DNA of 39,586 nt, taken from positions 1 through 39,586 of the forward strand of contig JACQSJ010000024.1 of assembly GCA_016205995.1 (NCBI GenBank), written 5' to 3'. The position numbers and the translations under genes were made by a program. Origin of the DNA: Candidatus Uhrbacteria bacterium (GTDB lineage Bacteria; Patescibacteriota; Patescibacteriia; UBA9934; GWF2-40-263). This document shows, piece by piece, positions 1 through 39,586 of the stretch (the first letter of the stretch is position 1; each line of letters begins with the position of its first letter). The notes under the pieces were generated by a model. The model ran no database searches. It was not told the origin of the DNA and saw nothing but the letters and a program-made list of their open reading frames with translations.

Positions 1-220
1 GTAGGTAATCCTACATTGAGGTGGTCGCGGGGCCCCGTGAAAGGCAAGATCGCGCATTTGGAAACAGTCCTGTCCCTCTCCTGCCCCCTCTCAGGAGTCT
101 CTCCAGGACCGATCGTGTTCCTCCTACCCCGTCGGGGTGTTCAACAAACGGCTACTGTCACGGGTGTTTGCCTGCACCATCGAGAGAGTGCGGAGAATGT
201 CGATCTATCTCTACAACATC

Positions 221-251
221 AAAAAACCGTCTGGCGGTCAAACGGTTTTTT
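221..251. terminator. Bidirectional intrinsic terminator hairpin
   Basis: AAAAAACCGT (221-230) pairs with ACGGTTTTTT (242-251), so there is an A-run on one side and a T-run on the other. It lies downstream of minus-strand serS and downstream of the unassigned plus-strand GC-rich region 1-220. Confidence 0.6.
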
Positions 252-382
252 GCTAAATTTAGTGACTTTATTGTACAGGATCTTTTTACAGTCCGCGAGA
301 GGTTAACAATGTTTTCCCTTACGCACGTGTATTTTCGTGTTCACACACCACGACAAAGTGACAGTGTGAATAAGACCCTCCC

Positions 383-1651
383 CTACGTGCGTTTCACGAT
401 GCGATCTTTACCGACCCATGCGCGCAATACCTCTGGAATCACCACTGAACCATCTGCCTGTTGATCATTTTCTAGGATGGCGACAAGTACGCGGCCGATC
501 GCAAACGCCGTTCCGTTGAGCGCATGCGCGAGCTCATTCTTGCCCTCGAGCTTCACGCGAGTGTTGAGTCGGCGCGTTTGGAAGTCGGTTGTGTTGGAGG
601 TAGAGCTCGTCTCACGGTACGTCTTCTGCGATGGGATCCACGTTTCGATGTCATAGGTGCGGGCCGAGGGGTTCCCGGTGTCGCCGCTACAAAGCTTGAG
701 GACGTGATGCGGGAGCTTGAGACCCTGCATGAGGCGCTCTTGAATTGATAGAAGAAGTTCGTGTTCCTCATCTGAGCGGTCGGCGGAGGTGAAGCTGAAC
801 ATCTCGACCTTATCGAACTGGTGCACACGGATGACACCGCGCGTGTCGCGGCCGTAGGATCCGGCCTCACGGCGGTAACAGGGCGAGAACCCAACGTAGC
901 GCAATGGGAGCTTGTCCCCGTCGATAATCTCGTCCATGAGCATGGGGCCGATCGACTGCTCGCTAGTGCCTATCAGCACAAGGTCGTCATTCTTGAGATG
1001 GTAAATTTCCTCCTCGCCACCGTGCTCGAGGTATCCCATCGCCCCCATGGCCGCGGTTGAAATCATGTGTGGAGGGACGACTGGGACAAACCCGAGCTTG
1101 AGTGTTTCTTGGAGAGCGTACTGGATCAGGGCGAACTCGAGTAGGACGGCATCACCCTTGAGGTAGGCAAAGCGCGCGCCAGAAACTTTGGCCGCGCGAT
1201 CCATGTCGATGAGGTCGAGGTCCGTGCCAAGATCGAGGTGGTCCTTGGGCTCAAAGTCAAACTTCGTTGGCTCGCCAAACGTTCGGAGAAGCTCGTTGCC
1301 TGTTTCGTCTTTTCCCACCGGGACGTCGTCGCGCAAGATGTTTGGATAGCGCTTGAGCTCGGTGGCAAGCTCCCCCTCAACACGGGAGAGTTCCGCCTCT
1401 TTCTCTTTAACCTGCTCCTTGATCCCCTTGCCTTCATCCACGAGGGATTTCCGCTCGTCTTGGGAGGTAACACCTGGGATACGGGCGGCGATCTCGTTGC
1501 CACGGGTACGCAGGGCCTGGACTTCGTGGGTAACGGCCACCCGCTTCTCGTGCAGGGCAATGGCAACTTGGGGATCAATGGATTTGCCACGATTTTTGTT
1601 GTTCTGTGCAACACGTTCTGGCTCCTCCAGGAGTCGTTTGATGTCAATCAT
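383..1651 (-). CDS. serS: Seryl-tRNA synthetase
   Basis: ORF 383..1849 trimmed to the internal ATG at 1649-1651 (MIDIKRLLEEPERV...), giving 423 aa. It has an N-terminal coiled-coil arm and class II aaRS core strings (GTSEQS, RVHQFDKVE, NGTAFAIGR). The 66 upstream codons run through the palindromic hairpins and look non-coding. Confidence 0.93.
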   Translation of the reverse strand: MIDIKRLLEEPERVAQNNKNRGKSIDPQVAIALHEKRVAVTHEVQALRTRGNEIAARIPGVTSQDERKSLVDEGKGIKEQVKEKEAELSRVEGELATELKRYPNILRDDVPVGKDETGNELLRTFGEPTKFDFEPKDHLDLGTDLDLIDMDRAAKVSGARFAYLKGDAVLLEFALIQYALQETLKLGFVPVVPPHMISTAAMGAMGYLEHGGEEEIYHLKNDDLVLIGTSEQSIGPMLMDEIIDGDKLPLRYVGFSPCYRREAGSYGRDTRGVIRVHQFDKVEMFSFTSADRSDEEHELLLSIQERLMQGLKLPHHVLKLCSGDTGNPSARTYDIETWIPSQKTYRETSSTSNTTDFQTRRLNTRVKLEGKNELAHALNGTAFAIGRVLVAILENDQQADGSVVIPEVLRAWVGKDRIVKRT

Positions 1652-1714
1652 ACGCCGAGTATGATGCCCTATTTGAGAAAAAAAGTGAATGTGTGGGAGT
1701 TTCAAAAATATAAG

Positions 1715-1765
1715 CCAGTCGGACATTAAATGTCCGACTGGTCGGATATTTAATGTCCGACCTGG
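1715..1765. repeat. Two adjacent palindromic hairpin repeats (REP-like or IS200 end-like)
   Basis: CCAGTCGGACATTAAATGTCCGACTGG at 1715-1741 is a perfect palindrome with 13-nt arms. A degenerate copy GGTCGGATATTTAATGTCCGACCTGG follows at 1740-1765. They sit between divergent serS and the HUH transposase gene. Confidence 0.85.
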
Positions 1766-1835
1766 TTGACGAAAGTGATATTTTCTGGTGTACTGTAGGT
1801 ATCCCCCTGCTAATTCATCATTGGTTAGGGGGTTT

Positions 1836-2516
1836 ATGTTTTCAGACAATTTTGTTCCAGGCGAGTACTACCACGTCTATAATCGTGGAGTTGATCGAAG
1901 GGTGACCTTCACGGGAAACCAGGACTTTCAAAGATTTTTTGATGGGATGCGAGTGTTTAACACAGCCCAAGATTCTGGGGAGTCGATATCTTTCTTCCGG
2001 CGCTGCCAACGCTCCTATCCAGTTGAACAGCAGCTTGCTCGCATATCGTCATTTTCTCTTATTCCAAACCATTTCCACATGTTGCTCCAAGAAGTATGCG
2101 AAGGCGGCATCTCACTCTTCATGCAGCGACAAGGAAATAGCTACACAAAATACTTCAATAGAAAGGAGCAACGAACCGGCTCTTTGTTTGAGAGCACCTA
2201 CCATGTTAAGCATATCGACTCACAAGCATATCTGGAGCACATAACTCGATACATCCACTTAAATATTCTCGACTTAGTCGGAATCGACTGGAAGGGACAG
2301 GGGGTAGACGATGACAAAAAAGCCCTGGAGTTTCTCAAACGATACCCCTGGTCGAGTTGCTATTACTATCTGAATGATATCGAAACACCGACACTCGATC
2401 TGTCTTTGCTGCGCGGACTTTTTTCTACTCCACAGACACACACCGACTTCATGTTCGACTACCAACCCACTCTACAACCCGACGACCTCATTTTTCCTAA
2501 GCCAGTCGGACATTAA
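1836..2516 (+). CDS. IS200-like / REP-associated tyrosine (Y1, HUH) transposase family protein
   Basis: N-terminal YHVYNRG, HUH motif in PNHFHMLLQ, and a catalytic-Tyr helix RYIHLN. AGGGGG lies 3 nt upstream of ATG 1836; the longer ORF start at 1788 has no such support. The stop codon TAA (2514-2516) sits in the loop of the downstream hairpin. Confidence 0.8.
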   Translation: MFSDNFVPGEYYHVYNRGVDRRVTFTGNQDFQRFFDGMRVFNTAQDSGESISFFRRCQRSYPVEQQLARISSFSLIPNHFHMLLQEVCEGGISLFMQRQGNSYTKYFNRKEQRTGSLFESTYHVKHIDSQAYLEHITRYIHLNILDLVGIDWKGQGVDDDKKALEFLKRYPWSSCYYYLNDIETPTLDLSLLRGLFSTPQTHTDFMFDYQPTLQPDDLIFPKPVGH

Positions 2517-2529
2517 ATGTCCGACTGGC
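2501..2529. repeat. Palindromic hairpin repeat, third copy
   Basis: GCCAGTCGGACATTAAATGTCCGACTGGC has the same core as 1715-1741, with 14-nt arms. It overlaps the transposase stop codon. Confidence 0.85.
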
Positions 2530-2577
2530 AAAGTAAAAGACGAGGAGTGGATCCTCGTCCGTAGTGAGTCGAGCGGG

Positions 2578-4281
2578 CTATTTCAGGCCCGTGCACATCT
2601 TGAACCTGCTGTCGCAGGTAATCGTTGTCGTTCCAGCCACCGTGAGAGTCCCCGTCTGAGGTGCCTCGCGACCTGGCATTTCCACGCTCACGCGATACGT
2701 CCCTTGCGGAACCTCGTGCGTGCCACCCGTGAGGGTGAACGTACCGCCTTCGCCTGAGAGCGTGACGGTCGCCATCGTGTCGGCCTTGAGGACCAGACGG
2801 ACCTGGGCCTTCTCGACGATCGCCACTTCCGTCTGCGGAAGCGGGGTCACCCTGGAGGTTGGCTGCGCCCTCACGACCGGAGCGGGAGTTGGGGTGGGTT
2901 GAAGTGCCACCACCGTGGGCTCGGGCACCGCGAGCGCGGGAAGGGGCATCGGCTGCTCCACGGGCGCGGGAGGAGCGATCTGGGCGATCGGCTCCGAGGC
3001 GGCCGGCTCGGGCTTGGGCTCGGAACGCGTGGCGAACCACACACCCACGACCGCGAGCACGAGCAGGACAGCGCCCGCGATCGGGGCGACATGCCGCAGA
3101 ACGCGGCGCTTGGCCGCGTTGCGCAGCGCATCGATCTGAGCCTGATCCGCCCGTTGATCTACCGGAGGCAGGATCGTTCCCGTGGGAGGAGCATCGGATG
3201 CTCCTTGCACGGAATCCGTCTCCGGAAGCCGCGCAAGCCCCAAGCGATGGGCGAACCCGGCCTGACTGACGACCGGAGCTCCATCTGGCGATGCAGACAC
3301 CTCGTACCCCGGCTGGGCACGCGTGAGCACTGGCTGCATCCCGCTCGCCTCGTGGACCGGCTGAGCGGCGTTGAACACGCCCTCGAGCTCGGCCTTGACC
3401 CCAGGAGCGCTTCCCAGCGCCGGCGTGTCCGCCGGATCATCGGGAAGGCCCGAGGCGAGGTAAATCTCCAGCTCGTCGGCCATGGCCGCCGCACTTTCGA
3501 ATCGGCTCTCGGGACTCTCGCTGGTGGCCATGCGGATGACCATCTGGAGCACGTCGGGAACGTCGTCGAGCCGCTCGGGGTACTTCTCGAGCTGCCGAAA
3601 GAAGGCTTCCTGGCCGAGCTTTCCACACGTGAGCATGACGTAGAGCGTCACCCCCATGGCGTGGACGTCAGCGCGATGATCGATCAGATCGAGTTCCCCC
3701 GCGAGTTGCTCGGGGGGCATGTACGCGAACGTCCCCATTGTCGAGCCCTCACGGGTCAGGAACCGAGATCCCTCTCCCACGCGGGCGATACCGAAGTCGG
3801 TGATCTTGGGCGTGCCGTCCTTGTCGAAGAGGATGTTCTGCGGCTTCACGTCCCGATGGACCACACCCTGGTCATGCGCCGCTTGCAGACCCCGGAGGAT
3901 CGCAATCGCGACGCGGACGGCCTGCTTGGGCGGCATCTTGCCGAACTGACTCAGATGCTGGTCCAGCGTTCCTCCCTCGAGGAAGTCCATGACGAGGTAG
4001 GGGAAGTCCCCCACCTCTCCCAGCTCGTGCACGCGCACCACGTTCTGGTGGCTGAGGCTGTGCATGATGCTCGCCTCGGTGTCGAACCGTTCGCGGATGA
4101 TCTGGGACTTGAGCAGGGCCGGATGGACGAGCTTCATGGCTCGCGGGCCGAACACACGGTGCCGCACCCTGAGCACGTACCCAGCCCCACCGACTCCCAG
4201 AATCCGTTCGACGGTGTAGACCGTGAGAGGCGCGAGCATCGCCCGCACCTCTTCGAGCGCCCTACGTTCTTCCTCGTTCAT
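2578..4281 (-). CDS. Transmembrane Hanks-type Ser/Thr protein kinase with a C-terminal PEGA-like ectodomain
   Basis: Kinase motifs: G-loop GVGGAGYV, AMKL lysine, HRDVKPQN, DFG, PPE. One predicted TM helix (VAPIAGAVLLVLAVVGVWFA), a Pro-rich linker and a beta-rich C-terminus (VPQGTYRVSVEMPG). The start ATG overlaps the stop of the upstream gene (ATGA). Confidence 0.9.
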   Translation of the reverse strand: MNEEERRALEEVRAMLAPLTVYTVERILGVGGAGYVLRVRHRVFGPRAMKLVHPALLKSQIIRERFDTEASIMHSLSHQNVVRVHELGEVGDFPYLVMDFLEGGTLDQHLSQFGKMPPKQAVRVAIAILRGLQAAHDQGVVHRDVKPQNILFDKDGTPKITDFGIARVGEGSRFLTREGSTMGTFAYMPPEQLAGELDLIDHRADVHAMGVTLYVMLTCGKLGQEAFFRQLEKYPERLDDVPDVLQMVIRMATSESPESRFESAAAMADELEIYLASGLPDDPADTPALGSAPGVKAELEGVFNAAQPVHEASGMQPVLTRAQPGYEVSASPDGAPVVSQAGFAHRLGLARLPETDSVQGASDAPPTGTILPPVDQRADQAQIDALRNAAKRRVLRHVAPIAGAVLLVLAVVGVWFATRSEPKPEPAASEPIAQIAPPAPVEQPMPLPALAVPEPTVVALQPTPTPAPVVRAQPTSRVTPLPQTEVAIVEKAQVRLVLKADTMATVTLSGEGGTFTLTGGTHEVPQGTYRVSVEMPGREAPQTGTLTVAGTTTITCDSRFKMCTGLK

Positions 4282-5246
4282 GGCGAGGCAGCCTCCCCCG
4301 ACGCTCCGGTCGGGGCTCCGACCCTAATGGCGTCGGAGCTGTGTGGGGTTGGGATGGCCTTGTGGGGACCGAACTTCACCGTGAAGCCGATCCCAAAGCC
4401 AGTACACACGAGTGCCGTGCCACCCGAGATGAGCGACACGGTTCCCAGCGCGTTGGCGCGAGATTGGAGTCCGGCGAGATCGCCGTCGGCCGTGTTTGGG
4501 TCTTGGTAGAGGTCCTTCTGGGACATGGCAACCCCATAGAGGACGCCACCGACCGCGGCCGCGATGCCTGAGGCAACGAACCAGGGACGCGGATCCCGAA
4601 GAACCCGCGGCCGCTGGAGCTCGTCCAGGTTGATCCCGAGGTCTTGCGCGGTCAGCCCGAAAGCGTTGCCGCTCCAGTTGGGAGTCGCTTCGCCCGGCTG
4701 GACGTAGCGGGTCTCCCGCAGGGTGTCGACCTCTTCGACGACCTGGTAGACCTGGATGATCACGGGGGTGAGCGAGTAGCGCGCGGAGTTCCGCACGCCA
4801 CCCACCAGGACGTACCCACCAGGAGGCGGATAGATCTTCTCGCCGTCACCGTCGGGCATCGTCTCGGCCGCCTTGTAGAGCGCAAGCAGAGGATGCCCCT
4901 CGCCTGCAACGTCCTCGGGAAACGCGTAGCCGGGCTGCAGCAGCAGACTCGCGTGGAGCTCCTGTTTGGCGCGGGTGTAGTTCCCTCCGATGAAGGCCTC
5001 CATGGCCATGAGGCGATGAAACGCGGCCGCGTCTTCCTTGGTCAGCGGCTCATCCACGCACGGCAGGATCTGCGTGCGCACGAGACTTGCCTGCGTGAGC
5101 AGGGCCTCGGCGTCGAGCGCCGCGAAGGCTTGCTCCGCGGTACGTCCGGCATCGCCCAGCTGTGCGACATGAGTCGATTCCTCGCACGCAGCATTCGCCA
5201 CCTGCGGGATCATCAGGCACAGCGCCATGAGCAGCAGCTTGAACAT
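4278..5246 (-). CDS. Hypothetical secreted / C-terminally membrane-anchored protein co-transcribed with the kinase
   Basis: ORF 4278..5315 trimmed to the ATG at 5246, which is preceded by GGAGGG. Signal peptide MFKLLLMALCLMIPQVANA. Two hydrophobic C-terminal helices. The 4-nt overlap with the kinase start implies translational coupling. I did not recognise the family. Confidence 0.7.
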   Translation of the reverse strand: MFKLLLMALCLMIPQVANAACEESTHVAQLGDAGRTAEQAFAALDAEALLTQASLVRTQILPCVDEPLTKEDAAAFHRLMAMEAFIGGNYTRAKQELHASLLLQPGYAFPEDVAGEGHPLLALYKAAETMPDGDGEKIYPPPGGYVLVGGVRNSARYSLTPVIIQVYQVVEEVDTLRETRYVQPGEATPNWSGNAFGLTAQDLGINLDELQRPRVLRDPRPWFVASGIAAAVGGVLYGVAMSQKDLYQDPNTADGDLAGLQSRANALGTVSLISGGTALVCTGFGIGFTVKFGPHKAIPTPHSSDAIRVGAPTGASGEAASP

Positions 5247-5388
5247 CGGGTATCCCTCCGGTGGGTTGATCTGATTGAGTGAGAAATTGGAAAGAACGAC
5301 GGCTTTTTTTAGCATTATTTACCGCCTGCGTCAATAGTAGCATGGTTCACAAAAGCTCAGATTCTGGCGCTCTATCCCCAACGACCCA

Positions 5389-5469
5389 TTGACGATGGAA
5401 GAAAAACCTGTTGTGATGGTTCTGTAAGAACCCCTTCATTGCCTGCTTGTCGGGCTGGGGGTTCTTTTT
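5389..5469 (+). promoter_or_regulatory. Promoter-like TTGACG-17-TGTGAT followed directly by a hairpin and T-run (module A)
   Basis: -35 at 5389-5394 and -10 at 5412-5417. Stem AAGAACCCC (5426-5434) pairs with GGGGTTCTT (5457-5465), then TTTTT to 5469. Paralogous to module B at 6152-6231. Confidence 0.45.
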
Positions 5470-5483
5470 GTTCGACCTAATCG

Positions 5484-5519
5484 GGAACATAAATTTTTCG
5501 ATCGTGAAAATTATGTTCC
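5484..5519. repeat. 36-bp imperfect palindrome, copy 1 (inverted relative to copies 2 and 3)
   Basis: GGAACATAAATTTTTCGATCGTGAAAATTATGTTCC. Its reverse complement matches copies 2 and 3 over the first 26 nt. It ends 6 nt before the ATG at 5526. Confidence 0.9.
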
Positions 5520-5525
5520 AGACAT

Positions 5526-6050
5526 ATGGCAATTAATAAAAGACCCCATACCGTAACCCAAGAAATCATCGATATGCTGGTTGAAGCCAGCGATCTTACT
5601 ATTGAGTGGATTAATAACCCGTACAAACAGTACAGACGGATTCGAGGAGTCATGGAGCCGGAGGAGTGGAATCGAATCTTTCGGGAAAAAAAGAAACGCC
5701 GGGTTTTGAAGGAACTCAAACGCAAGAAGTGGCTTACTGAGCGACGGGAAGGAAACCAAATCGTTTATGAATTGGAAGCATCAGTTGCCATCCGCCGCCT
5801 CAAGACAGCAATCAGATCAAAGGTTGCCTTCCTACCGGAACCATCGATTGTTTTGGTTGCGTTTGATTTTCCTGAAGCAGCAAGAAAGGCTCGGGACTCT
5901 TTTCGCTATTTTCTGAAGTCGGCTGGTTTCGCCAAAAAACAACTCAGTGTCTGGTTCACTAATAAGTCCGTTCTAGATGAAATACAGGCACTGGTCCGTA
6001 TGCTCAATCTTGAAAAATGGGTCAACGTTTTCCTAACTCACGGAACATAA
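5526..6050 (+). CDS. Winged-helix DNA-binding protein with a Cas2-like ferredoxin-fold module (truncated PaaX-like regulator)
   Basis: 174 aa. A basic wHTH-like segment (RVLKELKRKKWLTERREGNQIVYELE) is followed by a beta-alpha-beta pattern resembling Cas2/PaaX-central domains (IVLVAFDFPE / ARKARDSFRYFLKSAGF / KKQLSVWFT). AT-richer than its neighbours and no obvious SD. The fold assignment is pattern-based, not searched. Confidence 0.65.
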   Translation: MAINKRPHTVTQEIIDMLVEASDLTIEWINNPYKQYRRIRGVMEPEEWNRIFREKKKRRVLKELKRKKWLTERREGNQIVYELEASVAIRRLKTAIRSKVAFLPEPSIVLVAFDFPEAARKARDSFRYFLKSAGFAKKQLSVWFTNKSVLDEIQALVRMLNLEKWVNVFLTHGT

Positions 6051-6077
6051 TTTTCACGATCGAAAAAAGATTGTTCC
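6042..6077. repeat. 36-bp imperfect palindrome, copy 2
   Basis: GGAACATAATTTTCACGATCGAAAAAAGATTGTTCC. The 39-nt string at 6041-6079 is identical to 7410-7448. It contains the stop codon (6048-6050) of the preceding gene. Confidence 0.92.
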
Positions 6078-6079
6078 TT

Positions 6080-6100
6080 AACTATCCACAGCTCACCCAC
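6080..6100 (+). promoter_or_regulatory. Conserved 21-bp box AACTATCCACAGCTCACCCAC
   Basis: 20 of 21 nt identical to 7539-7559. It lies 51 nt upstream of a TTGACA -35. A degenerate relative, CTATCCCCAACGACCCA, is at 5372-5388. Confidence 0.6.
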
Positions 6101-6151
6101 GTTTATTATTAGAAAAGACGAGACTGACTGATTTTCGTGGAAAGGAATGTG

Positions 6152-6231
6152 TTGACAGGAGCGAAAAAAAATGATGTGATGGATGTAGAAGAACCCTCTC
6201 CTCTTCACCAGATCAACGGGTTCTTCTTTTT
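6152..6231 (+). promoter_or_regulatory. Promoter-like TTGACA-17-TGTGAT followed directly by a hairpin and T-run (module B)
   Basis: -35 at 6152-6157 and -10 at 6175-6180. Stem AGAAGAACCC (6187-6196) pairs with GGGTTCTTCT (6218-6227), then TTTT. It sits in the leader of the 6258 gene. Stem sequence is conserved with module A, but the loop is not. Confidence 0.45.
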
Positions 6232-6257
6232 GTTGATCTGACAGCCAGGAGGCTAGA

Positions 6258-6539
6258 ATGCGTTCCTTCATCGTCGCAATCGCAGTGCTGGCAGCAATCG
6301 CAGTGCTCATGTTCACTCGGAGTGAACCCAAGACAAGTGTCTTCGGGATGCCGCCCATGCCGTGCGAAGCGACCAGCGTCTCCGACGCACAGACATTGTG
6401 CCTGGACATCGACTTGGCCTCCACGCAGATTCCGCACAACGATCTGCATGCCATCATGCACCCGTGCCACAACTTCCCCGTCGATCTGGGAAATGACTAC
6501 ATGGTGGTCGTCTCCGCACCAAACGGGGCCGCTCCCTAG
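6258..6539 (+). CDS. Small secreted Cys-containing protein (hypothetical)
   Basis: 93 aa. SD AGGAGG lies 7 nt upstream. N-terminal hydrophobic signal/anchor MRSFIVAIAVLAAIAVLMF. Three Cys in the mature part. Followed by terminator 6545-6568. Confidence 0.65.
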   Translation: MRSFIVAIAVLAAIAVLMFTRSEPKTSVFGMPPMPCEATSVSDAQTLCLDIDLASTQIPHNDLHAIMHPCHNFPVDLGNDYMVVVSAPNGAAP

Positions 6540-6544
6540 CTCTC

Positions 6545-6568
6545 GCGCCGATACGCTCGGCGCTTTTT
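6545..6568 (+). terminator. Intrinsic terminator
   Basis: GCGCCGA-tacgc-TCGGCGC followed by TTTTT. Confidence 0.7.
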
Positions 6569-6576
6569 CTTTAAGC

Positions 6577-6598
6577 AAAAAGATGGCCGTGAGCCATC
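6577..6598 (-). terminator. Intrinsic terminator for the convergent HExxH gene
   Basis: On the minus strand: GATGGC-tcacg-GCCATC followed by TTTTT. Confidence 0.6.
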
Positions 6599-6605
6599 GT
6601 ATGGG

Positions 6606-7310
6606 CTACATGCCCAGCATGTGTTGCCAGTGCGCCGGGCAGGAATCGTGCCTACCGGCGGAGAGCGCGGCGAACAACGCACGGTCGAACGCCTTGGGAT
6701 CGGACGAACAGTACGGCAGTCGATCGTACCCGGTCATGCGGGCGAAGTCGCACTCCCGCTCGTACGCCTCACGCTCCAGGTTCCAGCCCGCCTCGCACTG
6801 GTCGGGCGAGTCGTTCGGATCCGTGATCACCGTAGAGGCGTATCGACCCGAGTCGATCTGTTCGAAGTGCACGGCTTCGTGAAGCAGGATGATGTCGAAA
6901 TACTTCCTTTCGAGTGGACGTCCGACACGCGCAGGCACGATGATCTGAGGACTCAGATACAGGGTACCCTTCAAGCCGACCGTGGTGTGTTCACGGTCGA
7001 AGACCGGTGCCGGTACGAATCGTCCGGAAGCCTCAGCGCGATCCAGCAGCCTAATGACCACCTCCTTGGACTCGACCTTCGACCAGAGAACATGCGAGAC
7101 TTCTGGCATCGGGTGGTTCTTGATCGCGTCGATGATGAACGATCCATCGAGATCAGGATCGAGGCGCAGGAGAACCGGTTCTTCGGCTGCCTGCTTCACC
7201 TGCGTGCTCGTCGCCGTAGCAGCCATCGCGGAGACCGGCTCCGTCTTGGACTCCCCGAGAAGCAAGAAGAGAAGGAGGACGGAAATGATGATGAGGAACA
7301 CCGAACGCAT
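6606..7310 (-). CDS. Secreted putative zinc metallopeptidase (HExxH protein)
   Basis: 234 aa. Signal peptide MRSVFLIIISVLLLFLLLG, HEAVH motif (ILLHEAVHFEQ) and four Cys. AGGAG SD and its own TTGACA-17-TAAATT promoter. Chosen over the antisense ORF 6621..7316, which lacks all of these. Confidence 0.7.
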   Translation of the reverse strand: MRSVFLIIISVLLLFLLLGESKTEPVSAMAATATSTQVKQAAEEPVLLRLDPDLDGSFIIDAIKNHPMPEVSHVLWSKVESKEVVIRLLDRAEASGRFVPAPVFDREHTTVGLKGTLYLSPQIIVPARVGRPLERKYFDIILLHEAVHFEQIDSGRYASTVITDPNDSPDQCEAGWNLEREAYERECDFARMTGYDRLPYCSSDPKAFDRALFAALSAGRHDSCPAHWQHMLGM

Positions 7311-7361
7311 GATTGACTCCTGATCGTTGCGTCGATGCGGAATTGCATGACGAAACGTGAC

Positions 7362-7390
7362 AATTTACAACATTTTATCCAATCTGTCAA
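7362..7390 (-). promoter_or_regulatory. Sigma70-like promoter of the HExxH gene
   Basis: Minus strand: TTGACA (7385-7390), a 17-nt spacer, then TAAATT (7362-7367). Palindrome copy 3 begins 20 nt upstream of the -35. Confidence 0.5.
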
Positions 7391-7410
7391 CGGCTCGTAT
7401 GGGACTCAAC

Positions 7411-7446
7411 GGAACATAATTTTCACGATCGAAAAAAGATTGTTCC
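7411..7446. repeat. 36-bp imperfect palindrome, copy 3
   Basis: Identical to copy 2. It lies in the divergent intergenic region between the HExxH gene and the lipoprotein gene. Confidence 0.92.
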
Positions 7447-7538
7447 TTGGAAACTTTTACTTTGATCATGTAGATCATGTTTAAGCCAGAAGATTCGAAA
7501 AGTGGGCGTTCGATCGAAAGGACAACGTTTCGGCCGGA

Positions 7539-7559
7539 AACTATCCACATCTCACCCAC
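7539..7559 (+). promoter_or_regulatory. Conserved 21-bp box AACTATCCACATCTCACCCAC
   Basis: Second copy of the 6080-6100 box, 49 nt upstream of the TTGACA at 7609. An ACTGATTTT word is shared in the spacer of both loci. Confidence 0.6.
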
Positions 7560-7608
7560 AGGATTTGTCAAAAATAACTGATTTTGACTGGCTTTAAAGG
7601 CAAAGGGG

Positions 7609-7637
7609 TTGACAAAATGCCAAAAATACGGTCAAAT
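7609..7637 (+). promoter_or_regulatory. Sigma70-like promoter of the lipoprotein gene
   Basis: TTGACA (7609-7614), a 17-nt spacer, then TCAAAT (7632-7637). The roughly 95-nt leader contains a GCGCC-GAAA-GGCGC hairpin. Confidence 0.45.
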
Positions 7638-7734
7638 GGAAGCAGAAAGTAGTTCCTTGCGCCGAAAGGCGCGTCCCCAAAAACCCAACCCGCTCCCGCA
7701 TCGAAATGCGGAACGGGGCACAAAGAGGTGAATC

Positions 7735-8379
7735 ATGACCCGCTTCCTGCTGGCCATCCTCCTCCTGCCCCTCGCCTTCGCGGCGGGGTGCGTGGAGCCC
7801 ACCTGCGACGGCGCCGAGTGCGTCGAAGACCCCGCCTGCACCGACTGCGGCGGGGACGACGACGACAGCGTCGACGTCTTCAACGGAGCGACCCTCCGCA
7901 ACATCGCGCCGTACGGGTGGATCGGGAGCACCAATCTCGCCCTCGTGGACGAGTTCCCGGACACCGTCTGCGAAGACGTCAACGTGTGCGACTACCCCGT
8001 CGAGGAGACGGGGAACTACTTCGTCGCCACCTTCGGGGAGACCTTCATCTGCGTCCCGCAGACGCAGCTCGTCACCGAGTCCGACGACGGCAACGTCGTC
8101 AGCGTCGACGACGCGTGGACGGGTGAGGGCGTCTGCGGCCTGGCTCCCAACGGGGAGTACAGTGGCTGGGATGTCGACACCGACATCGGCTCGCTCAATG
8201 GGTTCGACCAGGTGTGGATCACGGTCGACAACTACATGGCGGTCATCACGGGTTCCGATTTCTTCTACGAGGACGACGAGTACCTCCTGGAAGGATGGGT
8301 CTCCGATGACCTGAACGAGGTCTACTTCCACCGCGTCCTTGAGACCGGTGAGTACGAACAGACCATCTACCTGGAGTGA
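7735..8379 (+). CDS. Acidic Cys-rich lipoprotein (hypothetical)
   Basis: 214 aa. SD GAGGTG. Signal peptide with lipobox LAFAAGC. Eight further Cys and a D/E-rich composition like the giant protein. Preferred over the antisense ORF 7594..8391 because of the promoter, SD, lipobox and downstream terminator. Confidence 0.7.
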   Translation: MTRFLLAILLLPLAFAAGCVEPTCDGAECVEDPACTDCGGDDDDSVDVFNGATLRNIAPYGWIGSTNLALVDEFPDTVCEDVNVCDYPVEETGNYFVATFGETFICVPQTQLVTESDDGNVVSVDDAWTGEGVCGLAPNGEYSGWDVDTDIGSLNGFDQVWITVDNYMAVITGSDFFYEDDEYLLEGWVSDDLNEVYFHRVLETGEYEQTIYLE

Positions 8380-8445
8380 CGAACTCCTCAACCGTCTTCG
8401 GACGACCCCGTCCTCCGCTGCTACGCAGCTACGGAGGGCAAGCGC

Positions 8446-8480
8446 GCGACTCTCTCACACAGAGTCGCTATTTATTTTCT
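8446..8480 (+). terminator. Intrinsic terminator
   Basis: GCGACTCT-ctcacac-AGAGTCGC followed by TATTTATTTT. It is preceded by a second GC hairpin at 8412-8437. Confidence 0.6.
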
Positions 8481-8496
8481 CGAAATCCCTTCGTCT

Positions 8497-8577
8497 GTGT
8501 CATTGCGAGGGAGCGAAGCGACCGAAGCAATCCGATCCGAAAGAGATTGCTTCGGCCTTCGGCCTCGCAATGACACA
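8497..8577. repeat. 81-bp long imperfect inverted repeat (CATTGCGAG...CTCGCAATG hairpin)
   Basis: TGTGTCATTGCGAGG (8497-8511) pairs with CCTCGCAATGACACA (8563-8577). An inner stem pairs GAAGCAATC (8524-8532) with GATTGCTTC (8545-8553). Confidence 0.85.
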
Positions 8578-8604
8578 ACACAAATAACACATGGATGACT
8601 ATTC

Positions 8605-8635
8605 AAAAAACGAGCCTCACAGAAGCTCGTCTTTT
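8605..8635 (-). terminator. Intrinsic terminator of the giant gene
   Basis: Minus strand: GACGAGC-loop-GCTCGT followed by TTTTTT. Confidence 0.65.
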
Positions 8636-8642
8636 GGTTTGC

Positions 8643-11600
8643 TTACTCAGCCAGGATGTACACCGCTCCATCGTAATTGATCCATGGATTCACAATTCCA
8701 CCACCATTATCATCGCAGGAACTGCTCGAACTATTTTCGGAAGGACAATTCTCAATATCACACTCATCCTGGTCAGCACCCGTCTCATAATCAGTTACCC
8801 CTGTATAACACCCATCCGTCCCATCACTATCAGGTCCTGAATCACAGGTCCCCGTACACCATCCCCAGTTGTCCATCACGTGCACGCGGGGTTGGAAGAC
8901 ACAGGACTGGCCGTCGTAACAGGGCGAGTTGATCAGCCGGCCGTCTTCGTCAAATGTGCACTCCCGCTCCACGCCGGCGGCGATCAGTTGTTCCAGACGT
9001 CCCGTTGTGCAGACGTAATCATGCGTGAACGCCACATAGCTACTGCTGCAGGCCTGGGTGTACTGGCCAAACTCATCTGCATCATCGCTGCACTGCTGTG
9101 TATCCGAGGTCGGACTCAAGCCGCGGTAGTTCTTGTAGAAGTTATCTGGGGTAATGGATCCGCTTTGGCTCCCTGATGGCCAGGGGATATCTCCGGTGAT
9201 GGAGGCAAAGTCATCCCCCCAGTCGACGATGATGCGACGGATCGGCATCTGATCGGAGTCGGCATAGGTATAGAAACTGACGGTCACGCGCTTGGCGCCT
9301 TCCCCTTCCACCGTCCCGCTGTCCACCTCATTGACGGAAAACTTTCCCGTGCTCCCTTCGTAGCAGGACGTCCCCTCGCACTCCCCAACCGAGAGAACGA
9401 CGGGCACGTGATTCTCTGCATCCTCTCTGACTCCCCGCGTGTCCCAATCCCACTCACCGTATACGGTTGAGAAAGGGACATAGTTCTCTTCGTTGAAAAG
9501 CGTGAACTCTCCCGTAATTCCCTCTCCCTCAAACATCGAATCTAGGTCAGCCGTACGAATATTCGTATACCCATCACTAAACTGAACGATACCGTAAATA
9601 GCACCAAACAGCTGCGAGAGGCGAGAACGAGCGCTTGCTATAGAGCCAATACTTTGAACGATCCCACTTGCAGATTCAGGTTCACTTGCACGGCAAGCAT
9701 AGACCGGAGGCAGATCCAGACAATCCTGCATAGATGCATTTGATTCACCCGAACAATTTCTGGTGTTTGTGCAAAAATTTGGTTCACACACGGCATCATT
9801 TGGATCATCCGTTCCACATTGATAACCGTTGTTTGGTCCACCCTGACAAGATCCAGCACAATATCCACCACCCGGAGCGCATGCGTCAGGCGCGTCCTCT
9901 TCCGGAATAGTACAGTCCGTCCCGTCAAAATCTCCTCCTACACACTCAAAGTTGCCGCATTCAATTGGATTTCCTCCGTCCGAATTGCACATTGCATCAC
10001 TGGGATCTCCGCTATCGTCACAACTGCACGTTGATGGATCCTCGCAGTAATCCTCATAAACCAGCGGAATGTCCGATGATTGGGAGATGCTCACATACGC
10101 TCTGGCGTCGAAATAGGAAGAACTTTCTATCTCTTCGGTACTAGCTGGAAAATCATCCACATCACATGACCCATCCGCGAGAGGAAGTTGTATAACATCG
10201 ACGTTTTCGACGTCCCGACACATCAAAATTCTATGAGGACCCGGGTCTGCCTGTGCATCCAAATCCAACCAATCGAGCGCACGTCCATATGGAATAATCG
10301 GGGTTGAATAAGAATAGCCTAGATGCTCTGTGTCGCCACCTGTCAGAGCAGGAAATGAAATTTGGTCCTCATATAACCTGTCCGTCCAAGCGGCGTTATA
10401 TGTGTTAAAGGCTTCATCTGATTCCAAGATGTTACTGGCGACTTGAACCGTCGTCAGGCAGGCAAAATAGGACTCGTAGCGCATGTCTAACCCTCTGTAT
10501 CCTTTTGTGCGAGTGCCATTTAACGTCAGAATTTCATCCATACCATCCACATATTCGAACTCATCATTGGAGGCAAACTCATAATATTCCGGAACGTTTT
10601 CCACAACCCCCTGTACCCAACAGTCATCATAGAACTCGTAAGCGGTTGCAAAATCATCAGGCTCCATGACGTAAATACTGATATCCGGAGTGAGGTTACT
10701 TGAAGCAAAATAATCATCAATGTCTCCGGGTGTTCTCACATAACCACTGCTGGAAGAAAACGCGGTGGGCCAACGTTGGGTTGGGATCTCACATTCCGTT
10801 CCGGCTGGGAATGTTTCATCATCAGCCACTTTGTAGGACCTTTTTGGCACACAGAAATACGGACAATCATCGTCGCCCACAAGAGCTGAACATTGTCCGG
10901 AATCTACGGGCACTCCCCCAACCTCAGCTTGGTCGCCACACCCTGTCATGACGGCAAAATACCCTTCCGGACAAAATACCGCAGCAATACAATCATCTTC
11001 GGCTTGTGGATTGTTCAAGGCAGGATTAAGTGGCTCATCTGATCCAACCGCATCCGCTTCGTCTCTAAAGTTCGCCCAGGAACCATAATTGCATTGGTTG
11101 TCCTGCACCTCGGCGCAGGCAATCGAAGATGTTTGAATGTTATAGGCTGTTCCAACCTCCGCGCAGTAATACGTATTCTGAGGCGCGTACCCGGCAGACG
11201 TGTACTTCCCATACAGGTCGGTGGCACCCGTAAGTTGGTCCACAGGAAGCCACGTGAGACATGCCTGGTCTTCATTGGCTGTCGATCCCATGGTCTGGAT
11301 CGATGTGTCTCTTTCAATACAGTAACCCGACCAGCCGTAAATAGAATCGACACGGGTCAAGAACGTACAGATCCCCGATTGGTCCTCAGAAGAAGTGGCT
11401 AAGGTACAGTCATCGTTGTCAGTGCACGGAATCCCGGAAACAGGCCCACCCGAACAAATGCCATCCGGAACGTCGTCCGGATTTGAAGCCAAGCTAAAGT
11501 ACCGATATCCTGTCCCCTGTCCGTATTTCGCCTTGTCATAGCTGCAGGAACAGTCGACGACATTGCCTTGTAGATCCAAAGCACAAACATTGGAATCTTG

Positions 11601-14600
11601 GAACCCGTTCACGAACCCGTACGGCAGAGCCGCTTGGCTTGATGGAGAAAGTACACCGGGATCCGGTAAGATGGATACGGGAGGCTCGCCATCGGCCTCA
11701 ATATCAGCTCCACTATACTCAATCCACGTCTCCACGATATCGGGCGAGTACGGCGAGTCAATCTCTGGATACGCGCGGCACTCTTCATCACGTGCCACGT
11801 CCACCTGCAACGGATCCGCATATCCATCCCCGTTGCGGTCAACAATGTCGGAGAGGCAGCGGTTGTTGAAGCAGGTTCCCACGCTCGACGACTCAACGGG
11901 GACACACGTACGCGTTGTGCTGTTGGTCACGCACGGATCGCGCGCGTCCTCGTCTGTCGTCAATTCATCCACACACACAAACTGAGCGGGATCGCAGACC
12001 GGAGTTGGAACGCTGGGTAGGGAACTTGAGGTCGCCGTCGTACAATCCGGGTTGGTTTGATCATTTGGATCATTGTTGTCGGGATTGCAGGTGCAATCCT
12101 CATTTCCACAATTCAGAGATCCCGTTGCCTGATAGTACCCGACAATACAATCTTCCTCTTCCGTACAGTCACTGTTGTCCGCACATGCTGTGCCGGTTTC
12201 CGAGCAATGACCAACGGTGCAGGATCCCCCGTTGCCGTCTCCGGCCTCGGTCGAGTCGCATGGCCCCGCGTTGTAGACCAGGCGGTAGTCTTGCTGAGTC
12301 GACGCCTCGCAATTGTAGAAACAGGTACCTGAGGCGGTATCGCATTGGGTGTACCCAGCACTCACACAGGCGGCATCAGAGGTACACGCCTGCCCGGTGT
12401 CAGAGGAACAATCCGTGTGCGTCGAGCAGACAATGGGGAAACCAAGGTCGTTGAGGACCGGCACGGCCTCAGGATTTTCAGGGGTGCCATCAGGATCATT
12501 ACAATAAGCCTCCGTCTCGACGTTGAACTGGTCGTAGAGCTCAACTGGCAACTGGTTGGGGATGGCGTTGCCCGAGTACTCATAACCGCTCCAGCTCACG
12601 TCGCGCAGGGAATACTGGTACGCCGAGAGAATCGTGGGGTCGGACTCGTCCCACGCCGAGCAGATGGCTCGATCACCCTGCTGTTGGCCGTCCACGCACA
12701 AATTGATCGAATCACAAATGGTGTCGTACTTGTTGGTGCTGGTGTTCCAACTGGTGCGCGAGCTCTCACAGGCCAGCCAGGACGCACAGGATCGGTCGCG
12801 ATTCACCTTGATGACCTCGTTGCTGTCGTCTTCTAGAGAAAAAATCGAAGAGACATTTGAACATGTTCCTGAAACCTCTTCCCCGTTGTATGTTGGAAGA
12901 GTGGCACAATCAGAATCAACAAAACAGGAGGCATCATAGACGGGGTTGGAGAAGGAGGAAGCAACTCCAGTATCCGAACTGGATGTGGTGAGCGAGTCGC
13001 CGATTTGGAGTTGGTATAAGCAACGTCGGGCGCACAAATCCACCGTCGTGCCGGTCCCGGCCACGGCCGCGTTCGCACTGGAGATCGTAAACTCGCCTCC
13101 GCCTTCCGTCGTACAGCTCACCGGATCCACTAAGGCATCCTCCTCTTTTCCGTAGAATACGTCGGCGTGTCTGGAGAGGATGTAGCTTGCACTCGCGTTG
13201 TAGGTAAGTTCTGAAACAGTCGTGTTGTTAAAAACCGCGCATCCAAACTTCTGGCTCACCTGGCCGTTACAGCGCTGGCTGTCCGTGAGCGTCTCCTCGT
13301 TCAAAAGCTCATCGTTGGTAAAGTAGTAGGACTGACCTTCCTCATTGAGGCCGCCGCCGGTATCCACGACGTCGATAAACTCGGTACACAGATCATACTT
13401 ACGCTCGCAGGCAGCGACCCAGCCGTCGTAGTAGTCCCACGCATCACCATCTCCATCGTCTTCGTCTCCATTGTTCCACACGCCAAACTCCTCGCCCGCG
13501 ATCAAGTACGCTTCGTCCTGGTCACGGTCATAACTGCCATCATTGTCGATGTCCTCCCAATAACACGGCTCGTTCGTGCCGGATCGGAACCACCCAAAGT
13601 ACGAGCGGTTCTCCATGGTCACGCTCGTCTTGTATTCACACTCCTTGTCCAGCGGATCCTTAAAGTAGAAATTCCCGTCCTGTGTTGATTCCCACTCCTC
13701 GCAGAACAGCGCTTCGTTGTCGCACAGGAGCGTGCCGTAATCCGCAGGGAGGTTTATGTAGTAGACCGACTCGAAACTTTCGACCTCGCTTTGATCCTGG
13801 GTATACGTCGGCGAACCAAACTCCTGACATCCCATGGCGCTTGAGGTGCACGCATACCGGTCGTCTTCAACGATGTACACCGGCGTGTCCCCGGAAATCA
13901 CGACCGTCTCTGGGCCGTACACGACGGCATAGCGCTCGGTCGCACTCACTGTTTCTACTGGTAGGACGCCGCCAAACGCCTGGTTGGCGTCAAAGACACA
14001 GTAGCCCTGACCGGCGATGATGGTGCAGTACTCCACCCCGTCGATTTCGCAGGCCACGTTGCTTGTCCGCACGTCGCCGTCGGTGAAGTCCAAGTCATTG
14101 GAGTACACGCAGCGGGCGTTGTACACCTGCGTGTAGGGCGATTCCGAATTGGCCGTCTGGTAGAACCCCTCACAACCCACCACCTCTTCTGAACACAGGT
14201 CAGAGAATTGGTAGAGGTCGACGTCGTTGCCGTTGTGGTCGGTGTAGGCCTCGCAGCCAAGATAGAACTGGGGCGAGTCCACCGCCTGCGGCGTCTGGTC
14301 GCAGGTACTGGGCACCACCCAGGAATCCTTGATGATGGTGATGTTCTCCTCGACCTGTTTGAGGGTCACGTTGTCCAGGTAGAATTCCGCGTCCGCACCC
14401 GTGGCAAAGCGCAGGACCGCGTTCTCGTCGAAGTCATCGTAGGCAGAGGTGTCGATGGGACCCAACGAGTAGAGCTGCCAGGCTCCCGAGAGTGTGAGGT
14501 CGTCGGGGATAAGTGGATCATTTTGCGGGTCAACGAAATTACGTGAGGATCCGGCTCCGCCTTCTTCCTCGAACGTTACCGCAAGACTGCCAGACCCCTT

Positions 14601-17600
14601 GGCCCAAAACTCCAGCACAAACGTCTTGCCAGCGACCAAGTCGTCCGTGAGCGCACCGCAACTTCCTTCCCCGTCCAAAACCGTACAGTCCTCGTCCTCT
14701 GAACCATCGCCGTCGATGTCATTGGTCACATCACATCCGCCAGTCCCTACCACTCCGGTACAGCTGGTTGGGTCGTCTTCATCGTAGGTGTCTATATTCG
14801 AAGGACCCAAATACACCTGAACGGTATCTATTCCTGCCGTGCCACCGGAGGGAGCCAAGACGTACAGCGAGTGTCCTTCTGTGGCGACCGACTCATTGCT
14901 GATGGCGATCTCATCGGGGAACGAGCTCAAGTCGGCCATGGCAAAGTCCTCATAGGTGCCACCCTCAAAGGTTTCCGAGAGAATCGTCGTCGCGTTGCGA
15001 CCCGCCCCTCCCGTGTAGGCGCGACACCCGTTTTGCTCAGCCGGACATTCCACACTCTCTTCTGGTAGGACGTAGTAGCGACAGAATCCTTGATCGGTCC
15101 AGTAGCCGCCGCTTCCTTCCTGAACTCCAAATGTCGCTATAGGACAATCGGAAGACACATTCCCTTGGCAATCGCAAGCGGTGCTTTCATCCTTTCGGTA
15201 CGCCGCGCACTCGTCAGATATCGAAATCGTGTCCGAGTACTGGCGGTAGTGGATGTTGCCTTCTGTGTCGAAAAACTCACGGCAGTCGGGGTTTCCAAAA
15301 ATGTCGTCGTGCTCATCGCACGCCTCGTTCGCCCAGACGTCATCTTGCATGGCCGAGTTGCTATCGCCACAGACCACCTCGTTCTCGGAATTCATCTGAA
15401 TGTGGGTGCAGGGGGCAAGCTCCGGATCCGTCTCTTCAAACGGAGTACATCCGAGTGGCGGTTCGAGTGACGGTGTGCAGCTATCAAACGTATCCGTCGC
15501 CCCGCCGTAATTGGACTGGAGCAGTGACCAGGTCTGGAGTTGGTACCCCTCGTTGTCCGATCCCTCCCACGTGAAGTACGTCGCTGGCGTCTTGTTCGTG
15601 GCGGTCGCGTCGGCGATGTCGGGGCTCAAACAGAACCGGAGGTCGGTGTAATACTCAATCCCCTCCCCGCCCGCTTCCACGCTCCCGAGGTTTGTATACG
15701 AGTCACATCCGACAAATTGCTCCGAGCAGGTACTGGCGCTGTCGGCGATAAAGTAGAGCGGGAACGATTGGCTTTCAAAATCCGTGGCTTCCTGCTTGTA
15801 AGTCGCATACCCCACGCACTCGCTTGGACACGCGTCAAGCTCAGAGATGATGGCTGGCACGCTTGGATCCCCGTCTTCTGGGGCGTACAAGCTACAGCCG
15901 ACTTCCTGCGCAGAGCACACTTGTGCGTAGGAATCACAGGCCTCTGGATCTGTGGGCTTCCCGGTGCATCCCAAATAGCTGGGCGCGATTTGGTAATAGA
16001 CCTCCGAGGGCGAACCACTATAGCCTTCGGCAAAGATATTCGCGTCCTCACCCAGCTCAAGCTGAAGTGCATCCACAAACAGGTTGCCCGTTGCGTAGGT
16101 CGGCGTATTGGCGACCTCAACCAAAATCTGAACGGTATTCTCTGGCGTGGTCATGAGGCACTCGAAACGGTCAAAGTCATCGGTGCTAGGCGCCTCGATG
16201 ATCTCGTACCAGTCATTGACCGCGTCCCATGTGCAATCGCCCGAGAACGACGTCCCGGCCGCGTCCAAGGGGACTCCGTCCGCATCCAAGAATGAAATTT
16301 GGACAAGCACCTCATCCCCGGAGGTCTGTGCCTGAAAGTAGCCACTGAACGTATAAAAATTATGCTCCGCCGCCTGTACGATCTGAGAGACATAATTGGA
16401 GTTGCCTGGAGTCAGGCGCAAGGACGTTGAACCAAATGCTGAAGTCGATGTGTCAAGGAATATGGAACTGGAATCTATCGGTGTCCAGCCATCGGGAGTC
16501 CCATCGCTGTCTTCGTCCTCTTCAAACGACGGATTTTGGACGGTGTTGAGGTACACGCCCTGCTCAAATGGGTAGAGCTGGGTGCAGCCGACATCGCCTT
16601 CGCTGCACGACGTCGCGTTGTTGGTGAGATATAAACGATCCTCGTAGGCGTATTGCTCGTAGGTGTAGGTTTCGCCAGACGTATAGATGTAGGCGCCACG
16701 CCCGGCCGTCTCCCATGCGGTGCCATTCCACGTGGGCGCGTTCACATCCGCATCGCGCTCTGCCAAGACGTAATCGTCCCCGGTGGCAAGCCACTCGTAG
16801 GTATCGTCAGCAGGATCTTCGGTCCCCGCGTCTTCCAGGTACTTGCCGGTGCGGTACCAGCGGCAACCGGCATTGTCCTGGTCGCAAACGCTGTAATTGA
16901 CTGTGCTCACCAAGAAATCTCCCGTATCCCCCGTTTCCGTATTTGTGAAAGAAAGGCAGGTGGCATACTCCTGTGGGCACTCATTGCCACGGAACCGCCA
17001 CACATTTTTCTCTTGCACGCAGTAGCCATACCCGTCCACGCAGTTCCCGTCGTTGTCTTCCCCGATACAGCTGGGGGCATCAACGCAGGAGGTGTTGCGC
17101 CCGGGAGAAAGCGTAGAAATGCGAATCTCCCCGTTTCCCACGGCGCGACACTCAGTCTGGGGATACTTCAACACCCAGTTGGGGTCGATCAGGTGGCACC
17201 ACTTGTTGTTGGAATCCGCAGCGCCCGCAGGGCCGATCGTGCCGTTCTCTGTGCAATCGTTAAAGCCGTCGATCACCTCCTGGAGCGTGGCGGGATTCGA
17301 CTCGCTGTTGCGCTGCGCCGCCAGTTCCCACCCAATGGGGAGCACGCGCGCCTTGCGCAGCTTCACAAGGTTCCCGTAGCAGTAGCCATATGTATGGCAG
17401 AACGGATCTTGGTTGGCTGCTTCGTTGTCCGGCGGGATGAGCGGCCAGTTGGCGTTTAAGAGACCTTCATCGATCGCCTCTTGCACGGTGAGGGGAACGC
17501 CGGCGGTTCCACGATTCACCGCTGCTAAGAAGTTTACGTCCATCACGCAGTTATTGAGCCCACGGTTGATCGTCCCTTCCGCGGTACACACGACGAACTC

Positions 17601-18761
17601 GGAAAGGGCGTCGTACTTGGTTGTGGCAATGGGGTTGGTGGCGATGATGGACGCAAAGCGCTCCTGGGCGGCTTCCCTGTCCCCGCCACCGGGAGCCTCA
17701 AGATTAAACGGGTTGACCGACTCCGTATCAAACAGTCCTGTGTAGATCCGGTTCATGAGCTGGGAAAGCAAGGTGTTGGTGAACGTCGAGGCAGTCGAGA
17801 GAGCCAGGCCGCCGATCAGATCCCCGGCGTTGGCGATTTCGCCCACACGAATCTGGGAATCGTCGCCTTTGGACTTTTCCAAAGCTCCCTCAAAATCCGC
17901 CTGAAGCGTTTCCGATGGAGTCTTGATGTTTCCCGTCACAAAGTCCGTCACGTCCTTGTAGGTGCTCTCATTGCGCTGGGCAAACTGAAGCAATTTCTGC
18001 TCATGAATTTTCTGGTCAACGGCAATGTTGATGCGCAAGGTGGCCGTCAATTCGTTTTGCCCAGGCTGAAGCGCGCCGGCAAAGCTGCTCAAAATCGCTT
18101 CCTGCCTGCCTTTTGGATCAAGATACTTCTGGTAGGTCGATGCCCCGAAGGCTTCCCAGTTGCTGATGACCTCCATGAAGTCACACTTGGGTTCACTTGG
18201 CTGATATTTCTGTTTGATGCCGAGTTTCAAGGAAAGCTGAAGCGTCTCGCCCAGATCGCCGCTTGGTTCACAAAGATTAAACTCGATCCCTAACTGACTG
18301 GACGATAGCTCCGAAATCGATCCGATCGCCTCCCCGGCCACCTCCAATCCCAACTGGCCAAAGGCTTCCGATGGGGTTTGGTTGTAAAAGAGTGAGTCTT
18401 CCCCAGCCCCACCGGAGGCAATCGCCACCGCTGCTTCATAGGCAAGACGGTTAAGGACGAACTGGGACAAGTTGAGGAGGGCTTGGATGAGCGCAATACG
18501 GAAGGCCGGAGAAAAAATCTTCTCCCCCACGGTTTTCAACGCATTCTTAATTCCTTTTTGCGGACAAGGGCCTCCTGGTGAGGCTCCACACCCCCCCTCC
18601 GCTGCTCCAGCCGCCAGCTCGCCAGCCGTCATGGCCGCGCTATCTTGGGCTTGGACAGGCGCCGAAAATGCCAGCAACCCGACAGCCAAAAAACTCACCA
18701 GGAACAAAGACACCAGTCCTCGTCCCATCCAGCGTTTCTGGTTGCGTGAGAGCTGTACCAT
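8643..18761 (-). CDS. Giant (3372 aa) secreted acidic Cys-rich surface protein with CBM-like modules and calcium-binding loops
   Basis: One uninterrupted 10.1-kb ORF. Signal peptide ending ...AFSAPVQA. A Cys-poor N-terminal region of about 390 aa precedes very many Cys in recurring C-x4-5-GC-x2-Y/F contexts (CDQDNAGCRWY, CSEGDVGCTQLY, CSAQEVGCSLY, CSEQFVGCDSY, CSEEVVGCEGFY, CPAEQNGCRAY). Two carbohydrate-binding-module-like segments lie at about nt 16050-16535 (NPSFEEDEDSDGTPDGW...FVDALQLE) and 14345-14975 (ETFEGGTYEDF...FYLDNVTLKQ). DxDxDG loops are present (DIDGDGSEDED, DIDNDGSYDRD, DRNGDGYAD). Confidence 0.85.
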   Translation of the reverse strand: MVQLSRNQKRWMGRGLVSLFLVSFLAVGLLAFSAPVQAQDSAAMTAGELAAGAAEGGCGASPGGPCPQKGIKNALKTVGEKIFSPAFRIALIQALLNLSQFVLNRLAYEAAVAIASGGAGEDSLFYNQTPSEAFGQLGLEVAGEAIGSISELSSSQLGIEFNLCEPSGDLGETLQLSLKLGIKQKYQPSEPKCDFMEVISNWEAFGASTYQKYLDPKGRQEAILSSFAGALQPGQNELTATLRINIAVDQKIHEQKLLQFAQRNESTYKDVTDFVTGNIKTPSETLQADFEGALEKSKGDDSQIRVGEIANAGDLIGGLALSTASTFTNTLLSQLMNRIYTGLFDTESVNPFNLEAPGGGDREAAQERFASIIATNPIATTKYDALSEFVVCTAEGTINRGLNNCVMDVNFLAAVNRGTAGVPLTVQEAIDEGLLNANWPLIPPDNEAANQDPFCHTYGYCYGNLVKLRKARVLPIGWELAAQRNSESNPATLQEVIDGFNDCTENGTIGPAGAADSNNKWCHLIDPNWVLKYPQTECRAVGNGEIRISTLSPGRNTSCVDAPSCIGEDNDGNCVDGYGYCVQEKNVWRFRGNECPQEYATCLSFTNTETGDTGDFLVSTVNYSVCDQDNAGCRWYRTGKYLEDAGTEDPADDTYEWLATGDDYVLAERDADVNAPTWNGTAWETAGRGAYIYTSGETYTYEQYAYEDRLYLTNNATSCSEGDVGCTQLYPFEQGVYLNTVQNPSFEEDEDSDGTPDGWTPIDSSSIFLDTSTSAFGSTSLRLTPGNSNYVSQIVQAAEHNFYTFSGYFQAQTSGDEVLVQISFLDADGVPLDAAGTSFSGDCTWDAVNDWYEIIEAPSTDDFDRFECLMTTPENTVQILVEVANTPTYATGNLFVDALQLELGEDANIFAEGYSGSPSEVYYQIAPSYLGCTGKPTDPEACDSYAQVCSAQEVGCSLYAPEDGDPSVPAIISELDACPSECVGYATYKQEATDFESQSFPLYFIADSASTCSEQFVGCDSYTNLGSVEAGGEGIEYYTDLRFCLSPDIADATATNKTPATYFTWEGSDNEGYQLQTWSLLQSNYGGATDTFDSCTPSLEPPLGCTPFEETDPELAPCTHIQMNSENEVVCGDSNSAMQDDVWANEACDEHDDIFGNPDCREFFDTEGNIHYRQYSDTISISDECAAYRKDESTACDCQGNVSSDCPIATFGVQEGSGGYWTDQGFCRYYVLPEESVECPAEQNGCRAYTGGAGRNATTILSETFEGGTYEDFAMADLSSFPDEIAISNESVATEGHSLYVLAPSGGTAGIDTVQVYLGPSNIDTYDEDDPTSCTGVVGTGGCDVTNDIDGDGSEDEDCTVLDGEGSCGALTDDLVAGKTFVLEFWAKGSGSLAVTFEEEGGAGSSRNFVDPQNDPLIPDDLTLSGAWQLYSLGPIDTSAYDDFDENAVLRFATGADAEFYLDNVTLKQVEENITIIKDSWVVPSTCDQTPQAVDSPQFYLGCEAYTDHNGNDVDLYQFSDLCSEEVVGCEGFYQTANSESPYTQVYNARCVYSNDLDFTDGDVRTSNVACEIDGVEYCTIIAGQGYCVFDANQAFGGVLPVETVSATERYAVVYGPETVVISGDTPVYIVEDDRYACTSSAMGCQEFGSPTYTQDQSEVESFESVYYINLPADYGTLLCDNEALFCEEWESTQDGNFYFKDPLDKECEYKTSVTMENRSYFGWFRSGTNEPCYWEDIDNDGSYDRDQDEAYLIAGEEFGVWNNGDEDDGDGDAWDYYDGWVAACERKYDLCTEFIDVVDTGGGLNEEGQSYYFTNDELLNEETLTDSQRCNGQVSQKFGCAVFNNTTVSELTYNASASYILSRHADVFYGKEEDALVDPVSCTTEGGGEFTISSANAAVAGTGTTVDLCARRCLYQLQIGDSLTTSSSDTGVASSFSNPVYDASCFVDSDCATLPTYNGEEVSGTCSNVSSIFSLEDDSNEVIKVNRDRSCASWLACESSRTSWNTSTNKYDTICDSINLCVDGQQQGDRAICSAWDESDPTILSAYQYSLRDVSWSGYEYSGNAIPNQLPVELYDQFNVETEAYCNDPDGTPENPEAVPVLNDLGFPIVCSTHTDCSSDTGQACTSDAACVSAGYTQCDTASGTCFYNCEASTQQDYRLVYNAGPCDSTEAGDGNGGSCTVGHCSETGTACADNSDCTEEEDCIVGYYQATGSLNCGNEDCTCNPDNNDPNDQTNPDCTTATSSSLPSVPTPVCDPAQFVCVDELTTDEDARDPCVTNSTTRTCVPVESSSVGTCFNNRCLSDIVDRNGDGYADPLQVDVARDEECRAYPEIDSPYSPDIVETWIEYSGADIEADGEPPVSILPDPGVLSPSSQAALPYGFVNGFQDSNVCALDLQGNVVDCSCSYDKAKYGQGTGYRYFSLASNPDDVPDGICSGGPVSGIPCTDNDDCTLATSSEDQSGICTFLTRVDSIYGWSGYCIERDTSIQTMGSTANEDQACLTWLPVDQLTGATDLYGKYTSAGYAPQNTYYCAEVGTAYNIQTSSIACAEVQDNQCNYGSWANFRDEADAVGSDEPLNPALNNPQAEDDCIAAVFCPEGYFAVMTGCGDQAEVGGVPVDSGQCSALVGDDDCPYFCVPKRSYKVADDETFPAGTECEIPTQRWPTAFSSSSGYVRTPGDIDDYFASSNLTPDISIYVMEPDDFATAYEFYDDCWVQGVVENVPEYYEFASNDEFEYVDGMDEILTLNGTRTKGYRGLDMRYESYFACLTTVQVASNILESDEAFNTYNAAWTDRLYEDQISFPALTGGDTEHLGYSYSTPIIPYGRALDWLDLDAQADPGPHRILMCRDVENVDVIQLPLADGSCDVDDFPASTEEIESSSYFDARAYVSISQSSDIPLVYEDYCEDPSTCSCDDSGDPSDAMCNSDGGNPIECGNFECVGGDFDGTDCTIPEEDAPDACAPGGGYCAGSCQGGPNNGYQCGTDDPNDAVCEPNFCTNTRNCSGESNASMQDCLDLPPVYACRASEPESASGIVQSIGSIASARSRLSQLFGAIYGIVQFSDGYTNIRTADLDSMFEGEGITGEFTLFNEENYVPFSTVYGEWDWDTRGVREDAENHVPVVLSVGECEGTSCYEGSTGKFSVNEVDSGTVEGEGAKRVTVSFYTYADSDQMPIRRIIVDWGDDFASITGDIPWPSGSQSGSITPDNFYKNYRGLSPTSDTQQCSDDADEFGQYTQACSSSYVAFTHDYVCTTGRLEQLIAAGVERECTFDEDGRLINSPCYDGQSCVFQPRVHVMDNWGWCTGTCDSGPDSDGTDGCYTGVTDYETGADQDECDIENCPSENSSSSSCDDNGGGIVNPWINYDGAVYILAE

Positions 18762-18763
18762 AC

Positions 18764-19453
18764 CTACGGCGTGGTCGTGAGATATTCGTCTAAGAGCCCG
18801 GACGTAGAGGCCTCATCAAGGGCTCCGTAAAAAAAGGCTTGCAAGGTCTCGTCGTCAATCTGATCAAGCTCCTCCTGGCTCATGCCTGACTCCAGAAGCG
18901 CGGCGCGAATCTGGTCCATCGTCGCCTGCTGAAAAAACGTCTCCACGTCCTCCTCGGATTCAAACGTCACACTCCCCGCCTCCAACAGGTCGCCTTCCCC
19001 TAGCCCTTCGATAAACGCATCTGCCGCCGACGTCTCTCCGACCGCCTCCACGGAGCCGGCAATCAGGCCGCAATTTTTCCCGGTCGGACAGTTGGGGTTA
19101 TTCCCTGAATAGATTTCCTGTTTGTCATCGAACCCATCTGAGTCTGAATCGGCAATGTAGGGGGAGGTCTTGTACACGTAGAGCTCATCGTAATCGACCA
19201 GGCCGTCCTGGTCGGTGTCTTTTGTTTTTGACTCCTCACGTTCGCGTTCATCGCGCTCATCGGAGGTCAAAAATTCTTCGCCCTTATAAAACTCCGCGAT
19301 CTGCGTCTGGATGGGTCGCATCATGTTGGCGCCAAAGGACTGAGCACCAAACACAACCCCGCCGAGCCCCAAAAACATCAATAGACCAAAAGCAACCTTT
19401 TGCTCGGTCGATAGAGGCGAGGATGGCTTTAATCTCAACCGCTGTGTAGCCAT
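18764..19453 (-). CDS. Membrane-anchored acidic protein with thrombospondin-type-3-like calcium-binding repeats
   Basis: ORF 18764..19474; I prefer the ATG at 19453 (MATQRLRL...). One TM helix (VAFGLLMFLGLGGVVFGA). Repeats DTDQDGLVDYDE and DSDSDGFDDKQE. The stop lies 2 nt before the giant gene ATG. Confidence 0.7.
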   Translation of the reverse strand: MATQRLRLKPSSPLSTEQKVAFGLLMFLGLGGVVFGAQSFGANMMRPIQTQIAEFYKGEEFLTSDERDEREREESKTKDTDQDGLVDYDELYVYKTSPYIADSDSDGFDDKQEIYSGNNPNCPTGKNCGLIAGSVEAVGETSAADAFIEGLGEGDLLEAGSVTFESEEDVETFFQQATMDQIRAALLESGMSQEELDQIDDETLQAFFYGALDEASTSGLLDEYLTTTP

Positions 19454-19498
19454 GACCCTATTATAGCAAAACACCTGAGGTTCACCCAGATGTTTTTC

Positions 19499-20293
19499 TT
19501 ATTTTTTATCCAGCATGTGGGTAAGTTTCACCCAGTTTTCCACAGAAAGCTCCTGAGCCCGAGCCGATGGTGAAAGACCCAGGCTCTCGAGCGCGTGTTT
19601 GACGCGTTGTGAACCGGCAAGCGACTTGAGGTTTCCATGCAACTGTTTACGACGGGAGGCAAAGCCACGCTTGGCCAGGGCGATCACCTTTTCTGGGTCG
19701 ATTCCCCAGCGCAACGGGTCGAGAAGATCGAGTCGCACCACGGCGGAATCAACCTTTGGGATCGGTCGAAACGCGCCGGCGGGGACATTTGTGACGCGAC
19801 GGCACTCTGCATAGAGCTGGCACATGACAGAAAGAAGACTCATGTCCGGTGGCGTAGCAACGATACGGTTGGCGACCTCGCGCTGGACCATGACGACCAT
19901 GCGGGAGGGTTTTGGTTCAATCGTAAGAAAACGACGGAGCAAGTCGGAGGTGATGTTGTAAGGGATGTTGGCAATCAGTTTGTAGGGGGTGGAAAGGTGG
20001 GAAGGTGGGAAGGTGGCGGAGGTGGAAATGTTGAAAGTAAGAATATCCGCGTGAATGACCTCGACGGAATCGGCAAATTTTTCTCGCAAAGAAGGAATCA
20101 GCGACCCATCTGCTTCGACCGCGATAACGCACGCGCCCGCGTTGACAAGGGCTTGTGTCAGCACGCCTGTTCCTGGGCCCACCTCCAAGACGGTCTCCCC
20201 CGGGACAATCTCGGCTGCGTCGATAATCTTTGCGACGACCGTTTCGTCCACCAACCAATTCTGACTAAACGACTTTTTCGCTCGTGGCACCAT
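19499..20293 (-). CDS. rsmA: 16S rRNA (adenine1518/1519-N6) dimethyltransferase
   Basis: QNWLVD N-terminus, SAM motif LEVGPGTGVLT and NIPYNIT motif. 264 aa. Confidence 0.92.
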   Translation of the reverse strand: MVPRAKKSFSQNWLVDETVVAKIIDAAEIVPGETVLEVGPGTGVLTQALVNAGACVIAVEADGSLIPSLREKFADSVEVIHADILTFNISTSATFPPSHLSTPYKLIANIPYNITSDLLRRFLTIEPKPSRMVVMVQREVANRIVATPPDMSLLSVMCQLYAECRRVTNVPAGAFRPIPKVDSAVVRLDLLDPLRWGIDPEKVIALAKRGFASRRKQLHGNLKSLAGSQRVKHALESLGLSPSARAQELSVENWVKLTHMLDKK

Positions 20294-20295
20294 AG

Positions 20296-20883
20296 CTAAA
20301 TTTCTATCGACCCCTGCCGCAGCACCTCTGGATACCCATAGTCGTCGATAGCGACGATGGTCGAGGGGGGTTCTGGCGTGAGCTCTCCTGCATCGAGGTA
20401 GAAATCCGGAGCGTCACCAAGCTGCTGCCGCACACAGGCCACCGAATAACAGGCCTCACCGCCAGCGAGATTCGCTGAGGTTGCGACAATCGGAGCCCCA
20501 AGCCCCTCGCACAGCGCATGCGCAACCGGATGCGAGGACACACGCATGGCCACCGTCCCGTTTCGCACGACCCCGGAAGCCAACCCATCCCCCATGACGG
20601 GAAGGACAAGTGTCAGCGGGCCAGACCAATGCTGTGTCGCCAATGTCTCAAGCCCCCGTGGCATCCCTGCAAATCGCTCAACCATCTCTCGACTCGCCGC
20701 AATGAGCGGAAACGACTTGTCCTGTGAACGACCCTTCACCGCACGCACACGTTCGACGGCTGCCTCACTCCGCGCATCCGCAGCCAACCCGTAGGCGGTC
20801 TCGGTTGGAAAAACAACCACACCCCCCTCTTTGAGGACTTCGACGGCCTTCTGAATCTCAGCTTCTAGATGTTTTTGAACCAC
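20296..20883 (-). CDS. tsaC: L-threonylcarbamoyladenylate synthase, YrdC/TsaC family
   Basis: VVVFPTETAYGLAADA, KGRSQDKSFPLI and SANLAGG motifs. 195 aa single-domain form. Confidence 0.8.
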   Translation of the reverse strand: MVQKHLEAEIQKAVEVLKEGGVVVFPTETAYGLAADARSEAAVERVRAVKGRSQDKSFPLIAASREMVERFAGMPRGLETLATQHWSGPLTLVLPVMGDGLASGVVRNGTVAMRVSSHPVAHALCEGLGAPIVATSANLAGGEACYSVACVRQQLGDAPDFYLDAGELTPEPPSTIVAIDDYGYPEVLRQGSIEI

Positions 20884-21800
20884 AAGACCGTTTTCTTCAG
20901 CCCCTCCTCAAGCGACACCTCCGGCTTCCACCCAAGTTCACGCGCCGCCTTTCGAGAGTCAAGCGCCGAACGCATCACCTCCCCTTTGCAGGCAGGTCCG
21001 TATACTTCTTTTTGTTTAGAACCGGTTAATTGTTTTATTTTCGAGAACAACGAATTGACGGTCGTTTGAACGCCCGTCCCGATATTAAACGTTCCTGTGA
21101 CAGCCTTGTCCATGGCGAGCATATGCGCGCGAACAATATCCCCGACGAATACATAGTCACGTGTCTGTTTTCCATTTCCGTTGATCACAATTTTATCGCC
21201 GGCAAGCATCTGCCTGGCAAACACGGAGATCACGCCGGCATATCCCCCGCGCAGCGCCTGGCGGGGACCGTAGGCATTGGCGAGCCGCAAAACGACATAT
21301 TTCATCCCATGAATACGATGCTCAAAATCCAAATACATCTCAGCCGAACGTTTGGCGATCGCATATGGCGACAACGGTTCTTCCGGTGTCTTCTCCGAGT
21401 ACGGCGGACGCAAGGTGTCCGAATACATCGCCCCACCGCTAGAAGTAAAAACAAACTTCTTCACGCCGACTTTGGCGCTTGCGTGGGCGACGTTGAGCGT
21501 GCCCAAAACATTGACGCTCGCGTCCCCCGGCGGATCTTCCACCGAACACCGAACATCGATCTGCGCGGCAAGATGGAATACCACATCAGGTTTTATCCGC
21601 GAGATAAGTTTTGTCACAGCCTCCCGATCTGCCACCGACATCTTGTAAAACGTCGCGTTGGGGTTGAGGTTCTTGCGCGAGCCGGTCGAAAGATCGTCGA
21701 TGACATACACCTTAATCCGTCGACGGATGAGCGCATCCACGATGTGGGAGCCAATAAACCCGGCTCCACCTGTCACAAGAGCTGTTTTGTATTTCGCCAT
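20865..21800 (-). CDS. NAD-dependent sugar epimerase/dehydratase (GalE-like)
   Basis: ORF trimmed to the ATG at 21800 (MAKYKTALVTGGAGFIGSH...), 5 nt after the prfB stop. Rossmann GxxGxxG motif and a YxxxK-type SDR core (PYAIAKR). Substrate is not assignable. Confidence 0.85.
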   Translation of the reverse strand: MAKYKTALVTGGAGFIGSHIVDALIRRRIKVYVIDDLSTGSRKNLNPNATFYKMSVADREAVTKLISRIKPDVVFHLAAQIDVRCSVEDPPGDASVNVLGTLNVAHASAKVGVKKFVFTSSGGAMYSDTLRPPYSEKTPEEPLSPYAIAKRSAEMYLDFEHRIHGMKYVVLRLANAYGPRQALRGGYAGVISVFARQMLAGDKIVINGNGKQTRDYVFVGDIVRAHMLAMDKAVTGTFNIGTGVQTTVNSLFSKIKQLTGSKQKEVYGPACKGEVMRSALDSRKAARELGWKPEVSLEEGLKKTVLWFKNI

Positions 21801-21804
21801 AGAC

Positions 21805-22894
21805 TTATTTGTTCCCAAGCTCATATCGCAGATATGCTTCCATAAATGGTTCCACTTCCCCCTCAAGCACCCCTTCCGCGTCTGATGTCTCAAAGTTGGT
21901 TCGATGGTCTTTCACCATCTTGTACGGGTGAAGCACATACGACCGAATCTGATTTCCCCACTCGGCCGACTGGTACTCCCCACGCAGCTCGGCTTTCTCT
22001 TCCTCTTTCTCTTTGAGCGCAAGCTGATGCAATTTTGACTTGAGGATCTTCATGGCCGTCTCCTTGTTCTGCTGCTGCGAGCGCTCATTCTGACACGACA
22101 CGGAAATGTTCGTTGGGAGATGCACAATGCGCACAGCCGAGTAGGTGGTGTTCACGCTCTGTCCCCCCTTGCCGCCGCTCATAAATGTATCGATGCGCAA
22201 ATCTTTTTGATCGATCTCGATCTCGGCTACATCTTCAAGCTCGGGAATCACTTCCACAAGGGCAAATGTCGTGTGACGCATCTTCTCGGCGTCGAATGGA
22301 CTGATTCGGACAAGGCGATGCACGCCTGCCTCGCTCTTGAGGTACCCATACGCCCAACGGCCTTCTACACGGAAGGTAATACTCTTGAGCCCAACGTCTT
22401 CTGCCCGCGACTCCCACAAGACCGTCACGCGCCAACCTTTCTTTTCGGCATAGCGCATGTACATGCGCGTGAGCATCTGTGTCCAATCCTGCGCCTCGGT
22501 TCCTCCGCTCCCGGCGTGAATCGCCACAATGGCCGGGTCTCTGTCGTATTCCCCCGCAAAGAGCGTCGCAAATTCCATTTTGGAAAATCGCGCTTGAGCC
22601 TGCGCGAGTTTCTTCTGCAAATCTTCTGCCATCGACACATCCTCGAGCCCCGCGAGTTCCTGCAACTCATCTACCTCTTTGGCAAGCCCCTCCCAGTCAG
22701 CGACTTCTTGCCGCAACTCTGCCGCCTCCTTGCTGATCTTCTGGGCCTGTTCCGCATCATTCCAAAAATCTGGCTCAGACATCTGTGTTTCCAACGCGGC
22801 GATCTGCGTCTTTACGGTATCGAGGTCAAAGTAACCTCCACGTGTCGAGGATCTTCACATGGAGGTCTTGAATGTGTTTAAGAAGTTCAAGCAT
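21805..22894 (-). CDS. prfB: Peptide chain release factor 2, requiring a programmed +1 frameshift
   Basis: Frame 0 runs from ATG 22894 (MLELLKHIQDLHVKILDTWRLL) to the in-frame TGA at 22826-22828. The +1 frame continues DLDTVKTQIAALETQMSEPDFW... to the stop at 21805. The GGQ-loop region (SGGKGGQSVN) and the RF2 SPF region (ISPFD) are present. Confidence 0.93.
22825..22839 (-). promoter_or_regulatory. RF2 autoregulatory +1 frameshift site
   Basis: The minus strand reads GGAGG TTA CTT TGA C. An SD-like element lies 3 nt upstream of the slippery CUU followed by UGA-C, the same layout as the E. coli prfB site. Confidence 0.9.
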
Positions 22895-22980
22895 ATCAGT
22901 CGTCTAACCATGGTAACAGATTGAGCCGATTGGCTAAAGCAAGAACGAGGGTTTCCCCTCGTTCTGTAAGTGCTTGTGTA

Positions 22981-24615
<1,635 letters not shown>

Positions 24616-24906
24616 CTACTCAATGATTGCCATTACGTCCTCCATGCGGATGATCAGAAATTCCTGCTTATCCACCTTCACCTCGTCTGGCGCGTACTTC
24701 TTGAACAACACTTGGTTGCCGACCGCAACGTCCATCGTGGTGCGCTTCCCCCCTTCAAGTTCCCGCCCAGGACCTACTGCAATGACCTCGCCGCGTTCAG
24801 AACGCTCTTTATCGATGGTGTCTGGGATGATGATCCCGGACGCGGATGTTTCCTCCTTTGAGATGGCTTTCACAATAATGTGATCGCCGACTGGTTTGAG
24901 CTTCAT
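24616..24906 (-). CDS. groES: Co-chaperonin GroES
   Basis: 96 aa. MKLKPVGDHIIVK...SGIIIPDT mobile loop. Lies 9 nt upstream of groEL. Confidence 0.95.
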   Translation of the reverse strand: MKLKPVGDHIIVKAISKEETSASGIIIPDTIDKERSERGEVIAVGPGRELEGGKRTTMDVAVGNQVLFKKYAPDEVKVDKQEFLIIRMEDVMAIIE

Positions 24907-24945
24907 AGTGAATTATTTGGTTACGATTTTATGAGAAAAAAGACG

Positions 24946-24972
24946 CTAGCAGTCTTCCTAGAAGAGTGCTAA
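24946..24972. promoter_or_regulatory. CIRCE (HrcA operator) inverted repeat upstream of groES
   Basis: CTAGCAGTC-N9-GAGTGCTAA compared with the consensus TTAGCACTC-N9-GAGTGCTAA. The right arm is perfect and the left arm has 2 mismatches. It lies 40 nt upstream of the groES start. Confidence 0.8.
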
Positions 24973-25003
24973 CGCCTTCATTTTGCCAGGCTTTGCCAGA
25001 GTG

Positions 25004-26497
25004 TCAAGGGGCCGAAAATTCCTGGAGCAGAGAAAGGTGCTCTTCTACATCGTCACGGCCGATTTGGGCGCCCAACGCACGGATGTGATCTTCAAGTTCG
25101 CGAACGAATTTGTCGTCGTCCAACATGGCCACGCTCATCCCGGGCGCTCCACGATTTTCGAGATCCCACTCCGTTCCCGTCTCTTCTGGCTCCGGCTTCT
25201 TCACCTCCACACTCTTGGTGATCCCCGTACGCTGCCAATAGGCCTTTCGTTGAAACAGATTGTCGCGGGGTCGTAAGAAACGATAGATCCATTTCACAAA
25301 CGCCATGTGCTCCGACGTCAGGCTGTGCTTACTGACAAACGCCTGCTCCACCCTAGGATCGTCCAAATCTTGCGCGTGCAAGTACCTCCCCTCCTCAAGG
25401 AGCGAGATCACTTTCATGAAGTCCTTCTCCTGATCCCTGACGACGATCCCCAAGGCTATTGCCGCCGTGACCATCGCTCCCCAATAGTCGCGCACCCGCA
25501 GGTCGACATCTATCTCGGTCAAGGTCTCAGGGGGTGCATAGGCGATGGTTCCAATAAATGAACGGCTGCCTGTTTGCGTCCGTAAAAGTCCTTCTTTGGC
25601 GGCCGTCCCAAAATCAATCAAACGTGCAAGCCACTCTTCTCCCTCCTGTGCACTCAATATGGTGTTTCCTGGCTTCACATCCCTATGGATCCACCCCACG
25701 GAATGCATCCGACGTAAGGTATGCAAAACCGTCCGCAGCATGACGGCCATGCGGAAGGCGCTTCTAGGATCTGCATCGAACCGATCCTCCGTCCCTTCCA
25801 CGGTTCGCTGCCGCTCGCTGATGTAGCGTTCGACATTTTCCCCGGCGTGCCGTTCCAGCACAAGCGCCGCCCATGTTCCTCCTTGTTCATCCTGGATCAC
25901 CTCAGACCCGACAAAATCCCCCGCGAGCATGGCCGCTCCTACCTCATTCCATAGATGGCCCCGCAACCTCTGATCGTTGAGGACATACATAAACTTCACG
26001 AGTCGCTTGCGTGGCGCGGACGAACCCGCATGGGTGACCTCATAGACTCTCCCAAACCCCCCTCGACCCACCATCTTCCCCACCTCCCAAAGAAGGCCAT
26101 TGCTATAGACGCGCTCTGGAATCGTGGGCGTCATGGATTCCGTTTCCAAAGGAGGGGGCGGGGCGTCCAACCCTCGAGCATGCTTCATGCCCTCCGGCGG
26201 CATGGTGGCCAATTCGTCTTGAAGCGACGCATTAAACTGATATCCCTCAGGGGCCTCGACCGTCTGGCCAAACTCCTGAAGGACGCGCTGAACCCACGCC
26301 TCATCTCCCATCGTCCTGCGTTCTTCGCGCAGACGGTCAGCGGGCGCAGGTGGTGTGGCTTCAACCACAGCCTCGGATGCCCAGTCACCGACAGGAGGAC
26401 GCGTGACCTCGCTCGACTCCAAGGGAGGTGGCGGTGGGACCATACGAGTCCTTTCAGCCGGCCGTTCAAAAAATCCTTTAAACAATTCTCCAAACAT
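25004..26497 (-). CDS. Soluble Hanks-type Ser/Thr protein kinase with Pro-rich N-terminal and unknown C-terminal extensions
   Basis: GRGGFGRVYEV G-loop, HRDVKPGNTIL, DFGTA and APPE. No TM segment seen. 497 aa. Confidence 0.85.
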   Translation of the reverse strand: MFGELFKGFFERPAERTRMVPPPPPLESSEVTRPPVGDWASEAVVEATPPAPADRLREERRTMGDEAWVQRVLQEFGQTVEAPEGYQFNASLQDELATMPPEGMKHARGLDAPPPPLETESMTPTIPERVYSNGLLWEVGKMVGRGGFGRVYEVTHAGSSAPRKRLVKFMYVLNDQRLRGHLWNEVGAAMLAGDFVGSEVIQDEQGGTWAALVLERHAGENVERYISERQRTVEGTEDRFDADPRSAFRMAVMLRTVLHTLRRMHSVGWIHRDVKPGNTILSAQEGEEWLARLIDFGTAAKEGLLRTQTGSRSFIGTIAYAPPETLTEIDVDLRVRDYWGAMVTAAIALGIVVRDQEKDFMKVISLLEEGRYLHAQDLDDPRVEQAFVSKHSLTSEHMAFVKWIYRFLRPRDNLFQRKAYWQRTGITKSVEVKKPEPEETGTEWDLENRGAPGMSVAMLDDDKFVRELEDHIRALGAQIGRDDVEEHLSLLQEFSAP

Positions 26498-26508
26498 AAA
26501 GTCGTCGG

Positions 26509-27783
26509 TTATGTTTCACGATTGTAGGACCACCGCGCCATTGTTGCTAGCGCCAACGCACCTAGGGCCAGTCCCGGCCAGAGGGTCCACAGGTAATGGT
26601 CGAACAGCCCGATCGTGAACAGCAGCACGCCGGCGGTTATGGCAAACAATGTGTCCGCGAGCTCCAGGCGGGCGTGCGCAAACGGGTTCGCAGCAAACGC
26701 GCCATACCCCAGGACCACGATCCCGACGATCCCCAGCTCGGCCAGGATGAGAAGGTACACGTTGTGAATGGGTTGGTACGACCAGACGGGATGGCCGGGG
26801 TCGAGTCGGGCAAGCGTAAACGTGTACGCGTTGGGCCCAACGCCCATAAGGGGGGCTGTCCAAAAGACCTCCCCAAACGTCTGATACTGGCTGGCACGCT
26901 CCTCAATCGAAATGACTTCAAGTCGAGACGACGTGTCGAACCGAGAAAAGACCTGGGAGTGAAAAACGACGAAAGTCGCAAGGATCGAGGCAAGCCCGAG
27001 CGCCATGACGGGAATCGCCCGACGCGGAGGAAGCCGACGCTGCCACAGCATAAGCCCAACAAGCAAGAGGAACGAAACAAACAACCCTAACCAGGCCGAA
27101 CGGGAAAACGTGACGATAAGCGTCGCGCCTAAGAGCCCGGAGGCAAGCAAGGCGCCAGCGAGCTGACTCTTGCTGGACAAAAACCTCGCAAGCCACGCAA
27201 GCGCCACAATGCCAAACGCCACGTATCCGCCAAAGACATTCGGATGTGGGAAAGTGCCATACGCCCGCAGCAACCGCCCATCGCCTGACTCGACAACGGC
27301 CACGCCTGGCGTTCCCGCATCCTTAGCGGCCATGCCCAGAAGACTTGAGTCCGGACTTGAACCGCTGAGCACCTGGAACCATCCAAACAAAACCGGAACG
27401 AGCAGGCCCAACAAAAAGAGACCAAGGATCTGACGCAGGTTTGTCCGGTCGTCGACCAACAGAGAAAACAACATCGCGGCCGCAACGACATGGATAAGAT
27501 GAAACCAGCCGACCCACTCGACCTGGCTGAGACTTAACGAGAAAAATGCCACGGCCAGGAAAAAGTAGAGGGCGCGCGTGATACGGCGAACCTGCAAGTT
27601 GCTCTGCTGCCGGCCGCGCAGAAGGAAGGCAAAGGCAATCATGACCTCCACCACGTAGAGGGAAAGCACTCCGTACGCCGAGGGTTCGCCCGAAACAGTT
27701 GCCTGCGACAACAGCATGGCTGTTTGCCAAGGAAGAAAAAAGACCGAGGCAAGGAAAAGAAGGTTGGCAAACTTCTGAATCAT
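26509..27783 (-). CDS. O-antigen ligase / Wzy-like polytopic membrane protein
   Basis: About 10-12 hydrophobic helices, with the FSRSAWLGL motif typical of the O-antigen ligase (Wzy_C) family. The ATG overlaps the upstream stop (ATGA). Confidence 0.7.
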   Translation of the reverse strand: MIQKFANLLFLASVFFLPWQTAMLLSQATVSGEPSAYGVLSLYVVEVMIAFAFLLRGRQQSNLQVRRITRALYFFLAVAFFSLSLSQVEWVGWFHLIHVVAAAMLFSLLVDDRTNLRQILGLFLLGLLVPVLFGWFQVLSGSSPDSSLLGMAAKDAGTPGVAVVESGDGRLLRAYGTFPHPNVFGGYVAFGIVALAWLARFLSSKSQLAGALLASGLLGATLIVTFSRSAWLGLFVSFLLLVGLMLWQRRLPPRRAIPVMALGLASILATFVVFHSQVFSRFDTSSRLEVISIEERASQYQTFGEVFWTAPLMGVGPNAYTFTLARLDPGHPVWSYQPIHNVYLLILAELGIVGIVVLGYGAFAANPFAHARLELADTLFAITAGVLLFTIGLFDHYLWTLWPGLALGALALATMARWSYNRET

Positions 27784-28745
27784 AGATGGCGCGCAAGGAG
27801 GGACTCGAACTGGTCGCGATACTGTTCCCGCCGGTCGTTATCATGAAACTTAAGGACGTTGTCCGTGACCACCACACGCGAATCCAGGTTGGCGATCTCA
27901 CGCAGGTGCGCAGGGAGACGGTTGCGTTGGATCGATCGAAAGATGGGTTCGGCAAGTCCCCACTGGATGGGGAGGCTGGGGAGCCGTCGAGGCTCGTGGC
28001 GATGATGTCCCGTCCGTGGCTGGGCATTGGGAAGGTTGCGTGCAACCCATCGATTCTCAGTCTGTAAGGTCGTGAGACTTCCGTCGCGGTCGAACACGGG
28101 GACGAGCGATCGAACCCAAAAGGCCATGTAGTAGTCACGCGGGAGGCACAGCTCCTCGAGATTCAATTGCTGCGTTGTCGAGAAGAAACTGAAGCAAAAA
28201 GGATCCAGACCCACTTTGACGCCTCGGCAACCCCCCCTGACCCCCCCTTGGGAAGGGGGGGGATGCACGGGACTGGGTCGACGGCCCAGGAGGAAAAACG
28301 GAAGGACGAGCCAGAACCTCGACGACCAGATGTGGCCGGGACGCGTCACGATATAGAGATCGATATCGCTTTCCTTGGTGGTCGACCACCATGCCAGTGT
28401 GTTGCCAGCCGCGACCGAACGGACGCCTGGCAGCAGAGAAAAATAGACCGCCGCGCGGCGAAGCACACGAAACTTTCGCTCGGCATCGAGGAACCGCTCC
28501 TGCCGACCCAGGACGAGGTTCCCGACCCCCGACCCCTTGAGCGCATAGAAGCCATTGTGCCCCTCGAGCTTCTCTTGCAGCCACGAACTGCGCTCCAAAA
28601 TAGCGTACACCTCTGCAAGCCCATAGGCTCGCTCAGGCATGAGCAACCACTTCCACATCTCAAAGACTGTGAGCGGATAGGAAAATTGGGAAAACCAAAG
28701 AATCGTCCGCATGACTGATTGTTCCAGGTCCGTCCGCGCTCCCAT
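27780..28745 (-). CDS. Hypothetical protein, possible nucleotidyltransferase fold
   Basis: ORF 27780..28856 trimmed to the ATG at 28745, because the first 37 codons overlap yidC and its terminator (28712 is an alternative start). The GN...SDIDLYIV pattern resembles a minimal NTase G-x/DxD motif. It contains the C8/G7/G7 tract cluster. Confidence 0.6.
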   Translation of the reverse strand: MGARTDLEQSVMRTILWFSQFSYPLTVFEMWKWLLMPERAYGLAEVYAILERSSWLQEKLEGHNGFYALKGSGVGNLVLGRQERFLDAERKFRVLRRAAVYFSLLPGVRSVAAGNTLAWWSTTKESDIDLYIVTRPGHIWSSRFWLVLPFFLLGRRPSPVHPPPSQGGVRGGCRGVKVGLDPFCFSFFSTTQQLNLEELCLPRDYYMAFWVRSLVPVFDRDGSLTTLQTENRWVARNLPNAQPRTGHHRHEPRRLPSLPIQWGLAEPIFRSIQRNRLPAHLREIANLDSRVVVTDNVLKFHDNDRREQYRDQFESLLARHL

Positions 28746-28789
28746 ATAGGGGCATCTTAGCAGCCCTGCTCTGTTTGTGGCTGTGGATG

Positions 28790-28818
28790 AAAAACGACCC
28801 CCATGAGGAGGTCGTTTT
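28790..28818 (-). terminator. Intrinsic terminator after yidC
   Basis: Minus strand: AAAACGACCTCC-tcat-GGGGGTCGTTTT followed by a further T. Confidence 0.6.
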
Positions 28819-29553
28819 CTATTCTGTTTTTGGATTCCGAATCTTGGAGAAGACAAACTGTTGCTGCAGGATCGAAACGATATTGACCGTGACCCAGTAG
28901 AGGGTAAGACCCGCGGGGAGGGTGGCTCCGATCACGACCGTAATCACGGGCATGAACATGAGCATGGACTTGTTCATGGAGGCCAGCATGGTCTCGTCCA
29001 GGGCTCCCTTTTTTCCTGCGACCGGCTTGGGGGGGCGCTTGGTGATGAGCATCCGCGTTTGCATGAACTGAAAGTAGCCAGCCAGGATGGCAAGGTAGAG
29101 ACTCGCGGTCGAGAGGTTAATCACGCCAAGGAATACATGACCGATCTCCCCGGGGTTGGTCACGAACGGATACAGCTCTGCGAGTGTCTCTGGTCCAAAC
29201 CCGGCCAGAAGCACGCGGTAGAGGGCGATCAAGATCGGCAGCTGGATCAAGAGCGGAAGACACGACGCGAGGGGGTTCACTTTCTCCTTCTGGTAGAGCT
29301 CCATCATGGCCTTGGCAAGGCCCTCGCGGTCGTCGCCATGTTTGCTTTTGAGCTCTTCGATTTTCGGCTGCAGCTCCTGCATGGCTTTTTGCGAGCGCAG
29401 GGACTGGCTCATAAACGGCCAGAGGATGAGCTTGATGAGGATGGTGAGCGCGATGATGGCAAACCCAATGTCCGCTCCTGGCAAGACGTTATACAGGAAA
29501 ACCAAGAGGTTAAAGATGGGGACTGAAAGGACGTTGTGGAAAAATTCACCCAT
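28819..29553 (-). CDS. yidC: Membrane protein insertase YidC (short form)
   Basis: 244 aa. LILWPFMSQSLRSQKAMQELQPKIEELK, then conserved PLASCLPLLIQLPILIALY. Confidence 0.9.
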   Translation of the reverse strand: MGEFFHNVLSVPIFNLLVFLYNVLPGADIGFAIIALTILIKLILWPFMSQSLRSQKAMQELQPKIEELKSKHGDDREGLAKAMMELYQKEKVNPLASCLPLLIQLPILIALYRVLLAGFGPETLAELYPFVTNPGEIGHVFLGVINLSTASLYLAILAGYFQFMQTRMLITKRPPKPVAGKKGALDETMLASMNKSMLMFMPVITVVIGATLPAGLTLYWVTVNIVSILQQQFVFSKIRNPKTE

Positions 29554-29555
29554 AC

Positions 29556-30812
29556 TTACTCTGTTTCTTTAGCTTCTTCACTTGGAGATCCCTCGACCCC
29601 GACCGAAGCGTCGGGGCTCGGGATGACAAGGGGTTCTTCCACCTTCTCCTCGTCTCCCGAGATATTGATCTTCCACCCCGTCAGCTTTGCAGCGAGACGG
29701 ACGTTCTGCCCACCCTTGCCGATCGCGAGCGAAAGCTGATCCTCTTTCACTTTGACGAAGGCTCCTCTCTCATCTTCCTTGAGTTCAAGGCTGGTAATCT
29801 TGGCGGGCGAAAGGGCATTCTGGATAAAAACCTTGGGGTCCTCACTCCATTCTACGATGTCGATTTTTTCCCCGCCCAGTTCTGCGATGATCGTCTGGAT
29901 GCGTGTGCCGCGCTGGCCGATGCAGGCGCCAATGGGATCAATGGAATTCTCCGAGGTCGTGACCGCCACCTTGGAGCGAGAGCCGGCCTCGCGGGCGATG
30001 CCCTTGATCTCGACAGACCCTTCCGACACTTCCGGGATTTCAAACTCAAAGAGGGTGCGGACCATTTCCTCGCTCGTGCGCGAGACAAGGATTTCTGGGC
30101 CCTTGGTCGTGAGCCCGACCTGGCGGACAAATACCTTGATGCGATCGCCTGGATTGTAGCGCTCCGACGGGATCTGGTCCTCTGAACGCATGACACCAGT
30201 CGTGCGACCGAGGTCCACCAGGACGATGCGGCCTTCGCGACGCTGCACGGTTCCATTCATGATCGTCCCCTCGTGCTCCTTGAACTCGCTGAAGATCACC
30301 TCGCGCTCGGCCTCGCGCAACTTCTGCGTGATGACTTGCTTGGCCGTCATGGCGGCCATGCGCCCGAACTCCCCTGGGGTTGGCATTTCCGTGCGGATGA
30401 CGTCGCCGATCTTGGCGCCCATCTTCAGGACTTGGGCTTCGGACACCATGATGTCGGTCTTGGGATTGAAGCGTGGACCCAAATCGTCCTCGACCGAAAT
30501 CGCCGGGATTTCTTCCCCCTTCTTGCGCGCCTCTTCAAACTTCTGGGCAAGCTCCTCTGCGCGCACCTTGCGCTCCTCCTCGAGTTTCTCGAGCTCTTCC
30601 AAATCCATATCCTCCACCACCGTCTTCACGTCAAACACACGGGACTGGGCAGTGGCGGGATCGAACTCGACTTCGATGTTGCTGTTCTTGTCTCCGAAAT
30701 CCTTTCGGTAGGCCGCGGCAAGCGCAGACTGAACCGCGTCAATGACGGATTCATAGGCGAGACCTTTTTCTTCACAGATTTGTCGGATCGCTTGTTCAAT
30801 GGGAGATGCCAT
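29556..30812 (-). CDS. nusA: Transcription termination/antitermination factor NusA
   Basis: 418 aa. N-terminal NusA domain (IEQAIRQICEEKGL), S1 (GTIMNGTVQRREGRIVLVDLG) and two KH modules (IGACIGQRGTRIQ, LAIGKGGQNVRLA). Confidence 0.93.
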   Translation of the reverse strand: MASPIEQAIRQICEEKGLAYESVIDAVQSALAAAYRKDFGDKNSNIEVEFDPATAQSRVFDVKTVVEDMDLEELEKLEEERKVRAEELAQKFEEARKKGEEIPAISVEDDLGPRFNPKTDIMVSEAQVLKMGAKIGDVIRTEMPTPGEFGRMAAMTAKQVITQKLREAEREVIFSEFKEHEGTIMNGTVQRREGRIVLVDLGRTTGVMRSEDQIPSERYNPGDRIKVFVRQVGLTTKGPEILVSRTSEEMVRTLFEFEIPEVSEGSVEIKGIAREAGSRSKVAVTTSENSIDPIGACIGQRGTRIQTIIAELGGEKIDIVEWSEDPKVFIQNALSPAKITSLELKEDERGAFVKVKEDQLSLAIGKGGQNVRLAAKLTGWKINISGDEEKVEEPLVIPSPDASVGVEGSPSEEAKETE

Positions 30813-30866
30813 AGGTTTGCTGTTAACAAATGAACCCGTCTATCGACAGGTTCAGGTAGCCTCAGG

Positions 30867-31238
30867 CTACCAAAGGGCCTCGGGGATGTCAATGTTTTTA
30901 ATGTGGGTAATCGTGGGTGGTTCATGGTGAAACTCGATCGCAACCACGTCCACACGCCAAGGCGACTCTGTTTGCTTGCTCTCCTGCAGATATCCTTCTG
31001 CCACGCGCAGAATGTGTCGAATCTTTTGCGGCGTAACCGAATCTTCCGGATACCCAAACGTCGACGTGTGCCGCGACTTCACCTCAACAAAAACGACCTC
31101 TTCGCCGTCCTGGCAGATGAGGTCGATTTCCCCAAATGATTTTTTGTACTGAGACTCCAGAACCGTGAGCCCCTGCGACTGTAAAAACTCCGCCGCTAAT
31201 TCCTCTCCTCTATTCCCGAACTGCCTCCGTGGATCCAT
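30867..31238 (-). CDS. yraN: YraN-family (UPF0102) endonuclease-like protein
   Basis: 123 aa. GNRGEELAAEFL...GEIDLI...VVFVEVKSR is a PD-(D/E)xK-like pattern. Confidence 0.8.
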   Translation of the reverse strand: MDPRRQFGNRGEELAAEFLQSQGLTVLESQYKKSFGEIDLICQDGEEVVFVEVKSRHTSTFGYPEDSVTPQKIRHILRVAEGYLQESKQTESPWRVDVVAIEFHHEPPTITHIKNIDIPEALW

Positions 31239-31239
31239 A

Positions 31240-31650
31240 CTACCCTCGATGCTGACGAGGAAGATACTTCCCCTGCTCCCGCAAACTCTCCTCCCGCGCG
31301 CGCTTGGCCGGGACGTCGCGCTTCACATACCGAACCAGGAAGAACGTCCATATCGCCGCCGCAATCACCCAGGTGGGATACCAAAAGCGAGCGCCGAAAA
31401 GCTGGATCCGCTCGAAGCTAAAAAAGAACAGGATGACACCGAGGACCCCCATCGTGACAAGCAGTGTCGAGATACGGCTGCCGATCTCCCGCTTGTATCG
31501 ATCCCCTCCCCGACGGTCGACCACGATCCGGCCGATGATCCCCAAGATGAGAACCACAACGAAAACCCCGAAGACGACGTTTCCCAGGAGTCCTCCTACC
31601 TCAGGAGGTTGCATGGTGAGCCAGTATGTTGGCTGAAAGAATGACGACAT
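31240..31650 (-). CDS. Hypothetical membrane protein
   Basis: 136 aa, with three to four hydrophobic helices and a basic C-terminal tail. The stop is 1 nt from the yraN start. Confidence 0.6.
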   Translation of the reverse strand: MSSFFQPTYWLTMQPPEVGGLLGNVVFGVFVVVLILGIIGRIVVDRRGGDRYKREIGSRISTLLVTMGVLGVILFFFSFERIQLFGARFWYPTWVIAAAIWTFFLVRYVKRDVPAKRAREESLREQGKYLPRQHRG

Positions 31651-31684
31651 AGTGGTTGGAGCCTAACAAACAAGGAATCTGTAA

Positions 31685-31942
31685 TCAAGAACGTGTGTGG
31701 GTAAGCAGCCCGGCCAGATCCTCAAGGATCCCCGAGATCACGTTCGTGGCGACAAAAATCCCGATAAATGTGATGACGATCCCTAAGAGCTTGTAAAAAA
31801 ACCGCGAGCCTCCTGGACCAAACTTCGCTTCCGCAAAGGGAACCTGGCCAAACCAAGATAAGACAACATCAGTCTTTTTCACCATCAAGAACCCGACCAC
31901 CATGATCGCCAGGCCAAGAGGAATACGGATGAGGGGGGACAT
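31685..31942 (-). CDS. Hypothetical small membrane protein
   Basis: 85 aa with two hydrophobic helices. Confidence 0.5.
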   Translation of the reverse strand: MSPLIRIPLGLAIMVVGFLMVKKTDVVLSWFGQVPFAEAKFGPGGSRFFYKLLGIVITFIGIFVATNVISGILEDLAGLLTHTRS

Positions 31943-32102
31943 AGTGCTTCCAGTTTATCACAAACGCCTTGCGAGGAGAGAAAAAAATGGTTAGGATTCT
32001 CGAGCTCGGCTTCGGGTGCTTAGCGGCCCCCTCGTTCCTCGGGGGAGCTAAGCACGCCTCACTCGGAAATGCCCAACCGTTGGTTGGCCATTTCACTCAT
32101 TC

Positions 32103-32179
<77 letters not shown>

Positions 32180-32214
32180 AAAAACCACCCTTCGACAAAC
32201 AGGGCGGTTTTTTG
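32180..32214. terminator. Bidirectional terminator between tRNA-Val and the convergent membrane protein gene
   Basis: AAAACCACCC-loop-GGGCGGTTTT, flanked by an A-run and a T-run. Confidence 0.6.
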
Positions 32215-32219
32215 TTCGG

Positions 32220-34022
32220 TCACTCTTTCAGGGTCAGGAAGAACATGGCAAAGAAATAGTCGAGCAGTACCCGGTCGCCTTCCCTCATCCCCTGCAACGA
32301 TTGAATAACCATTTTTGCCGCAAACCGATCCGTGTCCACGACAATGCTGACGTCCTCGAGCTGCGGGAAATGGAACGAGGTATTCGTAAGCGCTTCGTCG
32401 ATGAGATCCCCAAGCGGGATGTAACCCAACGGCTCTCCATCAAGCCGCAAGTCAATGCGCTGCTCCGGACTATTCAAAGCGATCCCAAGCTTCTTGCCGC
32501 CGACCGAAACGGAATCGGACATGAAGTCGCCATAGGAGAAGACATAGTCATACACATCGACAGGAATGGCCTGTGTTGGGTCGTTGAAAGAAACAGAGAA
32601 TGGGACCCGTGAATCCCCCGAGTCCTCTGTTGACGGACTTGATTGATACGCCAGATACTTCAAACCAAAACCCTCCTTCATCACAAACTCCGCCTTTCTC
32701 CACCGATCAACCTCTGCAAGGTCGAGTTCCTTATCGAGCCATGGCTGTACGACGCCGAGCGCCTCGCGCTCCTCGAGGAAGTTCAGAATCTGCCTCATCT
32801 CGAACAACTCTTCCCCAGGCACTTCTTCGTCTGCCGAGACATAGCGCCCATCTTGGAACCGACCATTGGCTTCCAGCAAACTTGCGAGCCGGTTGACCTG
32901 GGAGTGGATGGCCACCGAGAACGCCCCCCACGGACCAATCGAGCCGAGAATTGCCAGTACGAACAAGCTCACCGGGATGACGCGGATGTCCTTGAGGCGG
33001 CTGATGAGCAAGTACAGGCTCACCCCCAGGAGCCACAGGCCGTACACATACACCAGGTACCGATTTTCCGTGAGGCCGTACTCGGAAACACGAAACCACA
33101 ATGACCACAGGAGCATGAACCCTTGCGGGATCATCGCCACGCACAGAGCCGTGCCGGCCACGCGAACCCAGGCCTTCTCTTTACGCAACGGGTATAGGGC
33201 GAGATAGGTCACAAGGCCCACGACCGAGAATCCAAGAACGATGTACGCAAGCTGGCCAGAGGGCCATTCTCCGGTCAGGAGAATCTTCGCGGTATAGAGA
33301 TAGAGGATGAGGAAGTAGACAGTCACGAGGGGAACGAGCAGAAACGTGGAGAAGAGCCGGACTTCCTTGGGATAGCTCAAGTCCGCATGCAGTTCGGCCG
33401 GTTGTCGCGGGACACGGCTGAGGAAAAAGGTCGTGCAGAACAGGCCGGCGATGATCACCCACAGTTCCGCGTACCGCTCGTCTGGGATGGTGAGGTTGAA
33501 AAGGAAGTCCATTGCGGAAAGCGCGGCCATCAACCCAAGCTGAAGGGCGACGGCCCAAATGCCAGTCAGGATGGTGACCACGACTAAGCGCCGACAAAAC
33601 TCCCAAAATCGGGCAACGGCAGAATCTCCCGCGTGACGGACAAACGGGGTGAACGTGACGGCAAAGACAAAGGCAAACGTCCACATCACTTGTCGGACAA
33701 CAGGCTGCATCTGCAGCTGCGCCGATTCCGGCAACAAAAAGTAGTACCCCACCATGAAAGCCGCAAGAATCGCGTTGAGGATCCAGATCCTGGCCAGGCT
33801 CCATCCCATTCCTTCGACAAACAAGACAAGGGCAACAGAGATGGGAGCGGCAAGAGATAAGACCATCAATATGTTGGTCCACGGTATGGGTGTATCGACG
33901 TGAATGAGGACGATCCCCACTATCGTCCCCGCAAGGGAAATGAGGAGTGGGAACGGGAAGCGCCGGACAACCGATTGGAGCACTCCAAGAAATGCGGCAA
34001 CAGAAAAACGTTTGGTAGACAT
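32220..34022 (-). CDS. Large polytopic membrane protein with a soluble C-terminal domain (family not recognised)
   Basis: 600 aa. About 10 or more hydrophobic helices in the first roughly 400 aa, then a hydrophilic C-terminal domain. Confidence 0.7.
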   Translation of the reverse strand: MSTKRFSVAAFLGVLQSVVRRFPFPLLISLAGTIVGIVLIHVDTPIPWTNILMVLSLAAPISVALVLFVEGMGWSLARIWILNAILAAFMVGYYFLLPESAQLQMQPVVRQVMWTFAFVFAVTFTPFVRHAGDSAVARFWEFCRRLVVVTILTGIWAVALQLGLMAALSAMDFLFNLTIPDERYAELWVIIAGLFCTTFFLSRVPRQPAELHADLSYPKEVRLFSTFLLVPLVTVYFLILYLYTAKILLTGEWPSGQLAYIVLGFSVVGLVTYLALYPLRKEKAWVRVAGTALCVAMIPQGFMLLWSLWFRVSEYGLTENRYLVYVYGLWLLGVSLYLLISRLKDIRVIPVSLFVLAILGSIGPWGAFSVAIHSQVNRLASLLEANGRFQDGRYVSADEEVPGEELFEMRQILNFLEEREALGVVQPWLDKELDLAEVDRWRKAEFVMKEGFGLKYLAYQSSPSTEDSGDSRVPFSVSFNDPTQAIPVDVYDYVFSYGDFMSDSVSVGGKKLGIALNSPEQRIDLRLDGEPLGYIPLGDLIDEALTNTSFHFPQLEDVSIVVDTDRFAAKMVIQSLQGMREGDRVLLDYFFAMFFLTLKE

Positions 34023-34170
34023 ACATGTTCAGGGTACCTCCTATGGGAGAAAGAAAAAAGCGCCCTTGGTCGGACGCATGCGTGGTTCAAGGAATGAACC
34101 CTTGCTTGCTTCGCCTCGCTCGACAATGCACGAGCTAACGCTAGTGCATTGCGCTCGCTTCGTCTTGCAA

Positions 34171-34560
34171 TCAGAGCCTGTCGTTGTGAAAGTCGGGATC
34201 GCGTGCAACAAGCTCGATGACGTTGTCAGCCGGGTCGTGATGGAACACGCTCGTGAGGCCATGACCCCAGTGCGTGTCCGAACGGAACTGCCGGTGAGAG
34301 CGAGCATCCGGCAGACTCGCGGGGCTGATCGACAGGCCCACGTGCGGACGTGCGCCCCCCAGGAAGAACGAGAGGATGAGGTGTCCATCCTCGACCTGCA
34401 GACGAGGCCCCACGCCGATGTAGTCGTACCTGGGATCCGTCACCTCATGCACGCTCACGCGGCATCCGAGGCTCTCGTAGTACTTCCGGAGCTTGCCCCA
34501 GTCGCTTTGCTTGGACGGGAGACCGACGTGGTGCACACCCAACACATGAATGCCTGACAT
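34171..34560 (-). CDS. VOC (glyoxalase / bleomycin-resistance / dioxygenase) family protein
   Basis: 129 aa. HHVGL near the N-terminus and FHHDPADNVIELV near the C-terminus are typical of the paired beta-alpha-beta-beta-beta fold. Confidence 0.75.
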   Translation of the reverse strand: MSGIHVLGVHHVGLPSKQSDWGKLRKYYESLGCRVSVHEVTDPRYDYIGVGPRLQVEDGHLILSFFLGGARPHVGLSISPASLPDARSHRQFRSDTHWGHGLTSVFHHDPADNVIELVARDPDFHNDRL

Positions 34561-34629
34561 GCTGCCCTCCAGATGAAGCTCCCCGCAGGATAATCACATC
34601 GCCGCGAAAGGTCAAGACCTTCCTCATAC

Positions 34630-34657
34630 AAAAAGCTCCCGACCAATGTCGGAAGCT
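34630..34657 (-). terminator. Intrinsic terminator after tRNA-Leu
   Basis: Minus strand: AGCTTCCGAC-attg-GTCGGGAGCT followed by TTTT. Confidence 0.6.
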
Positions 34658-34660
34658 TAT

Positions 34661-34746
34661 TGGTGCGCGGGAGAGGACTTGAACCTCCACGGCCTTACGG
34701 CCACCAGCCCCTCAAGCTGGCGTGGCTACCATTACACCACCCGCGC
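34661..34746 (-). tRNA. tRNA-Leu (anticodon GAG), long variable arm, CCA encoded
   Basis: The reverse complement folds as acceptor GCGCGGG/CCCGCGC, anticodon stem CCAGC/GCTGG with loop TTGAGGG, variable arm TGGCCGTAAGGCCGT and T arm GGAGG-TTCAAGT-CCTCT. 86 nt. Confidence 0.9.
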
Positions 34747-34793
34747 ATTTCGTTGCGCCACGATCATACACGACGACCATCGCCCTGACAACC

Positions 34794-35531
34794 CTAGAAC
34801 ACCCTTGCCTTCCCAGTGATGACCCGCAACAGCAGCGGCTCGATGCCGATATCAAACCGCGTGGACTTCATCTCTTCCCCGTCGACGAACAACGAAATCG
34901 GCTTTTCAGACCGAATGGCCATGCTCTTGAGCGGTAGCACACTTTCCTTCAGTGACGTCTTGCCAAAAATGCCCCATCCTTTTTTTACGGCCGCACGGAT
35001 GACCGCCTCGAACTGTCCGTCGCGCGGGTCTGTGACGTCCGCCAGGTTACGAATCTCAAGCTCAGCCTGGCGCGCCACACTGGTCACGCGGAACTTATCC
35101 TCGCAGGTGATCTCGGCATGGAAGTTGGGCATCGAGAGCCCGGTCACGAACCGCCGCCCGTTCACGGTCCCCACGTCGATCTTCTCGACCCGGCGGGCGG
35201 AGAGCACGTCACACGCGGCCACACCGTCGGGAATCCCCATCATGCGAGCCAGCTCGTTGTTTGGTCCGATCGGGATGATGCCCAGGACTACCTCGTTGTC
35301 GGCGACTACGTCGATGACTTTGCGCACGGTCTCATCGTTCCCTACTACCACGATCGTCGAGACCCCTCGATCAATCTCATCGCGGATCATTTCCTCCGCG
35401 TCGCGGAACAGGGCCAGGCGCGTCACCTTCCCTGCGATCCCAAGGTCCGTGAGGCGATTCTCAATTTTTAAAAGTTCTCGCTCAAAGCGCTTATTCTCTT
35501 GGATGTATTCATCGTAAAGATAACAGTACAC
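34794..35531 (-). CDS. Diacylglycerol-kinase-family lipid kinase (YegS/LCB5-like catalytic domain)
   Basis: 245 aa. VVVGNDETVRKV takes the place of the GGDGT motif, followed by LGIIPIGPNNELAR (compare the consensus GxxPxGTxNDFAR). Confidence 0.7.
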   Translation of the reverse strand: MYCYLYDEYIQENKRFERELLKIENRLTDLGIAGKVTRLALFRDAEEMIRDEIDRGVSTIVVVGNDETVRKVIDVVADNEVVLGIIPIGPNNELARMMGIPDGVAACDVLSARRVEKIDVGTVNGRRFVTGLSMPNFHAEITCEDKFRVTSVARQAELEIRNLADVTDPRDGQFEAVIRAAVKKGWGIFGKTSLKESVLPLKSMAIRSEKPISLFVDGEEMKSTRFDIGIEPLLLRVITGKARVF

Positions 35532-35557
35532 AAATGGGTGGTGAGAGCGTTGGGTGG

Positions 35558-35965
35558 TTAGGTTATTATTTCTTCTTCATCCACTTTTTTTACCTTTCCT
35601 CCCTTTCCCTCCTCTCCCATGCTCACTTTCCCGTTCACCTGCGCTCCAGCGGCAACGGAAATGCGGCCTGTCACGATGTCCCCCTTTACGTGGGACGTCG
35701 CCAAGAGCTCGAGCATCTCCTCCGTAAAGATGTTCCCGACGACTTCCCCAGCCACGACCGCGCTTTTGGCCTTCACGTCCGCATGAATCTTTGCTGACTC
35801 CCCCACCGTGAGCGCGCTTTGTGTCTCCACACTCCCCGCCACCTCGCCGTCAATGACGACGTCCCCCTGTGAATGAAACTCCCCCTCAACGCGAACCCCC
35901 TGGGCAATGATGGTCTCCCCCGATGCAAAACTTGGCATATCACTCTTGTGTTTGTCCTTAAACAT
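35558..35965 (-). CDS. Bactofilin-family polymer-forming cytoskeletal protein
   Basis: 135 aa. Repetitive beta-helix pattern (GVRVEGEFHSQGDVVIDGEVAGSVETQSALTVGESAKIHADVKAKSAVVAGEVVGNI...) and a Lys/Glu-rich tail. Confidence 0.8.
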   Translation of the reverse strand: MFKDKHKSDMPSFASGETIIAQGVRVEGEFHSQGDVVIDGEVAGSVETQSALTVGESAKIHADVKAKSAVVAGEVVGNIFTEEMLELLATSHVKGDIVTGRISVAAGAQVNGKVSMGEEGKGGKVKKVDEEEIIT

Positions 35966-36050
35966 AGATTTCCTGGATCTTATCAGATACCCCCTCCGAC
36001 GCCCAGTCTCGCTGGGGTCGGAGCGTCGGGGCTGGTCAAACGAAAGTTAC

Positions 36051-37757
36051 CTACATCTCATCTACCGTCTCGATCCCGAGCAAATCCAAACCGTGAGCCA
36101 AGACTTCCCCAACGGCCTTCACCAAAGCTAACCTCTCCGAGAGCTCAATGCCCTCCCGCGTGAGCACCGGCACGTTCGCATAAAACTCGGCGAACGTCTT
36201 GGCGAGGTCGAAGAGGTACTGACACAGCATCGCCGGTTCGAGCTTCTGCGCCGTGTCAAACACGACCTCGGGATAGTTCGCCAACGCGATGATGAGGTGA
36301 TGCTCGACGGGATGCGTGAGGGTCGCGGTCGTGTGTTTCGATTTTTTTCGACCCGCTTTCTTCAGGAGACTGCGAATGCGCGCGTACGTATAGAGAAGGT
36401 ATGGACCCGTGAACCCCTCAAACGAAACTGCATCCTTGAGGTTGAAAATAATCTTCTTGCCGGTGTCTTGTTTGAGCATGGAAAAGCGCATCGCCGCAAA
36501 CGCGACCGCGCGCGTCACTTTCTCGATTTTTTTCTTGGTCCAGTCCCCATGTCGCGACTCGGTTTCCCGCCGCGCCTCTTGCAGGAGCTCATCGCGCAGA
36601 TCCTCGTATCGGATCACGTTGCCTTTGCGCGCGGCCATGGCGCCGCCTTCAAGCGTCACGAACTCGTAGGAGAGATGCTGGAGCTCGCGCTCAAAACCCA
36701 TCCGCTTAAGCGTGGCGAACAACTGACGCAGAGCATGCGACTGCCGCTCATCCACCACATAGATGGATCGTGTGGGGTGATAATCTTCTTCCTTCTTCAT
36801 GGCGAGCCCAAGGTCCTTGGCGTTGTAGAGCATCGTGCCATCGGTCTTGATAAGCAGATTCACACCCAGGTCCTCGTCTTGGAGGTCGACAATCCACGCG
36901 CCCTCCGACTCCTTCACGATCCCCCTCTTGATAAGATCCTCGATGATCTTCCTGGTCTTCCCGATCACGTCGCTCTCAAAATACCAGTGGTCGATCGTGA
37001 GACCGAGCTCATCGTAGACCTCCTTGAGGAACTCAATGGACCAGTCGCGCGTCTCTTTCCACAAAGCTAACTCGTCTCCGCGCCCATCTTCTAAATGACG
37101 GAAGGCCTCCGTGACCTGGGCTGAGAGAGCTGGTTGTTCCTCGAGTTTCGCGTTTGCCTCCACGTAGACGTCACGGAGAAAGGCTATGCGATTCTCTGGC
37201 TTCACCTCCTCGTCCTGGTGGTAAGTCTTCATGCCCCACACGGACTTGGCTACGTGGAGCCCAAGGTCGTTGATGTAGGCAACGGGAACCACGTCATACC
37301 CTGTTGCCTTGAGGAGGTTCACGGCCGCTTGGCCGACGAACAGGTTGCGCAAGTGGCCGATGTGGACGTCCTTGTGTGAATTGAGGTTGGCAAACTCCAC
37401 CATGAGGCGCTTGTCCGCGCCCACGTCAGAGGTTCCATACTCGTCGCCCAGTTCCTTCATTTCCGCATAGGTCGCCTCCCCGAACGCCTTGGTGTTGAGA
37501 ACGACATTCACGTAGGGACCGACCGCCTTGGCCTCCGCGATAAATCCCTTGGGACCAATCTTGGCTGCCAGCTCGGTCGCGATCTCGGCGGGGTTCCGCT
37601 TCAGGCTCTTGGCCAAATGAAAACACGGGAACGCCAAGTCCCCCATTTTCTGATCAGGGGGCGTCTCAAGATCTTCAATCGAAGGCACAAACCCTGGGGG
37701 GGCGGCCTGCTTGATCGCCTGGAGGATTTCTGTTTTAGCTTTTTGAATCGTGTACAT
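36051..37757 (-). CDS. argS: Arginyl-tRNA synthetase
   Basis: ORF trimmed to the ATG at 37757 (MYTIQKAKTEIL...), giving 569 aa. Class I HIGH-type motif (SHKDVHIGHLRN) and a C-terminal DALR anticodon-binding end (...GIETVDEM). The upstream 91 codons are an Arg/Ser-rich read-through of the valS 3' end. Confidence 0.9.
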   Translation of the reverse strand: MYTIQKAKTEILQAIKQAAPPGFVPSIEDLETPPDQKMGDLAFPCFHLAKSLKRNPAEIATELAAKIGPKGFIAEAKAVGPYVNVVLNTKAFGEATYAEMKELGDEYGTSDVGADKRLMVEFANLNSHKDVHIGHLRNLFVGQAAVNLLKATGYDVVPVAYINDLGLHVAKSVWGMKTYHQDEEVKPENRIAFLRDVYVEANAKLEEQPALSAQVTEAFRHLEDGRGDELALWKETRDWSIEFLKEVYDELGLTIDHWYFESDVIGKTRKIIEDLIKRGIVKESEGAWIVDLQDEDLGVNLLIKTDGTMLYNAKDLGLAMKKEEDYHPTRSIYVVDERQSHALRQLFATLKRMGFERELQHLSYEFVTLEGGAMAARKGNVIRYEDLRDELLQEARRETESRHGDWTKKKIEKVTRAVAFAAMRFSMLKQDTGKKIIFNLKDAVSFEGFTGPYLLYTYARIRSLLKKAGRKKSKHTTATLTHPVEHHLIIALANYPEVVFDTAQKLEPAMLCQYLFDLAKTFAEFYANVPVLTREGIELSERLALVKAVGEVLAHGLDLLGIETVDEM

Positions 37758-39586
37758 ACAGGTCTGCTTTTTTTCGTGCCTCTTCAAGATTCTGTCGCAT
37801 GGTTGCGACGACGTGCTCGGGGGCCTTGGACGTGAACTCCGCGTTGGCGAGCTTTGCTTCAAGCGTCTTGATGTAGTCTTGTGTCTCTTGCTGTTCGTGT
37901 GCTCGGCTTGCCCGCTCGGCTTCTTTGTCCACGAGCCCTTCGAGGGAAACAAACACCTGCCCGTCGACCACGACCGCCGATGCATACTCCCCCACGGGCG
38001 GCCGCGCTTCAAACGTGAGCTCGCCCACACCCGCGAGCGCCGCGATCACCGATGTGTGCTCCTTGAGCTTCCCACCCACGATCACCGCACGGATCTTTTG
38101 CTTGGGTGCGACGGTGAATTGAGAACGGATATTGCGAATGGCAACAATCAGGTTCTGCACTTGAGAGAACTCACGTTCGGCCGAGACATCGAAGTGATCC
38201 CCTGTCGCCATCGGCCACTCGTGGACGATCAACATGGTCTCCGGATCGATCTGCTTCCAAAGTTCCTCTGTCACAAACGGCATGAATGGATGCCAGTAGG
38301 TAAGAAGTCGCTCGAGGATGTATAGGAGAATCTTGTCCGTTGTCTCTCCTTTTTGAATCTTTGCGATCTCCAGATACCAATCGGCAAACTCGCTCCATGT
38401 GAAGTCGCGTAACTTCTCTCCCGCCTGAGAAAACTCATAACTCTCAAGATGATCCGTGACCTCTTTCTGAAGTGTATAAAATCGGGAGAGGATCCATCGA
38501 TCTGCAAGTGATTGTGGCGAGAGCTCAGATTCAGCGACATGACGCACCCCATCCACCTGCATGAACACGAAGCGAGAAATATTCCAGAGCTTGTTGGTAA
38601 AGTTTCGATAGCCGGCAACTTTAGCCTCGGAAAGTTTCGAGTCGTTGCCAGGTGTGGAGCCAATCGTAAGTGAGAGCCGCGTAGCGTCCGCGCCGTAGGC
38701 ACTAATCATGTCGAGTGGATCAATAATATTATCCAGCGACTTACTCATCTTGCGCCCCTGCTCATCCCGCACGAGTCCATGGAGGTACACTTTCTTAAAC
38801 GGGACTTGCCCGAGGGTATATGTCGTCATGAGAATCATACGAGCCACCCAAAAGAACAGGATATCGTAACCTGTTTCCAAAACGGTTGTTGGATGGAACG
38901 TCTTGAGGTCGGCCGTTTGGTCGGGCCAGCCCAGCGTTGAGAACGTCCAAAGCCCAGAGGAAAACCACGTGTCGAGGGTGTCGGGATCTTGTTCCCATCC
39001 ATTGCCTTGCGGTGGCTCGACTGCTACATAGGTCGCCTGGGTCTCATCGGACCTATACCAAACCGGCACGCGATGGCCGAACCAAATTTGCCGACTGATA
39101 TTCCAGTCACGAAGGTTATCGATCCAATGGAAGTAGGTCTTATCGAACCGCTCAGGGATGATGCGTATTTGTCCCGATCGGACCACATGTGACATGAGCT
39201 CTTTAAGTGTTACGGACTGCCCGTCCACGATCCCCTCGATAGGCGCGTGTTCACTTGCTCGAAATGCGAACGGCTTGTTCACATCGATGAACCACTGAAG
39301 TTTTGGAAGCGGTTCAACGGTTGTGCCACAGCGATAACAGACGGAAAGATTGTGCACGTAATCCTCATCAATGTGGTCGACGAGTCCCTTCTTTGCGAGT
39401 TGAGAGACGATCTCTTCCCGTGCCTCGTGAGCATTCCTTCCCGCAAACGACCCGGCGGCCTGTGTCAGATTTCCATCCTCGCCAATAATCTTCACGATCT
39501 CAAATCCGTATTTCTTCGCGAGCTCAAAGTCGACAAAACTATGTGCGGGGGTGATCGTCATGGCACCGGACCCCATCTCCCTATCA
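37735..39586 (-). CDS. valS: Valyl-tRNA synthetase, 5'-truncated by the window edge
   Basis: The frame is open to nt 39586. GSGAMTITPAHSFVDFE (compare GTGAVKITPAHD), KMSKS motif (RKMSKSLDN) and a C-terminal coiled coil. Overlaps argS by 23 nt. Confidence 0.92.
   Translation of the reverse strand, partial: DREMGSGAMTITPAHSFVDFELAKKYGFEIVKIIGEDGNLTQAAGSFAGRNAHEAREEIVSQLAKKGLVDHIDEDYVHNLSVCYRCGTTVEPLPKLQWFIDVNKPFAFRASEHAPIEGIVDGQSVTLKELMSHVVRSGQIRIIPERFDKTYFHWIDNLRDWNISRQIWFGHRVPVWYRSDETQATYVAVEPPQGNGWEQDPDTLDTWFSSGLWTFSTLGWPDQTADLKTFHPTTVLETGYDILFFWVARMILMTTYTLGQVPFKKVYLHGLVRDEQGRKMSKSLDNIIDPLDMISAYGADATRLSLTIGSTPGNDSKLSEAKVAGYRNFTNKLWNISRFVFMQVDGVRHVAESELSPQSLADRWILSRFYTLQKEVTDHLESYEFSQAGEKLRDFTWSEFADWYLEIAKIQKGETTDKILLYILERLLTYWHPFMPFVTEELWKQIDPETMLIVHEWPMATGDHFDVSAEREFSQVQNLIVAIRNIRSQFTVAPKQKIRAVIVGGKLKEHTSVIAALAGVGELTFEARPPVGEYASAVVVDGQVFVSLEGLVDKEAERASRAHEQQETQDYIKTLEAKLANAEFTSKAPEHVVATMRQNLEEARKKADLYVHDSKS

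Follow-up and report, generated by a model that had tools for sequence, protein, structure and literature searches.

A PaaX-like regulator gene bracketed by its own palindromes in Candidatus Uhrbacteria and its relatives

The closest described counterpart of the locus reported here is PaaX, the repressor of phenylacetate catabolism in E. coli (PDB 8a39; Pfam PaaX, PaaX_M and PaaX_C), which shares with the protein studied here a winged helix at the N terminus and, after it, a Cas2-like central domain. PaaX acts as a repressor at its own promoter, and its operator is TGATTC(N27)GAATCA (PMC9493321). Other parallels are Cas2 of CRISPR-Cas adaptation, especially type II-A, which shares the C-terminal fold and motifs, and the REP/RAYT units and IS200/IS605 elements with hairpin ends, in which a small gene likewise sits between palindromic repeats in an AT-rich islet. 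In lambda, the repressor gene cI lies between OL and OR, operator sets that cooperate through looping.

We analyzed a contig of Candidatus Uhrbacteria (CPR), an uncultured groundwater bacterium; the window is the whole 39,586-nt stretch. Its relevant features are:

5372 to 5425, plus strand: upstream module 1, with a CTATCCCCAACGACCC box, the -35-like hexamer TTGACG (5389-5394), a 17-nt spacer and TGTGAT (5412-5417)
5426 to 5471, plus strand: terminator-like hairpin followed by a T-run, between module 1 and P1
5484 to 5519, no strand assigned: palindrome P1, GGAACATAAATTTTTCGATCGTGAAAATTATGTTCC, ending 6 nt before the ATG (5526); proposed autoregulatory operator
5526 to 6050, plus strand: regulator gene for a 174-aa winged-helix and Cas2-like protein ("mini-PaaX"; Pfam PaaX_M, TIGR01573, AF2/Foldseek, PDB profile)
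6042 to 6077, no strand assigned: palindrome P2, containing the regulator stop codon TAA (6048-6050); same as P3 over 6040-6079
6080 to 6233, plus strand: module 2, with CTATCCACAGCTCACCCAC (6082-6100), TTGACA (6152-6157), a 17-nt spacer, TGTGAT (6175-6180), a hairpin (6187-6227) and a T-run
6258 to 6539, plus strand: small secreted or membrane Cys-containing protein, 93 aa, with a strong Shine-Dalgarno and its own terminator (6545-6563)
6606 to 7310, minus strand: secreted HExxH protein, putative metallopeptidase, 234 aa, with its own terminator (6598-6582) and promoter (7390-7362)
7411 to 7446, no strand assigned: palindrome P3, in the spacer of two divergent promoters, 20 nt upstream of the -35 of the HExxH promoter
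7454 to 7537, no strand assigned: 84-nt segment between P3 and module 3, delimited by blastn breakpoints
7541 to 7637, plus strand: module 3, with CTATCCACATCTCACCCAC (7541-7559), TTGACA (7609-7614), a 17-nt spacer and TCAAAT (7632-7637), upstream of the lipoprotein gene
7735 to 8379, plus strand: lipoprotein, 214 aa, with lipobox LAFAAGC and terminator 8446-8468

The 39-nt string CGGAACATAATTTTCACGATCGAAAAAAGATTGTTCCTT occurs exactly twice (6041-6079 and 7410-7448), where 0 occurrences are expected (100 shuffles), and the identity of P2 and P3 in fact stretches to 40 nt (6040-6079 and 7409-7448). P1 is inverted relative to both and 89% complementary to them: the first 26 nt of its reverse complement, GGAACATAATTTTCACGATCGAAAAA, are common with P2 and P3, and the sequences diverge after that. 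Each copy has the form GGAACA-N24-TGTTCC with CGATCG at its centre, and Watson-Crick symmetry holds at 15/18 positions in P1 and at 13/18 in both P2 and P3, where the half-sites and the centre are what is conserved. The copies are 558 and 1,369 bp apart with genes enclosed, and none beyond these three was found across the 39.6-kb window. What the sequence-only reading had observed holds throughout, including the placement of P1 before the ATG, P2 over the TAA and P3 next to the HExxH promoter, and the alternation of AT-rich with GC-rich segments (46% GC at 5201-6400 and 7201-7600 versus 58-63% for the genes of the cassette). Scanning 185,579 genomes returned four genuine loci, with one or two sites per genome, and about four chance matches, as expected; the genome-wide scatter that the same reading had set against itself was not found, and with just one or two sites per genome the palindrome is not a REP or MITE.

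The protein encoded between P1 and P2 was correctly recognized at the outset as PaaX/Cas2-like: it matches Pfam PaaX_M (E 4.5e-13; 49.5 bits, cut-off 24) and exceeds the cut-off of TIGR01573 cas2 (27.4 versus 24.5 bits), and it scores 21 bits, far under the cut-off of 264.55, with TIGR02277. A profile search against the PDB found E. coli PaaX (8a39; E 7.6e-6), spanning both the winged helix and the Cas2-like domain, and Foldseek with the AF2 model (pLDDT 84.7) placed 8a39 first and type II-A Cas2 next, so that PaaX is the closest solved relative. The C-terminal 70 aa adopt the Cas2 ferredoxin-like fold (target-normalized TM-score 0.5-0.6, 26-32% identity to type II-A Cas2), and FDFPE...R...QLSVW aligns with FDMPT...R...QFSIY of Cas2, D114 being aligned with the Asp of FDMP. 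Among 53 diverse family members F113, D114, R123, Q139 and S141 are invariant, and P116, E117 and R127 are kept in at least 90%. NCBI names the protein as a CRISPR-Cas Cas2. It is probably a trimmed PaaX-type regulator without the ligand-binding C-terminal domain, in which the Cas2-like domain dimerizes; a catalytic or recombination role may be a further possibility for this domain.

The resemblance to PaaX extends to the DNA: in both systems, two 6-bp inverted half-sites lie about three helical turns apart (TGATTC-N27-GAATCA in PaaX, GGAACA-N24-TGTTCC here). This matching geometry went unrecognized in the earlier reading, which had not matched the arrangement to any described system. There are also differences: the regulator lacks the PaaX_C effector domain (174 aa versus ~316 in PaaX), has no paa genes near it, retains the Cas2 FD-PE / R / Q-SV motifs that PaaX has lost, and is accompanied by a site whose CGATCG centre is conserved and whose palindrome takes in most of its length. 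To our knowledge, sites at both gene ends have not been described for PaaX. The repeat, at 36 bp and partly palindromic, is of typical CRISPR size, but unlike CRISPR Cas2 the Cas2-like domain is fused to a winged helix, no cas1, other cas genes or repeat array were found in the window, and the repeats enclose genes instead of spacers. As with lambda cI, the gene has its proposed cognate sites on either side, at spacings of a few hundred to a few thousand bp, an arrangement that fits cooperative autoregulation; the fold, however, is unrelated, there is one long site per side rather than a tripartite operator, phage context is missing, and looping would here be a proposal.

To evaluate how far this arrangement is conserved, we compared 17 lineages from Uhr-, Doudna-, Berkel- and Parcubacteria (the window, L001, L002, L003, L018, L019, L030, two paralogs of L011, L004/L013, L015, L017, L021/L022, L023, L027, L028 and L029), with protein identities from ~20% to 82%, out of a family of thousands of proteins. 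The regulator gene is bracketed by two lineage-specific palindromes of 36-42 bp in 17/17 lineages (the recovered L023 sequence lacks the upstream end): one precedes the ATG in 16 of the 17, ending 0-26 nt before it, and the other lies at the stop codon or just past it in every lineage. The palindrome centre is near-invariant, and the arms vary with their two-fold symmetry kept; sites are alike within one genome and unlike between genomes. Among the 31 distinct sites, 81% of cells are paired, compared with 59% in shuffles and 32-43% with slid partners, and double changes number 118 against 43 expected, values reached in 0 of 500 shuffles. The suspected tie between palindrome and winged-helix/Cas2-like protein is thus a specific, exclusive and conserved pairing. 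What is conserved is the unit palindrome-gene-palindrome, not the self-contained four-gene island that had been proposed. This gene, self-bracketed by its own palindromes across 17 lineages, is the main new, comparative result, and because the layout is kept in all of them it most likely represents an undescribed self-regulating switch rather than a random repeat.

We therefore favor, with somewhat better than even confidence, the interpretation that the 174-aa protein has its cognate DNA sites in the 36-bp palindromes on either side of its gene, forming a self-bracketed autoregulatory unit; the binding, the sign of regulation and the looping are what we infer. A protein dimer would lay the central site, around the near-invariant CGATCG, across its Cas2-like core, and its two winged helices would read the outer GGAACA(T) half-sites, 30 bp (~three helical turns) apart. 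P1 separates the start codon from any transcription that comes in from upstream. Some relatives have it on the transcription start or promoter, the classical position for a repressor (in L004, P1 begins 7 nt past a TTGACA-16-TAAAAT promoter, and P1 of L027 contains the promoter), so that a protein bound there would switch the gene off (negative autoregulation). At the stop codon, P2 might cooperate with P1, for example through a loop of ~560 bp, or insulate the gene from outside transcription.

Several observations count against the palindromes being operators. No canonical promoter for the regulator gene could be defined in the window, and a terminator-like hairpin stands between TTGACG-17-TGTGAT and P1. 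The RNA fold of 5422-5535 is stable (-34.7 kcal/mol, z -3.2), and the inner stem of the hairpin shows a compensatory change in L002 (GCCTG/CGGGC to GCAT/ATGC). Upstream of it, the module 1 block is strongly conserved across six relatives, with the TTGACG and TGTTGTGAT stretches invariant (the whole alignment, 5360-5530, averages 81% column identity); its TGTGAT is not a canonical -10, since it has no A at position 2 (-11 A), and the module is presumed to be functional. The 3' palindrome of distant members falls where two genes end convergently, with no promoter there to control, a point that also weakens the earlier interpretation; in L015 and L017 the unit sits within same-strand runs of housekeeping genes, an odd spot for a regulator's operators. 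In addition, the CGATCG centre is ~1.4 helical turns from each half-site and would face away on straight DNA, and a plain repressor would not need the Cas2 catalytic-type residues that the family has kept.

These residues are the starting point for a reading that we judge unlikely, in which the palindromes are sites of DNA processing or recombination: a catalytic Cas2-like domain would nick or cut at the CGATCG core, and gene-sized segments would be exchanged, excised, inverted or integrated between sites, as in an attC-like, lox-like or CRISPR-repeat-like cassette array with the regulator gene itself as one cassette. The motifs are invariant or nearly so in the 53 members and lost in PaaX, a bona fide repressor, and the 15-6-15 layout with an invariant centre is like that of recombinase core sites. 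P2 and P3, identical over 40 nt, flank a 1,330-nt segment that is exactly missing in L003 and L018; L011 likewise has identical copies around a different gene pair, as well as a truncated regulator-gene remnant immediately ahead of a fourth site; the neighbor that follows P2 is one of three, depending on the genome; and P1 and P2 mostly form direct repeats, which insertion with target duplication would produce. However, the P2-cassette-P3 layout is old, being common to the L001/L024 genome at only 82-86% identity, so a homologous deletion between 40-nt direct repeats is enough to explain the absence in L003 and L018. The cassette genes are equipped with promoters and terminators of their own, the neighborhood yielded neither Cas1 nor an integrase or other recombinase, there is usually one unit per genome with no proliferation seen, and we know of no Cas2-family protein that catalyzes strand transfer. 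Comparably improbable, in our view, is that the palindromes work at the RNA level, as hairpins of the regulator transcript, one in its 5' leader at the start codon and one at its 3' end, bound or cleaved by the Cas2-like/VapD-like domain, either for post-transcriptional autoregulation or to excise the message from polycistronic transcripts. Endoribonuclease activity is reported for some Cas2 proteins and for VapD, and the regulator has a weak VapD match (E 0.003). P1 abuts or includes the start codon, and the regulator gene has no Shine-Dalgarno upstream, though its neighbors have one; within the same-strand gene runs of L015 and L017 both sites would be transcribed. P1 also folds well (DNA -10.9 kcal/mol, z -5.1), and near-perfect relatives fold even better (-18.6 in L027, -14.0 in L018), but folding of P2 and P3 does not exceed that of shuffled sequence (z -1.1). 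Moreover, sense-strand mismatches show no G-U bias (19 G-T versus 27 A-C), and the winged helix at the N terminus is of the DNA type and homologous to the one in PaaX. Two sites lie outside any predicted regulator-gene transcript, the solitary one in L005 and P3; P3 is located upstream of the two divergent promoters and past the terminators of the convergent genes and so is probably untranscribed, acting as DNA.

Mobility provides a third reading, to which we give little credence: the unit would be selfish, like a REP-associated tyrosine transposase with its REPs or an element with IS200/IS605 hairpin ends, moving as a cassette into intergenic regions. It is AT-rich (46% GC) amid a 58-66% GC neighborhood, it occurs in unrelated genomic contexts in different CPR lineages, and the L005 site could be an empty or solo site. 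The window even contains a genuine RAYT-like unit of the same layout (1709-2535), which is inserted relative to L001, carries the same palindromic 31-mer at either end and has the stop codon within the 3' copy. Yet the regulator has no HUH/Tyr or DDE motif, its repeat is not dispersed, no genome carries multi-copy identical units, and in Uhrbacteria it keeps its place beside a 345-aa gene, a kinase gene and serS over protein identities of 56% to 100%; paralogs within one genome have differing palindromes, indicating old divergence rather than recent transposition. To regard the 36-mer as some generic repeat found genome-wide (REP, BIME or MITE), near these genes by chance and unrelated to the protein, is scarcely credible: it is palindromic and intergenic, and REP-like and MITE elements do occur in the genome, but its three copies in 39.6 kb all fall within the island, the whole representative genomes of relatives carry one or two sites, and gene and site occur together in 17/17 lineages with covarying sequences.

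If the palindromes are the regulator's own binding sites, as we favor, extra copies in this Uhrbacteria lineage would have been recruited beside promoters of adjoining accessory genes, P2 abutting module 2 and the 93-aa gene and P3 lying at about -56 to -91 of the HExxH promoter (a good minus-strand TTGACA-17-TAAATT), and the outcome would be a small local regulon, evolutionarily unstable. The interpretation given in the sequence-only reading is partly supported as a whole, and so is its mini-regulon: pairs of HExxH and small secreted-protein genes recur beside the regulator gene in Uhrbacteria relatives, but L003 and L018, the two nearest relatives for which context is available, lack the P2-P3 segment carrying both genes, and this limits support for the idea. 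Its weakest link is control of the lipoprotein gene, as P3 ends 162 nt before the -35-like hexamer of that gene. P3 itself has an orthologous counterpart at the equivalent position in L024, where the 84-nt segment, a small insertion, is absent; the segment is present in L003 and L018. Module 2 is homologous to L009 1-54 and L011 13439-13505, and the 93-aa protein has a homolog in L025 (49% identity). The HExxH protein gives a weak M56 signal and nothing stronger in Pfam, and has orthologs (68-82% identity) and paralogs in L019, L011, L002 and L003. Orthologs of the lipoprotein occur in L003 and L024, at 48% identity.

In all 17 lineages examined, the gene for the regulator, a 174-aa protein with a winged helix and a Cas2-like domain, is flanked by two palindromes of 36–42 bp. 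In the window, a complete 39,586-nt contig of a Candidatus Uhrbacteria MAG, this gene lies between the first two of three 36-bp palindromes (P1, P2 and P3), in an island with the following features:

5372-5471, module 1, a stretch of about 100 nt that recurs as modules 2 and 3
5484-5519, palindrome P1
5526-6050, plus strand, regulator gene
6042-6077, palindrome P2
6080-6233, module 2
6080-7409, P2-P3 cassette, with a 93-aa secreted small ORF and, on the minus strand, the gene of a 234-aa HExxH protein
7390-7362, minus strand, promoter of the HExxH gene
7411-7446, palindrome P3, with a lipoprotein gene beyond it
7541-7637, module 3

The sequence-only reading had described these palindromes closely, and its description holds: an identical 39-mer is present exactly twice, at 6041-6079 and 7410-7448 (0 expected by chance), the identity between P2 and P3 in fact extending to 40 nt; the third copy, at 5484-5519, has 89% complementarity with both of these and agrees, on the opposite strand, with their first 26 nt; and all three have the form GGAACA-N24-TGTTCC with a CGATCG centre. 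The placement it gave is likewise correct: P1 ends 6 nt 5' of the ATG of the 174-aa ORF, P2 includes the stop codon of that ORF, and P3 lies 20 nt upstream of the −35 of the minus-strand HExxH promoter, which is near-consensus (TTGACA-17-TAAATT). As claimed, AT-rich stretches (46% GC) alternate with genes of 58–63% GC. The window holds three of these palindromes in total, all inside 2 kb, and the sites show concerted evolution within each genome: CGATCGAAA occurs in all three window sites, and the L001 genome has CGATCGTGA in both its P2 and its P3 (L001 to L030 denote loci of relatives, L001 and L024 belonging to one genome).

We compared genomic context across relatives with protein identities from 82% to about 20%. 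The upstream palindrome ends 0–26 nt before the start codon, and the downstream one overlaps the stop codon or lies within ~45 nt after it. The palindromes are alike within one genome and different between genomes: the arms diverge among lineages (GGAACAT, GACCTAA, C(A/T)A(A/G)CGTA, TATACGT, CGAACAAT, ATCTCGCTT, ATATACA and TTACYAA), while (N)CGATCG(N) at the centre hardly changes. Set against the recognition-helix and wing residues, the Uhrbacteria half-sites all fit G-N-A-C-N-T-A-A. Among 31 distinct sites, 81% of cells are paired, compared with 59% in shuffles and 32–43% with slid partners, and 118 cells carry double changes where 43 are expected; 0 of 500 shuffles reached the observed values. 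The two-fold symmetry of the sites is maintained through double changes.

The sites are also rare. A pattern scan of one genome per species (185,579 species) returned 8 loci, half of them chance matches in coding DNA of unrelated phyla, about as many as expected, and the other half in the Candidate Phyla Radiation (CPR), with 1–2 sites each; a metagenome scan added only 6 loci. REP, BIME and MITE elements occur in tens to hundreds of unrelated intergenic copies, and a generic element of this kind was the main alternative that the sequence-only reading had set against its own proposal. With three copies in the window and one or two in the representative genomes of relatives, the palindromes are too few for a REP or MITE, and we reject that identity.

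Several individual loci depart from the common arrangement. In one Doudnabacteria genome (L005 6478-6513), a solitary near-perfect GGAACATAA...CGATCG...TTATGTTCC palindrome lies ~155 nt upstream of hisS, with no regulator gene in the 8 kb covered; this may be a target in trans or a solo site. L011 has a truncated remnant of a second regulator gene (13258-13374; the last ~27 codons, ~80 nt) directly before a fourth palindrome, of the GGAACA type seen in the window, and also a complete second paralog, encoded on the minus strand (1870-2500, gene 1897-2436), whose palindromes are quite different, with the centre CCACCTGG / CCAGCTGG. In L018, a 113-nt MITE-like element (1288-1400) with ~24-nt terminal inverted repeats and 8 duplicated bp (ATTGTTCC) sits within the right arm of the 3' palindrome. 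In L002 (6393-6414) and L030 (1919-1936), two independent short-read contigs break off within this palindrome's counterpart at the 3' side, consistent with a sequence that is present more than once there, as in the window. The L009 contig (CAZELN010000039.1), labelled 'uncultured Gammaproteobacteria', is syntenic with Uhrbacteria L001 and encodes a regulator 77% identical to that of the window; it is probably misbinned.

NCBI names the 174-aa protein "CRISPR-associated endonuclease Cas2", and database names for members of its family are inconsistent ("Cas2", "PaaX" or "hypothetical"). It matches Pfam PaaX_M (PF20803, "PaaX central Cas2-like domain") with E 4.5e-13 and 49.5 bits (gathering score 24); it scores 27.4 bits for the Cas2 equivalog TIGR01573, just over the cut-off of 24.5, and 21 bits for the PaaX equivalog TIGR02277, whose cut-off is 264.55. 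In the AlphaFold2 model (53-sequence alignment, pLDDT 84.7), a helical region at the N terminus is followed by a winged helix (H45-51, H55-66, wing E70-83) and a linker helix; residues 107-172 then form a beta-alpha-beta-beta-alpha-beta domain. The model's top structural match by Foldseek is E. coli PaaX (8a39), followed by type II-A Cas2 proteins at 26–32% identity. The family profile covers both domains of PaaX (E 7.6e-6), its winged-helix part aligning with PaaX residues 54-92, where ArsR, MarR, PadR and AspA winged helices match too. The family comprises 5,438 clusters at 50% identity (E ≤ 1e-10), nearly all of 165–210 aa, with named members from Uhr-, Doudna-, Niyogi-, Berkel- and Parcubacteria.

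The resemblance to each of the two known proteins is partial. With PaaX the regulator shares two N-terminal domains and the geometry of the operator that it is predicted to bind. It lacks the C-terminal helical effector (phenylacetyl-CoA) domain of PaaX, since Pfam gives no PaaX_C match and the protein stops at residue 174, and no paa genes are found among the annotated ORFs of the window; it thus fails the PaaX equivalog test. With CRISPR Cas2 it shares the fold and the N-terminal beta-strand Asp motif: F113, D114, R123, Q139 and S141 are invariant among 53 members of 15–30% mutual identity, and at least 90% of them also have P116, E117 and R127. CRISPR Cas2, however, is a stand-alone protein of about 90–110 aa encoded beside cas1 and an array. 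Neither Cas1 among the window ORFs scanned, nor a CRISPR array in the window, nor cas genes in the relatives' neighbourhoods were found. The Cas2-like domain is therefore genuine, yet the regulator, a 174-aa fusion without cas1 or array, is not a CRISPR Cas2. The signature residues of Cas2, which a residue-level alignment shows in the regulator, are kept in its family; because it keeps this catalytic-type motif, which PaaX has lost, the family sits between Cas2 and PaaX.

By analogy, we expect the regulator to work most like PaaX, which binds the operator TGATTC(N27)GAATCA and represses its own promoter (PMC9493321). The window sites have the same geometry, the only property compared here: 6-bp inverted half-sites 30 bp apart centre to centre, or about three helical turns. 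Where a consensus promoter is recognisable, P1 occupies a classical repressor position: in L004 it begins 7 nt past the −10, and in L027 the promoter lies within P1, with TATAAT 7 nt ahead of the ATG, suggesting that the mRNA is leaderless there. Only these two loci showed a canonical sigma-70 promoter for the regulator gene; none was found in the Uhrbacteria group. The downstream site lies between convergent gene ends in four distant members, which argues that its putative conserved role must concern the regulator gene itself and not a downstream promoter. We therefore favour, as a reading of the sequence, a self-bracketed autoregulatory unit in which P1 and P2 are putative operators. A dimer would bind each palindrome with its Cas2-like part at the centre and its winged helices on the outer arms; occupancy of P1 would block expression of the regulator gene, and P2 would either act together with P1 through a ~560-bp loop or insulate the gene.

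The genes that follow this unit vary. Module 1, P1, the regulator gene and P2 (5372-6079) form a block conserved in all Uhrbacteria relatives. In the window and in L001/L009, P2 is followed by module 2 with a small secreted ORF, as is the fourth site of L011; in L019 and L011 a plus-strand HExxH gene comes next, and in L003 and L018 it is module 3 with the lipoprotein gene. These last two loci lack exactly the 1,330-nt segment 6080-7409, with breakpoints in the shared palindrome. Because the more distant L001/L024 genome also has the layout P2-cassette-P3, loss from L003 and L018 by deletion between the 40-nt direct repeats is the most economical account, and the same observation weakens a recent insertion of the cassette. 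A recent inversion of the HExxH cassette between the window and L019 or L011 was also rejected: the genes in opposite orientation are only 27–42% identical, and thus paralogs.

The sequence-only reading had proposed a mini-regulon in which the regulator controls the exported proteins nearby. Convergent pairs of a HExxH gene (227–241 aa) and a small secreted ORF (75–109 aa) recur close to the regulator gene, at most 2 kb away, in the window, L001/L024, L002, L003 and L011 (which has two such pairs); the short contigs of L019 and L030 carry the HExxH-type gene, to which the analysis there was confined. This recurrence supports a functional link, so that the regulon idea is correct in part; the composition, however, is fluid and limited to the Uhrbacteria clade, and the regulon claim is weaker than proposed. 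The HExxH protein gives sub-threshold Pfam signals for M56 and SprT-like domains, no NCBIfam or PADLOC match, and nothing below E = 2 in Foldseek from a poor AlphaFold2 model (pLDDT 60, 4-sequence alignment).

The modules, found three times and nowhere else in the window, contain a box, CTATCC(A/C)CA...CCCA, and TTGAC(G/A) separated by a 17-nt spacer from TGTGAT or TCAAAT, a −10-like hexamer without the usual A at position 2. A strong hairpin and then a T-run directly follow two of the three copies. The module may act as a promoter, encode a small RNA or serve as an insulator/terminator. A permissive Rfam scan of 5200-7800 gave nothing relevant, the sole match being a chance snoRNA (E 0.42). 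The DnaA-box-like CTATCCACA had raised the idea of a replication origin; the box TTATCCACA with at most 1 mismatch occurs 15 times in the window (5.6 expected; no shuffle reached 15). These matches, such as 6082-6090 and 7541-7549, are scattered and unclustered, and the GC skew is unfit for an origin, which we reject.

Not everything follows from an autoregulatory repressor. The Cas2-type residues are strongly conserved though not obviously needed by a plain repressor, the palindrome centre is invariant while the arms diverge, and a terminator-like hairpin lies between the conserved −35-like box and P1. A Shine-Dalgarno sequence is missing before the regulator gene in every lineage (window 5505-5528 and equivalents), while neighbouring genes have strong ones (AGGAGG, GAGG). 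Together with the L011 remnant and the L005 site, these oddities keep three rivals alive, each of which we regard as unlikely. The palindromes might act at the RNA level; P3, however, is upstream of both divergent promoters and past the terminators that the convergent 93-aa and HExxH genes each possess, and is therefore probably untranscribed, shuffled sequence folds as well as P2 and P3 do, and sense-strand mismatches show no G-U bias, so that a role at the DNA level is preferred. Palindrome-gene-palindrome might instead be a selfish mobile cassette, as the window itself contains a RAYT-like unit of very similar layout that is a true insertion. This unit (1709-2535), a second AT-rich islet, carries an IS200-like/REP-associated Y1 transposase gene (1836-2516; Pfam Y1_Tnp, 33 bits) bracketed by identical 31-nt palindromic strings (1711-1741 and 2498-2528). 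A second palindrome stands in tandem at 1741-1761, and the transposase stop codon is in the loop of the 3' copy. L001 and L009 lack the whole unit at this serS-kinase junction, and it is therefore an insertion.

The remaining rival assigns the palindromes to a catalytic or recombination role of the Cas2-like domain. Integron attC arrays have a tyrosine-recombinase integrase gene alongside and consist of mostly promoterless cassettes that each end in an imperfect palindrome and differ between strains. Here content varies at palindrome boundaries; however, the cassette genes come with promoters and terminators of their own, and the layout is an old one. Neither the window nor the flanks of the relatives yielded an integrase, and an integron is rejected. 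In its broadest form, which we consider improbable, the proteins would be more than repressors: a CPR-wide family of enzymes that process DNA at specific sites and either descend from Cas2 or gave rise to it, with palindrome-bounded segments as exchangeable cassettes. The winged helices would recognise the private 36–42-bp palindrome, the retained Cas2 active-site residues would act on the invariant CGATCG core, and the regulator's own gene and the HExxH/small-protein pairs would be cassettes in a repeat-cassette-repeat array. If true, this would be the counterpart, at the scale of genes, of a CRISPR or attC array, and could connect Cas2, PaaX and repeat-flanked DNA insertion in evolution; if the palindromes prove to be recombination sites as well, the result would be a new kind of cassette system.

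On the preferred reading, what we rate as new is a predicted PaaX-type regulator/operator pair whose sites bracket the gene, an architecture that is shared by the family and had not been described; among the papers searched, none links Cas2 with PaaX, or PaaX with the CPR. Hardly any regulators have been characterised in CPR bacteria, whose genomes are tiny. Here a very large protein family is matched with probable DNA sites from sequence alone, giving operator/regulator pairs of private specificity that are now directly testable and are possible orthogonal parts for synthetic biology. An annotation error is corrected, since these proteins are not CRISPR adaptation proteins, and the old question of what Cas2-like domains do outside CRISPR becomes testable. 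The general pairing of gene and palindromes and the retained Cas2 motifs make the system more than a single local curiosity.

Smaller differences were seen around the island. The 84-nt segment 7454-7537, between P3 and module 3, is a small indel with a flanking GGAAAC repeat, missing in L024 and present in L003 and L018. On the minus strand, 8643-18761 is a 3,372-aa ORF with an N-terminal signal-like segment and many Cys; no Pfam domain exceeds threshold (only CBM_4_9, E 0.007), and its orthologs adjoin the lipoprotein gene in L003 and L024. Between L012 and L011, contigs 99.2–99.96% identical, L012 has a 464-nt insertion (3164-3627, against L011 12314-12323) that carries a 145-aa secreted-protein ORF, with a ~10-nt duplication at the junction.
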